Source: Styela clava (Eukaryota). From it: a DNA stretch of 64,000 bases. The notes below the pieces were generated by a model that had not been told where the DNA came from, did not search any database, and saw only the letters and a program-made list of their open reading frames with translations. Shown here piece after piece: positions 1 to 64,000 of this stretch. Position numbers and translations under genes: made by a program. The stretch is taken from contig NC_135253.1 in assembly GCF_964204865.1 (NCBI RefSeq), positions 15,686,001-15,750,000 on the forward strand. The letters are read 5' to 3'. Each line of letters opens with the position of its first letter. Within the stretch, counting starts at the first letter, position 1.

Positions 1-699
1 ACAATTTTCAATGGAACTAATAAGAAAGCAAATTCTATTCGCCGCTTCTTACAGCAATAAATTCTAAAAAAATCTATTCTAGCCAACGATTAACAAGGCT
101 ATGATAATTGCGTATTTGATAACAATACAAAATCTCGTTTCAATAAGTTTGAAAAGCGAACAACAAAATAACACGGTGTATTTTTGACTGACGCTGAAAC
201 GGGTGCAAGGAAAATAATGAAAACCTTGACTAACTGGTATGTACGAGAAACGTACGAGACGTACATTTGCCTCTTGGAAAGTTATTTGTTTTCCGCAAAG
301 AAACTCGACAAAAGTTTAGAAAATAACATATCATGCGCTTGTTTTAATGTCCTATTGATCAAGCATATCCCACTGATAAAATTTCAGATATGCTTCGTTT
401 GTGCGTTTGGTATGAAATGTTTCCTGAAATGCGCGTATCCGATTTTATGATACTATTCCACTCACAGGAAGCTAAACTCCTCAGTACCGGAACTTCAATT
501 TTTCAGGAAATGTGAAAATCTAGTAAAATTGAAGCTCGGTAATTTGAGTAAATGAGTTTGAGTAAATATTAACCGCGTATTATATTTCGCTATGTATATG
601 ATGGCCTATCATTTATTTATTTTATTTCATCAGCTTAAGTTTTCTGAAAAATATAATTAAATAAATCTTTTCGATAAGTTTCTTTTCGTCGGTTATGAG

Positions 700-1087
700 C
701 TGAGCTGGATTTACCATTGGTCATGGTATGCTAAAGCCTAGTTGCCTCGAAATTCAATTAACTATTCATGTTTAGTCGTTTTTTAATTATAAAGGCTTGT
801 TTCAGAATAAATCAAGTTTAAAATTTTCTGAAAAATGATAATTTTTCAATTAGATTGAGATTTCTTGTTCCAAATATTATATTATATATAAATACGGTCG
901 AATAAACGAATTTGTCAAAGTACTCTACCCATCAAACCTTGAGAACAAAGTATGCTAGTTTAAATTAATTAATCAGTTGATACTGTAATAATGTCTTCAT
1001 TTTTTTAAATAAAAAGAAAATATCGATATATCACTATACTGATTCATTCAAGCAGAACGGGCTTGACAAAGCCTAAATCCGACCCAG
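700..1087. mobile_element. Degenerate hAT-type MITE
   Basis: Imperfect TIRs ctgagctggattt / aaatccgacccag; 8-bp TSD gttatgag/gctatgag (perfect gttatgag in copy 2). Present in all three units. Confidence 0.6.
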
Positions 1088-2870
1088 GCTATGAGACACG
1101 ATACGCAGCAACAATGTTTTACCTGTATTATATATTTTTTTCTGTTATAGCTGCAGATACGGAATTTGTTGTTTGGGGCGACTTTCTGCACCCCTAGAGG
1201 GGGAGGGGTCAGTTCACAATTCAAAAGCGGAGTTCCTAATCATACTTTGAAATGTTCTTCCGCGACATATAGAAAACAAAAATCACTTTCATTCTGAGAT
1301 GTCAGGAGATGTAACAAAACAATTTAGTGAAAACTTACGCATTTTATTAAAAGGGTGCTAGAAATAAAGTGCGTTGAAAAAGCGAAAATACGAATAGTTC
1401 TGGCAATCCTTGTTTAGCCGATCCCCGATGTTAGAATAGGACATTTGTTAATGCAGCGGTTTGCAGCAGTGTATTTAAGTATTGATAGCCGTAATTATAT
1501 GACGTAATAGTTAGAATTGTTTTGGTAGAAAGTTCAAGGATATCTGTCATTTCCTGTTGTCTGCTTAGGGCACGAGTTTAGAGCGTTAGTGTTGTTCCTG
1601 TGCATATTTTAGGCTTGGCTTGATTAAGATTATTTTAGAGCCTAATTTGCTGTTTTGAATTAATATGTAGAATTATAAAGGTAGGATATGTGCTGGTATT
1701 GAGCTTGGTTGTATATTGTTTCGATGAAAATGTAATTGTGATTTCTATTTAAACGGTTTCTTTTTCTGTATTAATATAATATTCTGACAAAGAAGCACTG
1801 AATTCAATTCAGTTACCGCAGTTTCGAAAGTATGATTATCACTTTAATTGGAAGGCAATACATATATATCGTTATGTTATTTATTAATTTCATGGACTCG
1901 TCCTGTGTACAGGTGTATGATTGTTATTTCATGCATTTTTTTTTTTTTTGAATTATTAAAAGTTTCGGAACACGAGTATTAACTGCATTGAATTGGAACA
2001 TAATACTATATCAGTCTGAAGATTTGAAGATAACTCCGAATTTAGTCGTTCACACAATTTCTTTTTACTGTGTGACGGGGATTAATTTTAACAAAAACTA
2101 TTCAGGGCTGCTTACATAATCCATTTGAGCTTGCAATTCTCATTTATTGGCTAGCAAAAATTATAGCTCATTTTTTTTATAAAAATAGTTGTTTCGTGCA
2201 TTGAATATTGTAATAAATAAGTCTATGCTATTACAGTAGCTATACTATTTCAAAATCCCACATAGCCATACTAAACAACAAATCTTCTGATAGAATTCCG
2301 AACATAGATGTCTTAAGTAGCGTTTTAAAATGATCAATATCAAATCGCAATATGTCAAAAACAAACAAAAAATGACAGAGCTTAAATAGATTCGAATACA
2401 CTTATTGACTGCAAGTGTAACCAACGCATGGCCCATTGGTCGGATCCGGTCGGTAAGGCTGCCTCTGATAGAATTTAATTTTCTACATGAGAATGACATC
2501 CAAATTTTGGCTGTTGTCTTGTGACACAAAAAACACAGTGAATCATGACCATTTATATTTTTCGATTTGATTTATTAGCAGTTCTTATTCAATTCGGTAA
2601 AAACAATAGTGGTTTTATGATGACCAGTATAGAAGCTATCTTAAAATAAAAACACAGAATCACCACACGAAATCGAAATTACAAAGGTTAGAAACTGGTT
2701 AATGTGAAAAAATTTGAGGAGATTTCCCAAGTTAAGTGTTTGCACCCAGGGCTGCCGCAATCTGCAAAGTTTGAAAACAAAACTTTCTAATATTTAGGTC
2801 GTTTTAGGTTGTTGGTTCTGTGTGCTGAAATAGTAGAAATTTAACAAGTGATACTTATTAGAATCAGACC

Positions 2871-5158
2871 ATGCATATCACTACCTGCGAAATGCACACA
2901 TGCGGCGAGCCGTTGAGAATCATTGAAACTGGATTTCCAAATATCTCGGGGGAAACAATCTTGGAAAAGATCGCTTACATACGAGAAAATTGCGATGATA
3001 TAAGGAAGTATGTATTTCTGAAATTGCAAAGTTTTTCATATAACTTTTTCTCACAAGGTTAAACTACTAGAGAAACATAAGAACATTACAATGAGGCTAG
3101 AATCCAATAGTCATGTATTCATTTCTCCCTTCCCTTCTATAGGATATCATCTTGTGGAGTATGCGCACCAAGATGTCGCATAGCCTGAACCCTAACTTGG
3201 TACACAATCTGAATTCAGGTTGTGTGTCATCTTGGTGCGCATACTCCAGGAGGTCCCATCTTGTTTTATACTAAATAAACATTTAGTACTGCCAGATTGT
3301 AGTTGGTATATTTGGCTTTGGTGGAATTTAAAGTTGTAGTTAAACCTAATGCAAAAAATGTCATATTTCTGGAATTTATTTAAGGTTTTTGATGCATGAG
3401 CCTCGTGGACATCATGATATGTTTGGAACATTAAGAGTTGAACCAGATTTACCAAATGCAGATGCAGCATTTATATTTATGCACAATGAAGGATATGGTA
3501 CAATGTGTGGACATGCCATCATCGCCTTGGGAAGGTAGAATGTTATGATTAACAGTTTTGTATATTTTTAAAGTACACACATATGCTTGTTTCATGTATA
3601 TTTTTGTTCATTTTCACACCTGATAATTTTGGTAGAAATAGTAGTTCAGCTTGCGTGTGTGACAAAATAAATTAGTATTTTTGGAATTGGCTTATGAGGT
3701 AGGTTTTTCATCTTTTCTGTGTTTGCTGAGATAATAACCAATGTTTTCAGATACTGCGTTGATTACAATATAGTTGAAGCAAAAGAGCCAGAAACCTTGG
3801 TCAATATTCAATGTCCATGCGGGCTTATTCCAACCTATGTTTCGTATGGTAATGGTTTATCTGGGAGAGTGAGGTTTCAAAGTGTGCCATCATTTGTTTT
3901 GAAAATGGGTAAGAAGAAAATGCTGGTGTGATTTTTTTTTGTTATTCAATATGTTACTGTATACAATGTTGGGTAGACCATAGAGTCTCAGCTCAAGTCT
4001 CTTAAACGCTCGTCTGTACATACCAAGGACGAGCACAATGCTATACAACACATTACATTGTACACATACCTAGATGTTAGAATATGTAATATATATAAAT
4101 GGAAATCTCAATATAAAGCAGTTTTTGTGCATACCTATTTGAACAACAACATTGTCATTTTCAGATGTCAATGTGAATGTACCAAACATTGGTATGATCA
4201 CTGTAGACATATCTTATGGAGGAGTATTCTATGCCTTTGTTTCTACTGACGCACTCGGTTTGACACTCAAGGCTGGTGATGCATTGAAGGCCGTGGAAAT
4301 TGGGCAAGCTGTATTGAATGCCACTAAAAAGATTGTAAGACATACCGGTAACTGTTTGAAGCATTTAAAAATTGCCAAACTTAGATATGAAGGGATTACC
4401 TCAAATCAAACTCATATTCACAAAAAAGCCTGTAAATCGGTATTTAGGAAGGACAAGTTTTACGGAACAGGGTAACAGTATAATTAATTACCAATACAAA
4501 AAAGTTTCCGCCATCGTCCTACATTATTTCACATCTTAGTTTTGTAAAACTGCTAATAATGCACAAACATCATAGGTTAAGGTTGAACACCCGGAAAATG
4601 AAGATCTTGGTTTCCTATATGGCACTATAATATATGACAGAACAGAATTAAAATCAAATGATTTGATTCGACAAATGATAGTGTTTGCGGATCGTGAGGT
4701 ATGTAAAATTACACCTTGAATATATATTACTATCAACAACTATTTTCTGGTCTCTTTTATTTAGCAGTTACATTGAAATTGGTGATTTATTTTTTTAAGT
4801 TGGATAGAAGCCCATGTGGTTCAGGAACAGCAGCTCATATTGCTCTGATACACGCAAAAGGTCTACTGGATGTTAATTGTCAAAAAACATTTCAGAGTAT
4901 CGTCAATGATTCAAAGTAAGTACTCTGATGTCTAAAAAGTTATGGAGTGTCCAATTGGTTCTCAATAACTCTTACAATCACTAGCTCATATACGTTTAAA
5001 TTTTTCCAAGGTTTACTGGAAAGGTTGTCAAAAAAGCCAAATGCGGAAACTTCAAAGCTGTCATAGCAGAAGTGTCTGGGAATGCCTATTACACAGGCAA
5101 AAATTTGTTTACATCAGAGGATAAAGACCCCTTAAAGGCTGGTTTCACCGTCCGATGA
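2871..5158 (+). CDS. L3HYPDH: Proline racemase family protein (trans-3-hydroxy-L-proline dehydratase/L3HYPDH lineage) with Cys/Cys active site; 7 exons, 333 aa, intact
   Basis: Exons 2871-3007, 3385-3534, 3751-3908, 4165-4334, 4576-4698, 4800-4915, 5011-5158; all introns GT-AG, phases consistent, total 1002 nt. Motifs MHTCGEPLRII, EPRGHHDMFG, HNEGYGTMCGH, CPCG, DISYGGVFY, HPENEDLGFLYGTI, DRSPCGSG, EVSGNAYYTG, EDKDPLKAGF are colinear with human L3HYPDH. Confidence 0.93.
3155..3248. repeat. Short palindromic (hairpin/MITE-like) element in racemase intron 1
   Basis: tggagtatgcgcaccaagatg...cctgaa pairs with ttcagg...catcttggtgcgcatactcca; a related palindrome lies at about 47240-47315. Confidence 0.75.
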
Positions 5159-5413
5159 TCAGTTGCAAAATTACCTTCAGCAAAAGTGAAAAAATGTATC
5201 CGTCAGACAAGGGTTCTGCACCTCACATATATATCTCTCACGAAGAAAATTGCTGCTTCTCATTACAGCTGCTAAAATTTACATTTCAATATACATGAAA
5301 ATATCTTGTGTATTCTATCATCGAAGTTACAATATAGAATTAAGACTAAAATAAGGTGACTGCTTAGTTGCTACTTTTTGTATCCTCGATTTGGCGTGGG
5401 GGCTGTTCACGCT

Positions 5414-5821
5414 TAGGGCTGGGCATTTCGAATCGAATATTCGAATCGAATAGTAAATTATTCGAATCGGTTCAGAGCTAAATTTCGAGTCGCCGCCATC
5501 TTGTTTTTATCTTTCCGCTAATGGTCGAGGTGAATTCATAATTTTTTTTTTCATTGGAGTCATATTTTTTCAACGAAATTCTAACATATGACTATTTTCT
5601 GTAGTGAGTTATTGATAAAACGTGTTTGTTATTCTGTGTGAACGCTCAGTAATCTATCTGAGTGATTTATTCTATGTCTTCAGTAATTCATTTGTTGAGA
5701 GAACCAATTACTATAATAAAGTCGCTCACAATTATATATTTTCAAGTATTCAAGATTCGATTAGAAAAAATTATTCGATTCGATTCTGAAATCACAAGGT
5801 ATTCTAAAATGCCCAGCTCTG
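5414..5821 (+). mobile_element. hAT-type MITE (family A; TIR tagggctgggcat, internal tcgaa repeats)
   Basis: TIRs tagggctgggcat / atgcccagctctg; degenerate 8-bp TSD ttcacgct/ttcacgag; same family as 13211-13611. Copies at 27547-27954 and 53502-53909. Confidence 0.8.
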
Positions 5822-7644
5822 TTCACGAGAGCAGAGCAGAGTTCTTTATCATACCTTGGAATGTTCTTTCGAAACATATAAAAAGTAAAAATCGCTTTTA
5901 TTCCGAGAAGTCATGAAATGGAATAAAATAATTTTAATGAAAATTTACACATATACTTATATATAAATTAAAAAGATGCTAGAAATAAAAGCGCATTAAA
6001 AAAAGCCAAGCCTTGTCTAGCCAATACCGGGTGTTAGATCAGACCCTCTGATTGAAGATAACTGGGAATTAAGTCGTCCGGACAATTTATTTGAATTTTT
6101 GCCTCGTGGAATGTCACAAATTGAAAGAAAAAATATTAAAAATTGACCCTGATGTTTTTGTAGACATTTTAACATTACAGGAAGTGAGCAAGAATCTTAC
6201 ACTTGGAGGTCAGAAAGAGTTGTTAGTGTAAGTAATGTATAAAGTAAATAACATACATGTTATTATGCTGAGAAATGCTTCTTCTGTACAGAAATATTGA
6301 TAATTTAAGAAGGATTAATTAATAGCGATATAGTGATCATCTTTGGTTTCAGAAGTCTGTTATGGGCTTTGAATTTATATGTCATATAAAAAATTAATAC
6401 TATCAACCTAAGTCGCATTTTAATAAAAAACACAATTACAAAAACCGACTTTGTCTATAATTTGTGGTACATTGCAAATAATGTATGCTCATTTGAATAT
6501 AGTCCATGAATGTTATCAATAAAGTGATTTTATATAGTCTCAGAGAGGCGACATTTTTAGAAATGGAACAGAGTATGGAGTGGTTTTTCTTCTCACGGGA
6601 TTTGAGGAATTTGAATATCAAACTGAACAGGTATGTTGCTTATATAACTATATATGTACCATCGATGGTACTTTTTGTATACGATTTTTGCTTAGAAATG
6701 CATGTTGTTAATAAAGCTATATAAAGTTGAAAGAATGTTTGCAAGCGTCTATTCCACATATTTATAACTTTTTTTCAACTGTTTCTTTAAACTCAGAATT
6801 GGATCGCCCGTGAACTGATGGAATATAGCACTGCCATTTTGTGTCCAAATATTTGTCATTCGATCGTGGAACTAAATAAAGTTATGGAAATTATGTCAAG
6901 GCCCAAACATATGGAAAAATACGTTGACGATTCGGATGCTGGTCTCATCAGGAATGCTCTGATTAAATATCGAACTCTAGAACAGGCAAATATCTCAATG
7001 TTCAAAATATATGACGAAACTCAGTCTTCGGAGTTATTTTCATGTGATGCGTTGATGTATTATATATTCAATGTTTAAATTGTTGATCATTTATTAATAG
7101 GGCCAATTCCAACAACGCAGTTATTGAAACGTTGCATCGTTCATAATATCTTTTAATTGATTACATTTTATTTTCAGGGCAATGTAGGAGACATGACTGC
7201 AAAACTGCGAATCACGAATCCCCACGAAAACGTGTTAAAAGATCAGAGAGAGGGCGGAGGTGAAACTTTTTGTTTAAAACAATGCAAATGAATTTTGAAA
7301 AAATTGTATAAACCTTTGACTGCTCATTGAAGTAAAGCATTGCAAAAAAACGGGAATTTTCCATTGGCTCAATTGTTTATAGAACCTAAAATTCTGTGAA
7401 GTCTAGTTATTTCCATATATGAAGAATGGTCAACATGTGCATGTTGACAATGTGAGTGATATAATAAGTTATTACATAGCAAATTGCATTCAAGAATTTA
7501 GTTCTTTAATCTGGTTTTCAGTAAAATACTTTCGCGAAGACGTTAAGAATATGCTGAAGAAATTGCAAGGCACGCAACAAAGGTATTTTTAGTATAACTA
7601 GATTTGAACATTACTCTTGTCTTGAATATTTTACCAGAATGTCT

Positions 7645-8026
7645 CTTTGGGGGTCCATGATGACTGCACAGGGGCTCCGCAACGAAATGCAAAGGCTCTG
7701 ATCGATCCCTAATGATTGATATCAATCAAAAGGCCGTTGCATCTTATTGGTTGAGTGTTGACTAATATCCATTGCTGTCAGAAAAGGCAATTACAATTTT
7801 ATTGACTTATGCAACGATCTACATGTGGGAATATTCATTTTCAGCTTTACCCATATGATGACAAAATACAGGTCAAGACTTGCCGTGGACTCGGACCTAC
7901 GAGTTTGCTTGTCACAATGTCGTTTGTGTTGTAAATGAAATATTATCCTTCCCCGTTGGTGTGGCACAGAAATTGATACGGCTTAGGATTGGGGTCCCCG
8001 CGGCCTAATAAGTTTGGGAAGCCCTG
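7645..8026 (+). mobile_element. Non-autonomous hAT (Buster/Charlie-like) remnant with decayed C-terminal dimerization domain
   Basis: Decayed YPLLSEKAITILLTYATIYM..FS...KYRSRL coding remnant; terminal gtttgggaagccctg; inverted relative of 16595-16966. Confidence 0.7.
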
Positions 8027-8399
8027 TATTTGACAATAACATTTAACAGATTATAATGCAGCAGCACTTAGTGAAATAACAAAAAGATTGTGTTTTATTC
8101 GAGGGGCCAATATATTCTCGTGGATCATATCAAACCAGTTATTGGAAAAAACGTTATGATTTTTTCGGATGAAAATCCAGATCTTACTGTTGTAAACACC
8201 GTCACAGAAATTTCTTCATTCGGAGCCTTCCTCACGTAAGTTTTTAATATTTAAAAAAAACTTTTAATGTTTCCATGATATGTTATGTTTACCTGTAAAA
8301 AAGCTCTAGCTATGGAAGCTGTGCGGCATACTTATACGAAATATATAAATTTTCCGATCATATTATGGTCATAAAGGGGACTTATTTCAGTATATAGAG

Positions 8400-9057
8400 C
8401 AGAGGTGGGCACAATTTTTTAGTATAGGAGCCGCATGCTGCAAGTCAGAACTTTAAAAGAGCCGCAAAATTGGGGAATTTATTATTATTATCAAAATTCC
8501 ATGAACAGATAAAAAATTAACACGAGAGTCTAATAACAATAAATAGATAAACAAGGCAACTATGCTCAAATATATGCACAATTTGAGCTCATTTAATTTG
8601 TGTTTCCTTATAGCTGATTTACAAGGGTAGTCTCGTAAGAAGTTTTCATGATTCGTTTCATGGTGCCGTTTAACATTGCTGACTTTATTCTGACTTAGTA
8701 GCTTATGGCAGATTAAGCACAATGGTTTATTCTCCTGACTGGTAAATGAGTATTCTTCTTTCCATTCTGACTTGACAACTCTGTTTTCCTCTTCGTACTT
8801 TCGTTTCTTAATTTAGGATATGCACAGTAACTTAGAGTTAGACTAACTAACTGCAATCAAGCTGCAATACCACCGACGCATCAATAAACATTGACCATCG
8901 TGACGAAAGATTTGCTGACTTGCCTGACTTAAATTCAACGCTACAGCGATTTTCATACTGAAACATAATTTGTCTTAATCATTCACAAAAACTTCTTTAC
9001 AATAAATTAAAAGAGTTTACATTAAAGCCGCCGCGAGCCGCGGTGTGCCCACCACTG
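8400..9057 (-). mobile_element. Buster/GTF2IRD2-type hAT deletion derivative carrying a transposase N-terminal zinc-finger remnant
   Basis: TIRs cagaggtgggcac / gtgcccaccactg; perfect 8-bp TSD atatagag; empty site in the paralogous intron near 11610; minus-strand KRKYEEENRVVKSEW..KPLCLICHKLLSQNKVSNVKRHHETNH. Copies at 30506-31163 and 56488-57146. Confidence 0.9.
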
Positions 9058-9352
9058 ATATAGAGCATAGATAGGTCGTGGAGCTCACTAATTTGTATTT
9101 GATTTTTTTCTTTTGCAGTAAAGGAAAAAATATCATAATAAACGAATGCTTTGGAAACATTTCCAGGACGAAGAACTATGGAATTGACGCAATCAGCACA
9201 TCTAAAGGCAATTTTGCCTTAGATCTCATATTGACGACATGAAATCCGCGTATCAGTTTATATTGGAAGTCAATAACTACCGATTGACGTTGGCAGCTGC
9301 ATAATACATTACTAATATTAATTATTATTAGAATATATAGGACACAATATTT

Positions 9353-10236
9353 CAGTGGTTCCCAACCTTTCTACCTCCACGGCAGATTTGTCCTTGCAGA
9401 CCGGCAAATAAATGAAACATAACATAATCACCTGTGTTTGAGTAACTGTAGTTGAGTAACAATATTTTGGCACATAATACAACAAAATATAATAGAACAC
9501 CAAAATCATCTCAAACAACAAACGACCAATTAAACGCATATAAACACTTTTATTTTAACGCAAAAAATCTTTCACGCATTAACGCAACACACGAAGTGAA
9601 TAATTCATTCTTTTCTTTGGAGCACTCATCGCTTTTTTAAATTTGTGAAGTTTCGCGTTATTCACCCATTAACTTGTTAGGTATTCTTATTTTACATTTA
9701 CATGGCATTTTCCACGTATTTTGGTGTGAAAAGAACCATCATGCGATACAGTTTATTGCGACCAAACACAAATCTGGGTCGAACATTTATCCTTAAATAA
9801 TTTGACAGTATTTTCCGATGTCAATTTTAAGCAATATTCATTGGAAGTATAAACTTTGTAGCGAGTAACATTCTGTCTATTTTATTATTGAAATACTATT
9901 ATACTCTGTGACATTGTTTACTTTTGTGTGGGACGATGTAAACTATTGCTTATTGTAAACTATATGTGAAAATTTAAGTATGTATTTTGCGAATTTGTGA
10001 AAATTAACAAAACGATTTCGCGACGGATTGAACCTTAAAATTGTGATTCCACGTTGGCCAATACAACACCGAGCAATCAATACCATGCTTGTCAAACATC
10101 CATTTTAACGGCGGACGACAAATCGCCAAATAAACCGATGTTACTCCATCTGTTTTGCATTCAATCGGTTACACTGACAGAAAAATAAAACAAACAACAA
10201 CATTTCTCAATTTAGCCGAACGGTCGGGAACCACCG
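9353..10236. mobile_element. Charlie/Buster-like hAT MITE
   Basis: TIRs cagtggttcccaacc / ggtcgggaaccaccg; degenerate TSD caatattt/ccatatat. Copies at 31459-32340 and 57442-58323. Confidence 0.7.
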
Positions 10237-11429
10237 CCATATATGAATATTACTTACTTTTCACATTATATTAATCGAGAATCAACAGTTTTTACCTAAG
10301 TCATTATATCAGAAAGTAAACTCGATAAAGTTGTTTGTGAAGATAAATTAGAATTTTGTTATATATATATCCTACTAAGGCTAGTTTCAGTGTCGATTTA
10401 TGCATTTGTAAATATTTACCATACAAAATGTATAACTAATAAATGTCTAATCAAGTCAGAATGATGTTTTTCCTTTTCTATATTAATTCTTGTATTTGCA
10501 AATCAACTAAACAAAAAAGCAATGCTCAAATACATATAGGCACAAAAGTCAAATCACTACGCCAAAAATACTATCTTAGAATGAAATTATCTTGTTTTCA
10601 ACGCCGTTCTCAGTAATGTCCTTGTTCCACAGAGACAAATATTACATTTGTTTCATATTTCTGAATGTCGCTACAGTCTTGTTGTAGGAAAAAGATATAA
10701 TTCCGCGTGACATTTATCTTAACCATGCAACATCAAATTTACTTAGTGAGACATTTATTACGTACCTAACCATTTTTTGTTCTTGCTAAAGAAATTGAAA
10801 TAAGTACAATCTGCCATATTTCAGTCAAGAAATACTGACTTCCACAACAAGTTAGGAAGCGTCTGAAATGATTCGATGTGACGATAGTATAAGGCGAAAT
10901 TGCTTACTGTCCTTCCTTTCTTTTTTGTTGTCATATTCCTGTTTCCCCAATATGCATGTAAATTCAATAACCTTTGACAAATAATGACGGAAAATGACAA
11001 AGTTTATTGTGAAATATATAGTTAATTTGAAAATAAAATAAAATTAGAATACTTTTGGCGACTTCTTACGTCTATGACCACTGAAAATGTAAAATTGATT
11101 GGTTCATTAGCTGTGGTGAAACCCGCAACCTTCTCGTCATTCAAAATGTCGCTCCAGCAGCAAAACTGTACACTTTTACAAAAACATACATATGAACTTT
11201 CGTGTCCAATAAATGCATGAAGAATAGGAAAAATCAAAATATGATTGTTTCTGATGGTACCAATAGCCAGATCAAGCATTTCGTATTTATGATACTCAAC
11301 CACGACAAAACGTGTAATAAAGAATGACAATGGCAATCGAAAATTGAATTTTTGTTTGTAAATCTTGTGGTTTTTGGGTTATATAATTATTATGCAGTCG
11401 CCAACGTCAATCGATAGGTCCTAAATCGA

Positions 11430-14400
11430 TCATGTAATTAATATGAGATCTAAAGCAAAATTGCCTTTAGATGTGCTGATTCCGTCAACTCCATATTGCT
11501 TCGTCCTAGAAATGTTTCCAAAGCATTCATCCATTATGATATTTCTTCCTTTTCTGCAAAAGAAAAAAATCGAATACAAATTAGTGATCTTCTTAGCTAC
11601 TCCATGCTTCATATACTGAAATAAGAAAACCTTTTTTATGACCATGACACAATCGAAAAATTTATTTGTTTTGAAGTATGCCGCATATTTCCATAGCTAG
11701 AGCTTTTTTACAGGATAACATAACATATCATGGGAACATTAAAAGTTTTTTCAAATATGAAAAACGATATAGGATGTTACCCACGCGAGGAAGGCTCCGA
11801 ATGATGAAATTTCTGTGACAGTGTTTACAACAGTAAGATCTGGATTTTCATCGGAAAAAATCATAACGTTTCTTCCAATAACTGGTTTGATATGATCCAC
11901 GAGAATATATTGGCCCCTCAAATAAAATACAATCCTCTTGTTATTCCACTAAGTGTTGCTGATACACATTATAATCTGTTAAATGTTATTGTCTAATTCT
12001 AATACATTTATTTCATGTGCGATCGATGTGTTCCGGCGCTATGAGGTCTAAGGGTTTATAGTGTTGATAGTTTTTTGCAGCATGAGAGACATTCTGTTAA
12101 AATAATCAAGAACCGAGTAATGTTTGAATCTAGTTATACTAAAAATACCTTTGTTGTGTGCCTTGTAGTTTTTCCAGCATTTCTTTAACGTCTTTGCAAA
12201 AGTATTTTACTGAAAACAAGATTAATTAACTAAATTCATGAATGCAATTTGCTTTGTAATAACCTATTATATCACGTACATTTTGTTAAAGTCGACAGAC
12301 ACTTGTTGACCCATTTGTTTTTTTGCAATACTTTATTTCAATAACCAGCCAAAGGTTTATACAATTTTTTTTTTAATTCACTTGCATTATTTCAAACAAA
12401 AATATTCCACCTCCGCCCTCTCTCTGATCTTTTAACACGTATTCGTGGGGATTCGTGATTCCCAGTTTTGCATTCATGTCACCTACATTACCCTGAAAAT
12501 ACAAAGCAATTGTAGAAGATATCATGAGCGATGCAACGTTTCAATAACTACGTTGTTGCAATTGCCCTTTTTTGAATGAGCAACAGTTCGAACATAGAAT
12601 TAATTGAATATCAATGCATCTACATCAATGCATCACAAAGATAACTCCCAAGTCTGCGTTTTGTCATATATTTTGAACATTGACATATTTACCTGTTCTA
12701 AAGTTCGATATTCGACCAGTGCATTCCTGATAAGACCAGCATCCAAATTGTCAACGTATTTCTCTATATGTTTGGGTCTTGACATAACTTCCATAACCTT
12801 ATTTAGTTCCACGATCGAATGACAAATATTTGGACACAAAATGGCAGTACTATATTCCATCAGTTCACGGGCGATCCAATCCTAAGTTAAAATAAAACAG
12901 TTGATTCGAATTTTAAAATTTGTGAAATAGAAGCATGCAAATATTCTTCCAGCTCTATATTGCTTTATTAAACGTCTTAAATAGCGACAACATTTAAACG
13001 AATCTTAAATATTTTAACATCATGTTCATCCGAAAATCTGAAGACGCTCGAAAAAATGAGAGTTTCATAAAACGATAAATAACATTTATGAGGACATTGC
13101 AAATTGAAATGATTTTTACGTAAGTACGGATCCTAACAGCATGCTCAAAACAAACGGGAGATCTGAAATATTTCTGAGGAAAAATCGTATACATTTATAC
13201 CATCGATGGTTATGGCTGGTCATTTTTGAATACCTGATGATTTCAGAATCGAATCAAATAACTTTTTCAAATCGAATCGAATCTCTAATACTTGGAACAT
13301 TTATAATTGTATGTAACTTTCCTATTGTATTGGGTCCTCCAGACACATAAATTACTGGAAACGAAAAATACATCACTCAGACAGATTGCTGAGCGTTCAC
13401 ACACCATGAAAAACACGTTTTCATCAATACCTCACTGCAGAAAAGAGTCTCATGTCAGGATTCCGTTGAAAAAATATGGCTTCAATAAAAAAAAATGAGA
13501 AATTTACCTCGACCATTGACGGCAAGGAAAAAAACAAGATGGCGGCGATTTGAAATTTCTCTCTGAACCGATTTGAATATTTTACTATTCGATTCGAAAT
13601 GCCCAGCCCTATCGATGGTATAAATGTATAGTTATAAAATCAACATACTTGTTCAGTTTGATATTTTTGTTCTTCAAATCCCATGAGAAGAAATACAACT
13701 CCATACTCTATTTCATTTCTAAAAACATCGCCTTTTTAGAATATATAAAATCACTTTATTGATAACAATTTAGAAACTATATGCAAATGGGCACATTTGC
13801 AATGTGCCACAAATTATACGCAAATCAGGTTTTTCTGATTGGGATATTAAGGAAATGTGACTAAGGTTAATAGTATGAATTTTTTATGTGACATATACAT
13901 GCGATACGAATAACAACCCCAGAAACTAAAGATCTCTATATTCCTTCTAATCCTTTATAAATCAATCAATCAATCAAATCGTTTTTATCAGCCATCTCGG
14001 CAAAGCTGAACATAAATGAAAACAATTGAGATCACAAAAATAAGCAGGATATCCGCGAAATGACTATTCGGTCTACCCGTCAGCGGCAACCTTAAAATAG
14101 CTTAAAACTTGAATACAAAATTTGCACAGCGCGAAAATTTTTTATGCGAGAACAGCATCGCCCAAGATGACGCTGAAAAGCAATAATAACCTTATTATTT
14201 ATAGAATCAGGGAATTCCCCCTATATTATTTCGGAGCAGTGCTGTTCCGGCACTTTTAGGTTAACGTTTCTGGAAAAAAGTTAGACAATACATATTAGGT
14301 TTAGTAATAGGACGATACCAAAGAAATGCCAGTACTGAAACTGGTAGCTAACGAGAAAAGATATCTTCATGACAGTAAAAATACCTCAATGAACATGTAA

Positions 14401-16441
14401 TGTGCATGCCAATGTACATGTAATTGTATTGTAACATGAAAAAAAGTACAGATCAACAATCATGTCTAGCAGACACTGAACACTGAAATAAAACTACTAT
14501 GATATTGGGGAATGCAATACACATTTATGAAGAATATAAGGATAGTAAATGGTTGAGTAACTGAGTTTTAAAATTTGGATTTGTTGAGTCTTTAAATAAC
14601 CAATATTTATGTACAGAAACTTTCTGTACTTTTCTATCAGAACAACAACATGTGTGTTGCAAATTACTTACACTAACAATTCTTTCTGAAAGCCAAGTGT
14701 AAGATTCTTGCTCACTTCCTGCAGTGTTAGAATGTCTACGAAAACATCCTGGTCAATTTCTAATATTTCTCCTTTCAATTTGTGACATTCCATGAGGCAA
14801 AAATATTCTTCGCTGACAACAATCAATATTCCGGTGTTTGACTTGTTGTATAATTTCCAAGTCTTGATAAACATTTCAGCCAAACCAATTGTCATATCCG
14901 TGCTATCAAAATCTTGCTCAAATGGAATTCTTGCTTTCAGTAAAGAGCGTTTGTAAACATGCTTGAGAAAACTTGCTACACCAAATCCCCATCCTGAAAC
15001 ACCCCATTCCAAAAGTTTAGGAAGTTGGATTCCTTCATCAGTTTTATTCACCATGTAATCTGCTCTCGTTATTGATAGCTCATACCGGTCCTGGAACATG
15101 ACTCATTTACCATATGTATTTTAAATAACAGATTATTCATAAAGAGTCGTTCAATTACACGATAAATCGGTAGGAAGTGTTAAAAACAACACATGTGAAT
15201 CTGTAGTTAATTTATTACATCGTGAAGACGTGAAGAGTGTTATAATTATATTCATTTTCAGGTCCAGCAGTTGGAAAAATACCATTGCAACGTATCAATT
15301 TCTACACATGCAGTCATGAATCAAGAACTTGCCATGATATATTTTCTGTCAAGTAGAACCCTACCCGCACCTGCAACCGACCTTCGACACTTACATCTCG
15401 GACAAGAATAAACAGTTTACTTACCTCACGATTGACTGATTTCGACACTCTTTCGTATACGCCGAACATTTTTTTAATGAGCCAGTCCGCTTTCGCAACA
15501 CTAAAAGTAAATATATAACTCCATATTCATTCCGCATACCTAAAGATCACAGACAAGCATGAAACGGTATGAGACTTACAAAACTGTCTAAAGACTGATA
15601 TTTTTTCCTGTACTAAGTTCCTATTTATGTGATCTCAGACTAGATATGAGTTTGTTGAATAAGTTGTTATATATTTATGATCACTACATTCGCAAACTGA
15701 GTAGGATTTACCTGTCCAATCCTTTCTTCACAAAATCGAAATCAAAACTGACATTATGATGAAGTTTGTGAAATTCTGGGCAAACTTGGTTTACTCTGCG
15801 CATAACATCAACGGGCATTCTCGAGGGAAACAAACAAAATGGAGCCATCTTGTCATGCTGCAAAACCAACCATTAGTAAATTTTATTCGACATAGATCAC
15901 CTATTTTTAACGCATGGTATCTGGATAAATTGCGAGTGCTTACTAAAAGAGAACAAAACTCTTAATGCGGCTTCAATCGTACGCCCATGTGTATAACTGA
16001 TAACATTTTACTATCAGCGCAACGAATTTTACTTGAATGTAATTATTCTGTGTGGACAAATTTCGGTTGACAAGGATACAGTGAATGAAAATAGTTAGTC
16101 TTATCATTTTTTGGAATTTACTTTCTAAAAATTAAATATTTTGACGGAAGAGATGTTTTTTTTATTTTTCATAAAGGTGTATAGTGATCAAACCTGGCAG
16201 AGCGAGGGACAATACAACCAATTTTCGAGAATTTTAATTTTTATAGAAAAACCTAAAACTAGTTTAATCTTCCACAATAATGATAGATACGTACTGGTTT
16301 TCTTGACTCGTCATACCACTGAAAGAAAAATTTTTGCTTCTTGGCCTCTTCGATCGCTGATGTTGAGCATTTTTTCAACCATTCTTTCGATTGAAATACA
16401 TTTTCAAATTGATGTTCAATAACAAAATTATCAGAAGACAT
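11430..16441 (-). CDS. GSS: Divergent glutathione synthetase-like ATP-grasp ligase (eukaryotic GSS fold); 10 exons, 481 aa, intact
   Basis: Exons (minus strand) 16441-16295, 15857-15712, 15500-15425, 15090-14672, 13718-13649, 12881-12693, 12492-12411, 12209-12149, 11916-11785, 11553-11430; total 1446 nt, phases consistent. Motifs APFCLFPS, RADYM, KLLE, WIARELME..A..CP, VLKDQREGG, YIL..IKP, TEISSFG, SRTK are colinear with human GSS. Confidence 0.9.
13211..13611 (-). mobile_element. hAT-type MITE (family A) in GSS-like intron 5
   Basis: TIRs tatggctggtcat / atgcccagcccta; perfect 8-bp TSD tcgatggt; empty site in the paralog near 6660. Copies at 35909-36534 and 61297-61922, both with an internal insertion. 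Confidence 0.88.
13961..14590 (-). mobile_element. Probable 5'-truncated LINE (CR1/L2-like) 3' end in GSS-like intron 4
   Basis: Minus strand ends in a (gatt)n tail, with an ORF2-like terminus FKTQLLNHLLSLYSS* at the other end; absent from the paralogous intron near 6300. Confidence 0.55.
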
Positions 16442-16594
16442 TTTCAATGTATTTAGTATATCTTTATGAACCGGGTAATATATTTTATTATATATGTATC
16501 TGAAATAAAATAAATATCCTTCTTTTCATGTGATATGCGAATCACTTCTAAACAAAAGACTATACAAAAATACCATCTATGGCAAGTGTATAGT

Positions 16595-16966
16595 CAATTT
16601 TTGTGCCTGACCAACGAGGAAAGATCGTGTTTCTTTTAGAACACGAAAACCGTTAATGTGATGAATGAACTTATCAATTTATCGATTTTCAGAGCAAACG
16701 TGATAAGCAAACACATTATCATCATATAGGTAAAAGCTGAAAATGCTGCCTCACACGTGTGGGTCGTTGCCAAAGGCAATAAAATCTTAATTGCCTTTTC
16801 TGACAGCAATGGATACTCATCCATAACGCTCAAACAAAAAGATGAAATGGCTTTTGGTTTGATTGAAATCAAATATTAAAGATCGATCAGATTATTTTCA
16901 TATTGATGAGGATCCCCCGTGCAGTCATCACGGACCACCAGGGGCACCGTAGTTTGGGAAACCTTG
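16595..16966 (-). mobile_element. Non-autonomous hAT (Buster/Charlie-like) remnant with dimerization-domain fragment
   Basis: ORF 16636-16872 EYPLLSEKAIKILLPLATTHTCEAAFSAFTYMM is typical of the hAT C-terminus; terminal caaggtttcccaaac. Copy at about 39522-39893. Confidence 0.75.
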
Positions 16967-16979
16967 CTTTAGAAATTAA

Positions 16980-17339
16980 TTATCAATATTTCTGTACAGA
17001 AAAAAAACTTCTCACTTACATCAAACCATATAGGGTGAGACATTACTTACACTAACAATTTATTCTTAACCTTCAAGTGCATGACATACTGTAGTGTTAA
17101 AATGTCCACAAAACGTCATGGTCAATTTCAAATCGTAACATTCTATAAGGCAAATTTATTAATCGCACACAACCATCAATATCCCATCGTTTGAACTCTT
17201 GCTCCCTTTTCAAAGTTTGGTAAATATTTCTGCCAGACCAGGCGTCATATCTGTGCCAGCAAAACCGTGCTCATGTTGAATTCTCGCTTCCAGTAAAAAG
17301 CTTTTGTAAATCTGCTTGAGAAAACTTGCTACACCAAAT
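16980..17339 (-). pseudogene. Decayed relic of GSS-like exon 4 and its donor site (third, older paralog)
   Basis: Aligns by eye with about 14600-14990 (gcttgagaaaacttgctacaccaaat; ttacttacactaacaatt) but has many indels. Copy at about 39907-40266. Confidence 0.75.
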
Positions 17340-18369
17340 GTTTGTTATCGTGAAATTGGGGGGAGACGTCTGGTGCTATGCCGCGATATCACGAGAAAAG
17401 CGCAAATTTGAATTGAAACACTTACATCGATATTTGGCTCGGACCAGTTGTAGGGCCCATTTGATGTTACTTTTACTTTTGTAAACGACTCTATTGGGTA
17501 TGAAAAGTTCATAAGCATCGTATTGCAAAGTCGTCGTCGTTGTTAGTCTTGATATTGAAACGACCTTTTGTTGAAGGGGATATTCGCGTTTCTCCACAAC
17601 CAAGTTTAGAATTTTCAGTGCTTAAGAAAGAAGTGGCAAAAGGCTATTTTATTTTCAAATCAACTCTGGGTATTACGGGACCCGATATTAAATCCCAAAT
17701 TTTGCTGTTTTATTTCAATTCATTGTGATATTTTTTTCTTCTGTCAAAAGTTACCGCCGCCGTTGCGAATGTCCGCCGTTTGGCTGAGGGAATTCGCTGC
17801 TATGGTTAACATTTTTATTGGAAACGAAGTGGACCTATCGATCGTTATGTTGTTAGTTCAGCTTGATAGAAATATAAATATATTGTTGCAGAAGCTACCA
17901 ATAGCAAAAGCTCAAGTGCCCAACGTGTTGTCACAGAAAAACCACCACAACCAGTGGCCACGTCTGCTCGGAGTTTTGCCTGGATTTAAACAGAACAGGT
18001 TCTGATAACTATTGTAACATTAGCGTGACAGCAACCCGACCTGATGTTTAATTGTGAGTACCAGCATTTGTTGGTAATTGTCATTACAACAATTGATGCT
18101 GTTTGACAGAAATTACTCGTAGGAACCATCGTACTCATGCAAGCCTTAATCAGGTTAAAAAATTGGCCGCTACTTCTATCATAGTAGTAATTACTACTGT
18201 TAATACTAGTAACATAAAAACATCCTGGTCAGGATTTCTGACATTCAATTCAATTCAATCAAAACATTCAATTGCAGGTACCATTCTTTGATAATACAAC
18301 AAAGTCAGCGTGCAAATGATCCGGCGTCTATTTCGCCGTCGCCTGGACCTCTCCAGAGCATGCGGTCTA

Positions 18370-18915
18370 ATTAGGCTTCCCGCTGCTTGTCAACAGGGAA
18401 CCTATTGTATTCCTGTGTTTTATTATTAATATTTATTTATTATTATTTATTATTTTTATTATTTTTTTTTCAAATTGGTCCTACAAACTTGAAATTCACC
18501 TCAAAAGTTCTCTTATGCAGACTCTGCTATAGCCAAAAACAGTTATTCAGTGCAATTGTGGGCATCTGAAAATACAACACACAAAAAACAGAGTACATTA
18601 AAATATAGAAAAAGAAACAAAATTCTCAGTTGTTCTCTGCACATATGTATTCCTCCTGTTGCAATGTGCATTGTCTCATTCAAAAAAATGTAACTTGTTA
18701 ATTTTATACCCATTGAAAAGCGTTTTTTCACCCTCATTGTGCAAACGCCTTGAAGCGTACATTCATCTAAACTTTCATTATCGCTGCCAGATCTCTCGGA
18801 CAAAGTTATAGCCATCTTCAAAACGAAATAAATATTTTTATTTTGAAGTTTGCATGTAAATGGATCCATGAAAAGAGAATTCGCAAAATGCTAAATATTA
18901 CATCGCCTGTATATT
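18370..18915. repeat. Possible interspersed repeat (Helentron/DINE-like start: short hairpin followed by tta microsatellite)
   Basis: aggcttccc...gggaacct stem followed by a (tta)n tract whose length differs between copies; the far end is uncertain. Confidence 0.3.
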
Positions 18916-19314
18916 TTCATGTGTATCTACAATGCTTAATCACCAAAAATTTTTGGCGAAACTATCAAAACTAATTAATACTGAACTAATCGTAAAATAT
19001 AAAACGGTAACATGCATAATGTATTTTTGTATTTTTTGAGAAAGCAATTATTAACAAGGTATGTGCATGTGTAATAAACAAGGTACATATATATACAAAA
19101 TTTCTAGACACGGTTCAGGTTCAGGTGATCTTTCCAGAGAAAAATCAAAATTTATGTATTTGTCGTTAGAGAACACAGATGATAGTCATTGTATAGTAAG
19201 TCAAATATCCAATTCTGAAAACAGTTGGAAGAATTGAATACGATGGATGAGCCACGGATTGCGGTTATAACTAAATTTAGTTGGATTTGTTGTAAATTAT
19301 TTTTTGTAACCTAT

Positions 19315-21193
19315 TTACCCAGCTTTTAACAACAATGGTTTGCTTTCATCAATGATGCTTCTTCGTTGACTCGGAGTGTCTGTTTCATGAACCATCTCTG
19401 CAGAGAGTCGTCTATAGTCTGGTTTAACAAGGGCAACAAGGCAGCGCTGCATAAAACATGCAATCAAAGGAACTATGATAGCCATGGTTGCCCCATGCAT
19501 GTCCATAATTTTTCTAATCACAGCACCAAAAATGAACGCTGCCACCTCGGAAGGAAAATAATATATTGACATAAGTATCGTATTGTCGAACGGGTAGATG
19601 ACTTCAGTGAGAAATTCCGTAAAAATGACGTTGGAGCATATGCGCAAGGCCGCAAGCGCGGGATAGAGAACGATTAACACTGGAAAATATTTACATAAAT
19701 GCCCAAAATATATTCCTCCAGTTACCAGCAACATTCCGACAACGACTGAAAAATAATAATTTTTGAGCTAGTCACAAAATACTGAATTAACGTTTTCTAC
19801 ATGAATTACAGTATTTGCAATAAAATTCCAAGTCTACAGGTAAGTTTGCGAAAAATACACACCTGTACATATGTAGGCCTATATATAATGTTTCAGAAAG
19901 TATGTATTTTTGTCTGGTTACAGGGTAATGCAAAGTTTGCATGTGCGGTATGCAAGAAAATAGCATATGATATGTATTAGAAGATGTATGGATCGTAGAT
20001 AAATAAATTGTGCAATATTAACTGTGAATAGAGTAATTCAAGTGATAAAAGAATAACATATATACTAACACCTAGATGACTTACTTGCCATAGCGAATTC
20101 TTTGAATTTCTTTAATCTGTCCAAATAGTATCCAACAGCAAGACCAGCAATTATCGATGCAAGAGTACCAGCTATTCTAATCCACCCAATTTCACGGTAT
20201 GTTACTTCGGGAAATGTCATTGAGATCAACGAAGGAGCAAGCACTTTTGCTAATATCAAGGCTGACAATCCAAGTGAGTTAGCACAAGCAAGAAGTAGAA
20301 ATTGACGATTTACCAACAAATTCAAAACTAATTTCAAGAAAGATGTGTCTACTTCATGGGAAGCCCTCTCGTTTTTATCCGCTTTTAACGAAGTAAGTAT
20401 GTTAGCCTGCGCTGCTCCCGGCGGTGTTGGTGGTTGATTTTTCAACATAAAAACGAAAAACAATGCTGATATCGTAAGAATGAGAGCAGAAGTTCCTTTT
20501 GTGCTCATGAAAATAAGCCTAATATCATGGGAATTGTTCTCTATTTGAGTAGCGTTTCTGTAAGGAAGACACATAGGGTAGACTAATGCTGCTGTCGCCT
20601 CTCCCAAACTCACAGCGGACCATGTTACGCCGATGGCGGTCGCCGTTTCCTGTGCAGGAAACCAGCTAGCAGCAAGCGTAACCGGTAATATAAAATTGAT
20701 TCCGTTGGATAATCCAGTAAATAGTACTGCAGATAGAATCATCGGATACAGTTTTCTGCAAAAAAATAAGAAGCATATGCGGTTAAAGTGTGTCATACGT
20801 ACACTGTACATTTAAATATTGTGAAAAACATCAACCGTGCGGCAGGTTATTTGGTACATGAAAAATAAAACTATACAAGAATTACATAACTTGCCTGTTT
20901 TTAAATGCAAAAGTTCCTACGCCGATTCCGATACCAGCCGACAGCGTCATTATTGTTGCTTGAAATCGTAACCCAATTTTATTTTTGAAAATTGGTATCA
21001 ACACCGTACATACTCCAGCCACCAAGAAGTTCAACAGCGTCAAAATATCTATTTGAAATGGGGTGACGTTGAAGTAATTCGCGACGACGTCATTTACAAA
21101 ACTGTACGAATAAATTTCACAGAGAATGATCGCCATGCAAATTGATAAAACTGCTAGAAACACCCAACGAATTGGATAAACTTTGTATTCCAT
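19315..21193 (-). CDS. MFS transporter, FLVCR/SLC49-like; 3 coding exons, 466 aa, intact
   Basis: Exons 21193-20895 (GC donor ag|gcaagt), 20755-20085, 19745-19315; total 1401 nt in frame. Motifs YKVYPIRW, IGLR, WFPAQETATA, PPTPPGAAQ, LDRLKKFK, EVIYP, DYRRL; multiple hydrophobic helices. Confidence 0.9.
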
Positions 21194-24100
21194 CTCTTCT
21201 ATCTGAGAACAATAGAAAATATATTCTATTTTCAAAGAACATTCAAAGTCAAAAACTACCGTTGCATCAGCAATGCATTGGCGTTAATCAGACCTTATAA
21301 TATTACAATGATCACAAAAATTTGTGTGAGGGTGGGGAGTGGGTAAAACAAAACGTTCAAAAATGATTTCGCGAAACAACGCAGTTTACGAAGTCAAGAA
21401 ACATACAGTTCTTTGAGGATAGCATTTCTTCTCAGATGCAAAATTATCTTGTGGTTAAAATTTTTTAATTTTAGTCGTTTAACACGGCTGGTTTTGGGCA
21501 ACTTTCGTTTGAGAATTTCAAAATCTCTAATAGTACCTTTAAATGCCTTAATAAGACGTATAAAAAACCATCTCTTTCAATATGCCCGTTATACCTTTTA
21601 TCACTTGCACTTCCTTTGTTGTTTATTCCGGCCTTTTATTATTGGTAATTTTGATATTCAAGGTGACTTATAAGGAGAATAGTTGCAGAATTTATGTACT
21701 AATTTCACAGATTGTTTATTAGATAAGAATAAAAAATCTAGACAAACGACATGTGCAAAATGTAGCTAAGCTCGATGATGAGCCGTGCAAATTTGAAACT
21801 CTGTATCTAAAAGAACATGCGATGTGCAGAGGATTAAAATAATGGAAAATGGAATTAACAATGAACGAAGTACTCTCTTTAATATCTGACAATATGCATC
21901 TTAATAACGAGTTCTTTCACTTATAATTTTTTCGAAAAAAGTTCGAACCAAAAGTTGTAATTTAAGTGTGCTGCAAACGATTTCATCTATCGTTCTTAGC
22001 TGAGCTTTGACTTGGCTGATAGGGAGAACTGCACATTCACGCTACTAATCAATGTTGATATCGTCCTTGAGTTTCTAATTCAACTTCTGCTTAGAGAAAC
22101 AATTTTCAATGGAACTAATAAGAAAGCAAATTCTATTCGCCGCTTCTTACAGCAATAAATGCTAAAAAAATCTATTCTAGCCAACGATTAACAAGGCTAT
22201 GATAATTGCGTATTTGATAACAATACAAAATCTCGTTTCAATAAGTTTGAAAAGCGAACAACAAAATAACACGGTGTATTTTTGACTGACGCTGAATCGG
22301 GTGCAAGGAAAATAATGAAAACCTTGACTAACTGGTATGTACGAGAAACGTACGAGACGTACATTTGCCTCTTGGAAAGTTGTTTGTTTTCCGCAAAGAA
22401 ACTCGACAAACGTTTAGGAAATAACATATCATGCGCTTGTTTTAATATCATATTGATCAAGCATATCCCACTGATAAAGTTTCAGATATGCTTCGTTTGT
22501 GCGTTTGGTATGAAATGTTTCCTGAAATGTGCGCATCCGATTTTATGATACTATTCCACTCACAGGAAGCTAAACTCCTCTGTACCGGAACATTAATTTT
22601 TCAGGAAATGTGAAAATCTAGTAAAATTGAAGCTTGATAATTTGAGTAAATCTCATGATATTAACCTCGTATTATATTTCGCTATGTATATGATGGCCTA
22701 TCTTATATCCGTACTATCCGACCGCAGTTTATTATAGAATATCTCACATTTATTCCATCAGCTTAAGTTTTCTTTATTTGGTGATCAAAAACATAAAAAA
22801 TCTTTTCGATAAGTTTCTTTTCGTCGGTTATGAGCTTGGCTGGATTTACCATTTGTCATGGTATGCTAAAGCCTAGTTGCCTCGAAATTCAATTAACTAT
22901 TCATGTTTAATCGTTTTTTAATTATAAAGGCTTGTTTCAGAATAAATCAAAATTAAAATTTTCTGAAAAATGATAATTTTTCAATTAGATTGAGATTTCT
23001 TGTTCCAAATATTATATTATATATAAATACGGTCGAATAAACGAATTTGTCAAAGTACTCTGCCCATCAAACCTTGGGAACAAAATATGCTAGTTTAAAC
23101 TGATTGATCAGTTGATACTGTAATAATGTTTTTATTTTTTTAAATAAGAGGAAAATATCGATATATCACTATACTGATTCATTCAAGCAGAACGGGCTTG
23201 ACAACGCCTAAATCCGACCCAGGTTATGAGAAACATTACGCAGCAACAATGTTTTACCTGTATTATATATTTTATCTGTTATAGCTGCAGATACGAAATT
23301 TGTTGTTTGGGGCGACTTTCTGCACCCCTAGATTTGGGGGAGGGGTCAGTTCACAATTCGAAAGTTGAGTTCTTAATCATACCTTGAAATGTTCTTTCGC
23401 GACATATAGAAAACAAAAATCACTTTCATACTGAGATGTCAGGAGATGCAACAAAACAATTTAGTGAAAACTTACGCATTTTATTAAAAAGGTGCTAGAA
23501 ATAAAGTGCGTTGGAAAAGCGAAAATACGAATAGTTCTGGCAATCCTTGTTTAGCCGATCCCCGATGTTAGAATAGGACATTTGTTAATGCAGCGGTTTG
23601 CAGCAGTGTATTTAAGTATTGACAGCCGTAATTATATGACGTCATAGTTAGAATTGTTTTGGTAGAAAGTTCAAGAATATCTGTCATTTCCTGTTGTCTG
23701 CTTAGGGCACGAGTTTAGAGCGTTAGTGTTGTTCCTATGCATATTTTAGGCTTGGCTTGATTAAGATTATTTTAGAGCCTAATTTGCTGTTTTGAATTAA
23801 TATGTAGAATTATAAAGGTAGGATATGTGCTGGTATTGAGCTTGGTTGTATATTGTTTCGATGAAAATGTAATTGTGATTTCTATTTAAACGGCTTCTTT
23901 TTCTGTATTCATATAATATTCTGACAAAGAAGCACTGAATTCAATTCAGTTACCGCAGTTTCGAAAGTATGATTATCACTTTAATTGGAAGTCAATACAT
24001 ATATATCGTTATGTTATTTATTAATTTCATGGACTCGTCCTGTGTACAGGTGTATGATTGTTATTTCATGCATTTTTTTTTTGAATTATTAAAAGTTTCG

Positions 24101-25003
24101 GAACACGAGTATTAACTGCATTGAATTGGAACATAATATTATATCAGTCTGAAGATTTGAAGATAACTCCGAATTTAGTCGTTCACACAATTTCTTTTTA
24201 CTGTGTGACGGGGATTAATTTTAACAAAAACTATTCAGGGCTGCTTACATAATCCATTTGAGCTTGCAATTCTCATTTATTGGCTAGCAAAAATTATAGC
24301 TCATTTTTTTTATATAAATAGTTGTTTCGTGCATTGAATATTGTAATAAATAAGTCTATGCTATTACAGTAGCTATACTATTTCAAAATCCCACATAGCC
24401 ATACTAAACAACAAATCTTCTGATAGAATTCCGAACATAGATGTCTTAAGTAGCGTTTTAAAATGATCAATATCAAATCGCAATATGTCAAAAACAAACA
24501 AAAAATGACAGAGCCCAAATAGATTCGAATACACTTATTGACTGCAAGTGTAACCAACGCATGGCCCATTGGTCGGATCCGGTCGGTAAGGCTGCCTCTG
24601 ATAGAATTTAATTTTCTACATGAGAATGACATCCAAATTTTGGCTGTTGTCTTGTGACACAAAAAACACAGTGAATCATGACCATTTATATTTTTCGATT
24701 TGATTTATTAGCAGTTCTTATTCAATTCGGTAAAAACAATAGTGGTTTTATGATGGCCAGTATAGAAGCTATCTTAAAATAAAAACACAGAATCACCACA
24801 CGAAATCGAAATTACAAAGGTTAGAAACTGGTTAATGTGAGAAAATTTGAGGAGATTTACCAAGTTAAGTGTTTGCACCCAGGGCTGCCGCAATCTGCAA
24901 AGTTTGAAAACAAAACTTTCTAATATTTAGGTCGTTTTAGGTTGTTGGTTCTGTGTGCTGAAATAGTAGAAATTTAACAAGTGATACTTATTAGAATCAG
25001 ACC

Positions 25004-27290
25004 ATGCATATCACTACCTGCGAAATGCACACATGCGGCGAGCCGTTGATCATCATTAAACTGGATTTCCAAATATCTCGGGGGAAACAATCTTGGAAAA
25101 GATCGCTTACATACGAGAAAATTGCGATGATATAAGGAAGTATGTATTTCTGAAATTGCAAAGTTTTTCATATAACTTTTTCTCACAAGGTTAAACTACT
25201 AGAGAAACATAAGAACATTACAATGAGGCTAGAATCCAATAGTCATGTATTCATTTCTCCCTTCCCTTCTATAGGATATCATCTTGTGGAGTATGCGCAC
25301 CAAGATGTCGCATAGCCTGAACCCTAACTTGGTACACAATCTGAATTCAGGTTGTGTGTCATCTTGGTGCGCATACTCCAGGAGGTCCCATCTTGTTTTA
25401 TACTAAATAAACATTTAGTACTGCCAGATTGTAGTTGGTATATTTGGCTTTGGTGGAATTTAAAGTTGTAGTTAAACCTAATGCAAAAATTGTCATATTT
25501 CTGGAATTTATTTAAGGTTTTTGATGCATGAGCCTCGTGGACATCATGATATGTTTGGAACATTAAGAGTTGAACCAGATTTACCAAATGCTGATGCAGC
25601 ATTTATATTTATGCACAATGAAGGATATGGTACAATGTGTGGACATGCCATCATCGCCTTGGGAAGGTAGAATGTTATGATTAACAGTTTTGTATATTTT
25701 TAAAATACACACATATGCTTGTTTCATGTATATTTTTGTTCATTTTCACACCTGATAATTTTGGTAGAAATAGTAGTTCAGCTTGCGTGTGTGACAAAAT
25801 AAATTAGTATTTTTGGAATTGGCTTATGAGGTGGGTTTTTCATCTTTTCTGTGTTTGCTGAGATAATAACCAATGTTTTCAGATACTGCGTTGATTACAA
25901 TATAGTTGAAGCAAAAGAGCCAGAAACCTTGGTCAATATTCAATGTCCATGCGGGCTTATTCCAACCTATGTTTCGTATGGTAATGGTTTATCTGGGAGA
26001 GTGAGGTTTCAAAGTGTGCCATCATTTGTTTTGAAAATGGGTAAGAAGAAAATGCTGGTGTGATTTTTTTTTGTTATTCAATATGTTACTGTATACAATG
26101 TTGGGTAGACCATAGAGTCTCAGCTCAAGTCTCTTAAACGCTCGTCTGTACATACCAAGGACGAACACAATGCTATACAACACATTACATTGTACACATA
26201 CCTAGATGTTAGAATATGTAATATATATAAATGGAAATCTCAATATAAAGCAGTTTTTGTGCATACCTATTTGAACAACAACATTGCCATTTTCAGATGT
26301 CAATGTGAATGTACCAAACATTGGTATGATCACTGTAGACATATCTTATGGAGGAGTATTCTATGCCTTTGTTTCTACTGACGCACTCGGTTTGACACTC
26401 AAGGCTGGTGATGCATTGAAGGCCGTGGAAATTGGGCAAGCTGTATTGAATGCCACTAAAAAGGTTGTAAGACATACCGGTAACTGTTTGAAGCATTTAA
26501 AAATTGCCAAACTTAGATATGAAGGGATTACCTCAAATCAAACTCATATTCACAAAAAAGCCTGTAAATCGGTATTTAGGAAGGACAAGTTTTACGGAAC
26601 AGGGTAACAGTATAATTAATTACCAATACAAAAAAGTTTCCGCCATCTTCGTACATTATTTCACATCTTAGTTTTGTAAAACTGCTAATAATGCACAAAC
26701 ATCATAGGTTAAGGTTGAACACCCGGAAAATGAAGATCTTGGTTTCCTATATGGCACTATAATATATGACAGAACAGAATTAAAATCAAATGATTTGATT
26801 CGACAAATGATAGTGTTTGCGGATCGTGAGGTATGTAAAATTACACCTTGAATATATATTACTATCAACAACTATTTTCTGGTCTCTTTTATTTAGCAGT
26901 TACATTGAAATTGGTGATTTATTTTTTTAAGTTGGATAGAAGCCCATGTGGTTCAGGAACAGCAGCTCATATTGCTCTGATACACGCAAAAGGTCTACTG
27001 GATGTTAATTGTCAAAAAACATTTCAGAGTATCGTCAATGATTCAAAGTAAGTACTCTGATGTCTAAAAAGTTATGGAGTGTCCAATTGGTTCTCAATAA
27101 CTCTTACAATCACTAGCTCATATACGTTTAAATTTTTCCAAGGTTTACTGGAAAGGTTGTCAAAAAAGCCAAATGCGGAAACTTCAAAGCTGTCATAGCA
27201 GAAGTGTCTGGGAATGCCTATTACACAGGCAAAAATTTGTTTACATCAGAGGATAAAGACCCCTTAAAGGCTGGTTTCACCGTCCGATGA
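25004..27290 (+). pseudogene. L3HYPDH: Racemase/L3HYPDH-like copy 2, frameshifted in exon 1
   Basis: ttgagaatcattgaaact (copy 1) is ttgatcatcattaaact at about 25046-25062. The 1-nt loss gives a premature TAA near 25133; the remaining exons are intact. Confidence 0.82.
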
Positions 27291-28225
27291 TCAGTTGCAA
27301 AATTACCTTCAGCAAAAGTGAAAAAATGTATCCGTCAGACAAGGGTTCTGCACCTCACATATATATCTCTCACAAAGAAAATTGCTGCTTCTCATTACAG
27401 CTGCTAAAATTTACATTTCAATATACATGAAAATATCTTGTGTATTCTATCATCAAAGTTACAATATAGAATTAAGACTAAAATAAGGTGACTGCTTAGT
27501 TGCTACTTTTTGTATCCTCGATTTGGCGTGGGGGGCTGTTCACGATTAGGGCTGGGCATTTCGAATCGAATATTCGAATCGAACAGTAAATTATTCGAAT
27601 CGGTTCAGAGCTAAATTTCGAGTCGCCGCCATCTTGTTTTTATCTTTCCGCTAATGGTCGAGGTGAATTCATAATTTTTTTTTTCATTGGAGTCATATTT
27701 TTTCAACGAAATTCTAACATATGACTATTTTCTGTAGTGAGTTATTGATAAAACGTGTTTGTTATTCTGTGTGAACGCTCAGTAATCTATCTGAGTGATT
27801 TATTCTATGTCTTCAGTAATTCATTTGTTGAGAGAACCAATTACTATAATAAAGTCGCTTACAATTATATATTTTCAAGTATTCAAGATTCGATTAGAAA
27901 AAATTATTCGATTCGATTCTGAAATCACAAGGTATTCTAAAATGCCCAGCTCTGTTCACGAGAGCAGAGCAGAGTTCTTTATCATACCTTGAAATGTTCT
28001 TTCGAAAAATATAAAAAGTAAAAATCGCTTTTATTCCGAGACGTCATGAAATGGAATAAAACAATTTTAATGAAAATTTACACATATACTTATATATAAA
28101 TTAAAAAGATGCTAGAAATAAAAGCGCATTAAAAAAAGCCAAGACTTGTCTAGCCAATACCGGGTGTTAGATCAGACCCTCTGATTGAAGATAACTGGGA
28201 ATTAAGTCGTCCGGACAATTTATTT

Positions 28226-31200
28226 GAATTTTTGCCTCATGGAATGTCACAAATTGAAAGAAAAAATATTAAAAATTAACCCTGATGTTTTTGTAGACAT
28301 TTTAACATTACAGGAAGTGAGCAAGAATCTTACACTTGGAGGTCAGAAAGAGTTGTTAGTGTAAGTAATGTTTAAAGTAAATAACATACATGTTATTATG
28401 CTGAGAAATGCTTCTTCTGTATAGAAATATTGATAATTTAAAAAGGATTAATTAATAGCGATATAGTGATCATCTTTGGTTTCAGAAGTCTGTTATGGGC
28501 TTTGAATTTATATGTCATATAAAAAATTAATACTATCAACCTAAGTCGCATTTTAATAAAAAACACAATTACAAAAACCGACTTTGTCTATAGTTTGTGG
28601 TACATTGCAAATACTGTATGCTCATTTGAATATAGTCCATGAATGTTATCAATAAAGTGATTTTATATAGTCTCAGAGAGGCGACATTTTTAGAAATGGA
28701 ACAGAGTATGGAGTGGTTTTTCTTCTCACGGGATTTGAAGAATTTGAATATCAAACTGAACAGGTATGTTGCCTATATAACTATATATGTACCATCGATG
28801 GTACTTTTTGTATACGATTTTTGCTTAGAAATGCATGTTGTTAATAAAGCTATATAAAGTTGAAAGAATGTTTGCAAGCGTCTATTCCACATATTTATAC
28901 CTTTTTTTCAACTGTTTCTTTAAACTCAGAATTGGATCGCCCGTGAACTGATGGAATATAGCACTGCCATTTTGTGTCCAAATATTTGTCATTCGATCGT
29001 GGAACTAAATAAAGTTTTGGAAATTATGTCAAGGCCCAAACATATGGAAAAATACTTTGACGATTCGGATGCTGGTCTCATCAGGAATGCTCTGATTAAA
29101 TATCGAACTCTAGAACAGGCAAATATCTCAATGTTCAAAATAAATGACGAAACTCAGTCTTCGGAGTTATTTTCAATGTTTAAATTGTTGATCATTTATT
29201 AATAGGGCCAATTCCAACAACGCAGTTATTGAAACGTTGCATCGTTCATAATATCTTTTAATTGATTGCATTTTATTTTCAGGGCAATGTAGGAGACATG
29301 ACTGCAAAACTGGGAATCACGAATCCCCTCGAAAACGTGTTAAAAGATCAGAGAGAGGGAGGAGGTGAAACTTTTTGTTTAAAACAATGCAAATGAATTT
29401 TGAAAAAATTGTATAAACCTTTGACTGCTCATTGAAGTAAAGCATTGCAAAAAAAACGGGAATTTTCCATTGGCTCAATTGTTTATAGAACCTAAAATTC
29501 TGTGAAGTCTAGTTATTTCCATATAAGAAGAATGGTCAACATGTGCATGTTGACAATGTGAGTGATATAATAAGTTATTACAAAGCAAATTGCATTCAAG
29601 AATTTAGTTCTTTAATCTTGTTTTCAGTAAAATACTTTCGCGAAGACGTTAAGAATATGCTGAAGAAATTGCAAGGCACGCAACAAAGGTATTTTTAGTA
29701 TAACTAGATTTGAACATTACTCTTGTCTTGAATATTTTACCAGAATGTCTCTTTGGGGGTCCATTATGACTGCACAGGGGCTCCGCAACGAAATGCAAAG
29801 GCTCTGATCGATCCCTAATGATTGATATCAATCAAAAGGCCGTTGCATCTTATTGGTTGAGTGTTGACTAATATCCATTGCTGTCAGAAAAGGCAATTAC
29901 AATTTTATTGACTTATGCAACGATCTACATGTGTGAAGATTCATTTTCAGCTTTACCCATATGATGACAAAATACAGGTCGAGACTTGCCGTGGACTCGG
30001 ACCTACGAGTTTGCTTGTCACAATGTCGTTTGTGTTGTAAATGAAATATTATCCTTCCCCGTTGGTTTGGCACAGAAATTGATACGGCTTAGGATTGGAG
30101 TCCCCGCGGCCTAATAAGTTTGGGAAGCCCTGTATTTGACAATAACATTTAACAGATTATAATGCAGCAGCACTTTGTGAAATAACAAAAAGATTGTGTT
30201 TTATTCGAGGGGCAAATATATTCTCGTGGATCATATCAAACCAGTTATTGGAAAAAACCTTATGATTTTTTCGGATGAAAATCCAGATCTTACTGTTGTA
30301 AACACCGTCACAGAAATTTCTTCATTCGGAGCCTTCCTCACGTAAGTTTTTAATATTTAAAAAAAACTTTCAATGTTTCCATGATATGTTATGTTTACCT
30401 GTAAAAAAGCTCTAGCTATGGAAGCTGTGCGGCATACTTATACGAAATATATAAATTTTCCGATCATATTATGGTCATAAAGGGGACTTATTTCAGTATA
30501 TAGAGCAGAGGTGGGCACAATTTTTTAGTATAGGAGCCGCATGCTGCAAGTCAGAACTTTAAAAGAGCCGCAGAATTGGGGAATTTATTATTATTATCAA
30601 AATTCCATGAACAGAAAAAAAATTAACACAAGTGTCTAATAACAATAAATAGATAAACAAGGCAACTATGCTCAAATATATGCACAATTTGAGCTCATTT
30701 AATTTTTGTTTCCTTATAGCTGATTTACAAGGGTAGTCTCGTAAGAAGTTTTCATGATTCGTTTCATGGTGCCGTTTAACATTGCTGACTTTATTCTGAC
30801 TTAGTAGCTTATGGCAGATTAAGCACAATGGTTTATTCTCCTGACTGGTAAATGAGTATTTTTCTTTCCATTCTGACTTGACAACTCTGTTTTCATCTTC
30901 GTACTTTCGTTTCTTAATTTAGGATATGCACAGTAACTTAGAGTTAGACTAACTAACTGCAATCAAGCTGCAATACCACCGACGCATCAATAAACATTGA
31001 CCATCGTGACGAAAGATTTGCTGACTTGCCTGACTTAAATTCAACGCTACAGCGATTTTCATACTGAAACATAATTTGTCTTAATCATTGACAAAAACTT
31101 CTTTACAATAAATTAAAAGAGTTTACATTAAAGCCGCCGCGAGCCGCGGTGTGCCCACCACTGATATAGAGCATAGATAGGTCGTGGAGCTCACTAATTT

Positions 31201-31348
31201 GTATTTGATATTTTTCTTTTGCAGTAAAGGAAGAAATATCATAATAAACGAATGCTTTGGAAACATTTCCAGGACGAAGAACTATGGAGTTGACGCAATC
31301 AGCACATCTAAAGGCAATTTTGCCTTAGATCTCATATTGACGACATGA
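28226..31348 (+). pseudogene. 5'-truncated inverted GSS-like paralog, copy 2
   Basis: Duplicate of 6093-9242. Confidence 0.82.
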
Positions 31349-34128
31349 AATCCGCGTATCAGTTTATATTGGAAGTCAATAACTACCGATTGACGTTGGC
31401 AGCTGCATAATACATTACTAATATTAATTATTATTAGAATATATAGGACACAATATTTCAGTGGTTCCCAACCTTTCTACCTCCACGGCAGATTTGTCCT
31501 TGCAGACCGGCAAATGAATGAAACATAACATAATCACCTGTGTTTGAGTAACTGTAGTTGAGTAACAATATTTTGGCACATAATACAACAAAATATAATA
31601 GAACACCAAAATCATCTCAAACAACAAACGACCAATTAAACGCAAATATACACTTTTATTTTAACGCAAAAAATCTTTCACGCATTACCGCAACACATGA
31701 AGTGAATAATTCATTCTTTTCTTTGGAGCACTCATCGCTTTTTTAAATTTGTGAAGTTTCGCGTTATTCACCCATTAACTTGTTAGGTATTCTTATTTTA
31801 CATTTACATGGCATTTTCCACGTATTTTGGTGTGAAAAGAACCATCATGCGATACAGTTTATTGCGACCAAACACAAATCTGGGTCGAACATTTATCCTT
31901 AAATAATTTGACAGTATTTTCCGATGTAAATTTTAAGCAATATTCATTGGAAGTATAAACTTTGTAGCGAGTAACATTCTGTCTATTTTATTATTGAAAT
32001 ACTATTATACTCTGTGACATTGTTTACTTTTGTGTGGGACGATGTAAACTATTGCTTATTGTAAACTATGTGAAAATTTAAGTATGTACTTTGCGAATTT
32101 GTGAAAATTAACAAAACGATTTCGCGACGGATCGAACCTTAAAATTGTGATTCCACGTTGGCCAATACAACGCCGAGCAATCAATACCATGCTTGTCAAA
32201 CATCCATTTTAACGGCGGACGACAAATCGCCAAATAAACCGATGTTACTCCATCTGTTTTGCATTCAATCGGTTACACTGACAGAAAAATAAAACAAACA
32301 ACAACATTTCTCAATTTAGCCGAACGGTCGGGAACCACCGCCATATATGAATATTACTTACTTTTCACATTATATTAATCGAGAATCAACAGTTTTTACC
32401 TAAGTCATTATATCAGAAAGTAAACTCGATAAAGTTGTTTGTGAAGATAAATTAGAATTTTGTTATATATATATCCTACTAAGGCTAGTTTCAGTGTCGA
32501 TTTATGCATTTGTAAATATTTACCATACAGAATGTATAACTAATAAATGTCTAATCAAGTCAGAATGATGTTTTTCCTTTTCTATATTAATTCTTGTATT
32601 TGCAAATCAACTAAACAAAGAAGCAATGCTCAAATACATATATGCACAAAAGTCAAATCACTACGCCAAAAATACTATCTTAGAATGAAATTATCTTGTT
32701 TTCAACGCCGTTCTCAGTAATGTCCTTGTTCCACAGAGACAAATATTACATTTGTTTCATATTTCGGAATGTCGCTACAGTCTTGTTGTAGAAAAAGGTA
32801 TAATGCCGCGTGACATTTATCTTAACCATGAAACATCAAATTTACTTAGTGAGACATTTATTACGTACCTAACCATTTTTTGTTCTTGCTAAAGAAATTG
32901 AAATAAGTACAATCTGCCATATTTCAGTCAAGAAATACTGACTTCCACAACAAGTTAGGAAGCGTCTGAAATGATTTGATGTGACGATAGTATAAGGCGA
33001 AATTGCTTACTGTCCTTCCTTTCTTTTTTGTTGTCATATTCCTGTTTCCCCAATATGCATGTAAATTCAATAACCTTCGACAAATAATGACGGAAAATGA
33101 CAAAGTTTATTGTGAAATATATAGTTAATTTGAAAATAAAATAAAATTAGAATACTTTTGGCGACTTCTTACGTCTATGACCATTGAAAATGTAAAATTG
33201 ATTGGTTCATTAGCCGTGGTGAAACCCGCAACCTTCTCGTCATTCAAAACGTCGCCCCAGCAGCAAAACTGTACACTTTTACAAAAACGATGCATATGAA
33301 CTTTCGTGTCCAATAAATGCATGAAGAATAGGAAAAATCAAAATATGATTGTTTCTGATGGTACCAATAGCCAGATCAAGCATTTCGTATTTTTGATACT
33401 AAACCACGACAAAACGTGTAATAAAGAATGACAACGGCAATCAAAAATTCAATTTTTGTTTTAAATCTTGTGGTTTTTACGGCAAAATCGTGGGGAAACT
33501 TTAAAAATGCCGAACGTAAATGATGCCAACACAATTGTAGGTTTTTTCAATGAACATCGGCACTTATGTCACTGTGTTATGTGGATTTCAAGCACTTGGG
33601 TTACTCATCTGCATGTTTATTCATGTTTTGATATACCGTTATTTTTGGAATAGAAATTAAAGAATGAGGTCGGACAATGATTCACCCACGAATGTCGCTA
33701 ATGATTACTGACATTGGAAGCGGGGCAACTGTCAATGTTGCAAACGCACACTGGTAAAAAAAAAAAAAAAGCAAATCAATGCTGTTTTATGATGCTTTTT
33801 ATGTTGATGATTTTCACGACTCAAAACTCAATGCTAACGAAGCGATAGATCACCTCAAAAATGTAATTTATTGTCCGATTCTGCAGCGCTGTTCCATACC
33901 TGTGCTACAGCGCTGTTTTCAAAATGTCAAAATTTGGTTTTGGCTTGCGCAAAAGTTCGTATACCGATAGCATATCTGAAATTTTCATAAATGATTGACT
34001 TGTTGATGTATGAATTCTCGCCTAAAATAATGTGAAAAGTAGGTATACTTCATCCAGGGCGTTTTGTGGGTTTTAGGTTATATAATTATTATGCAGTCGC
34101 CAACGTCAATCGATAGGTCCTAAATCGA

Positions 34129-37100
34129 TCATGTAATTAATATGAGATCTAAAGCAAAATTGCCTTTAGATGTGCTGATTCCGTCAACTCCATATTGCTT
34201 CGTCCTAGAAATGTTTCCAAAGCATTCATTCATTATGATATTTCTTCCTTTTCTGCAAAAGAAAAAAATCGAATACAAATTAGTGATCTTCTTAGCTACT
34301 CCATGCTCCATATACTGAAATAAGAAAACCTTTTTTATGACCATGACACAATCGAAAAATTTATTTGTTTTGAAGTATGCCGCATATTTCCATAGCTAGA
34401 GCTGTTTTACAGGATAACATAACATATCATGGGAACTTTAAAAGTTTTTTCAAATATGAAAAACGATATAGGATGTTACTCACGCCAGGAAGGCTCCGAA
34501 TGATGAAATTTCTGTGACAGTGTTTACAACAGTAAGATCTGGATTTTCATCCGAAAAAATCATAACGTTTCTTCCAATAACTGGTTTGATATGATCCACG
34601 AGAATATATTGGCCCCTCAAATAAAATACAATCCTCTTGTTATTCCACTAAGTGTTGCTGATACACATTATAATCTGTTAAATGTTATTGTCTAATTCTA
34701 ATACATTTATTTCATGTGCGATCGATGTGCTCCGGCGCTATGAGGGCTAAGAGTTTATAGTGCTGATAGTTTTTTGCAGCATGAGAGACATTCTGTTGAA
34801 ATAATCAAAAACCAAGTAATGTTTGAATCTAGTTATACTAAAAATACCTTTGTTGTGTGCCTTGTAGTTTCTCCAGCATTTCTTTAACGTCTTTGCGAAA
34901 GTATTTTACTGAAAACAAGATTAATTAACTGAATTCATGAATGCAATTTGCTTTGTAATAACCTATTATATCACGTACATTTTGTTAAAGTCGACAGACA
35001 CATGTTGACCCATTTGTTTTTTTGCAATACTTTACTTCAATAACCAGCCAAAGGTTTATACAATTTTTTTTTAATTCACTTGCATTATTTCAAACAAAAA
35101 TATTCCACCTCCGCCCTCTCTCTGATCTTTTAACACATATTCGTGGGGATTCGTGATTCCCAGTTTTGCATTCCTGTCGCCTACATTGCCCTGAAAATAA
35201 AAAGCAATTGTAGAAGATATCATGAGCGATGCAACGTTTCAATAACTACGTTGTTGCAATTGCCCTTTTTTGAATGAGCAACAGTTCGAACATAGAATTA
35301 ATTGAATATCAATGCATCTACATCAATGCATCACAAAGATAACTCCCAAGTCTGCGTTTTGTCATATATTTTGAACATTGACATATTTACCTGTTCTAAA
35401 GTTCGATATTCGACCAGTGCATTCCTGATAAGACCAGCATCCAAATTGTCAACGTATTTCTCTATATGTTTGGGTCTTGACATAACTTCCATAACCTTAT
35501 TTAGTTCCACGATCGAATGACAAATATTTGGACACAAAATGGCAGTACTATATTCCATCAGTTCACGGGCGATCCAATCCTAAGTTAAAATAAAACAGCT
35601 GATTCGAATTTTAAAATTTGTGAAATAGAAGCATGCAAATATTCTTCCAGCTCTATATTGCTTTATTAAACGTCTTAAATAGCGACAACATTTAAACGAA
35701 TCTTAAATATTTTAACATCATGTTCATCCGAAAATCTGAAGACGCTCGAAAAAATGAGAGTTTCATAAAACGATAAATAACATTTATGAGGACATTGCAA
35801 ATTGAAATGCTTTTTACGTAAGTACGGATCCTAACAGCATGCTCAAAACAAACGGGAGATCTGAAATATTTCTGAGGAAAAATCGTATACATTTATACCA
35901 TCGATGGTTATGGCTGGTCATTTTTGAATACCTGATGATTTCAGAATCGAATCAAATAACTTTTTCAAATCGAATCGAAAATACTTTTTTTCATGTTACA
36001 ATACAATTACATGTACATTGGCATGCACATTACATGTTCATTGAGGTATTTTTACTGTCATGAAGATATCTTTTCTCGTTAGCTACCAGTTTCAGTACTG
36101 GCATTTCTTTGGTATCGTCCTATTACTAAACCTAATATGTCAAAATCGAAATCAAAATCAAATCAAAATCAAATCAATCTAATCAAAATCGAATGCAATA
36201 CTTGGAACATTTATAATTGTATGTAACTTTCCTATTGTATTGGGTCCTCCAGACACATAAATTACTGGAAACGAAAAATACATCACTCAGACAGATTGCT
36301 GAGCGTTCACACACCATTAAAAACACGTTTTCATCAATACCTCACTGCAGAAAAGAGTCTCATGTCAGGGTTCCGTTGAAAAAATATGGCTTCAATAAAA
36401 AAAAATGAGAAATTTACCTCGACCATTGACGGCAAGGAAAAAAACAAGATGGCGGCGATTTGAAATTTCTCTCTGAACCGATTTGAATATTTTACTATTC
36501 GATTCGAATATTCGATTCGAAATGCCCAGCCCTATCGATGGTATAAATGTATAGTTATAAAATCAACATACTTGTTCAGTTTGATATTTTTGTTCTTCAA
36601 ATCCCATGAGAAGAAATACAACTCCATACTCTATTTCATTTCTAAAAACATCGCCTTTTTAAAAATATATAAAATCACTTTATTGATAACAATTTAGAAA
36701 CTATATGCAAATGGGCACATTTGCAATGTGCTACAAATTATACGCAAATCAGGTTTTTCTGATTGGGATATTAAGGAAATGTGACTAAGGTTAATAGTAT
36801 GAATTTTTTATGTGACATATACATGCAATACGAATAACAACCACAGAAACTAAATATCTCTATATTCCTTCTAATCCTTTATAAATCAATCAATCAATCA
36901 AATCGTTTTTTATCAGCCATCCCGGCAAAGCTGGACATAAATGAAAACAATTGAGATCACAAAAATAAGCAGGATATCCGCGAAATGACTATTCGGTCTA
37001 CTCGTCAGCGGCAACCTTAAAATAGCTTAAAACTTGAATACAAAATTTGCACAGCGCGAAAATTTTTTATGCGAGAACAGCATCGCCCAAGATGACGCTG

Positions 37101-39368
37101 AAAAGCAATAATAACCTTATTATTTATAGAATTAGGGAATTCCCCCTATATTATTTCGGAGCAGTGCTGTTCCGGCACTTTTAGGTTAACGTTTCTGGAA
37201 AAAAGTTAGACAATACATATTAGGTTTAGTAATAGGACGATACCAAAGAAATGCCAGTACTGAAACTGGTAGCTAACGAGAAAAGATATCTTCATGACAG
37301 TAAAAATACCTCAATGAACATGTAATGTGCATGCCAATGTACATGTAATTGTATTGTAACATGAAAAAAAGTACAGATCAACAATCATGTCTAGCAGACA
37401 CTGAACACTGAAATAAAACTACTATGATATTGGGGAATGCAATACACATTTATGAAGAATATAAGGATAGTAAATGGTTGAGTAACTGAGTTTTAAAATT
37501 TGGATTTGTTGAGTCTTTAAATAACCAATATTTATGTACAGAAACTTTCTGTACTTTTCTATCAGAACAACAACATGTGTGTTGAAAATTACTTACACTA
37601 ACAATTCTTTTTGAAAGCCAAGTGTAAGATTCTTGCTCACTTCCTGCAGTGTTAGAATGTCTACGAAAACATCTTGGTCAATTTCTAATATTTCTCCTTT
37701 CAATTTGTGACATTCCATGAGGCAAAAATATTCTTCGCTGACAACAATCAATATTCCGGTGTTTGATTTGTTGTATAATTTCCAAGTCTTGATAAACATT
37801 TCAGCCAAACCAATTGTCATATCTGCGCTATCAAAATCTTGCTCAAATGGAATTCTTGCTTTCAGAAAAGAGCGTTTGTAAACATGCTTGAGAAAACTTG
37901 CTACACCAAATCCCCATCCTGAAACACCCCATTCCAAAAGTTTAGGAAGTTGGATTCCTTCATCAGTTTCAGTCACCATGTAATCTGCTCTCGTTATTGA
38001 TAGCTCATACCGGTCCTGGAACATGACTCATTTACCATATGTATTTTAAATAACAGATTATTCATAAAGAGTCGTTCAATTACACGATAAATCGGTAGGA
38101 AGTGTTAAAAACAACACATGTGAATCTGTAGTTAATTTATTACATCGTGAAGACGTGAAGAGTGTTATAATTATATTCATTTTCAGGTCCAGCAGTTGGA
38201 AAAATACCATTGCAACGTATCAATTTCTACACATGCAGTCATGAATCAAGAACTTGCCATGATATATTTTCTGTCAAGTAGAACCCTACCCGCACCTGCA
38301 ACCGACCTTCGACACTTACATCTCGGACAAGAATAAACAGTTTACTTACCTCACGATTGACTGATTTCGACACTCTTTCGTATATGCCGAACATCTTTTT
38401 AAAGAGCCAGTCCGCTTTCGCAACACTAAAAGTAAATATATAACTCCATATTCATTCCGCATACCTAAAGATCACAGACAAGCATGAAACGGTATGAGAC
38501 TTACAAAACTGTCTAAAGACTGATATTTTTTCCTGTACTAAGTTCCTATTTATGTGATCTCAGACTAGATATGAGTTTGTTGAATAAGTTGTTATATATT
38601 TATGATCACTACATTCGCAAACTGAGTAGGATTTACCTGTCCAATCCTTTCTTCACAAAATCGAAATCAAAACTGACATTATGATGAAGTTTGTGAAATT
38701 CTGGGCAAACTTGGTTTACTCTGCGCATAACATCAACGGGCATTCTCGAGGGAAACAAACAAAATGGAGCCATCTTGTCATGCTGCAAAACCAACCATTA
38801 GTAAATTTTATTCGACATAGATCACCTATTTTTAACGCATGGTATCTGGATAAATTGCGAGTGCTTACTAAAAGAGAACAAAACTCTTAATGCGGCTTCA
38901 ATCGTACGCCCATGTGTATAACTGATAACATTTTACTATCAGGGCAACGAATTTTACTTGAATGTAATTATTCTGTGTGGACAAATTTCGGTTGACAAGG
39001 ATACAGTGAATGAAAATAGTTAGTCTTATCATTTTTTGGAATTTACTTTCTGAAAATTAAATATTTTGACGGAAGAGATGTTTTTTTTTTATTTTTCATA
39101 AAGGTGTATAGTGATCAAACCTGGCAGAGCGAGGGACAATACAACCAATTTTCGAGAATTTTAATTTTTATAGAAAAACCTAAAACTAGTTTAATCTTCC
39201 ACAATAATGATAGATACGTACTGGTTTTCTTGACTCGTCATACCACTGAAAGAAAAATTTTTGCTTCTTGGCCTCTTCGATCGCTGATGTTGAGCATTTT
39301 TTCAACCATTCTTTCGATTGAAATACATTTTCAAATTGATGTTCAATAACAAAATTATCAGAAGACAT
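34129..39368 (-). CDS. GSS: Divergent GSS-like ATP-grasp ligase, copy 2, apparently intact
   Basis: All 10 exons and splice sites are retained; only missense changes were seen (e.g. VNKTDE>VTETDE, WLIKK>WLFKK). Confidence 0.88.
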
Positions 39369-42231
39369 TTTCAATGTATTTAGTATATCTTTATGAACCG
39401 GGTAATATATTTTATTATATATGTATCTGAAATAAAATAAATATCCTTCTTTTCATGTGATATGCGAATCACTTCTAAACAAAAGACTATACAAAAATAC
39501 CATCTATGGCAAGTGTATAGTCAATTTTTGTGCCTGACCAACGAGGAAAGATCGTGTTTCTTTTAGAACACGAAAACCGTTAATGTGATGAATGAACTTA
39601 TCAATTTATCGATTTTCAGAGCAAACGTGATAAGCAAACACATTATCATCATATAGGTAAAAGCTGAAAATGCTGCCTCACACGTGTGGGTCGTTGCCAA
39701 AGGCAATAAAATCTTAATTGCCTTTTCTGACAGCAATGGATACTCATCCATAACGCTCAAACAAAAAGATAAAATGGCTTTTGGTTTGATTGAAATCAAA
39801 TATTAAAGATCGATCAGATTATTTTCATATTGATGAGGATCCCCCGTTCAGTCATCACGGACCACCAGGGGCACCGTAGTTTGGGAAACCTTGCTTTAGA
39901 AATTAATTATCAATATTTCTGTACAGAAAAAAAACTTCTCACTTACATCAAACCATATAGGGTGAGACATTACGTACACTAACAATTTATTCTTAACCTT
40001 CAAGTGCATGACATACTGTAGTGTTAAAATGTCCACAAAACGTCATGGTCAATTTCAAATCGTAACATTCTATAAGGCAAATTTATTAATCGCACACAAC
40101 CATCAATATCCCATCGTTTGAACTCTTGCTCCCTTTTCAAAGTTTGGTAAATATTTCTGCCAGACCAGGCGTCATATCTGTGCCAGCAAAACCGTGCTCA
40201 TGTTGAATTCTCGCTTCCAGTAAAAAGCTTTTGTAAATCTGCTTGAGAAAACTTGCTACACCAAATGTTTGTTATCGTGAAATTGGGGGGAGACGTCTGG
40301 TGCTATGCCGCGATATCACGAGAAAAGCGCAAATTTGAATTGAAACACTTACATCGATATTTGGCTCGGACCAGTTGTAGGGCCCATTTGATGTTACTTT
40401 TACTTTTGTAAACGACTCTATTGGGTATGAAAAGTTCATAAGCATCGTATTGCAAAGTCGTCGTCGTTGTTAGTCTTGATATTGAAACGACCTTTTGTTG
40501 AAGGGGATATTCGCGTTTCTCCACAACCAAGTTTAGAATTTTCAGTGCTTAAGAAAGAAGTGCCAAAAGGCTATTTTATTTTCAAATCAACTCTGGGTAT
40601 TACGGGACCCGATATTAAATCCCAAATTTTGCTGTTTTATTTCAATTCATTGTGATATTTTTTTCTTCTGTCAAAAGTTACCGCCGCCGTTGCGAATGTC
40701 CGCCGTTTGGCTGAGGGAATTCGCTGCTATGGTTAACATTTTTATTGGAAACGAAGTGGACCTATCGATCGTTATGTTGTTAGTTCAGCTTGATAGAAAT
40801 ATAAATATATTGTTGCAGAAGCTACCAATATCAAAAGCTCAAGTGCCCAACGTGTTGTCACAGAAAAACCACCACAACCAGTGGCCACGTCTGCTCGGAG
40901 TTTTGCCTGGATTTAAACAGAACAGGTTCTGATAACTATTGTAACATTAGCGTGACAGCAACCCGACCTGATGTTTAATTGTGAGTACCAGCATTTGTTG
41001 GTAATTGTCATTACAACAATTGATGCTGTTTGACAGAAATTACTCGTAGGAACCATCGTACTCATGCAAGCCTTAATCAGGTTAAAAAATTGGCCGCTAC
41101 TTCTATCATAGTAGTAATTACTACTGTTAATACTAGTAACATAAAAACATCCTGGTCAGGATTTCTGACATTCAATTCAATTCAATCAAAACATTCAATT
41201 GCAGGTACCATTCTTTGATAATACAACAAAGTCAGCGTGCAAATGATCCGGCGTCTATTTCGCCGTCGCCTGGACCTCTCCAGAGCATGCGGTCTAATTA
41301 GGCTTCCCGCTGCTTGTCAACAGGGAACCTATTGTATTCCTGTGTTTTATTATTAATATTTATTTATTATTATTATTATTTTTTTTTCAAATTGGTCCTA
41401 CAAACTTGAAATTCACCTCAAAAGTTCTCTTATGCAGACTCTGCTATAGCCAAAAACAGTTATTCAGTGCAATTGTGGGCATCTGAAAATACAACACACA
41501 AAAAACAGAGTACATTAAAATATAGAAAAAGAAACAAAATTCTCAGTTGTTCTCTGCACATATGTATTCCTCCTGTTGCAATGTGCATTGTCTCATTCAA
41601 AAAAATGTAACTTGTTAATTTTATACCCATTGAAAAGCGTTTTTTCACCCTCATTGTGCAAACGCCTTGAAGCGTACATTCATCTAAACTTTCATTATCG
41701 CTGCCAGATCTCTCGGACAAAGTTATAGCCATCTTCAAAACGAAATAAATATTTTTATTTTGAAGTTTGCATGTAAATGGATCCATGAAAAGAGAATTCG
41801 CAAAATGCTAAATATTACATCGCCTGTATATTTTCATGTGTATCTACAATGCTTAATCACCAAAAATTTTTGGCGAAACTATCAAAACTAATTAATACTG
41901 AACTAATCGTAAAATATAAAACGGTAACATGCATAATGTATTTTTGTATTTTTTGAGAAAGCAATTATTAACAAGGTATGTGCATGTGCAATAAACAAGG
42001 TACATATATATACAAAATTTCTAGACACGGTTCAGGTTCAGGTGATCTTTCCAGAGAAAAATCAAAATTTATGTATTTGTCGTTAGAGAACACAGATGAT
42101 AGTCATTGTATAGTAAGTCAAATATCCAATTCTGAAAACAGTTGGAAGAATTGAATACGATGGATGAGCCACGGATTGCGGTTATAACTAAATTTAGTTG
42201 GATTTGTTGTAAATTATTTTTTGTAACCTAT

Positions 42232-44101
42232 TTACCCAGATTTTAACAACAATGGTTTGCTTTCATCAATGATGCTTCTTCGTTGACTCGGAGTGTCTGT
42301 TTCATGAACCATCTCTGCAGAGAGTCGTCTATAGTCTGGTTTAACAAGGGCAACAAGGCAGCACTGCATAAAACATGCAATCAAAGGAACTATGATAGCC
42401 ATGGTTGCCCCATGCATGTCCATAATTTTTCTAATCACAGCACCAAAAATGAACGCTGCCACCTCGGAAGGAAAATAATATATTGACATAAGTATCGTAT
42501 TGTCGAACGGGTAGATGACTTCAGTGAGAAATTCCGTAAAAATGACGTTGGAGCATATGCGCAAGGCCGCAAGCGCGGGATAGAGAACGATTAACACTGG
42601 AAAATATTTACATAAATGCCCAAAATATATTCCTCCAGTTACCAGCAACATTCCGACAACGACTGAAAAATAATAATTTTTGAGCTAGTCACAAAATACT
42701 GAATTAACGTTTTCTACATGAATTACAGTATTTGCAATAAAATTCCAAGTCTACGGGTAAGTTTGCGAAAAATACACACCTGTACATATGTAGGCCTATA
42801 TATAATGTTTCAGAAAGTATGTATTTTTGTCTGGTTACAGGGTAATGCAAAGTTTGCATGTGCGGTATGCAAGAAAATAGCATATGATATGTATTAGAAG
42901 ATGTCTGGATCGTAGATAAATAAATTGTGCAATATTAACTGTGAATAGAGTAATTCAAGTGATAAAAGAATAACATATATACTAACACCTAGATGACTTA
43001 CTTGCCATAGCGAATTCTTTGAATTTTTTTAATCTGTCCAAATAGTTTCCAACAGCAAGACCAGCAATTATCGATGCAAGAGTACCAGCTATTCTAATCC
43101 ACCCAATTTCACGGTATGTTACTTCGGGAAATGTCATTGAGATCAACGAAGGAGCAAGCACTTTTGCTAATATCAAGGCTGACAATCCAAGTGAATTAGC
43201 ACTAGCAAGAAGTAGAAATTGACGATTTACCAACAAATTCAAAACTAATTTCAAGAAAGATGTGTCTACTTCATGGGAAGCCCTCTCGTTTTTATCCGCT
43301 TTTAACGAAGTAAGTATGCTAGCCTGCGCTGCTCCCGGCGGTGTTGGTGGTTGATTTTTCAACATAAAAACGAAAAACAATGCTGATATCGTAAGAATGA
43401 GAGCAGAAGTTCCTTTTGTGCTCATGAAAATAAGCCTAATATCATAGGAATTGTTCTCTATTTGAGTAGCGTTTCTGTAAGGAAGACACATAGGGTAGAC
43501 TAATGCTGCTGTCGCCTCTCCCAAACTCACAGCGGACCATGTTACGCCGATGGCGGTCGCCGTTTCCTGTGCAGGAAACCAGCTAGCAGCAAGCGTAACC
43601 GGTAATATAAAATTGATTCCGTTGGATAATCCAGTAAATAGTACTGCAGATAGAATCATCGGATACAGTTTTCTGCAAAAAAATAAGAAGCATATGCGGT
43701 TAAAGTGTGTCATACGTACACTGTACATTTAAATATTGTGAAAAACATCAACCGTGCGGCAGGTTATTTGGTACATGAAAAATAAAACTATACAAGAATT
43801 ACATAACTTGCCTGTTTTTAAATGCAAAAGTTCCTACGCCGATTCCGATACCAGCCGACAGCGCCATTATTGTTGCTTGAAATCGTAACCCAATTTTATT
43901 TTTGAAAATTGGTATCAACACCGTACATACTCCAGCCACCAAGAAGTTCAACAGCGTCAAAATATCTATTTGAAAATGGGTGACGTTGAAGTAATTCGCG
44001 ACGACGAAACTGTACGAATAAATTTCACAGAGAATGATCGCCATGCAAATTGATAAAACTGCTAGAAACATCCAACGAATTGGATAAACTTTGTATTCCA
44101 T
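42232..44101 (-). CDS. FLVCR/SLC49-like MFS transporter, copy 2 (in-frame 3-aa deletion)
   Basis: Same exon structure as copy 1; SFVNDVVANY>SFVVANY; frames open. Confidence 0.87.
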
Positions 44102-44657
44102 CTCTTCTATCTGAGAACAATAGAAAATATATTCTATTTTCAAAGGACATTCAAAGTCGAAAACTACCGTTGCATCAGCAATGCATTGGCGTTACATCAG
44201 ATCTTATAATATTACAATAATCACAAAAATTTGTGTGAGGGTGGGGAGTGGGTAAAACAAAACGTTCAAAAATGATTTCGCAAAACAACGCAGTATACGA
44301 AGTCGAGAAACATACAGTTCTTTGAGAATAGCATTTCTTTTCAGATGCAAAATTATCTTGTGGTTGAAATTTTTAATTTTAGTCGTTTAACATGGCTCGT
44401 TTTTGGCAACTTTCGTTTGATAATTTTAAAATCTCTAATAGTACCTTTAAATTAGGGTTGCCATACCGTCCGGAAAATTCCGGACATGTCCGGAATTTAG
44501 GGTTAAATTTTGCGTCCGGAAGAATTTTGAAAAATGCTCAAATGTCCGGAATTTTATTGCATCTGCAATCGTACTGTGCACACTGCTAATACTACGAGGT
44601 TGTGTGGAATTATGATGTAACAGAGCGTTCCCTATCAATGATGTTCACCACTTAGAA

Positions 44658-45076
44658 CAGGGATCGGCAACCTACGGCCGGAGCAATATAATCCGGCCCG
44701 CGACGCTTCACTCAATTATAGTAACAAATTATAGCTGTTTTGTCGATTATATTCTTTACGCAAAAGAATTTACATGTAGACTAAATTATATTATAACGTA
44801 ACAAGTATATAATTCACAATTACTCGTTTAATGAGGCTATAATTTAATTATAATTTAGACAAATGACAACAAAACGCAGAAAAGGTGATGCTAAGTGCAA
44901 ATGGTTTAATGGCGCAAAAAATATTCGAATAGTCAGTCTTCACGCGCTGCTCAAAATTTAACTTCTGATCTGTGTGATAAATTCATCGGTCATTCATTCG
45001 ATTTTTAACATTTCAAAAATATGTGCGGCCCGCCAATGACTTGCAACCGTGAGCAACAAAAGGTTGCCGACCCCTG
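44658..45076. mobile_element. Buster/Charlie-like MITE nested in the hAT element
   Basis: TIRs cagggatcggcaacct / aggttgccgacccctg; perfect TSD acttagaa. Confidence 0.92.
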
Positions 45077-45339
45077 ACTTAGAACTTTCTGATTATTATT
45101 TGCTGACTGTTTTACCCGTTTCGTTGAGCAGCTGCAAGTGTATTTGATAGCAGCTAGTTCCTTGTTGAATTAGCTGAATACAGAAGTTTTATACCACAAA
45201 GTTTTTTTTTCCATTTGAATAAGAAGCAAGTCAGGAATTCGGTATCGAAAGTGCTAGTCCCTGTAGCTTTTTGGTTCAGTTAGTCTGGTGGTAAATTACT
45301 TTGTTTTTTGAAGTATGCATTTTTAGTTGGGTTGTATTT

Positions 45340-46080
45340 ATTGTTAATAAAAAAAGATATTATTTCAAATGGCCAATTCTTAAACGAAAGTACACATTCA
45401 CTAAATAGATGCGAGAAAAACATCCATGTTTTAGAAAAGGCAGGAATGATTATGAAGCGGAATGCTTGGTTTGCGAATATGGAACCTATATATCTGTCGT
45501 GTACAACGGTAATGGTGATTTGAACACACATCTGCAATCAGAAAAACATCGCAAAGCAGTAAGAGGGGCTGTTGCTTCAACGAAAATGACAAACTATTTT
45601 GTTACAGCAGGAAGTAACTGCGAAGATGAAATCACTGCTGCAGAAGGCACTCTTGCATTTCACGCTGTTAATCATCATCATTTTTGTCCATGGACTGTAC
45701 ATCTGTTTTACTTAAAAATATTTTCCCTGATTCGAATGTATAGCGAAGAAGTTTAGTAGTGGCCGCACAAAGACAGAAAAAGTTGTTACTAGCGTACTTG
45801 CGCAATATTCTATTGATGCTGTTCTGAAAAGTTTTGAAGAAAACGATATCGCGTATTTTGGCGTTACAACAGATGGCAGCAATCACAATGAACTGAAATT
45901 ATTTCCTACAATTATTCAATATTTTGACTGGAGGAAAGGTGGTTTGCAATCAAAATTGATTGAGTTTACAAACAAGGCAAACGAGACTGCCGACACAATT
46001 TCCACATATGTAAAAGACACCTTAGAAAAAATGATGCTTTTGAAAAAATGTGTGACATTTACAGGAGACAACTGTAAATG
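45340..46080 (+). pseudogene. Frameshifted, truncated hAT transposase fragment
   Basis: BED-like ECLVCEYGTYISVVYNGNGDLNTHLQSEKH and AAEGTLAFH; then, after a frameshift, TDGSNHNELKLFPTIIQYFD..KLIEF..NETADTI..GDNC. Confidence 0.8.
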
Positions 46081-46258
46081 CCCTACTGAAGAGAATTAGA
46101 TCTCCAGAAAAATATGCATGGTGAGAAGAGTAATTTGTAGTGACTTGACTTAAAAGCGTGTCTGTAATTTGTTTTAAGCTGTAATCACTATCCTTAATTT
46201 TCGGCACAATCCAATTCTCAATATTATTTTCCACTCTGAACTTGAGATTCATTTAGAG

Positions 46259-47067
46259 CAGTGGTCGGCAAACTTTATGTACTTGCGGGCCAAATATACA
46301 CATTTCCATGAGCGCGCGGGCGCAATAATTCCGCTTTCGGACAATCATTACATTAAACTTCAAATTATGGCACATTCGCACCTTCTATTGCTGTGTTAAA
46401 AGCCTGCCACAATGAGATGTGTATGTGGCGTTTTTTCAATATATTATCTAACAATACATTGTTTTTATTTACCTATTATCAATGTGAAGGATGATGTTTT
46501 TATGGCAACTTGCCCGCGGTACGTCGTCCAAATGACGAGTATAAAATTTATTGTAAGTGTAATGCATTTTAGATTAAGCCGCTGACAGCAATATGAGCTT
46601 CCGAACGTGCAGATTACACGTTTTGCACTGTCGCACAAATGAGCTGTGGCTTAGTCTCGGGTATCGGGGTGGAATTTTCGATGAGACGTTTCGTAGCGAG
46701 TTTAACATTAAATACCTCAAATATTTGCGATGCTGACCGGACATATGGAGCTGGTTTTGGAATGCGCGAGAAAGAAAAATATTTTTGCGTGCAAGCACTT
46801 TGGAATGTTCGCTCCTCGTCGCGAACTCCCTCCGTTTCCAAGACAATTTTAATATCAAAATTAAGTCGAACGGCATAGAACTGACGCTACTCATTACAAA
46901 ACAAGCGTCGTACAGCAGCACTTGTTATCACATAAATCTGTGTGTGGACAATAATAAATTTAGGATCAATTTTTGTTATATGTATTAAATGTCGGGTCGT
47001 TCGAGGGCCGCAATAAATTAGCTCGCAGGCCGCATTCGGCCCGCGGGCCGCAGTTTGCCGAGCCCTG
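46259..47067. mobile_element. Buster/Charlie-like MITE nested in the hAT element
   Basis: TIRs cagtggtcggcaaact / agtttgccgagccctg; subterminal gcgggcc motifs; perfect TSD atttagag. Confidence 0.92.
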
Positions 47068-50000
47068 ATTTAGAGCTATATTTAGAGAGTGCTTACCCGT
47101 CTGGTGTGAGATTCAGCTTGTGACCGAAGACAATACTTTTCATTCCGGTAGCTGGCGCTTTGGAATGAGTATCGTACAGCGTTTGCAGCCTTAGCATTTC
47201 GGTAGCGCATATATATGGTCTCATGAAAATACGAAGCTTCTGAAGTATGTGCCCAAAGATGGCGCACAACCTGAACATAGTATAGGTTGTGCGCCATCTT
47301 GATGCACATTCTTCGGGAGCGCCGAAAATACTCATGCACTGTCCGGAATTTTGCTTTTTCAAATATGGTAACCCTACTTTAAATGCCATAATGAGACGTA
47401 TAAAAACCATCTCTTTCAATATGCCCGTTATACCTTTTATCACTTGCATTTCCTTTGTTGTTTATTCCGGCCTTTTATTATTGGTAATTTTGATATTCAA
47501 GGTGACTTATAAGGAGAATAGTTGCAGAATTTATGTACTAATTTCGCAAATTGCTTACTAGATAAGAATAAAAAATCTAGACAAACGACATGTGCGAAAT
47601 GTAGCTAGGCTCGATGATGAGCCGTGCAAATTCGAAACTCTGTATCTAAAAGAACATGCGATGTGCAGAGGATTGAAATAATGGAAAATGGAATTAACAA
47701 TAAACGAAGTACTCTCTTTAATATCTGACAATCTTCATCTTCTTAACGAGTTCTTCCACTCATAATTTTTCATTATAGTGGAGAATTGCAGGAGAATATT
47801 CTTGAAGTTTTGAATATTTCGTGATGAAATATTACGAAATATTTGATTCGTGGACTTATTTGAATCATCCAACTCAATTTTTTTTTAAATTTCAAACCAA
47901 AAGTTGTAATTTAAGTGTGCTGCAAACGATTTCATCTATCGTTCTTACCTGAGCTCTGACTTGGCTGATAGGGAGAACTGCACATTCACGCTACTAATCG
48001 ATGTTGATATCGTCCTTGAGTTTCTACTTCACCTTCTGCTTAGAGAAACAATTTTCAATGGAACTAATAAGAAAACAAATTCTATTCGCCGCTTCCTACA
48101 GCAATAAATTCTAAAAAATTCTATTCTAGCCAACGATTAACAAGGCTATGATAATTGCGTATTTGATAACAATACGAAATCTCGTTTCAATAAGTTTGAA
48201 AAGCAAACAACAAAAAAACACGGCGTATTTTTGACTGACGCTGAATCGGGTGCAAGGAAAATAAGGAAAACCTTGACTAACTAGTATGTACGAGAAACGT
48301 ACGAGGCGTACATTTGCCTCTTCGAAAGTTATTTGTTTTCCGCAAAGAAACTCGACAAACGTTTAGGAAATAACATATCATGCGCTTGTTTTAATGTCAT
48401 ATTATTCAAGCATATCCCACTGATAAAGTTTCAGATATGCTTCGTTTGTGCGTTTGGTATGAAATGTTTCCTGAAATGTGCGTATCCGATTTTATGATAC
48501 TATTCCACTCACAGGAAGCTAAACTCCTCTGTACCGGAACATTAATTTTTCAGGAAATGTGAAAACCAAGTAAAATTGAAGCTTGATAATTTGAGTAAAT
48601 CTCATGATATTAACCGCGTATTATATTTTGCTATGTATATGATGGCCTATCTTATATCCGTACTATCCGACCGCAGTTTATTATAGAATATCTCATATTT
48701 ATTCCATAAGCTTAAGTTTTCTTAATTTGGTGATCAAAAACATAAAAAATCTGTTCGATGAGTTTCTTTTCGTCGGTTATGAGCTTGGCTGGATTTACCA
48801 TTGGTCATGGTATGCTAAAGCCTAGTTGCCTCGAAATTCAATTAACTATTCATGTTTAGTCGTTTTTGAATTATAAAGGCTTGTTTCAGAATAAATCAAG
48901 TTTAAAATTTTCTGAAAAATGATAATTTTTCAATTAGATTGAGATTTCTTGTTCCAAATATTATATTATATATAAATACGGTCGAATAAACGAATTTGTC
49001 GAAGTACCCTACCCATCAAACCTTGGGAACAAAATATGCTAGGTTAAACTAATTAATCAGTTGATACTGTAATAATGTTTTTATTTTTTTAAATAAGAGG
49101 AAAATATCGATATATCACTATACTGATTCATTCAAGCAGAACGGGCTTGACAACGCCTAAATCCGACCCAGGCTATGAGACACGATACGCAGCAACAATG
49201 TTTTACCTGTATTATATATATTTTTCTGTTATAACTGCAGATACGGAATTTGTTGTTTGGGGCGACTTTCTGCACCCCTAGATTTGGGGGAGGGGTCAGT
49301 TCACAATTCGAAAGTTGAGTTCTTAATCATACCTTGAAATGTTCTTTCGCGACATATAGAAAACAAAAATCACTTTCATACTGAGATGTCAGGAGATGCA
49401 ACAAAACAATTTAGTGAAAACTTACGCATTTTATTAAAAAGGTGCTAGAAATAAAGTGCGTTGGAAAAGCGAAAATACGGATAGTTCTGGCAATCCTTGT
49501 TTAGCCGATCCCCGATGTTAGAATAGGACATTTGTTAATGCACCGGTTTGCAGCAGTGTATTTAAGTATTGACAGCCGTAATTATATGACGTCATAGTTA
49601 GAATTGTTTTGGTAGAAAGTTCAAGAATATCTGTCATTTCCTGTTGTCTGCTTAGGGCACGAGTTTAGAGCGTTAGTGTTGTTCCTATGCATATTTTAGG
49701 CTTGGCTTGATTAGGATTATTTTAGAGCCTAATTTGCTGTTTTGAATTAATATGTAGAATTATAAAGGTAGCATATGTGCTGGTATTGAGCTTGGTTGTA
49801 TATTGTTTCGATGAAAATGTAATTGTGATTTCTATTTAAACGGTTTCTTTTTCTGTATTAATATAATATTCTGACAAAGAAGCACTGAATTCAATTCAGT
49901 TACCGCAGTTTCGAAAGTATGATTATCACTTTAATTGGAAGTCAATACATATATATCGTTATGTTATTTATTAATTTCATGGACTCGTCCTGTGTACAGG

Positions 50001-50956
50001 TGTATGATTGTTATTTCATGCATTTTTTTTTTTTTGAATTATTAAAAGTTTCGGAACACGAGTATTAACTGCATTGAATTGGAACATAATATTATATCAG
50101 TCTGAAGATTTGAAGATAACTATGAATTTAGTCGTTCACACAATTTCTTTTTACTGTGTGACGGGGATTAATTTTAACAAAAACTATTCAGGGCTGCTTA
50201 CATAATCCATTTGAGCTTGCAATTCTCATTTATTGGCTAGCAAAAATTATAGCTCATTTTTTTTATATAAATAGTTGTTTCGTGCATTGAATATTGTAAT
50301 AAATAAGTCTATGCTATTACAGTAGCTATACTATTTCAAAATCCCACATAGCCATACTAAACAACAAATCTTCTGATAGAATTCCGAACATAGATGTCTT
50401 AAGTAGCGTTTTAAAATGATCAATATCAAATCGCAATATGTCAAAAACAAACAAAAAATGACAGAGCCCAAATAGATTCGAATACACTTATTGACTGCAA
50501 GTGTAACCAACGCATGGCCCATTGGTCGGATCCAGTCGGTAAGGCTGCCTCTGATAGAATTTAATTTTCTACATGAGAATGACATCCAAATTTTGGCTGT
50601 TGTCTTGTGACACAAAAAACACAGTGAATCATGACCATTTATATTTTTCGATTTGATTTATTAGCAGTTCTTATTCAATTCGGTAAAAACAATAGTGGTT
50701 TGATGATGGCCAGTATAGAAGCTATCTTAAAATAAAAACACAGAATCACCACACGAAATCGAAATTACAAAGGTTAGAAACTGGTTAATGTGAGAAAATT
50801 TGAGGAGATTTACCAAGTTAAGTGTTTGCACCCAGGGCTGCCGCAATCTGCAAAGTTTGAAAACAAAACTTTCTAATATTTAGGTCGTTTTAGGTTGTTG
50901 GTTCTGTGTGCTGAAATAGTAGAAATTTAACAAGTGATACTTATTAGAATCAGACC

Positions 50957-53245
50957 ATGCATATCACTACCTGCGAAATGCACACATGCGGCGAGCCGTT
51001 GAGAATCATTGAAACTGGATTTCCAAATATCTCGGGGGAAACAATCTTGGAAAAGATCGCTTACATACGAGAAAATTGCGATGATATAAGGAAGTATGTA
51101 TTTCTGAAATTGCAAAGTTTTTCATATAACTTTTTCTCACAAGGTTAAACTACTAGAGAAACATAAGAACATTACAATGAGGCTAGAATCCAATAGTCAT
51201 GTATTCATTTCTCCCTTCCCTTCTATAGGATATCATCTTGTGGAGTATGCGCACCAAGATGTCGCATAGCCTGAACCCTAACTTGGTACACAATCTGAAT
51301 TCAGGTTGTGTGTCATCTTGGTGCGCATACTCCAGGAGGTCCCATCTTGTTTTATACTAAATAAACATTTAGTACTGCCAGATTGTAGTTGGTATATTTG
51401 GCTTTGGTGGAATTTAAAGTTGTAGTTAAAACTAATGCAAAAATTGTCATATTTCTGGAATTTATTTAGGGTTTTTGATGCATGAGCCTCGTGGACATCA
51501 TGATATGTTTGGAACATTAAGAGTTGAACCAGATTTACCAAATGCTGATGCAGCATTTATATTTATGCAAAATGAAGGATATGGTACAATGTGTGGACAT
51601 GCCATCATCGCCTTGGGAAGGTAGAATGTTATGATTAACAGTTTTGTATATTTTTAAAATACACACATATGCTTGTTTCATGTATATTTTTGTTCATTTT
51701 CACACCTGATAATTTTGGTAGAAATAGTAGTTCAGCTTGCGTGTGTGACAAAATAAATTAGTATTTTTGGAATTGGCTTATGAGGTGGGTTTTTCATCTT
51801 TTCTGTGTTTGCTGAGATAATAACCAATGTTTTCAGATACTGCGTTGATTACAATATAGTTGAAGCAAAAGAGCCAGAAACCTTGGTCAATATTCAATGT
51901 CCATGCGGGCTTATTCCAACCTATGTTTTGTATGGTAATGGTTTATCTGGGAGAGTGAGGTTTCAAAGTGTGCCATCATTTGTTTTGAAAATGGGTAAGA
52001 AGAAAATGCTGGTGTGATTTTTTTTTTGTTATTCAATATGTTACTGTATACAATGTTGGGTAGACCATAGAGTCTCAGCTCAAGTCTCTTAAACGCTCGT
52101 CTGTACATACCAAGGACGAACACAATGCTATACAACACATTACATTGTACACATACCTAGATGTTAGAATATGTAATATATATAAATGGTAATCTCAATA
52201 TAAAGCAGTTTTTGTGCATACCTATTTGAACAACAACATTGTCATTTTCAGATGTCAATGTGAATGTACCAAACATTGGTATGATCACTGTAGACATATC
52301 TTATGGAGGAGTATTCTATGCCTTTGTTTCTACTGACGCACTCGGTTTGACACTCAAGGCTGGTGATGCATTGAAGGCCGTGGAAATTGGGCAAGCTGTA
52401 TTGAATGCCACTAAAAAGATTGTAAGACATACCGGTAACTGTTTGAAGCATTTAAAAATTGCCAAACTTAGATATGAAGGGATTACCTCAAATCAAACTC
52501 ATATTCACAAAAAAGCCTGTAAATCGGTATTTAGGAAGGACAAGTTTTACGGAACAGGGTAACAGTATAATTAATTACCAATACAAAAAAGTTTCCGCCA
52601 TCGTCCTACATTATTTCACATCTTAGTTTTGTAAAACTGCTAATAATGCACAAACATCATAGGTTAAGGTTGAACACCCGGAAAATGAAGATCTTGGTTT
52701 CCTATATGGCACTATAATATATGACAGAACAGAATTAAAATCAAATGATTTGATTCGACAAATGATAGTGTTTGCGGATCGTGAGGTATGTAAAATTACA
52801 CCTTGAATATATATTACTATCAACAACTATTTTCTGGTCTCTTTTATTTAGCAGTTACATTGAAATTGGTGATTTATTTTTTTAAGTTGGATAGAAGCCC
52901 ATGTGGTTCAGGAACAGCAGCTCATATTGCTCTGATACACGCAAAAGGTCTACTGGATGTTAATTGTCAAAAAACATTTCAGAGTATCGTCAATGATTCA
53001 AAGTAAGTACTCTGATGTCTAAAAAGTTATGGAGTGTCCAATTGGTTCTCAATAACTCTTACAATCACTAGCTCATATACGTTTAAATTTTTCCAAGGTT
53101 TACTGGAAAGGTTGTCAAAAAAGCCAAATGCGGAAACTTCAAAGCTGTCATAGCAGAAGTGTCTGGGAATGCCTATTACACAGGCAAAAATTTGTTTACA
53201 TCAGAGGATAAAGACCCCTTAAAGGCTGGTTTCACCGTCCGATGA
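50957..53245 (+). pseudogene. L3HYPDH: Racemase/L3HYPDH-like copy 3, exon-2 acceptor mutated (probable pseudogene)
   Basis: tttaag|g is tttag|gg here (A>G at 51469). The AG moves 1 nt upstream, predicting a +1 frameshift. Also HNEG>QNEG and S>L in exon 3. Confidence 0.7.
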
Positions 53246-54180
53246 TCAGTTGCAAAATTACCTTCAGCAAAAGTGAAAAAATGTATCCGTCAGACAAGGG
53301 TTCTGCGCCTCACATATATATCTCTCACAAAGAAAATTGCTGCTTCTCATTACAGCTGCTAAAATTTACATTTCAATATACATGAAAATATCTTGTGTAT
53401 TCTATCATCGAAGTTACAAAATAGAATTAAGACTAAAATAAGGTGACTGCTTAGTTGCTACTTTTTGTATCCTCGATTTGGCGTGGGGGGCTGTTCACGC
53501 TTAGGGCTGGGCATTTCGAATCGAATATTCGAATCGAATAGTAAATTATTCGAATCGGTTCAGAGCTAAATTTCGAGTCGCCGCCATCTTGTTTTTATCT
53601 TTCCGCTAATGGTCGAGGTGAATTCATAATTTTTTTTTTCATTGGAGTCATATTTTTTCAACGAAATTCTAACATATGACTATTTTCTGTAGTGAGTTAT
53701 TGATAAAACGTGTTTGTTATTCTGTGTGTACGCTCAGTAATCTATCTGAGTGATTTATTTTATGTCTTCAGTAATTCATTTGTTGAGAGAACCAATTACT
53801 ATAATAAAGTCGCTCACAATTATATATTTTCAAGTATTCAAGATTCGATTAGAAAAAATTATTCGATTCGATTCTGAAATCACAAGGTATTCTAAAATGC
53901 CCAGCTCTGTTCACGAGAGCAGAGCAGAGTTCTTTATCATACCTTGGAATGTTCTTTCGAAACATATAAAAAGTAAAAATCGCTTTTATTCCGAGAAGTC
54001 ATGAAATGGAATAAAATAATTTTAATGAAAATTTACACATATACTTATATATAAATTAAAAAGATGCTAGAAATAAAAGCGCATTAAAAAAAGCCAAGAC
54101 TTGTCTAGCCAATACCGGGTGTTAGATCAGACCCTCTGATTGAAGATAACTGGGAATTAAGTCGTCCGGACAATTTATTT

Positions 54181-57100
54181 GAATTTTTGCCTCGTGGAAT
54201 GTCACAAATTGAAAGAAAAAATATTAAAAATTGACCCTGATGTTTTTGTAGACATTTTAACATTACAGGAAGTGAGCAAGAATCTTACACTTGGAGGTCA
54301 GAAAGAGTTGTTAGTGTAAGTAATGTATAAAGTAAATAACATACATGTTATTATGCTGAGAAATGCTTCTTCTGTACAGAAATAGTGATAATTTAAGAAG
54401 GATTAATTAATAGCGATATAGTGATCATCTTTGGTTTCAGAAGTCTGTTATGGGCTTTGAATTTATATGTCATATAAAAAATTAATACTATCAACCTAAG
54501 TCGCATTTTAATAAAAAACACAATTACAAAAACCGACTTTGTCTATAATTTGTGGTACATTGCAAATAATGTATGCTCATTTGAATATAGTCCATGAATG
54601 TTATCAATAAAGTGATTTTATATAGTCTCAGAGAGGCGACATTTTTAGAAATGGAACAGAGTATGGAGTGGTTTTTCTTCTCACGGGATTTGAAGAATTT
54701 GAATATCAAACTGAACAGGTATGTTGCTTATATAACTATATATGTACCATCGATGGTACTTTTTGTATACGATTTTTGCTTAGAAATGCATGTTGTTAAT
54801 AAAGCTATATAAAGTTGAAAGAATGTTTGCAAGCGTCTATTCCACATATTTATAACTTTTTTTCAACTGTTTCTTTAAACTCAGAATTGGATCGCCCGTG
54901 AACTGATGGAATATAGCACTGCCATTTTGTGTCCAAATATTTGTCATTCGATCGTGGAACTAAATAAAGTTATGGAAATTATGTCAAGGCCCAAACATAT
55001 GGAAAAATACGTTGACGATTCGGATGCTGGTCTCATCAGGAATGCTCTGATTAAATATCGAACTCTAGAACAGGCAAATATCTCAATGTTCAAAATATAT
55101 GACGAAACTCAGTCTTCGGAGTTATTTTCATGTGATGCGTTGATGTATTATATATTCAATGTTTAAATTGTTGATCATTTATTAATAGGGCCAATTCCAA
55201 CAACACAGTTATTGAAACGTTGCATCGTTCATAATATCTTTTAATTGATTGCATTTTATTTTCAGGGCAATGTAGGAGACATGACTGCAAAACTGGGAAT
55301 CACGAATCCCCACGAAAACGTGTTAAAAGATCAGAGAGAGGGAGGAGGTGAAACTTTTTGTTTAAAACAATGCAAATGAATTTTGAAAAAATTGTATAAA
55401 CCTTTGACTGGTCATTGAAGTAAAGCATTGCAAAAAAACGGGAATTTTCCATTGGCTCAATTGTTTATAGAACCTAAAATTCTGTGAAGTCTAGTTATTT
55501 CCATATATGAAGAATGGTCAACATGTGCATGTTGACAATGTGAGTGATATAATAAGTTATTACAAAGCGAATTGCATTCAAGAATTTAGTTCTTTAATCT
55601 TGTTTTCAGTAAAATACTTTCGCGAAGACGTTAAGAATATGCTGAAGAAATTGCAAGGCACGCAACAAAGGTATTTTTAGTATAACTAGATTTGAACATT
55701 ACTCTTGTCTTGAATATTTTACCAGAATGTCTCTTTGGGGGTCCATGATGACTGCACAGGGGCTCCGCAACGAAATGCAAAGGCTCTGATCGATCCCTAA
55801 TGATTGATATCAATCAAAAGGCCGTTGCATCTTATTGGTTGAGTGTTGACTAATATCCATTGCTGTCAGAAAAGGCAATTACAATTTTATTGACTTATGT
55901 AACGATCTACATGTGTGAAGATTCATTTTCAGCTTTACCCATATGATGACAAAATACAGGTCGAGACTTGCCGTGGACTCGGACCTACGAGTTTGCTTGT
56001 CACAATGTCGTTTGTGTTGTAAATGAAATATTATCCTTCCCCGTTGGTTTGGCACAGAAATTGATACGGCTTAGGATTGGGGTCCCCGCGGCCTAATAAG
56101 TTTGGGAAGCCCTGTATTTGACAATAACATTTAACAGATTATAATGCAGCAGCACTTAATGAAATAACAAAAAGATTGTGTTTTATTCGAGGGGCCAATA
56201 TATTCTCGTGGATCATATCAAACCAGTTATTGGAAAAAACGTTATGATTTTTTCGGATGAAAATCCAGATCTTACTGTTGTAAACACCGTCACAGAAATT
56301 TCTTCATTCGGAGCCTTCCTCACGTAAGTTTTTAATATTTAAAAAAAACTTTTAATGTTTCCATGATATGTTATGTTTACCTGTAAAAAAACTCTAGCTA
56401 TGGAAGCTGTGCGGCATACTTATACGAAATATATAAATTTTCCGATCATATTATGGTCATAAAGGGGACTTATTTCAGTATATAGAGCAGAGGTGGGCAC
56501 AATTTTTTTAGTATAGGAGCCGCATGCTGCAAGTCAGAACTTTAAAAGAGCCGCAGAATTGGGGAATTTATTATTATTATCAAAATTCCATGAACAGAAA
56601 AAAAATTAACACAAGAGTCTAATAACAATAAATAGATAAACAAGGCAACTATGCTCAAATATATGCACAATTTGAGCTCATTTAATTTGTGTTTCCTTAT
56701 AGCTGATTTACAAGGGTAGTCTCGTAGGAAGTTTTCATGATTCGTTTCATGGTGCCGTTTAACATTGCTGACTTTATTCTGACTTAGTAGCTTATGGCAG
56801 ATTAAGCACAATGGTTTATTCTCCTGACTGGTAAATGAGTATTCTTCTTTCCATTCTGACTTGACAACTCTGTTTTCATCTTCGTACTTTCGTTTCTTAA
56901 TTTAGGATATGCACAGTAACTTAGAGTTAGACTAACTAACTGCAATCAAGCTGCAATACCACCGACGCATCAATAAACATTGACCATCGTGACGAAAGAT
57001 TTGCTGACTTGCCTGACTTAAATTCAACGCTACAGCGATTTTCATACTGAAACATAATTTGTCTTAATCATTGACAAAAACTTCTTTACAATATATTAAA

Positions 57101-57331
57101 AGAGTTTACATTAAAGCCGCCGCGAGCCGCGGTGTGCCCACCACTGATATAGAGCATAGATAGGTCGTGGAGCTCACTAATTTGTATTTGATTTTTTTCT
57201 TTTGCAGTAAAGGAAGAAATATCATAATAAACGAATGCTTTGGAAACATTTCCAGGACGAAGAACTATGGAGTTGACGCAATCAGCACATCTAAAGGCAA
57301 ATTTGCCTTAGATCTCATATTGACGACATGA
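54181..57331 (+). pseudogene. 5'-truncated inverted GSS-like paralog, copy 3
   Basis: Duplicate of 6093-9242. Confidence 0.82.
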
Positions 57332-59516
57332 AATCCGCGTATCAGTTTATATTGGAAGTCAATAACTACCGATTGACGTTGGCAGCTGCATAATACATTA
57401 CTAATATTAATTATTATTAGAATACATAGGACACAATATTTCAGTGGTTCCCAACCTTTCTACCTCCACGGCAGATTTGTCCTTGCAGACCGGCAAATGA
57501 ATGAAACATAACATAATCACCTGTGTTTGAGTAACTGTAGTTGAGTAACAATATTTTGGCACATAATACAACAAAATATAATAGAACACCAAAATCATCT
57601 CAAACAACAAACGACCAATTAAACGCAAATATACACTTTTATTTTAACGCAAAAAATCTTTCACGCATTACCGCAACACACGAAGTGAATAATTCATTCT
57701 TTTCTTTGGAGCACTCATCGCTTTTTTAAATTTGTGAAGTTTTGCGTTATTCACCCATTAACTTGTTAGGTATTCTTATTTTACATTTACATGGCATTTT
57801 CCACGTATTTTGGTGTGAAAAGAACCATCATGCGATACAGTTTATTGCGACCAAACACAAATCTGGGTCGAACATTTATCCTTAAATAATTTGACAGTAT
57901 TTTCCGATGTAAATTTTAAGCAATATTCATTGGAAGTATAAACTTTGTAGCGAGTAACATTCTGTCTATTTTATTATTGAAATACTATTATACTCTGTGA
58001 CATTGTTTACTTTTGTGTGGGACGATGTAAACTATTGCTTATTGTAAACTATGTGAAAATTTAAGTATGTACTTTGCGAATTTGTGAAAATTAACAAAAC
58101 GATTTCGCGACGGATTGAACCTTAAAATTGTGATTCCACGTTGGCCAATACAACGCCGAGCAATCAATACCATGCTTGTCAAACATCCATTTTAACGGCG
58201 GACGACAAATCGCCAAATAAACCGATGTTACTCCATCTGTTTTGCATTCAATCGGTTACACTGACAGAAAAATAAATCAAACAACAACATTTCTCAATTT
58301 AGCCGAACGGTCGGGAACCACCGCCATATATGAATATTACTTACTTTTCACATTATATTAATCGAGAATCAACAGTTTTTACCTAAGTCATTATATCAGA
58401 AAGTAAACTCGATAAAGTTGTTTGTGAAGATAAATTAGAATTTTGTTATATATATATCCTACTAAGGCTAGTTTCAGTGTCGATTTATGCATTTGTAAAT
58501 ATTTACCATACAAAATGTATAACTAATAAATGTCTAATCAAGTCAGAATGATGTTTTTCCTTTTCTATATTAATTCTTGTATTTGCAAATCAACTAAACA
58601 AAGAAGCAATGCTCAAATACATATAGGCACAAAAGTCAAATCACTACGCCAAAAATACTATCTTAGAATGAAATTATCTTGTTTTCAACGCCGTTCTCAG
58701 TAATGTCCTTGTTCCACAGAGACAAATATTACATTTGTTTCATATTTCTGAATGTCGCTACAGTCTTGTTGTAGGAAAAAGGTATAATTCCGCGTGACAT
58801 TTATCTTAACCATGCAACATCAAATTTACTTAGTGAGACATTTATTACGTACCTAACCATTTTTTGTTCTTGCTAAAGAAATTGAAATAAGTACAATCTG
58901 CCATATTTCAGTCAAGAAATACTGACTTCCACAACAAGTTAGGAAGCATCTGAAATGATTCGATGTGACGATAGTATAAGGCGAAATTGCTTACTGTCCT
59001 TCCTTTCTTTTTTGTTGTCATATTCCTGTTTCCCCAATATGCATGTAAATTCAATAACCTTTGACAAATAATGACGGAAAATGACAAAGTTTATTGTGAA
59101 ATATATAGTTAATTTGAAAATAAAATAAAATTAGAATACTGTTGGCGACTTCTTACGTCTATGACCACTGAAAATGTAAAATTGATTGGTTCATTAGCTG
59201 TGGTGAAACCCGCAACCTTCTCGTCATTCAAAATGTCGCTCCAGCAGCAAAACTGTACACTTTTACAAAAACATACATATGAACTTTCGTGTCCAATAAA
59301 TGCATGAAGAATAGGAAAAATCAAAATATGATTGTTTCTGATGGTACCAATAGCCAGATCAAGCATTTCGTATTTATGATACTCAACCACGACAAAACGT
59401 GTAATAAAGAATGACAATGGCAATCGAAAATTCAATTTTTGTTTGTAAATCTTGTGGTTTTTGGGTTATATAATTATTATGCAGTCGCCAACGTCAATCG
59501 ATAGGTCCTAAATCGA

Positions 59517-62500
59517 TCATGTAATTAATATGAGATCTAAAGCAAAATTGCCTTTAGATGTGCTGATTCCGTCAACTCCATATTGCTTCGTCCTAGAAAT
59601 GTTTCCAAAGCATTCATCCATTATGATATTTCTTCCTTTTCTGCAAAAGAAAAAAATCGAATACAAATTAGTGATCTTCTTAGCTACTCCATGCTCCATA
59701 TACTGAAATAAGAAAACCTTTTTTATGACCATGACACAATCGAAAAATTTATTTGTTTTGAAGTATGCCGCATATTTCCATAGCTAGAGCTGTTTTACAG
59801 GATAACATAACATATCATGGGAACTTTAAAAGTTTTTTCAAATATGAAAAACGATATAGGATGTTACTCACGCCAGAAAGGCTCCGAATGATGAAATTTC
59901 TGTGACAGTGTTTACAACAGTAAGATCTGGATTTTCATCCAAAAAAATCATAACGTTTCTTCCAATAACTGGTTTGATATGATCCACGAGAATATATTGG
60001 CCCCTCAAATAAAATACAATCCTCTTGTTATTCCACTAAGTGTTGCTGATACACATTATAATCTGTTAAATGTTATTGTCTAATTCTAATACATTTATTT
60101 CATGTGCGATCGATGTGCTCCGGTGCTATGAGGGCTAAGAGTTTATAGTGCTGATAGTTTTTTGCAGCATGAGAGACATTCTGTTGAAATAATCAAAAAC
60201 CAAGTAATGTTTGAATCTAGTTATACTAAAAATACCTTTGTTGTGTGCCTTGTAGTTTCTCCAGCATTTCTTTAACGTCTTTGCGAAAGTATTTTACTGA
60301 AAACAAGATTAATTAACTGAATTCATGAATGCAATTTGCTTTGTAATAACCTATTATATCACGTACATTTTGTTAAAGTCGACAGACACATGTTGACCCA
60401 TTTGTTTTTTTGCAATACTTTACTTCAATAACCAGCCAAAGGTTTATACAATTTTTTTTTAATTCACTTGCATTATTTCAAACAAAAATATTCCACCTCC
60501 GCCCTCTCTCTGATCTTTTAACACATATTCGTGGGGATTCGTGATTCCCAGTTTTGCATTCCTGTCGCCTACATTGCCCTGAAAATAAAAAGCAATTGTA
60601 GAAGATATCATGAGCGATGCAACGTTTCAATAACTACGTTGTTGCAATTGCCCTTTTTTGAATGAGCAACAGTTCGAACATAGAATTAATTGAATATCAA
60701 TGCATCTACATCAATGCATCACAAAGATAACTCCCAAGTCTGCGTTTTGTCATATATTTTGAACATTTACATATTTACCTGTTCTAAAGTTCGATATTCG
60801 ACCAGTGCATTCCTGATAAGACCAGCATCCAAATTGTCAACGTATTTCTCTATATGTTTGGGTCTTGACATAACTTCCATAACCTTATTTAGTTCCACGA
60901 TCGAATGACAAATATTTGGACACAAAATGGCAGTACTATATTCCATCAGTTCACGGGCGATCCAATCCTAAGTTAAAATAAAACAGCTGATTCGAATTTT
61001 AAAATTTGTGAAATAGAAGCATGCAAATATTCTTCCAGCTCTATATTGCTTTATTAAACGTCTTAAATAGCGACAACATTTAAACGAATCTTAAATATTT
61101 TAACATCATGTTCATCCGAAAATCTGAAGACGCTCGAAAAAATGAGAGTTTCATAAAACGATAAATAACATTTATGAGGACATTGCAAATTGAAATGCTT
61201 TTTACGTAAGTACGGATCCTAACAGCATGCTCAAAACAAACGGGAGATCTGAAATATTTCTGAGGAAAAATCGTATACATTTATACCATCGATGGTTATG
61301 GCTGGTCATTTTTGAATACCTGATGATTTCAGAATCGAATCAAATAACTTTTTCAAATCGAATCGAAAATACTTTTTTTCATGTTACAATACAATTACAT
61401 GTACATTGGCATGCACATTACATGTTCATTGAGGTATTTTTACTGTCATGAAGATATCTTTTCTCGTTAGCTACCAGTTTCAGTACTGGCATTTCTTTGG
61501 TATCGTCCTATTACTAAACCTAATATGTCAAAATCGAAATCAAAATCAAATCAAAATCAAATCAATCTAATCAAAATCGAATGCAATACTTGGAACATTT
61601 ATAATTGTATGTAACTTTCCTATTGTATTGGGTCCTCCAGACACATAAATTACTGGAAACGAAAAATACATCACTCAGACAGATTGCTGAGCGTTCACAC
61701 ACCATGAAAAACACGTTTTCATCAATACCTCACTGCAGAAAAGAGTCTCATGTCAGGGTTCCGTTGAAAAAATATGGCTTCAATAAAAAAAAATGAGAAA
61801 TTTACCTCGACTATTGACGGCAAGGAAAAAAACAAGATGGCGGCGATTTGAAATTTCTCTCTGAACCGATTTGAATATTTTACTATTCGATTCGAATATT
61901 CGATTCGAAATGCCCAGCCCTATCGATGGTATAAATGTATAGTTATAAAATCAACATACTTGTTCAGTTTGATATTTTTGTTCTTCAAATCCCATGAGAA
62001 GAAATACAACTCCATACTCTATTTCATTTCTAAAAACATCGCCTTTTTAGAATATATAAAATCACTTTATTGATAACAATTTAGAAACTATATGCAAATG
62101 GGCACATTTGCAATGTGCCACAAATTATACGCAAATCAGGTTTTTCTGATTGGGATATTAAGGAAATGTGACTAAGGTTAATAGTATGAATTTTTTATGT
62201 GACATATACATGCAATACGAATAACAACCCCAGAAACAAAATATCTCTATATTCCTTCTAATCCTTTATAAATCAATCAATCAATCAAATCGTTTTTTAT
62301 CAGCCATCCCGGCAAAGCTGGACATAAATGAAAACAATTGAGATCACAAAAATAAGCAGGATATCCGCGAAATGACTATTCGGTCTACTCGTCAGCGGCA
62401 ACCTTAAAATAGCTTAAAACTTGAATACAAAATTTGCACAGCGCGAAAATTTTTTATGCGAGAACAGCATCGCCCAAGATGACGCTGAAAAGCAATAATA

Positions 62501-64000
62501 ACCTTATTATTTATAGAATTAGGGAATTCCCCCTATATTATTTCGGAGCAGTGCTGTTCCGGCACTTTTAGGTTAACGTTTCTGGAAAAAAGTTAGACAA
62601 TACATATTAGGTTTAGTAATAGGACGATACCAAAGAAATGCCAGTACTGAAACTGGTAGCTAACGAGAAAAGATATCTTCATGACAGTAAAAATACCTCA
62701 ATGAACATGTAATGTGCATGCCAATGTACATGTAATTGTATTGTAACATGAAAAAAAGTACAGATCAACAATCATGTCTAGCAGACACTGAACACTGAAA
62801 TAAAACTACTATGATATTGGGGAATGCAATACACATTTATGCAGAATATAAGGATAGTAAATGGTTGAGTAACTGAGTTTTAAAATTTGGATTTGTTGAG
62901 TCTTTAAATAACCAATATTTATGTACAGAAACTTTCTGTACTTTTCTATCAGAACAACAACATGTGTGTTGAAAAATCACTTACACTAACAATTCTTTCT
63001 GAAAGCCAAGTGTAAGATTCTTGCTCACTTCCTGCAGTGTTAGAATGTCTACGAAAACATCTTGGTCAATTTCTAATATTTCTCCTTTCAATTTGTGACA
63101 TTCCATGAGGAAAAAATATTCTTCGCTGACAACAATCAATATTCCGGTGTTTGATTTGTTGTATAATTTCCAAGTCTTGATAAACATTTCAGCCAAACCA
63201 AGTGTCATATCTGCGCTATCAAAATCTTGCTCAAATGGAATTCTTGCTTTCAGTAAAGAGCGTTTGTAAACATGCTTGAGAAAACTTGCTACACCAAATC
63301 CCCATCCTGAAACACCCCATTCCAAAAGTTTAGGAAGTTGGATTCCTTCATCAGTTTCAGTCACCATGTAATCTGCTCTCGTTATTGATAGCTCATACCG
63401 GTCCTGGAACATGACTCATTTACCATATGTATTTTAAATAACAGATTATTCATAAAGAGTCGTTCAATTACACGATAAATCGGTAGGAAGTGTTAAAAAC
63501 AACACATGTGAATCTGTAGTTAATTTATTACATCGTGAAGACGTGAAGAGTGTTATAATTATATTCATTTTCAGGTCCAGCAGTTGGAAAAATACCATTG
63601 CAACGTATCAATTTCTACACATGCATTCATGAATCAAGAACTTGCCATGATATATTTTCTGTCAAGTAGAACCCTACCCGCACCTGCAACCGACCTTCGA
63701 CACTTACATCTCGGACAAGAATAAACAGTTTACTTACCTCACGATTGACTGATTTCGACACTCTTTCGTATATGCCGAACATTTTTTTAATGAGCCAGTC
63801 CGCTTTCGCAACACTAAAAGTAAATATATAACTCCATATTCATTCCGCATACCTAAAGATCACAGACAAGCATGAAACGGTATGAGACTTACAAAACTGT
63901 CTAAAGAATGATATTTTTTCCTGTACTAAGTTCCTATTTATGTGATCTCAGACTAGATATGAGTTTGTTGAATAAGTTGTTATATATTTATGATCACTAC
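59517..64000 (-). CDS. GSS: Divergent GSS-like ATP-grasp ligase, copy 3 (exons 3-10 in window; exons 1-2 beyond the end)
   Basis: Visible exons are open and splice sites are retained (exon 4 ORF 62981-63412). Confidence 0.82.

What the first reader, a model, noticed from the sequence alone, without database searches (positions are those of the whole stretch)
3385..4915. L3HYPDH-lineage enzyme with a two-cysteine racemase active site
Seen: MCGH (Cys codon 3506-3508), DRSPCGSG (Cys codon 4815-4817), DMFG, and VF just upstream of the DRSP motif. Known: human L3HYPDH has DRSPTGSG (Cys/Thr) and is a dehydratase. Proline racemases and hydroxyproline epimerases use Cys/Cys, and Thr>Cys substitution converts the human enzyme to an epimerase. 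DMFG matches true proline racemases (human has DMYG; hydroxyproline epimerases have an aliphatic residue there). Inference: an endogenous animal proline racemase, i.e. a host source of D-proline.
Basis: partly seen in the sequence, partly recalled or inferred. Interest (0 to 1): 0.82.

Follow-up and report, generated by a model that had tools for sequence, protein, structure and literature searches.

The report
Two-cysteine L3HYPDH paralogue in a sea squirt
This is an intact, expressed sea-squirt (Styela clava) copy of the hydroxyproline-dehydratase gene that carries the two catalytic cysteines typical of proline racemases; it probably flips the handedness of proline or hydroxyproline, but the two-cysteine state proves common and old in animals, not a special reversion.

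Summary
The finding's span (3385-4915) covers exons 2-6 of a 7-exon, 333-aa gene (2871-5158, + strand). Cys87 (MCGH), Cys252 (DRSPCGSG), Phe59 (DMFG) and Phe242 are at the stated codons. The spliced model is identical to an NCBI protein of Styela clava, "trans-L-3-hydroxyproline dehydratase-like". RNA-derived contigs splice all six introns at the predicted junctions.

- **Lineage:** the protein belongs to the L3HYPDH/T3LHyp-dehydratase branch; the best solved relative is human L3HYPDH (E 7e-105).
- **Cys/Cys is not special and not a reversion:** 35 of 58 scored animal sequences have Cys, including sponges, a coral, bivalves, Ciona, Clavelina and all five cartilaginous fishes. The site flipped at least 7 times.
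- **Direction in Styela:** the Cys/Thr + DMYG copy "H", 76 kb downstream and 92% identical, appears to be the derived one.
- **What is less common:** Phe at "site 1". It occurs only with Cys/Cys, and all 230 Cys/Thr proteins scored have Tyr. It arose repeatedly in scallops, mussels, oysters and Styela.

The most likely function is a cofactor-independent two-base racemase/epimerase of proline or hydroxyproline. The substrate is unresolved, and I found no paper characterising an animal Cys/Cys member. The scan noted this locus before (s1-813312, s1-813345).

The parts
2871..3007 (+). Exon 1 (start codon; EMHTCGEP N-terminal motif), ends in phase 2
   Evidence: PF05544 positions 3-41, E 2.6e-9; junction 3007>3385 seen in spliced contigs
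3385..3534 (+). Exon 2: EPRGHHDMFG (Phe59, codon 3422-3424) and GYGTMCGH (Gly84; catalytic Cys87, codon 3506-3508)
   Evidence: (E 7.3e-14)
3751..3908 (+). Exon 3 (CPCG region)
4165..4334 (+). Exon 4: SYGGVFYAF (Val169; Tyr171 = human Tyr192)
4576..4698 (+). Exon 5: FLYGTI (Tyr220, Gly221 = R2 position) and IVFAD (Phe242 = site 5)
   Evidence: Pfam gave no hit for this exon alone; it aligns in the full-length comparisons
4800..4915 (+). Exon 6: DRSPCGSG, second catalytic Cys252 (codon TGT 4815-4817)
5011..5158 (+). Exon 7 and stop codon (5156-5158)
25004..27290 (+). Copy E of the same gene (99-100% identical exons), 1-nt deletion in exon 1 causing a frameshift: apparent pseudogene
50957..53245 (+). 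Copy F (2 aa differences from D); exon-2 acceptor AAG changed to AGG, so normal splicing is probably lost or shifted by one base

Best explanation
[quoted passage not shown] It therefore most likely works as a cofactor-independent two-base enzyme: one thiolate removes the alpha-proton of a free proline-type imino acid and the other thiol re-protonates from the opposite face (1,1-proton transfer). That gives racemisation or 2-epimerisation rather than dehydration. Phe59 replaces a Tyr that is invariant in every Cys/Thr dehydratase-type protein scored. Together with Gly84 and Val169 in the pocket, this argues for a substrate without the 3-hydroxyl, with L/D-proline the leading candidate. 3- or 4-hydroxyproline epimerisation, or a broad Pro/Hyp specificity as in Thermococcus TlProR, remains about equally possible. 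Shown: gene structure, expression, family, residues, their phylogenetic distribution, purifying selection. Inferred: catalytic activity, substrate, physiological role. The Cys/Cys pair is inherited from the tunicate ancestor, not regained.
For: Gene model and identity to NCBI protein P0294. All six introns spliced in RNA contigs that carry the TTT (Phe59) and TGT (Cys252) codons. Pfam PF05544 on six exons. Best solved relatives are human L3HYPDH (E 7e-105), T. litoralis T3LHypD (3e-98), then proline racemases (AsProR 3e-71, TlProR, TcPRAC), with 4-Hyp epimerases far lower at about 1e-25. AF2 model: mean pLDDT 88.6; TM 0.94 to 6r76 and 0.93 to TcPRAC. The two-Cys pair is the acid/base pair of ProR and HypE (PMC4113996). 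Human T273C gains 3-Hyp epimerase activity (PMC3958920). Phe at R1/site 1 and Phe at site 5 are proline-racemase features, and AsProR and TcPRAC show DMFG in the alignments. All 230 Cys/Thr proteins scored have Tyr at site 1; Phe occurs only with Cys/Cys, in 18 proteins. dN/dS is about 0.16 for D-H, D-I and H-I, so all three are constrained.
Against: There are no biochemical data for any animal Cys/Cys member. Two other pocket positions of true racemases are not matched: Gly84 against Leu127, and Gly221 against R2 Cys/Leu. No NCBIfam equivalog cut-off is reached: T3HypD 340 bits against 540, ProR 301 against 556. The FLYGTI region is dehydratase-like. Members of the superfamily can be promiscuous for 4HypE and t3HypD (PMC4113996), so Cys/Cys alone does not exclude dehydration. 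Four of the five near-identical D-type copies in the array carry defects, which shows relaxed need for many copies. The 230/18 count is not phylogenetically independent.
Confidence: 0.6

Rival explanations
1. It is specifically a 3-hydroxyproline 2-epimerase (trans-3-L-Hyp to cis-3-D-Hyp) or a hydroxyproline-preferring epimerase. This is the natural counterpart of the human T273C mutant and would handle collagen-derived hydroxyproline, not proline.
For: The only experiment on this scaffold, Thr to Cys in human L3HYPDH, yields T3LHyp epimerase activity (PMC3958920). The rest of the pocket (FLYGTI with Tyr220, Tyr171, Met86) is dehydratase-like. The closest relatives are all 3-Hyp enzymes.
Against: Phe59 removes the Tyr hydroxyl that is invariant in every Cys/Thr 3-Hyp dehydratase-type protein scored. 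Gly84 and Val169 also differ from copy H and from the animal consensus. Phe at site 1 is described as disfavouring hydroxylated rings (PMC1964878).
Confidence: 0.25
2. [quoted passage not shown] Cys/Cys and Cys/Thr would then be functionally interchangeable in animals, which would explain the frequent flips.
For: Cys and Thr interchange at least 7 times on the animal tree, even between close relatives such as Haliotis asinina and H. cracherodii, or Lytechinus and Diadema. Promiscuous 4HypE/t3HypD enzymes exist. The best NCBIfam hit is the dehydratase model.
Against: Human T273C is reported to act as an epimerase. Styela keeps a separate Cys/Thr + Tyr copy (H) under purifying selection alongside D and I. 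Phe at site 1 is never seen with Thr.
Confidence: 0.1
3. It is a redundant recent duplicate with no distinct role, on its way to decay like its neighbours.
For: The 22-26 kb units are 98-100% identical including intergenic DNA. Copies C, E, F and G carry a frameshift, a deletion, a lost acceptor, or MCEH plus truncation.
Against: D itself is intact and D-type mRNA is present and correctly spliced. The older D-type copy I on another contig (dS 0.75) is intact with dN/dS 0.16 and keeps Phe59 and Cys252.
Confidence: 0.05

Closest known systems
[quoted passage not shown]
   Same: Closest sequence and fold: E 7e-105 and 3e-98, 46-48% identity in the structural alignments, TM 0.89-0.94. Same length, MCGH, DRSPxGSG, FLYGTI, YGGxFYAF, Phe at site 5.
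   Different: Second catalytic residue is Cys252 instead of Thr273. Phe59 replaces Tyr76, so the Tyr76-Tyr241 hydrogen bond of the closed state cannot form (PMC9309405). Gly84 replaces Ser101 and Val169 replaces Ala190.
Human L3HYPDH T273C mutant (Visser et al. 2012, as reported in PMC3958920)
   Same: L3HYPDH scaffold with a Cys/Cys pair. It is the only experimental precedent and shows 3-Hyp epimerase activity.
   Different: The mutant keeps Tyr at site 1; the Styela protein has Phe. The primary paper was not held in the library, so details rest on secondary citation.
True proline racemases: T. cruzi TcPRAC (1W61), Acetoanaerobium sticklandii ProR (7PB3)
   Same: Cys/Cys, DMFG (R1 Phe), Phe at site 5, same fold with TM 0.92-0.93.
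   Different: Only 33-38% identity. It does not belong to that subfamily phylogenetically. Gly84 stands in for Leu127 and Gly221 for R2 Cys/Leu.
Thermococcus litoralis TlProR (6J7C), bifunctional Pro racemase / Hyp epimerase
   Same: Cys/Cys with Phe at site 1. It shows that such enzymes may accept Pro, 3-Hyp and 4-Hyp alike (PMC4364671).
   Different: Trp, not Phe, at site 5. 33% identity in the structural alignment; archaeal.
Cys/Cys + DMFG paralogues of bivalves (Argopecten P0308; Ylistrum P0442, P0443, P0317; Mytilus P0312; Magallana P0467)
   Same: Same four-residue signature (Phe, Cys, Cys, Phe/Tyr) in the animal L3HYPDH clade, usually beside a DMYG copy.
   Different: Independent origins on the tree, with at least 6 Y/F changes. 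They lack the Gly84 and Val169 changes. All are uncharacterised.

Membership tests
Proline racemase superfamily (Pfam PF05544) | Significant match to the family profile over its full length | tested here: met
   Six exons hit colinearly over profile positions 3-325, each above the 27-bit cut-off
Proline racemase superfamily (Pfam PF05544) | MCGH and DRSPxG(S/T)G motifs and the two-domain fold | tested here: met
   Motifs at 84-89 and 248-255; AF2 model pLDDT 88.6, TM 0.94 to 6r76
[quoted passage not shown] | Nearest sequence relatives and clade | tested here: met
   Best PDB hits are 7qpo and 6r76; it nests among animal 'trans-L-3-hydroxyproline dehydratase' proteins
[quoted passage not shown] | Thr at the second catalytic position | tested here: not met
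   Cys252, codon TGT 4815-4817
[quoted passage not shown] | Tyr at site 1 (DMYG); empirical rule, 230 of 230 Cys/Thr proteins scored | tested here: not met
   Phe59
[quoted passage not shown] | NCBIfam equivalog score | tested here: not met
   NF045511 339.8 bits against a cut-off of 540; the model is built for prokaryotes, so this is weak evidence
Proline racemase EC 5.1.1.4 (Goytia 2007 / Watanabe 2015 signature) | Cys/Cys catalytic pair | tested here: met
   Cys87 and Cys252
Proline racemase EC 5.1.1.4 (Goytia 2007 / Watanabe 2015 signature) | Phe at R1/site 1 and Phe at site 5 (TcPRAC Phe102, Phe290) | tested here: met
   Phe59 and Phe242 align with these residues
Proline racemase EC 5.1.1.4 (Goytia 2007 / Watanabe 2015 signature) | R2 Cys/Leu (TcPRAC 270) and Leu127 pocket residues | tested here: not met
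   Gly221 and Gly84 at the aligned positions
Proline racemase EC 5.1.1.4 (Goytia 2007 / Watanabe 2015 signature) | Racemisation of L/D-proline | not testable with these tools
   Needs an enzyme assay
4-hydroxyproline 2-epimerase (HyPRE/HypE) | Ser/Val at R1, His at R2, Cys/Tyr at site 5 | tested here: not met
   Phe59, Gly221, Phe242; HypE structures are the weakest PDB hits, about 1e-25

The most novel reading that the evidence does not exclude
The Phe59 + Cys/Cys enzymes of Styela (and, independently, of scallops, mussels and oysters) are genuine endogenous animal proline racemases. In Styela the D-imino acid would be consumed by the glutathione-synthetase-like ATP-grasp ligases and exported by the MFS transporter that are co-duplicated with the gene in every 22-26 kb unit. 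That would make the locus an animal-encoded small-molecule biosynthetic cluster producing a D-proline-containing peptide or thiol.
Probability: 0.12. Interest if true: 0.85.

Novelty: new member of a known kind. Interest (0 to 1): 0.48.

Why it matters
I know of no animal-encoded proline racemase or hydroxyproline epimerase that has been characterised, and none turned up in the library searched. D-proline in animals is usually put down to diet or microbes (my own knowledge).

This work shows that two-cysteine versions of L3HYPDH are widespread in animals, from sponges to sharks, yet are all annotated as "dehydratase".
- The catalytic Cys/Thr position has flipped many times.
- Tyr at site 1 accompanies Thr without exception in the proteins scored.
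- Phe arises repeatedly, and only on a Cys/Cys background.

Styela offers a natural test set in one genome: D (Phe, Cys/Cys), I (Phe, Cys/Cys) and H (Tyr, Cys/Thr), with D and H 92% identical. A handful of assays could therefore say whether animals make D-proline or D-hydroxyproline themselves, and which residues switch dehydratase to racemase. If they do, hundreds of database annotations would need changing.

Tried and rejected
- **Joined model not searched.** The joined protein was built only inside scripts from window.fa and was never typed into a search tool. Later a database protein (P0294) proved identical and was used by id.
- **Representative search.** It carries no taxonomy, and its closest full-length hit (P0067, 49.9% identical) turned out to be bacterial and Dongia-like. 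I considered horizontal transfer and rejected it: the gene has six spliceosomal introns, it nests within tunicate and animal sequences, and the whole family is highly conserved across domains.
- **Reversion hypothesis rejected**.
- **Primary paper not held.** Visser et al. 2012 (JBC; PMC3381129) was not available. Its result is cited through PMC3958920 and PMC9309405.
- **AU test.** It did not finish on the 66-row mixture-model tree. A 43-row LG+G4 version did finish.
- **Literature.** Searches for D-proline in ascidians or bivalves gave nothing relevant.
- **Limits.** Contig depth cannot rank expression of D against H. D, E and F are too alike to tell which copy is transcribed.
- **No contig was taken for human.**

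Full report

Yes. Reading 3000-5400 and splicing by GT-AG rules gives seven exons: 2871-3007, 3385-3534, 3751-3908, 4165-4334, 4576-4698, 4800-4915 and 5011-5158. Together they make 1002 nt and 333 codons plus a stop. The finding's span 3385-4915 is exons 2-6.

The motifs sit as described:
- EPRGHHDMFG, with Phe59 at codon TTT 3422-3424.
- GYGTMCGH, with Cys87 at codon 3506-3508.
- IVFAD, with Phe242.
- DRSPCGSG, with Cys252 at codon TGT 4815-4817.

Six of the seven exons, searched separately by reference, hit Pfam PF05544 (Pro_racemase) colinearly over profile positions 3-325. The joined sequence was never typed into a search tool. A database protein found later, P0294 (NCBI "trans-L-3-hydroxyproline dehydratase-like [Styela clava]"), is identical to the model and was used by id from then on.

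**2. Organism and expression**

A paralogue, P0012 = XP_039249424.2 of Styela clava, lies on a contig of 25,446,714 bp. That is the length of the window's own contig C4. The genome is therefore the ascidian Styela clava.

Contigs of four public runs from three studies skip all six introns at exactly the predicted GT..AG junctions, with no coverage in the introns. They therefore derive from spliced RNA. Letter differences separate two transcript types:
- a D/E/F type, with TTT at Phe59 and the D-type exon 6 carrying TGT;
- an H type, with TAT (Tyr), AGT at residue 84 and AAA at residue 65.

Both are transcribed. D, E and F cannot be told apart, and contig depth cannot rank them.

**3. What the protein is**

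By sequence against solved structures:

| Structure | Enzyme | E-value |
|---|---|---|
| 7QPO | human L3HYPDH | 7e-105 |
| 6R76 | T. litoralis T3LHyp dehydratase | 3e-98 |
| 7PB3 | A. sticklandii proline racemase | 3e-71 |
| 6J7C | TlProR | 3.5e-56 |
| 1W61 | TcPRAC | 5e-54 |
| several | 4-Hyp epimerases | about 1e-25 |

An AlphaFold2 model is confident: mean pLDDT 88.6 and pTM 0.88. It superposes on 6R76 (TM 0.94), 7QPO (0.89) and TcPRAC (0.93). NCBIfam gives the dehydratase model as best hit (340 bits, cut-off 540), then proline racemase (301, cut-off 556). No equivalog threshold is reached.

So the protein is an L3HYPDH-branch member of the proline-racemase superfamily whose function cannot be read off by homology alone.

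**4. Active site against the literature**

- The Cys/Cys pair is the acid/base pair of proline racemases and hydroxyproline epimerases. T3LHyp dehydratases have Thr in place of the second Cys (PMC4113996; PMC4364671).
- Goytia et al. (PMC1964878) and Watanabe et al. (PMC4364671) define these features: Phe at R1/site 1 in racemases against Ser/Val in epimerases; Cys/Leu at R2 against His; Phe at site 5 (TcPRAC Phe290) against Cys/Tyr. They name Leu127 as a further pocket residue.
- In the residue-level alignments, Phe59 aligns with R1, Phe242 with site 5, Gly221 with R2 and Gly84 with Leu127.
- The protein therefore has the Cys/Cys pair and both Phe residues of a racemase, but not R2 or Leu127. 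It keeps the dehydratase-type FLYGTI and YGGxFY segments.
- Human Tyr76 (site 1) hydrogen-bonds Tyr241 in the closed state. Tyr192, Met103 and Ser275 line the site (PMC9309405). Here Tyr76 is Phe.
- The human Thr273Cys mutant shows T3LHyp epimerase activity (as cited in PMC3958920).

**5. Paralogues in the genome**

A six-frame search finds about nine copies.

| Copy | Place | State |
|---|---|---|
| A, B | C4, 15.62 and 15.64 Mb | divergent, about 45% identical; MCGE and RGPCGSG |
| C | C4, 15.663 Mb | MCEH, truncated last exon |
| D | window 2871-5158 | intact (this finding) |
| E | window 25004-27290 | 1-nt deletion in exon 1 |
| F | window 50957-53245 | exon-2 acceptor AAG changed to AGG; H79Q, S127L |
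| G | C4, 15.759 Mb | 16-nt deletion in exon 2 |
| H | 5.4 kb beyond G | intact; DMYG, GYSTMCGH, YGGAFY, DRSPTGSG, i.e. a canonical Cys/Thr dehydratase signature |
| I | contig C6 | intact; exons 5 and 6 fused; DMFG and Cys/Cys (P0295) |

C to G sit in 22-26 kb units that are 98-100% identical even in intergenic DNA. H is the only copy with Thr.

D and H differ at 28 of 333 residues. These include four active-site or near-site positions: F59Y, G84S, V169A and C252T.

**6. Is Cys/Cys unusual, and is it a reversion?**

No. Among named animal proteins retrieved, the second catalytic residue is as follows:
- **Cys:** sponges, Acropora, most bivalves, Patella, Lytechinus, Holothuria, Ciona, Clavelina and all five cartilaginous fishes.
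- **Thr:** bony vertebrates, hemichordates, crinoids, Amphiura, Diadema, Lingula, Priapulus, Tubulanus, Octopus and one Haliotis.

The count is 35 Cys against 23 Thr among the 58 scored.

On a maximum-likelihood tree the state changes at least 7 times, and Tyr/Phe at site 1 at least 6 times. Several strongly supported small clades hold both states:
- Lytechinus and Diadema (98);
- the two Haliotis species (100);
- sharks within vertebrates (99);
- the Styela copies D, I and H (96).

An AU test rejects a single clade of Thr-bearing sequences (p 1.2e-6).

The Styela copies cluster together (99) and are sister to Ciona and Clavelina (93), which are Cys/Cys with Tyr. Synonymous divergence is 0.27 for D-H and 0.75 for both D-I and H-I. 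dN/dS is about 0.16 for all three pairs.

With I (Cys) branching first and the outgroups carrying Cys, parsimony puts a single Cys-to-Thr change (TGT to ACT, two substitutions) on the H branch. D therefore retains the ancestral tunicate state, and H is a convergent re-creation of the vertebrate-type site.

One caveat applies. The D-H distance rises from 5' (dS 0.12) to 3' (0.40), and exon 6 alone groups D with I (11 differences against 15 of 116). Gene conversion has therefore blurred the history.

**7. What is distinctive**

Across 306 scorable proteins from all searches, all 230 Cys/Thr proteins have Tyr at site 1. Phe occurs in 18 proteins, all Cys/Cys. These counts are not phylogenetically independent.

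Phe + Cys/Cys has arisen separately in pectinids (as an old paralogue clade, support 99), in Mytilus, in oysters and in Styela. This pattern suggests that the Tyr hydroxyl is needed for dehydration of 3-Hyp and becomes dispensable once the enzyme is a two-base epimerase. That fits a shift towards non-hydroxylated proline, but does not prove it.

**8. Surroundings**

Each duplicated unit also carries two further genes on the minus strand:
- a highly divergent glutathione-synthetase-like ATP-grasp gene (PF03917, E 8e-4 on one exon);
- an MFS transporter (PF07690, E 2e-10).

Close copies of both are confined to this 130-kb locus on C4. The canonical GSS is on C18. Copy I on C6 has neither nearby among the hits listed.

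The co-occurrence within the array is by segmental duplication, so it counts as one observation, not five. It keeps the "biosynthetic cluster" idea of earlier notes s1-813312 and s1-813345 alive as a low-probability novel reading.

**9. Verdict**

The gene is a real, expressed, two-cysteine L3HYPDH paralogue. It is most likely a racemase/epimerase of proline or hydroxyproline (0.6). Proline itself is the leading single substrate but is not established.

It is not a reversion, and its Cys/Cys site is common in animals. The gene is already annotated, probably misleadingly, as dehydratase-like. I found no paper characterising any animal Cys/Cys member. The biochemical question therefore remains open and is easily testable, with Styela D, H and I as a natural set of variants.

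Noticed in passing
window 1900-64000 (for example 2926-3225, 25058-25357, 51012-51311): Three tandem copies of a 22-26 kb unit at 98-100% identity, intergenic DNA included. Each carries a ProR-like gene, a GSS-like ATP-grasp gene and an MFS transporter. Two more units lie just outside the window on C4. This is either very recent segmental duplication or an assembly duplication.
   Followed up: partly
L016:6853-9088 (G000:C4:15764853-15767088): Copy H is an intact paralogue 92% identical to D, with the canonical dehydratase signature (DMYG, GYSTMCGH, DRSPTGSG). It is expressed (H-type contig in run X1). By parsimony it is a convergent origin of the Cys/Thr site from a Cys/Cys ancestor.
   Followed up: yes
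L013, L014 (G000:C4:15.62-15.64 Mb); proteins P0012, P0341: A divergent tunicate subfamily has MCGE instead of MCGH and RG(P/Y)CGS instead of DRSPCGS, and no DMxG. It is shared by Styela (copies A and B) and Ciona intestinalis (35% identical). The His and Asp that bind substrate in TcPRAC are lost, so its function is probably different.
   Followed up: partly
window 3155-3248 (intron 1): A 35-nt inverted repeat (89% complementary, 24-nt spacer) sits in intron 1. It has a summed contig depth of 1,000-8,000 in the RNA runs, while the rest of the intron has none. It is probably a MITE-like repeat that is abundant or transcribed elsewhere in the genome.
   Followed up: no
window 11430-16441 and 18500-21235 (minus strand): The GSS-like gene matches Pfam PF03917 only weakly (E 8e-4), and the MFS_1 transporter matches at E 2e-10. 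Close paralogues of both occur only in this C4 locus; the canonical GSS is on C18.
   Followed up: partly
proteins P0487, P0489, P0501, P0513, P0515: All five cartilaginous-fish L3HYPDH orthologues sampled have Cys/Cys (DRSPCGSG with DMYG or DMYA), whereas bony vertebrates have Thr. The 'vertebrate dehydratase' state is therefore not universal in vertebrates.
   Followed up: partly
protein P0067 and relatives: In the 50%-identity library, the closest full-length representative to the Styela protein is an alphaproteobacterial (Dongia-like) Cys/Thr enzyme at 49.9% identity. This is about as close as other animals' proteins are, and shows how conserved this branch is across domains.
   Followed up: partly
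L017 (G000:C6:10873600-10877170, minus strand): Copy I has lost the intron between exons 5 and 6 and reads ten codons past the usual stop. It is intact, has Cys/Cys + DMFG, and is under purifying selection.
   Followed up: partly

Follow-up and report, generated by a model that had tools for sequence, protein, structure and literature searches.

Bacterial dipeptide clusters such as that of bacilysin combine an enzyme that modifies an amino acid with a ligase of the ATP-grasp type and an MFS exporter, and the ligases in these clusters belong to an ATP-grasp subfamily other than the glutathione synthetase (GSS)-like one. To date, neofunctionalised eukaryotic glutathione synthetases have been documented in plant-parasitic nematodes, where the GS-like effectors of Clade 3 in Globodera pallida have lost the canonical activity and are inferred to use a new substrate (Lilley et al., 2018, PMC5919673; PDB 5OEU, 5OEV, 5OET). 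In the proline racemase superfamily, a Cys/Cys catalytic pair is that of proline racemases and 4-hydroxyproline epimerases (PMC4113996, PMC3958920), and a Thr-to-Cys mutant of human L3HYPDH gains 3-hydroxyproline epimerase activity (PMC3958920). The transporters FLVCR1 and FLVCR2 (SLC49) carry choline and ethanolamine (PMC11168923).

The window, by which we mean the whole stretch of 64,000 nucleotides analysed (Styela clava C4:15,686,001-15,750,000; 0 N), was compared with itself by blastn. The results revealed nearly three copies of one unit, mutually 98-99% identical and bounded at 1-22098, 22099-48047 and 48048-64000+, in which a proline-racemase-family gene (RAC, + strand) is followed by two GSS-like genes, the first on the + strand and the second on the - strand, and then by an MFS transporter gene on the - strand. 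Unit B1 (1-22098) matches 22099-44452 and 48048-64000, and its exons returned PF05544, PF03917 and PF07690, in agreement with the first-pass annotation, which had recognised three unrelated intron-containing genes here. The trio that it described stands, but it had overlooked the second GSS-like gene (+ strand) of each unit and a large-exon relic. Its proposal that the genes were amplified together was confirmed by the self-comparison and by a map of 204 kb, which showed five tandem units in all, with a block size of 22-27 kb. The two units upstream of the window (type A) each carry two complete convergent GSS-like genes, whereas the + strand copy is truncated in the three units of the window (type B), and additional RAC genes lie at both array ends. 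Three non-homologous pathway-type genes are found within 18.3 kb and repeated in five units. Searches of the window were done exon by exon, and the NCBI models P0001, P0003, P0005 and P0006 were used for full-length comparisons.

We favour, at a probability of roughly 55%, the interpretation that the locus is a young S. clava-specific tandem array produced by repeated segmental duplication, in which linkage would be mainly a by-product of block duplication. Unequal crossing-over would repeatedly have duplicated a block of ~22-27 kb holding paralogues of three small-molecule genes, and selection for the dosage of the GSS-like and MFS genes may have added to this effect. Linkage and co-amplification are facts, yet they are no proof of a single pathway; a common pathway is possible.

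The GSS-like gene on the - strand has ten exons. In Mu1 (11430-16441) all ten are open with GT/AG at 9/9 introns, based on an exon map against P0005 and P0006, the splice flanks, the alignment with human GSS and PF03917. Exon maps and splice flanks gave ten open exons for Mu2 (34129-39368, - strand) and exons 10 to 3 for Mu3 (59517-64000, - strand), to which P0006 maps and whose exons 2 and 1 lie just past the window end. Mu1-3 and M1 are open with conserved splice sites and M2 has a stop; six GSS-like copies are fully open. On the + strand, Pt1 (6097-9239) is 5'-truncated with a frame break at 6021-6228, and its tblastn alignment with P0003 is confined to residues 220-481. It retains the final 44 codons of exon 4 and exons 5-10, the rest of exon 4 and all of exons 1-3 being absent, and is probably a pseudogene. 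Pt2 (28230-31345) and Pt3 (54185-57328), both on the + strand, were found to be 5'-truncated by tblastn and exon-wise comparison. The relic of the large exon (17050-17344, - strand) is frame-broken and consists of two-frame fragments resembling exon 4 (tblastn, 62% identity, residues 159-229).

P0003 aligned with human GSS (2HGS) over 439 residues (E = 3e-46), so that a full-length GSS domain is present, and P0001, P0005 and P0006 come with precomputed PF03199 and PF03917 matches; as far as sequence can tell, the full-length alignment settles the GSS fold. The existing NCBI models carry the name 'glutathione synthetase-like'. A canonical GSS was found elsewhere in the genome, on C18, intact and with a complete glutathione pocket, and its exon boundaries are common to the GSS-like genes. 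A genome-wide search of S. clava placed the GSS-like genes in this array only. Outside S. clava none was found in the collections searched, which leave room for unannotated relatives: full-length P0003 returned S. clava models only, and an exon-sized search of a 5.8-billion-protein collection gave no match. P0002, which an exhaustive large-exon search had returned together with one S. clava cluster, was rejected as spurious, being a 2845-aa leucine-rich-repeat protein.

To describe the substrate pocket, residue roles were taken from human GSS (PMC2845819) and its numbering was adopted. The GSS-like proteins keep R125, D127, E144, K364, E368, E425, R450 and K452. The gamma-Glu-Cys contacts of a functional GSS are all altered (R267L, S151G, E214Y, N216C, Q220C, Y270F and S149G), as are N146 (N146G), K305 (K305N) and the A-loop GGVA. 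At the glycine site R450 is unchanged, whereas the A-loop has (A/G)ISTS in place of the GGVAA (GG-V461-A462) of human GSS. In the Mg/ATP core, D127, E144, E368, E425, K364 and G369-G370 are kept and K305 is Asn with K306 kept, and the G-loop carries G371V, N373K and Y375F. The earlier proposal that the residues binding gamma-Glu-Cys and glycine are missing holds for the gamma-Glu contacts, S149 and the A-loop, R450 nonetheless being kept, and the accompanying statement that core catalytic residues are retained holds for the Mg acids, R125, R450 and K364, but not for the phosphate-binding K305. Because all gamma-Glu contacts are replaced (PMC2845819), it is almost certain that the GSS-like ligase does not produce glutathione, and K305N, N146G, G371V, N373K and Y375F could impair its use of ATP. 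Under the segmental-duplication interpretation, the protein would be an ATP-grasp ligase still able to bind Mg-ATP and to activate a carboxylate that R125 holds; having lost the recognition of gamma-Glu-Cys, and probably that of glycine, it would form a different amide. Small or hydrophobic residues (Y, C, C, L, F) now occupy the gamma-Glu half of its pocket.

Like the effectors of cyst nematodes, whose structures are among the PDB matches of P0003, the GSS-like proteins of S. clava are expanded paralogues of a housekeeping eukaryotic GSS. Both systems keep the R125-equivalent Arg and largely keep the ATP-grasp core, in both all gamma-Glu-contacting side chains are replaced, and both Cys-contacting Ser have become small (Gly, Gly in S. 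clava). The two sets have separate origins and S. clava would be an independent chordate case; the same half-pocket remodelling in nematodes and a chordate suggests that new ATP-grasp ligase chemistry can be reached by a repeatable path. Whereas the nematode proteins are secreted effectors, the S. clava N-terminus (MSSDN...) does not resemble a signal peptide by eye, which implied that the protein is probably intracellular and not a secreted effector. The S. clava proteins differ further in the replacement of K305 and in the setting of their genes, which share a block with RAC and MFS. With the bacilysin-type clusters the locus shares the general layout, but its genes are intron-bearing animal genes.

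RAC R1 (2871-5158, + strand) belongs to the L3HYPDH lineage and has seven exons, each matching PF05544, with GTMCGH in exon 2, DRSPCGSGT in exon 6, an exon 1 donor GTATGT and an exon 2 acceptor AAG|G. Of the three RAC copies in the window, R1 alone is clean. Nucleotide comparison of exon 1 across copies showed that R2 (25004-27290, + strand) is frameshifted by a 1-bp deletion, only 30/49 codons of the exon aligning. In R3 (50957-53245, + strand) the coding exons are open, and the nucleotide alignment of exon 2 revealed a change of the acceptor from AAG|G to AG|GG, by which the reading frame would be shifted. Altogether, four of the six unit-type copies are defective (R2, R3, R4 and Rm1). In RAC exons 4 and 6, several seeming frameshifts proved to fall in intron read-through of the query fragments and were rejected; the defects given here are those confirmed in the nucleotide sequence.

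The best solved match of RAC exon 2 is human L3HYPDH (E = 9e-17), whose first catalytic Cys motif RAC has. At the second catalytic position, human L3HYPDH (7qpo) has Thr, reading DRSPTGSG where RAC reads DRSPCGSG, so that the Cys/Cys pair previously noted in an L3HYPDH-like enzyme is real (GTMCGH and DRSPCGSG), and the PF05544 match with Cys at both positions assigns RAC to the Cys/Cys type of the superfamily. The Cys/Thr pair of L3HYPDH is absent from R1-R4, Rm1, the C6 gene, RAC-A and RAC-B, all with Cys (TGT); Thr (ACT) occurs only in R5, just outside the window. With Cys instead of Thr as its second catalytic residue, RAC would not be of the dehydratase type. Should it be active, 3-hydroxyproline 2-epimerase activity would be a more plausible assignment than proline racemase activity, because the human Thr-to-Cys mutant gains exactly that activity (PMC3958920). 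In the segmental-duplication scenario, RAC would act as a two-base (Cys/Cys) 2-epimerase or racemase on proline or hydroxyproline, most likely on trans-3-hydroxy-L-proline. A second, very divergent RAC lineage was also observed, in which RAC-A adjoins a GSS-like relic and RAC-B adjoins P2. The RAC tree was midpoint-rooted.

The MFS gene F1 (19315-21193, - strand) is SLC49/FLVCR-like (PF07690) and has three exons, intron 1 being GC-AG. Comparison of copies and junctions showed that F2 (42232-44101, - strand) is open, its exon 1 having an in-frame gap of 9 nt, and that the gene is open in 5/5 copies with conserved junctions. Among solved structures, FLVCR2 and FLVCR1 (PDB 8QCX, 8VZN, 8UBW) come closest to MFS exons 1 and 2, and the MFS_1 fold is common to both sides. 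The residues W102, Y325 and Q191 conserved in the FLVCR choline transporters are not present; relative to FLVCR2 the alignment gives W102I, Q191N, F324L and Y325I, that of W102 in exon 1 being weak (E = 0.009). With the same reservation, the choline Trp is missing, as had been proposed, and these substitutions suggest that the cation-pi choline site is absent. The solute carried would then differ from choline and ethanolamine. The exon boundaries shared with GSS, the proximity of RAC to L3HYPDH and that of MFS to FLVCR2/FLVCR1 bear out the origin of all three genes from duplicated primary-metabolism genes of an animal.

A true animal metabolic cluster, in which RAC would form cis-3-hydroxy-D-proline, D-proline or another D-imino acid, the GSS-like enzyme would ligate it non-ribosomally into a small peptide or amide and MFS would transport the product or a precursor, appears unlikely. 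The more specific proposal of a tunicate cluster built from housekeeping paralogues, with an L3HYPDH-derived epimerase, ligation of the D-(hydroxy)proline, SLC49-type transport and a dosage-amplified cassette, is more doubtful still. The former draws on the presence within 18 kb of three non-homologous, lineage-specific paralogues with remodelled pockets, amplified as a block, and on purifying selection in all three families, since omega, like the distances summed from per-exon counts, is 0.22-0.31 at dS 0.25-0.40 for GSS-like, 0.28 (R1-R5) and 0.15 (R1-C6) for RAC and about 0.2 for MFS. However, RAC is broken in most unit-type copies, whereas GSS-like (- strand) and MFS are open in almost every unit, and the Cys/Cys pair is not specific to the cluster because it also occurs in the unlinked C6 gene. 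GSS-like genes are found only beside RAC and MFS genes, but the MFS gene is one of at least 40 family loci in S. clava, often in arrays of their own, and many of these arrays have no RAC or GSS-like neighbours. A hydrophobic or small gamma-Glu half-pocket would suit a different, less polar acceptor, although no feature of the ligase pocket is specific to proline. The order RAC to GSS-like recurs in the divergent RAC-A/RAC-B lineage, which hints at a pairing older than the recent amplification and perhaps under selection. If epimerase and transporter do work with the ligase, the locus would be one of a very small number of metabolic gene clusters in animals, and could point the way to a new small amide or peptide in ascidians.

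That the array is largely non-functional, with GSS-like pseudoenzymes or decaying genes left as neutral debris of segmental duplication, seems improbable. K305N, N146G and the G-loop changes would fit such decay, as would the many broken members (Pt1-3, M2, the relics, R2, R3, R4 and Rm1) and the NCBI model of the window-type copy, P0006, which is N-terminally short and begins inside exon 4. On the other hand, the four Mg-binding acids, R125, R450, K364 and K452 are retained (PMC2845819), and similarly altered nematode GS-like proteins still bind ADP-Mg (PMC5919673). An omega of 0.22-0.31 over dS up to 0.4, together with six fully open copies and conserved splice sites, also argues against decay.

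B1-B3 differ by only 1-2%, which lies within the allelic divergence expected in a highly polymorphic ascidian, and the copy number could in part stem from the assembly, some near-identical units being alternative haplotypes placed in tandem, but this is very doubtful in view of the private differences between units (the 3-kb insertion of unit 2, the 1-bp deletion of R2 and the acceptor change of R3), the strong divergence of types A and B (dS about 0.32 for GSS-like on the - strand, summed per exon) and the match of P0005, a protein of an older annotation, to the type A copies.

Copies of the array come and go, pseudogenes lying beside copies under purifying selection; even without coupling, this is a clear case of birth-and-death evolution of a multigene cassette. 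Comparisons between Pt copies gave 2 S:10 N in one case and 0 S:8 N in another, an excess of N that fits the decay of these truncated genes. The intergenic ORFs at 11025-11378, 17610-18002 and 18546-18890 had no Pfam match, nor had those at 45409-46096. The latter lie in an insertion of ~3 kb (44452-47377), recognised as a gap in the unit-to-unit alignment, which is present in unit 2 only and is probably a transposon.

Self-comparison of the window (Styela clava C4:15,686,001-15,750,000), which contains no N and has a G+C content of about 34%, revealed nearly three tandem copies of one unit that are 98-99% identical (unit 1, 1-22098; unit 2, 22099-48047; unit 3, from 48048 to 64000 and beyond), the greater length of unit 2 being due to a 3-kb insertion at 44452-47377. 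Exon fragments of one unit matched three unrelated Pfam families: a proline-racemase-family gene (RAC; R1, 2871-5158, +, seven exons of Pro_racemase), a glutathione-synthetase-like ligase gene (GSS-like(-); Mu1, 11430-16441, -, ten exons, GSH_synth ATP-binding domain) and an FLVCR-like transporter gene (MFS; F1, 19315-21193, -, three exons of MFS_1). The first-pass annotation was right to describe three unrelated, intron-containing genes amplified together, and these are real genes; its list lacked a fourth, an inverted GSS-like copy (Pt1, 6097-9239, +) that begins within the large exon and has a frame break. A frame-broken relic of the same exon lies at 17050-17344. Transposon-like ORFs were seen in GSS-like introns and the unit 2 insertion (8453-8722, -; 16639-16875, -; 45409-46096, +), one with a weak zf-C2H2_12 match below cut-off and the others with no Pfam match.

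For mapping of the array in this single assembly, from which copy numbers were taken, flanking sequence was added to the window (80 kb on the upstream side, 60 kb on the downstream side) and all families were placed. The order along the chromosome is haem peroxidase, RAC-A, a GSS-like relic, RAC-B, two type A units, the three type B units of the window, R4 (a RAC pseudogene) and R5 (a Cys/Thr RAC), followed by genes resembling BCKDHA and Elongin-C. In each type A unit, a complete GSS-like(+) (P2, NCBI model P0003; P1, model P0001) is accompanied by a GSS-like(-) (M2; M1) and one MFS. Between the two units sits Rm1, a unit-type RAC that is defective, and the nearest RAC upstream of the first unit is RAC-B. 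The behaviour of the array is that of a birth-and-death cassette: almost all units retain GSS-like(-) and MFS, whereas loss of RAC and of GSS-like(+) is frequent. The first gene upstream, about 13 kb before RAC-A, is an intronless animal haem peroxidase (C4:15,607,953-15,610,718, -) with a 922-aa ORF (PF03098, E = 2e-164) and a Mucin2 WxxW region.

Of the new points, the GSS-like family, a chordate counterpart of nematode GS-like proteins, is the most defensible. Genome-wide, GSS-like sequence was confined to this array, and in the collections searched the close relatives of the ligase exon were solely NCBI models titled 'glutathione synthetase-like [Styela clava]'. All nine introns of GSS-like(-) have GT/AG ends, with junctions agreeing with the NCBI models. 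Integrity and dN/dS were assessed exon by exon via guide proteins, only counts being summed; all ten exons were open in Mu1-3, M1, P1 and P2, and M2 had a stop codon in exon 6. Old paralogue pairs gave dS of 0.25-0.40 and omega of 0.22-0.31, and the truncated Pt copies differed pairwise by 2 S:10 N, 0 S:8 N and 2 S:4 N, as would be expected from decay. P0006, the NCBI model of the window-type GSS-like(-), starts within exon 4 and is 97.7% identical there to the nearest genomic copy (62984-63367); it may have been made or corrected from another individual's transcript data.

The alignment of full-length P0003 with human GSS spans 439 residues (E = 3e-46), and the window's large exon aligned in the same manner. 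Scored by the residue roles in PMC2845819 (human GSS numbering), the pocket retains all four Mg-binding acids (D127, E144, E368 and E425) as well as R125, R450, K364, K452, M129 and I401. Every gamma-Glu contact is changed (R267L, S151G, E214Y and N216C), with further changes Q220C, Y270F, S149G and N146G; the phosphate-binding K305 is Asn with K306 kept, the G-loop is partly replaced, and the A-loop GGVA is replaced. The loss of gamma-Glu contacts claimed earlier stands, and the claim of kept core catalytic residues does not hold at K305. The same pattern of kept and replaced residues is found in nematode Clade 3 GS-like effectors, which keep the catalytic Arg and most of the ATP pocket, have two Ser replaced by small residues and all gamma-Glu contacts changed, and have lost glutathione synthesis (PMC5919673). 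GSS-like very probably ligates something other than glutathione. The canonical GSS expected elsewhere is present on chromosome C18 with a complete glutathione pocket and shares exon boundaries with GSS-like, including a split within the G-loop, which indicates that GSS-like originated when an animal gene was duplicated at the DNA level, and that it is an enzyme additional to the housekeeping one.

Pro_racemase matches were limited genome-wide to this array and one locus on C6. RAC exon 2, best matched by human L3HYPDH (E = 9e-17), contains the first catalytic Cys, and exon 6 reads DRSPCGSG versus DRSPTGSG in the human protein, bearing out the reported Cys/Cys pair. Cys/Cys enzymes are classed as proline racemases or 4-hydroxyproline epimerases and Cys/Thr enzymes as trans-3-hydroxyproline dehydratases, and the human Thr-to-Cys mutant becomes a 3-hydroxyproline epimerase (PMC3958920, PMC4113996). 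Cys/Cys (TGT) was likewise found in the unlinked C6 gene, RAC-A and RAC-B, and Thr (ACT) in R5 only. A midpoint-rooted distance tree of sequences from this genome gave ((C6, ((unit RACs), R5)), (A, B)); by this topology Thr looks derived within this genome, and the Cys/Cys pair is no novelty specific to the cluster. R1 gave dS 0.30 and omega 0.28 against R5, and dS 0.79 and omega 0.15 against the C6 gene. R1 is the only clean copy in the window, as exon 1 of R2 carries a 1-bp deletion and the exon 2 acceptor of R3 is displaced by one base; outside it, exon 2 of R4 carries a 16-bp deletion, and in Rm1 homology is lost in exon 7 and MCEH adjoins the catalytic Cys. R5, the last RAC (C4:15,764,852-15,767,084; window coordinates 78852-81084, past the window end), is 86% identical to R1, with exon 1 and 5' flank about 98% identical to unit RACs; this pattern, together with the dehydratase-type ACT versus TGT, points to gene conversion or to a recent switch in catalytic type. 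RAC-A (C4:15,623,668-15,626,543) and RAC-B (15,635,321-15,638,103) are open and Cys/Cys, about 48% identical to unit RACs, with odd motifs (TMCGE, GRGPCGSGT); the degraded GSS-like relic between them lies at C4:15,632,685-15,633,164.

That RAC, GSS-like and MFS work together, as the first-pass annotation proposed, is unlikely, with a probability near 0.2. All three families are constrained, GSS-like is restricted to the array, and the RAC-then-GSS-like order recurs with the divergent RAC-A/RAC-B lineage. However, the uneven gene retention among units, the wide MFS expansion beyond the array (at least 40 further loci genome-wide, many arrayed on their own, the nearest about 40% identical) and the non-specific Cys/Cys pair, shared by C6, RAC-A and RAC-B, argue against an obligate three-gene module.

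The MFS gene is open in all five copies, with omega of about 0.2 in older pairs, and its intron 1 (20891-20757) has a GC donor (AG|GCAAGT) and an AG acceptor conserved in each. Among solved structures, its best relatives are those of FLVCR2 and FLVCR1. In FLVCR2, choline is held by W102, Y325, F324 and Q191 (PMC11168923). The aligned positions in MFS are occupied by Ile, Ile, Leu and Asn, in agreement with the noted absence of the choline Trp, the exon 1 alignment being weak (E = 0.009). Members of the expanded FLVCR-like MFS family lie, for example, at C4:9.70-9.74 Mb, C4:17.80-17.82 Mb, C2:12.43-12.54 Mb and C13:15.33-15.35 Mb; they are often arranged in tandem and have a single large central exon, like the cluster copy.

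Follow-up and report, generated by a model that had tools for sequence, protein, structure and literature searches.

The 64,000-nucleotide window of Styela clava analysed here carries an intact eukaryotic paralog of glutathione synthetase (GSS) that is under purifying selection and in which the gamma-glutamyl pocket has been rebuilt. The most plausible hypothesis, to which we assign a probability of about 0.5, is that the gene (copy 1 in the following) encodes a ligase that uses ATP to form amide bonds and accepts an acyl donor unlike that of GSS and more hydrophobic, as the pattern of kept and exchanged residues would suggest. GSS is normally a single-copy housekeeping enzyme with an invariant pocket. 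The Styela gene sits in a cassette of 22-26 kb, of which three tandem repeats are found in the window (Table 1).

Table 1. Features of the window; residue changes are given as human GSS > copy 1.
Feature	Position	Strand	Remarks
Cassette copy 1	1..22098		start may precede window
Cassette copy 2	22099..48047		~1.1% different from copy 1; transposon insertion
Cassette copy 3	48048..64000		continues past window end
GSS-like gene copy 1, intact	16441-11430	minus	481 aa, 10 exons
Copy 1 exons 1-5	16441-16295, 15857-15712, 15500-15425, 15090-14672, 13718-13649	minus	
Copy 1 exons 6-10	12881-12693, 12492-12411, 12209-12149, 11916-11785, 11553-11430	minus	
Copy 1 exon 4	14672..15090	minus	R125, D127, E144 kept (R132, D134, E151); N146>G153; Q211>S216, E214>Y219, N216>C221, Q220>C225
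Copy 1 exon 5, substrate (S-) loop	13649..13718	minus	R267>L274, Y270>F277
Copy 1 exon 6	12693..12881	minus	G303>E311, K305>N313, Q308>M316
Copy 1 exons 7-8	12149..12492	minus	K364, E368 kept (K370, E374); Gly loop shorter by one; N373>K378
Copy 1 exons 9-10	11430..11916	minus	E425, R450, K452 kept (E432, R457, K459)
Rebuilt Ala loop, copy 1 exons 9-10	within 11430..11916	minus	I466, S467, T468, S469, K470
GSS-like gene copy 2, intact	34129..39368	minus	481 aa, 9 amino-acid differences vs copy 1
GSS-like gene copy 3	59517..63813	minus	exons 3-10 open; exons 1-2 outside window
Second GSS-like copy, 5'-truncated	6098..9242	plus	residues 221-481, open frame
Decayed piece of further GSS-like exon 4	17042..17339	minus	stops; 73% DNA identity
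Proline-racemase-family gene (L3HYPDH-like) copy 1, intact	2871..5158	plus	7 exons, 333 aa, Cys87/Cys252
Proline-racemase-family gene copy 2	25004..27290	plus	broken by one-base frameshift in exon 1
Proline-racemase-family gene copy 3	50957..53245	plus	intact
MFS transporter copy 1, FLVCR1/2-like, intact	19315..21193	minus	3 exons, 466 aa, GC-AG first intron
MFS transporter copy 2	42232..44101 (approximate)	minus	open frame, 9-nt in-frame deletion in exon 1

The original prediction had claimed an intact GSS paralog at 11430..16441, and the gene model confirms this. The reading frame runs from an ATG at 16441 to the stop at 11430 (1446 nt, 481 codons, a single terminal stop), and all nine introns are bounded by GT..AG, intron 8 with the rarer GAG end. 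Eight of the nine donor splice sites are common to copies 1 and 2. The NCBI Styela clava models, named 'glutathione synthetase-like', agree with the gene; there, copy 1 is split into two partial models, P0004, which is identical to copy 1 at 241/241 positions and then runs on into intron 7, and P0006, which is identical at 95/95. Copy 3 is the NCBI full-length model P0005 (383/383 over the portion within the window), and the truncated copy is 245/261 identical to P0008. That copy 1 is one of three tandem GSS-like copies had been missed in the original prediction. The exon lengths of copy 1 include 146/76/82/124, which we take to be equal to those of human GSS. An exon of 76-77 bp has been described in human GSS (PMC5769757). 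Inspection by eye of the first 40 residues of the protein revealed no hydrophobic N-terminal signal.

The spliced copy 1 protein carries all the motifs that had been quoted from it, in register with human GSS 2HGS (HMMER, E 2.5e-42). Both Pfam domains of the family exceed their cut-offs, far above chance expectation, GSH_synth_ATP with E 1e-49 (169.5 bits, cut-off 25) and GSH_synthase with E 2e-12 (48.2 bits, cut-off 20.9). A structure prediction superposed on human GSS had been proposed as a check, and the AF2 model (pLDDT 94.4, pTM 0.92; input alignment mostly canonical GSS) has 2HGS as its best structural match (TM 0.90, Z 47.5, rmsd 2.0 over 464 residues), with the circularly permuted GSS ATP-grasp fold spanning the whole predicted chain. 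Copy 1 and human GSS (EC 6.3.2.3) share both domains, the fold and collinear motifs at ~25% identity, whereas copy 1 differs in being multi-copy and in its altered donor pocket, Gly loop and Ala loop.

The gamma-Glu-Cys pocket had been predicted to be rebuilt, and the comparison corroborates this. None of the six gamma-Glu contacts (Q211, E214, N216, Q220, R267 and Y270) is kept, and the mean hydropathy of these positions changes from -3.3 to +1.6. Exon 4 also brings new W152 and W157, and S149/S151 of human GSS have become glycine. Human GSS has only 2% of its activity left in R267A and 0.3% in R267W (PMC6297838). Since such R267 mutants are nearly inactive and R267 is a leucine here, and since all six contacts are replaced, synthesis of glutathione by the copy 1 protein is very unlikely. 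A divergent yet working glutathione or homoglutathione-like synthetase would be in keeping with the Pfam domains, the fold and the NCBI name, and also with the observation that no canonical Styela GSS was found among the named matches; furthermore, Globodera clade-2 GSS5 retains weak canonical activity with 0/6 gamma-Glu contacts. Copy 1, however, has lost N146 and K305 in addition to the six contacts, and keeps 25 of 48 strongly conserved GSS columns, compared with at least 80% in every one of 133 canonical rows, making this explanation very improbable.

The polar residues of the ATP/Mg/acyl-phosphate chemistry have fared differently, being kept at 8/11 positions versus 0/6 for the gamma-Glu contacts (Fisher p 0.009, with residue groups picked after the alignment had been seen). 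The four Mg-binding acids, as named for yeast and trypanosome GS (PMC2845819), are all present in copy 1 (D127, E144, E368 and E425 of human GSS), as are the catalytic R125 and R450, the two GSS arginines that act on substrate carboxylates and in catalysis (PMC2845819), and K364 and K452. All four acids and both arginines are kept (6/6) in three Styela paralogs. In the nucleotide site, the original prediction had mentioned that some contacts were changed; these changes are present, but their extent was understated, since the change to ELNK removes K305 itself and that to EWG removes N146. Both the Mg ligand N146 and the phosphate-binding K305 are present in 132/132 canonical rows and replaced in all three Styela paralogs. 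Further losses in copy 1 affect N373, M398, Q308, P365 and one glycine of the Gly loop. Trypanothione/glutathionylspermidine synthetases have seven strictly conserved triphosphate residues, N146 and K305 among them, and five of the seven are found in copy 1. By the 15-residue ADP list of PMC5919673, copy 1 equals the potato reference at 8/15 positions, which is the lowest nematode score.

The two loop changes that had been reported are both real, and could be described more precisely. The change in the Gly loop is a one-residue deletion, the segment E368..Y375 spanning 8 residues in 131/133 canonical rows and 7 in copy 1, and the splice junction here is shared with NCBI models P0001/P0005/P0007/P0010; the canonical Gly loop has three glycines. 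The Ala loop, canonically of the GGV-A-A-G type, aligns to human GSS without a gap and keeps 1/6 positions. Phosphate-site and Ala-loop changes are fixed in all paralogs, except for G/S at 153.

Because N146 and K305 occur in all canonical rows and are lost here, a pseudo-enzyme is a serious rival, if on balance a less likely one: the protein would be a folded, selected GSS-fold carrier, sensor or scaffold that forms no bond and whose ligand is a nucleotide, a small hydrophobic compound or both. The loss of N373, Q308 and the Gly-loop glycine points the same way, and neither purifying selection nor the fold demands catalysis. Special conservation of the new pocket residues was considered and rejected, as 17/23 are invariant among the paralogs against a background of 300/388 (p 0.8), which also agrees with a pseudo-enzyme. 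On the other hand, the 25 kept columns are invariant in three Styela paralogs (25/25 vs background 300/388, p 0.004), and R132, D134, E151, K370, E374, E432, R457 and K459 have all persisted along a stem of great length and do not vary among the three paralogs. Arginines for substrate carboxylates and catalysis would moreover meet no obvious need in a mere nucleotide binder.

The changes are concentrated in two places, the Ala loop and the beta/gamma-phosphate site, where the shorter Gly loop comes on top of N146>G, G303>E, K305>N and N373>K. One may speculate that the protein still uses ATP but that the chemistry itself has been altered, e.g. to carboxylate activation with intramolecular cyclisation, ester or thioester formation, or phosphoryl transfer, in place of a peptide ligation between molecules. 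ATP-grasp proteins do include inositol-phosphate kinases, and ITPK1 and PPIP5K2 are also among the fold matches. The retained equivalent of R450, which would bind an acceptor carboxylate, argues against such chemistry, and we regard it as improbable.

For the preferred reading, a ligase with a new donor, a working scheme can be drawn up from GSS chemistry. ATP and Mg would be bound through D134/E151/E374/E432 and K370/K459, R132 would place the donor carboxylate for acyl-phosphate formation, and R457 would hold the carboxylate of an amino-acid acceptor beneath the rebuilt Ala loop. The pocket of W157, Y219, C221, C225, L274 and F277 would accommodate a donor that is aromatic or carries no charge. 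More speculatively, the lost K305 and N146 could be offset by new, fixed charges in neighbouring loops as defined by the sequence, K378 at the N373 position and E311 at the G303 position.

Neutral drift was weighed as a further explanation. The cassette holds broken pieces, namely the truncated copy, the decayed exon and the frameshifted racemase-family gene, and NCBI annotates copy 1 as two partial models; copy 1 might be a duplicate that arose by segmental amplification and that has lately died or drifts neutrally, or the triplication might be an assembly artefact. Both are remote. Open 481-codon frames are found in several paralogs at 83-98% identity, and dN/dS, the analysis by which neutrality was to be judged, is 0.29 between copy 1 and the truncated paralog (262 codons, p 1e-6) and 0.21 between copies 1 and 2 (482 codons, p 8e-4), excluding neutral evolution; between copies 2 and 3 it is 0.56 and non-significant. 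Pairwise differences between the cassette copies amount to ~1%; there are also indels, and one copy contains a transposon. Three copies with such differences exceed what two haplotypes could give.

Racemase-family, GSS-like and MFS genes are linked in cassette copies 1 and 2, and racemase-family and GSS-like genes in copy 3. Co-duplicated neighbours are expected of any segmental repeat. Copy 1 of the racemase-family gene is identical to NCBI model P0170 and closest to human L3HYPDH (E 7e-105), from which its protein differs in having Cys/Cys in place of Cys/Thr and in changed residues before the second cysteine. Cys/Cys marks the racemase/epimerase type within the proline racemase family (PMC3958920). 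We rejected a Cys/Cys racemase as a novelty of the cassette, since Phallusia and Solemya have such racemases too, as does a further locus in Styela. The Cys/Cys neighbour also has a Cys/Thr paralog, P0290, with 92% identity. In the PDB, the MFS protein matches FLVCR1/2 alone (E 2e-9).

Tentatively, the Cys/Cys racemase-family enzyme could be the source of a (hydroxy)proline-type substrate in D- or epimerised form, and the FLVCR-like MFS protein could transport a substrate or the product. For D-Pro as a substrate of the GSS-like protein it is the gene neighbourhood only that would speak. More doubtful is a three-gene biosynthetic cluster of epimerase, ligase and transporter, recruited from housekeeping genes and amplified for dose, as an animal route to non-ribosomal D-amino-acid peptides. 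Here, the proline-racemase-type epimerase would yield a D-configured (hydroxy)proline-type amino acid and the re-pocketed GSS would couple this without the ribosome to a hydrophobic partner, either an amino acid or a peptide, using a phosphate site rewired by a shift of the lysine from 305 to 373 and by Glu311 in place of Asn146. The FLVCR-like transporter, with its lysosomal-type dileucine tail, would then store the product in vacuoles.

The closest analogy is offered by the GS-like effectors of cyst nematodes (Gpa-GSS22 and GSS30; PMC5919673; PDB 5OEU, 5OET), which also derive from a duplicated and expanded housekeeping GSS, in their case through the tylenchid clade-3 expansion, and, like copy 1, combine a non-canonical gamma-Glu pocket (0/6 in GSS22) with kept catalytic arginines. 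A new substrate has been proposed for these effectors and none demonstrated (PMC5919673). They belong to another phylum, are 17-21% identical to copy 1 in structural alignments, and are secreted, whereas the copy 1 protein has no N-terminal signal by inspection. E144, N146 and K305 are kept in 30/30 Globodera GS and GS-like proteins, and copy 1 lacks the latter two; the Styela gene, unlike the effectors, also adjoins racemase-type and MFS genes. The Styela protein would appear to be an independent case in a chordate, with the phosphate site remodelled. Soybean homoglutathione synthetase (PDB 3KAL) has the same fold as the copy 1 model (Z 46.2). In the plant enzyme acceptor specificity is altered via the Ala loop and the gamma-Glu-Cys donor pocket is retained, whereas the donor pocket is the most changed part of copy 1. 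Glutathionylspermidine/trypanothione synthetases (Z 20-22) are GSS-type ATP-grasp C:N ligases for other substrates, and differ from copy 1 in keeping all seven triphosphate residues.

Database searches placed the close relatives in S. clava, where the clade comprises three paralog types. An exon-4 query gave 3 matches among 196 candidates and a full-length query 3 among 5268, all of them from S. clava. A profile search of 1.84 billion representatives returned one cluster at 973 bits, which would conceal relatives of >50% identity, followed by canonical-type GSS at <=200 bits. Scans of viral, prokaryote-genome and metagenome sequences confirmed 0 of 409, 167, 597 and 114 pattern matches, and the ESM Atlas yielded nothing beyond GSS clusters and generic MFS clusters. 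Outside Styela, the databases searched yielded no relative, though styelids not yet sequenced may have one. A quick tree of 37 rows picked from 149 matches, plus the paralogs and with no nematode effector sequence included, leaves the Styela clade unplaced on a stem of ~3.8 changes per site. Constraining the clade with Ciona, Phallusia and P0022 gave an lnL 20 higher (p-AU 0.865), compatible with tunicate descent. Horizontal transfer and contamination were rejected, given nine spliceosomal introns and animal GSS as top matches. A search of the open-access literature found no description of the Styela GSS-like gene or of the cassette.

The only repurposed GSS family found in print is that of plant-parasitic nematodes, with no known substrate yet (PMC5919673). 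A second, chordate case, which is cytosolic and lies beside a racemase-type gene and a transporter, would offer a short substrate list. As of 2010, the mechanism and site of synthesis of ascidian DOPA peptides were unexplored, with non-ribosomal routes considered likely (PMC3039461), and a host-encoded ligase would open part of this question, although nothing in this analysis links the gene with those peptides. A link to tunichromes, which are made by Phallusia (PMC3039461), was considered and nothing supports it, only a canonical Phallusia GSS having surfaced. Activity of the Styela protein in spite of the loss of N146 and K305 would also mean that 'invariant' residues of the ATP-grasp fold are open to rewiring; should the protein be inactive, it would represent a selected and amplified GSS pseudo-enzyme.

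The GSS-like gene of Styela clava lies in a 22-26 kb cassette present in three tandem copies about 1% apart, whose genes are listed in the table below. The original prediction of an intact GSS paralog is borne out by a 481-codon frame that stays open up to its one stop at the end, by introns that are GT..AG in 9/9 cases and by both eukaryotic GSS domains in Pfam, and every motif it quoted was found in the spliced protein. The sequence is eukaryotic with a GC content of 32-38%. An exon-4 query returned three proteins out of 196 candidates, each titled 'glutathione synthetase-like [Styela clava]', and 11 models fall within their clusters. The NCBI model P0005 matches cassette copy 3 exactly across the 383 residues that the window covers and agrees with the copy 1 protein at 472/481 positions. 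P0001 represents residue 136 onward of copy 2, and NCBI splits copy 1 itself into a pair of partial models, P0004 and P0006. The full-length paralogs P0007 and P0010, two additional types, are 84.6% and 82.7% identical to the copy 1 protein. Intron 8 has an uncommon GAG acceptor both in the gene (window 11916) and in its truncated paralog (8104), conserved across all cassette copies and also used by the NCBI models.

Genes of the cassette (window coordinates)
Feature	Coordinates	Strand	Remarks
Proline-racemase-family gene	2871-5158	plus	7 exons, 333 aa; identical to NCBI protein P0170; one per cassette
5'-truncated GSS-like copy	6098-9242	plus	one per cassette
Intact GSS-like gene, copy 1	16441-11430	minus	ten exons splicing to 1446 nt, 481 codons; one intact gene per cassette
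Decayed GSS exon and 3-exon MFS gene			cassette copies 1-2

Selection was estimated by the Nei-Gojobori method on exact exon coordinates. The dN/dS ratio was 0.29 between the gene and the truncated paralog (262 codons, dN 0.068, dS 0.235, p 1e-6), 0.21 between copies 1 and 2 (p 8e-4), 0.28 between copies 1 and 3 (p 0.005) and a non-significant 0.56 between copies 2 and 3 (3 synonymous and 6 non-synonymous changes). Neutral evolution, which the original prediction had named as speaking against it, is excluded for the lineage (0.21-0.29), though decay is not rejected for every single copy; that the gene is dead or the triplication an artefact is highly improbable. Synonymous divergence of copy 1 from the others is about 3.7%, against a cassette-wide difference of 1.1%, an excess that may reflect gene conversion between paralogs.

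An insertion of about 2.9 kb found in cassette copy 2 only (window 44452-47376) is flanked by a target-site duplication of 8 bp and has terminal inverted repeats of 11 bp (10/11 matching), features typical of a hAT transposon; its ORFs are fragmented and none has a Pfam match. A fragment with a Spin-doc/BED-type zinc finger (8453-8812, Pfam E 3.5e-7), likely a transposon remnant, lies within the final intron of the truncated copy. An element of about 380 bp with inverted ends, likely a MITE, occurs in intron 5 of the gene (13215-13640) and downstream of the racemase gene (5414-5817) at 81% identity. A 159-bp stretch at 14290-14448 in cassette copy 1 is 100% identical to its counterparts in copy 2 (35982-36140) and copy 3 (61370-61528), which are inverted relative to it and also differ from it in intron position.

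By homology and fold the protein is a member of the GSS family. Human GSS is its top PDB match (E 2.5e-42), and the AF2 model from a 125-row alignment, which was mainly canonical GSS and biases the model toward that fold, reached pLDDT 94.4 and pTM 0.92, with 2HGS as top Foldseek match (TM 0.90) and a VIA-align Z of 47.5 (rmsd 2.0 over 464 residues). Among 5.8 billion proteins searched only three clusters matched, all from S. clava, and a profile search of 1.84 billion representatives gave one cluster at 973 bits and the next at 200 bits. The named next matches, at 24-29% identity, are ordinary GSS of fish, Ciona, Phallusia, amphioxus, crinoid, nemertean, mite and clam, with no canonical Styela GSS identified among them; four locus scans of viral, prokaryote-genome and metagenome data gave no relative of the gene. 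The GSS-like clade was unplaced in a 37-row tree, but forcing it to group with tunicate GSS improved lnL by 20 (p-AU 0.865). Exon lengths of 146, 76, 82 and 124 agree with those of human GSS. A 76-77 bp exon is described for human GSS in the available part of PMC5769757. The gene is best read as a vertical duplicate that evolved fast and, on present data, is confined to Styela. The protein P0022 groups with Ciona and Phallusia GSS (99% SH-aLRT) and may be another tunicate canonical GSS.

The three Styela paralogs were aligned with 133 other matches of 400-640 aa, taken from 149, and sites were labelled in human numbers from the alignment to human GSS and the available text of PMC2845819, PMC6297838, PMC5919673 and a bioRxiv preprint. 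R125, D127, E144, K364, E368, E425, R450 and K452 are conserved in all three paralogs, as are M129, V362, I401, G369, G370 and G464. None of the six gamma-glutamyl contacts is kept (Q211>S, E214>Y, N216>C, Q220>C, R267>L, Y270>F), R267 being present in 132/132 other rows, and the mean hydropathy of these positions rises from -3.3 to +1.6, in agreement with the predicted rebuilt and more hydrophobic pocket. S149 and S151 are both replaced by G, and N146>G and K305>N alter residues each present in 132/132 other rows; N373>K, M398>V, Q308>M, P365>D and G303>E are further losses. The Gly loop lacks one residue (span 7, against 8 in 131/133 rows) and the Ala loop has lost 5/6 positions. Of the 48 columns that 90% or more of the other rows conserve, 25 are kept; the most divergent of those rows retains 80% of a nearly identical set of 50 columns. 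Because the gamma-glutamyl contacts and many conserved columns are lost, and R267A leaves human GSS with 2% of kcat (PMC6297838, available text), glutathione synthesis is very unlikely; with N146 and K305 gone as well, there is very little chance that the protein is still a GSS, and it would not qualify as a functional glutathione synthetase.

The protein may instead be an amide ligase for a new substrate, a reading to which we give a probability of roughly 0.5. What counts in favour of an enzyme is selective retention across a long stem (about 3.8 changes per site), with 8/11 ATP/Mg/acyl-phosphate polar residues kept against 0/6 gamma-glutamyl contacts (p 0.009, with the groups drawn up once the alignment had been seen), together with the survival of all four Mg-binding acids and of the two arginines that the available part of PMC2845819 names, and the invariance of the 25 kept columns among paralogs (25/25 versus 300/388 background, p 0.004). 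All three paralogs share two new charged residues (the protein's own numbering): K378, which takes the place of N373, and E311, which precedes the lost lysine by two residues. Speculatively, these could compensate for N146 and K305. Mutating N146 or K305 strongly impairs human GSS, with the milder effect at K305, and the Asn of the E-x-N motif is absent from some ATP-grasp enzymes that are active (PurK, PurT). The surviving polar residues and invariant columns also argue against a pseudo-enzyme, which is a possible but clearly less probable reading; it is favoured by the loss of N146 and K305, which, in the available text of the sources, are kept in 30/30 Globodera GS and GS-like proteins (PMC5919673) and are 2/7 triphosphate residues common to trypanothione and glutathionylspermidine synthetases (PMC2427367). 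Special conservation of the derived pocket residues was ruled out (17/23 versus background, p 0.8), which likewise favours a pseudo-enzyme. That the ATP chemistry itself has been altered is less probable again.

The racemase-family protein of the cassette matches human L3HYPDH best (E 7e-105), but both of its catalytic residues are Cys, which marks the racemase/epimerase type in the available text of PMC3958920, with L3HYPDH residues assigned from that of PMC9309405. A Thr motif is found in 97/98 other family matches, mainly unnamed or bacterial. The Cys/Cys state is shared with proteins of Phallusia and Solemya and with P0173 (80.5%) from a second locus in Styela, which rules it out as a novelty of the cassette; tunicate and bivalve L3HYPDH-like proteins of this type (the cassette protein, P0173, P0189, P0169, P0220) are predicted racemases/epimerases, not dehydratases. 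A Styela paralog, P0290/P0291, which lies outside the window on the 25.4 Mb contig that also carries the GSS-like models, is Cys/Thr (dehydratase type) and 91.6% identical to the cassette racemase, which would represent a very recent epimerase/dehydratase switch inside one locus family. The Styela L3HYPDH-like proteins also show G11>C and changed residues 238-240, near-invariant in the 98 other matches. Racemase copy 2 has a one-base frameshift in exon 1 (25004-25146), and the NCBI protein P0171 is another damaged-looking copy. The MFS protein has PDB matches to FLVCR1/2 only, its gene has a GC donor in the first intron (20895-20755), and its C-terminus fits an acidic dileucine lysosomal/vacuolar signal. 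That genes are linked within a repeated segment does not count as evidence for a common pathway; a functional cluster of GSS-like, racemase-family and MFS genes is doubtful, and its full D-amino-acid version more doubtful still.

The open-access literature, to which the search was confined with subscription papers outside its scope, gave no description of the Styela GSS-like gene or cluster. Styela peptides are listed in PMC3039461, the available part of which calls their biosynthesis unexplored, and this analysis holds no evidence tying the gene to them. The protein most likely works in the way proposed for the GS-like effectors of nematodes, with which it shares a rebuilt pocket and the kept catalytic Arg (PMC5919673, available text). 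It is not itself such an effector, differing in having no signal peptide (by inspection), in the loss of N146/K305 and in belonging to another phylum. The gene is real and intact, and would be a new case of GSS neofunctionalisation, itself a known kind of event.
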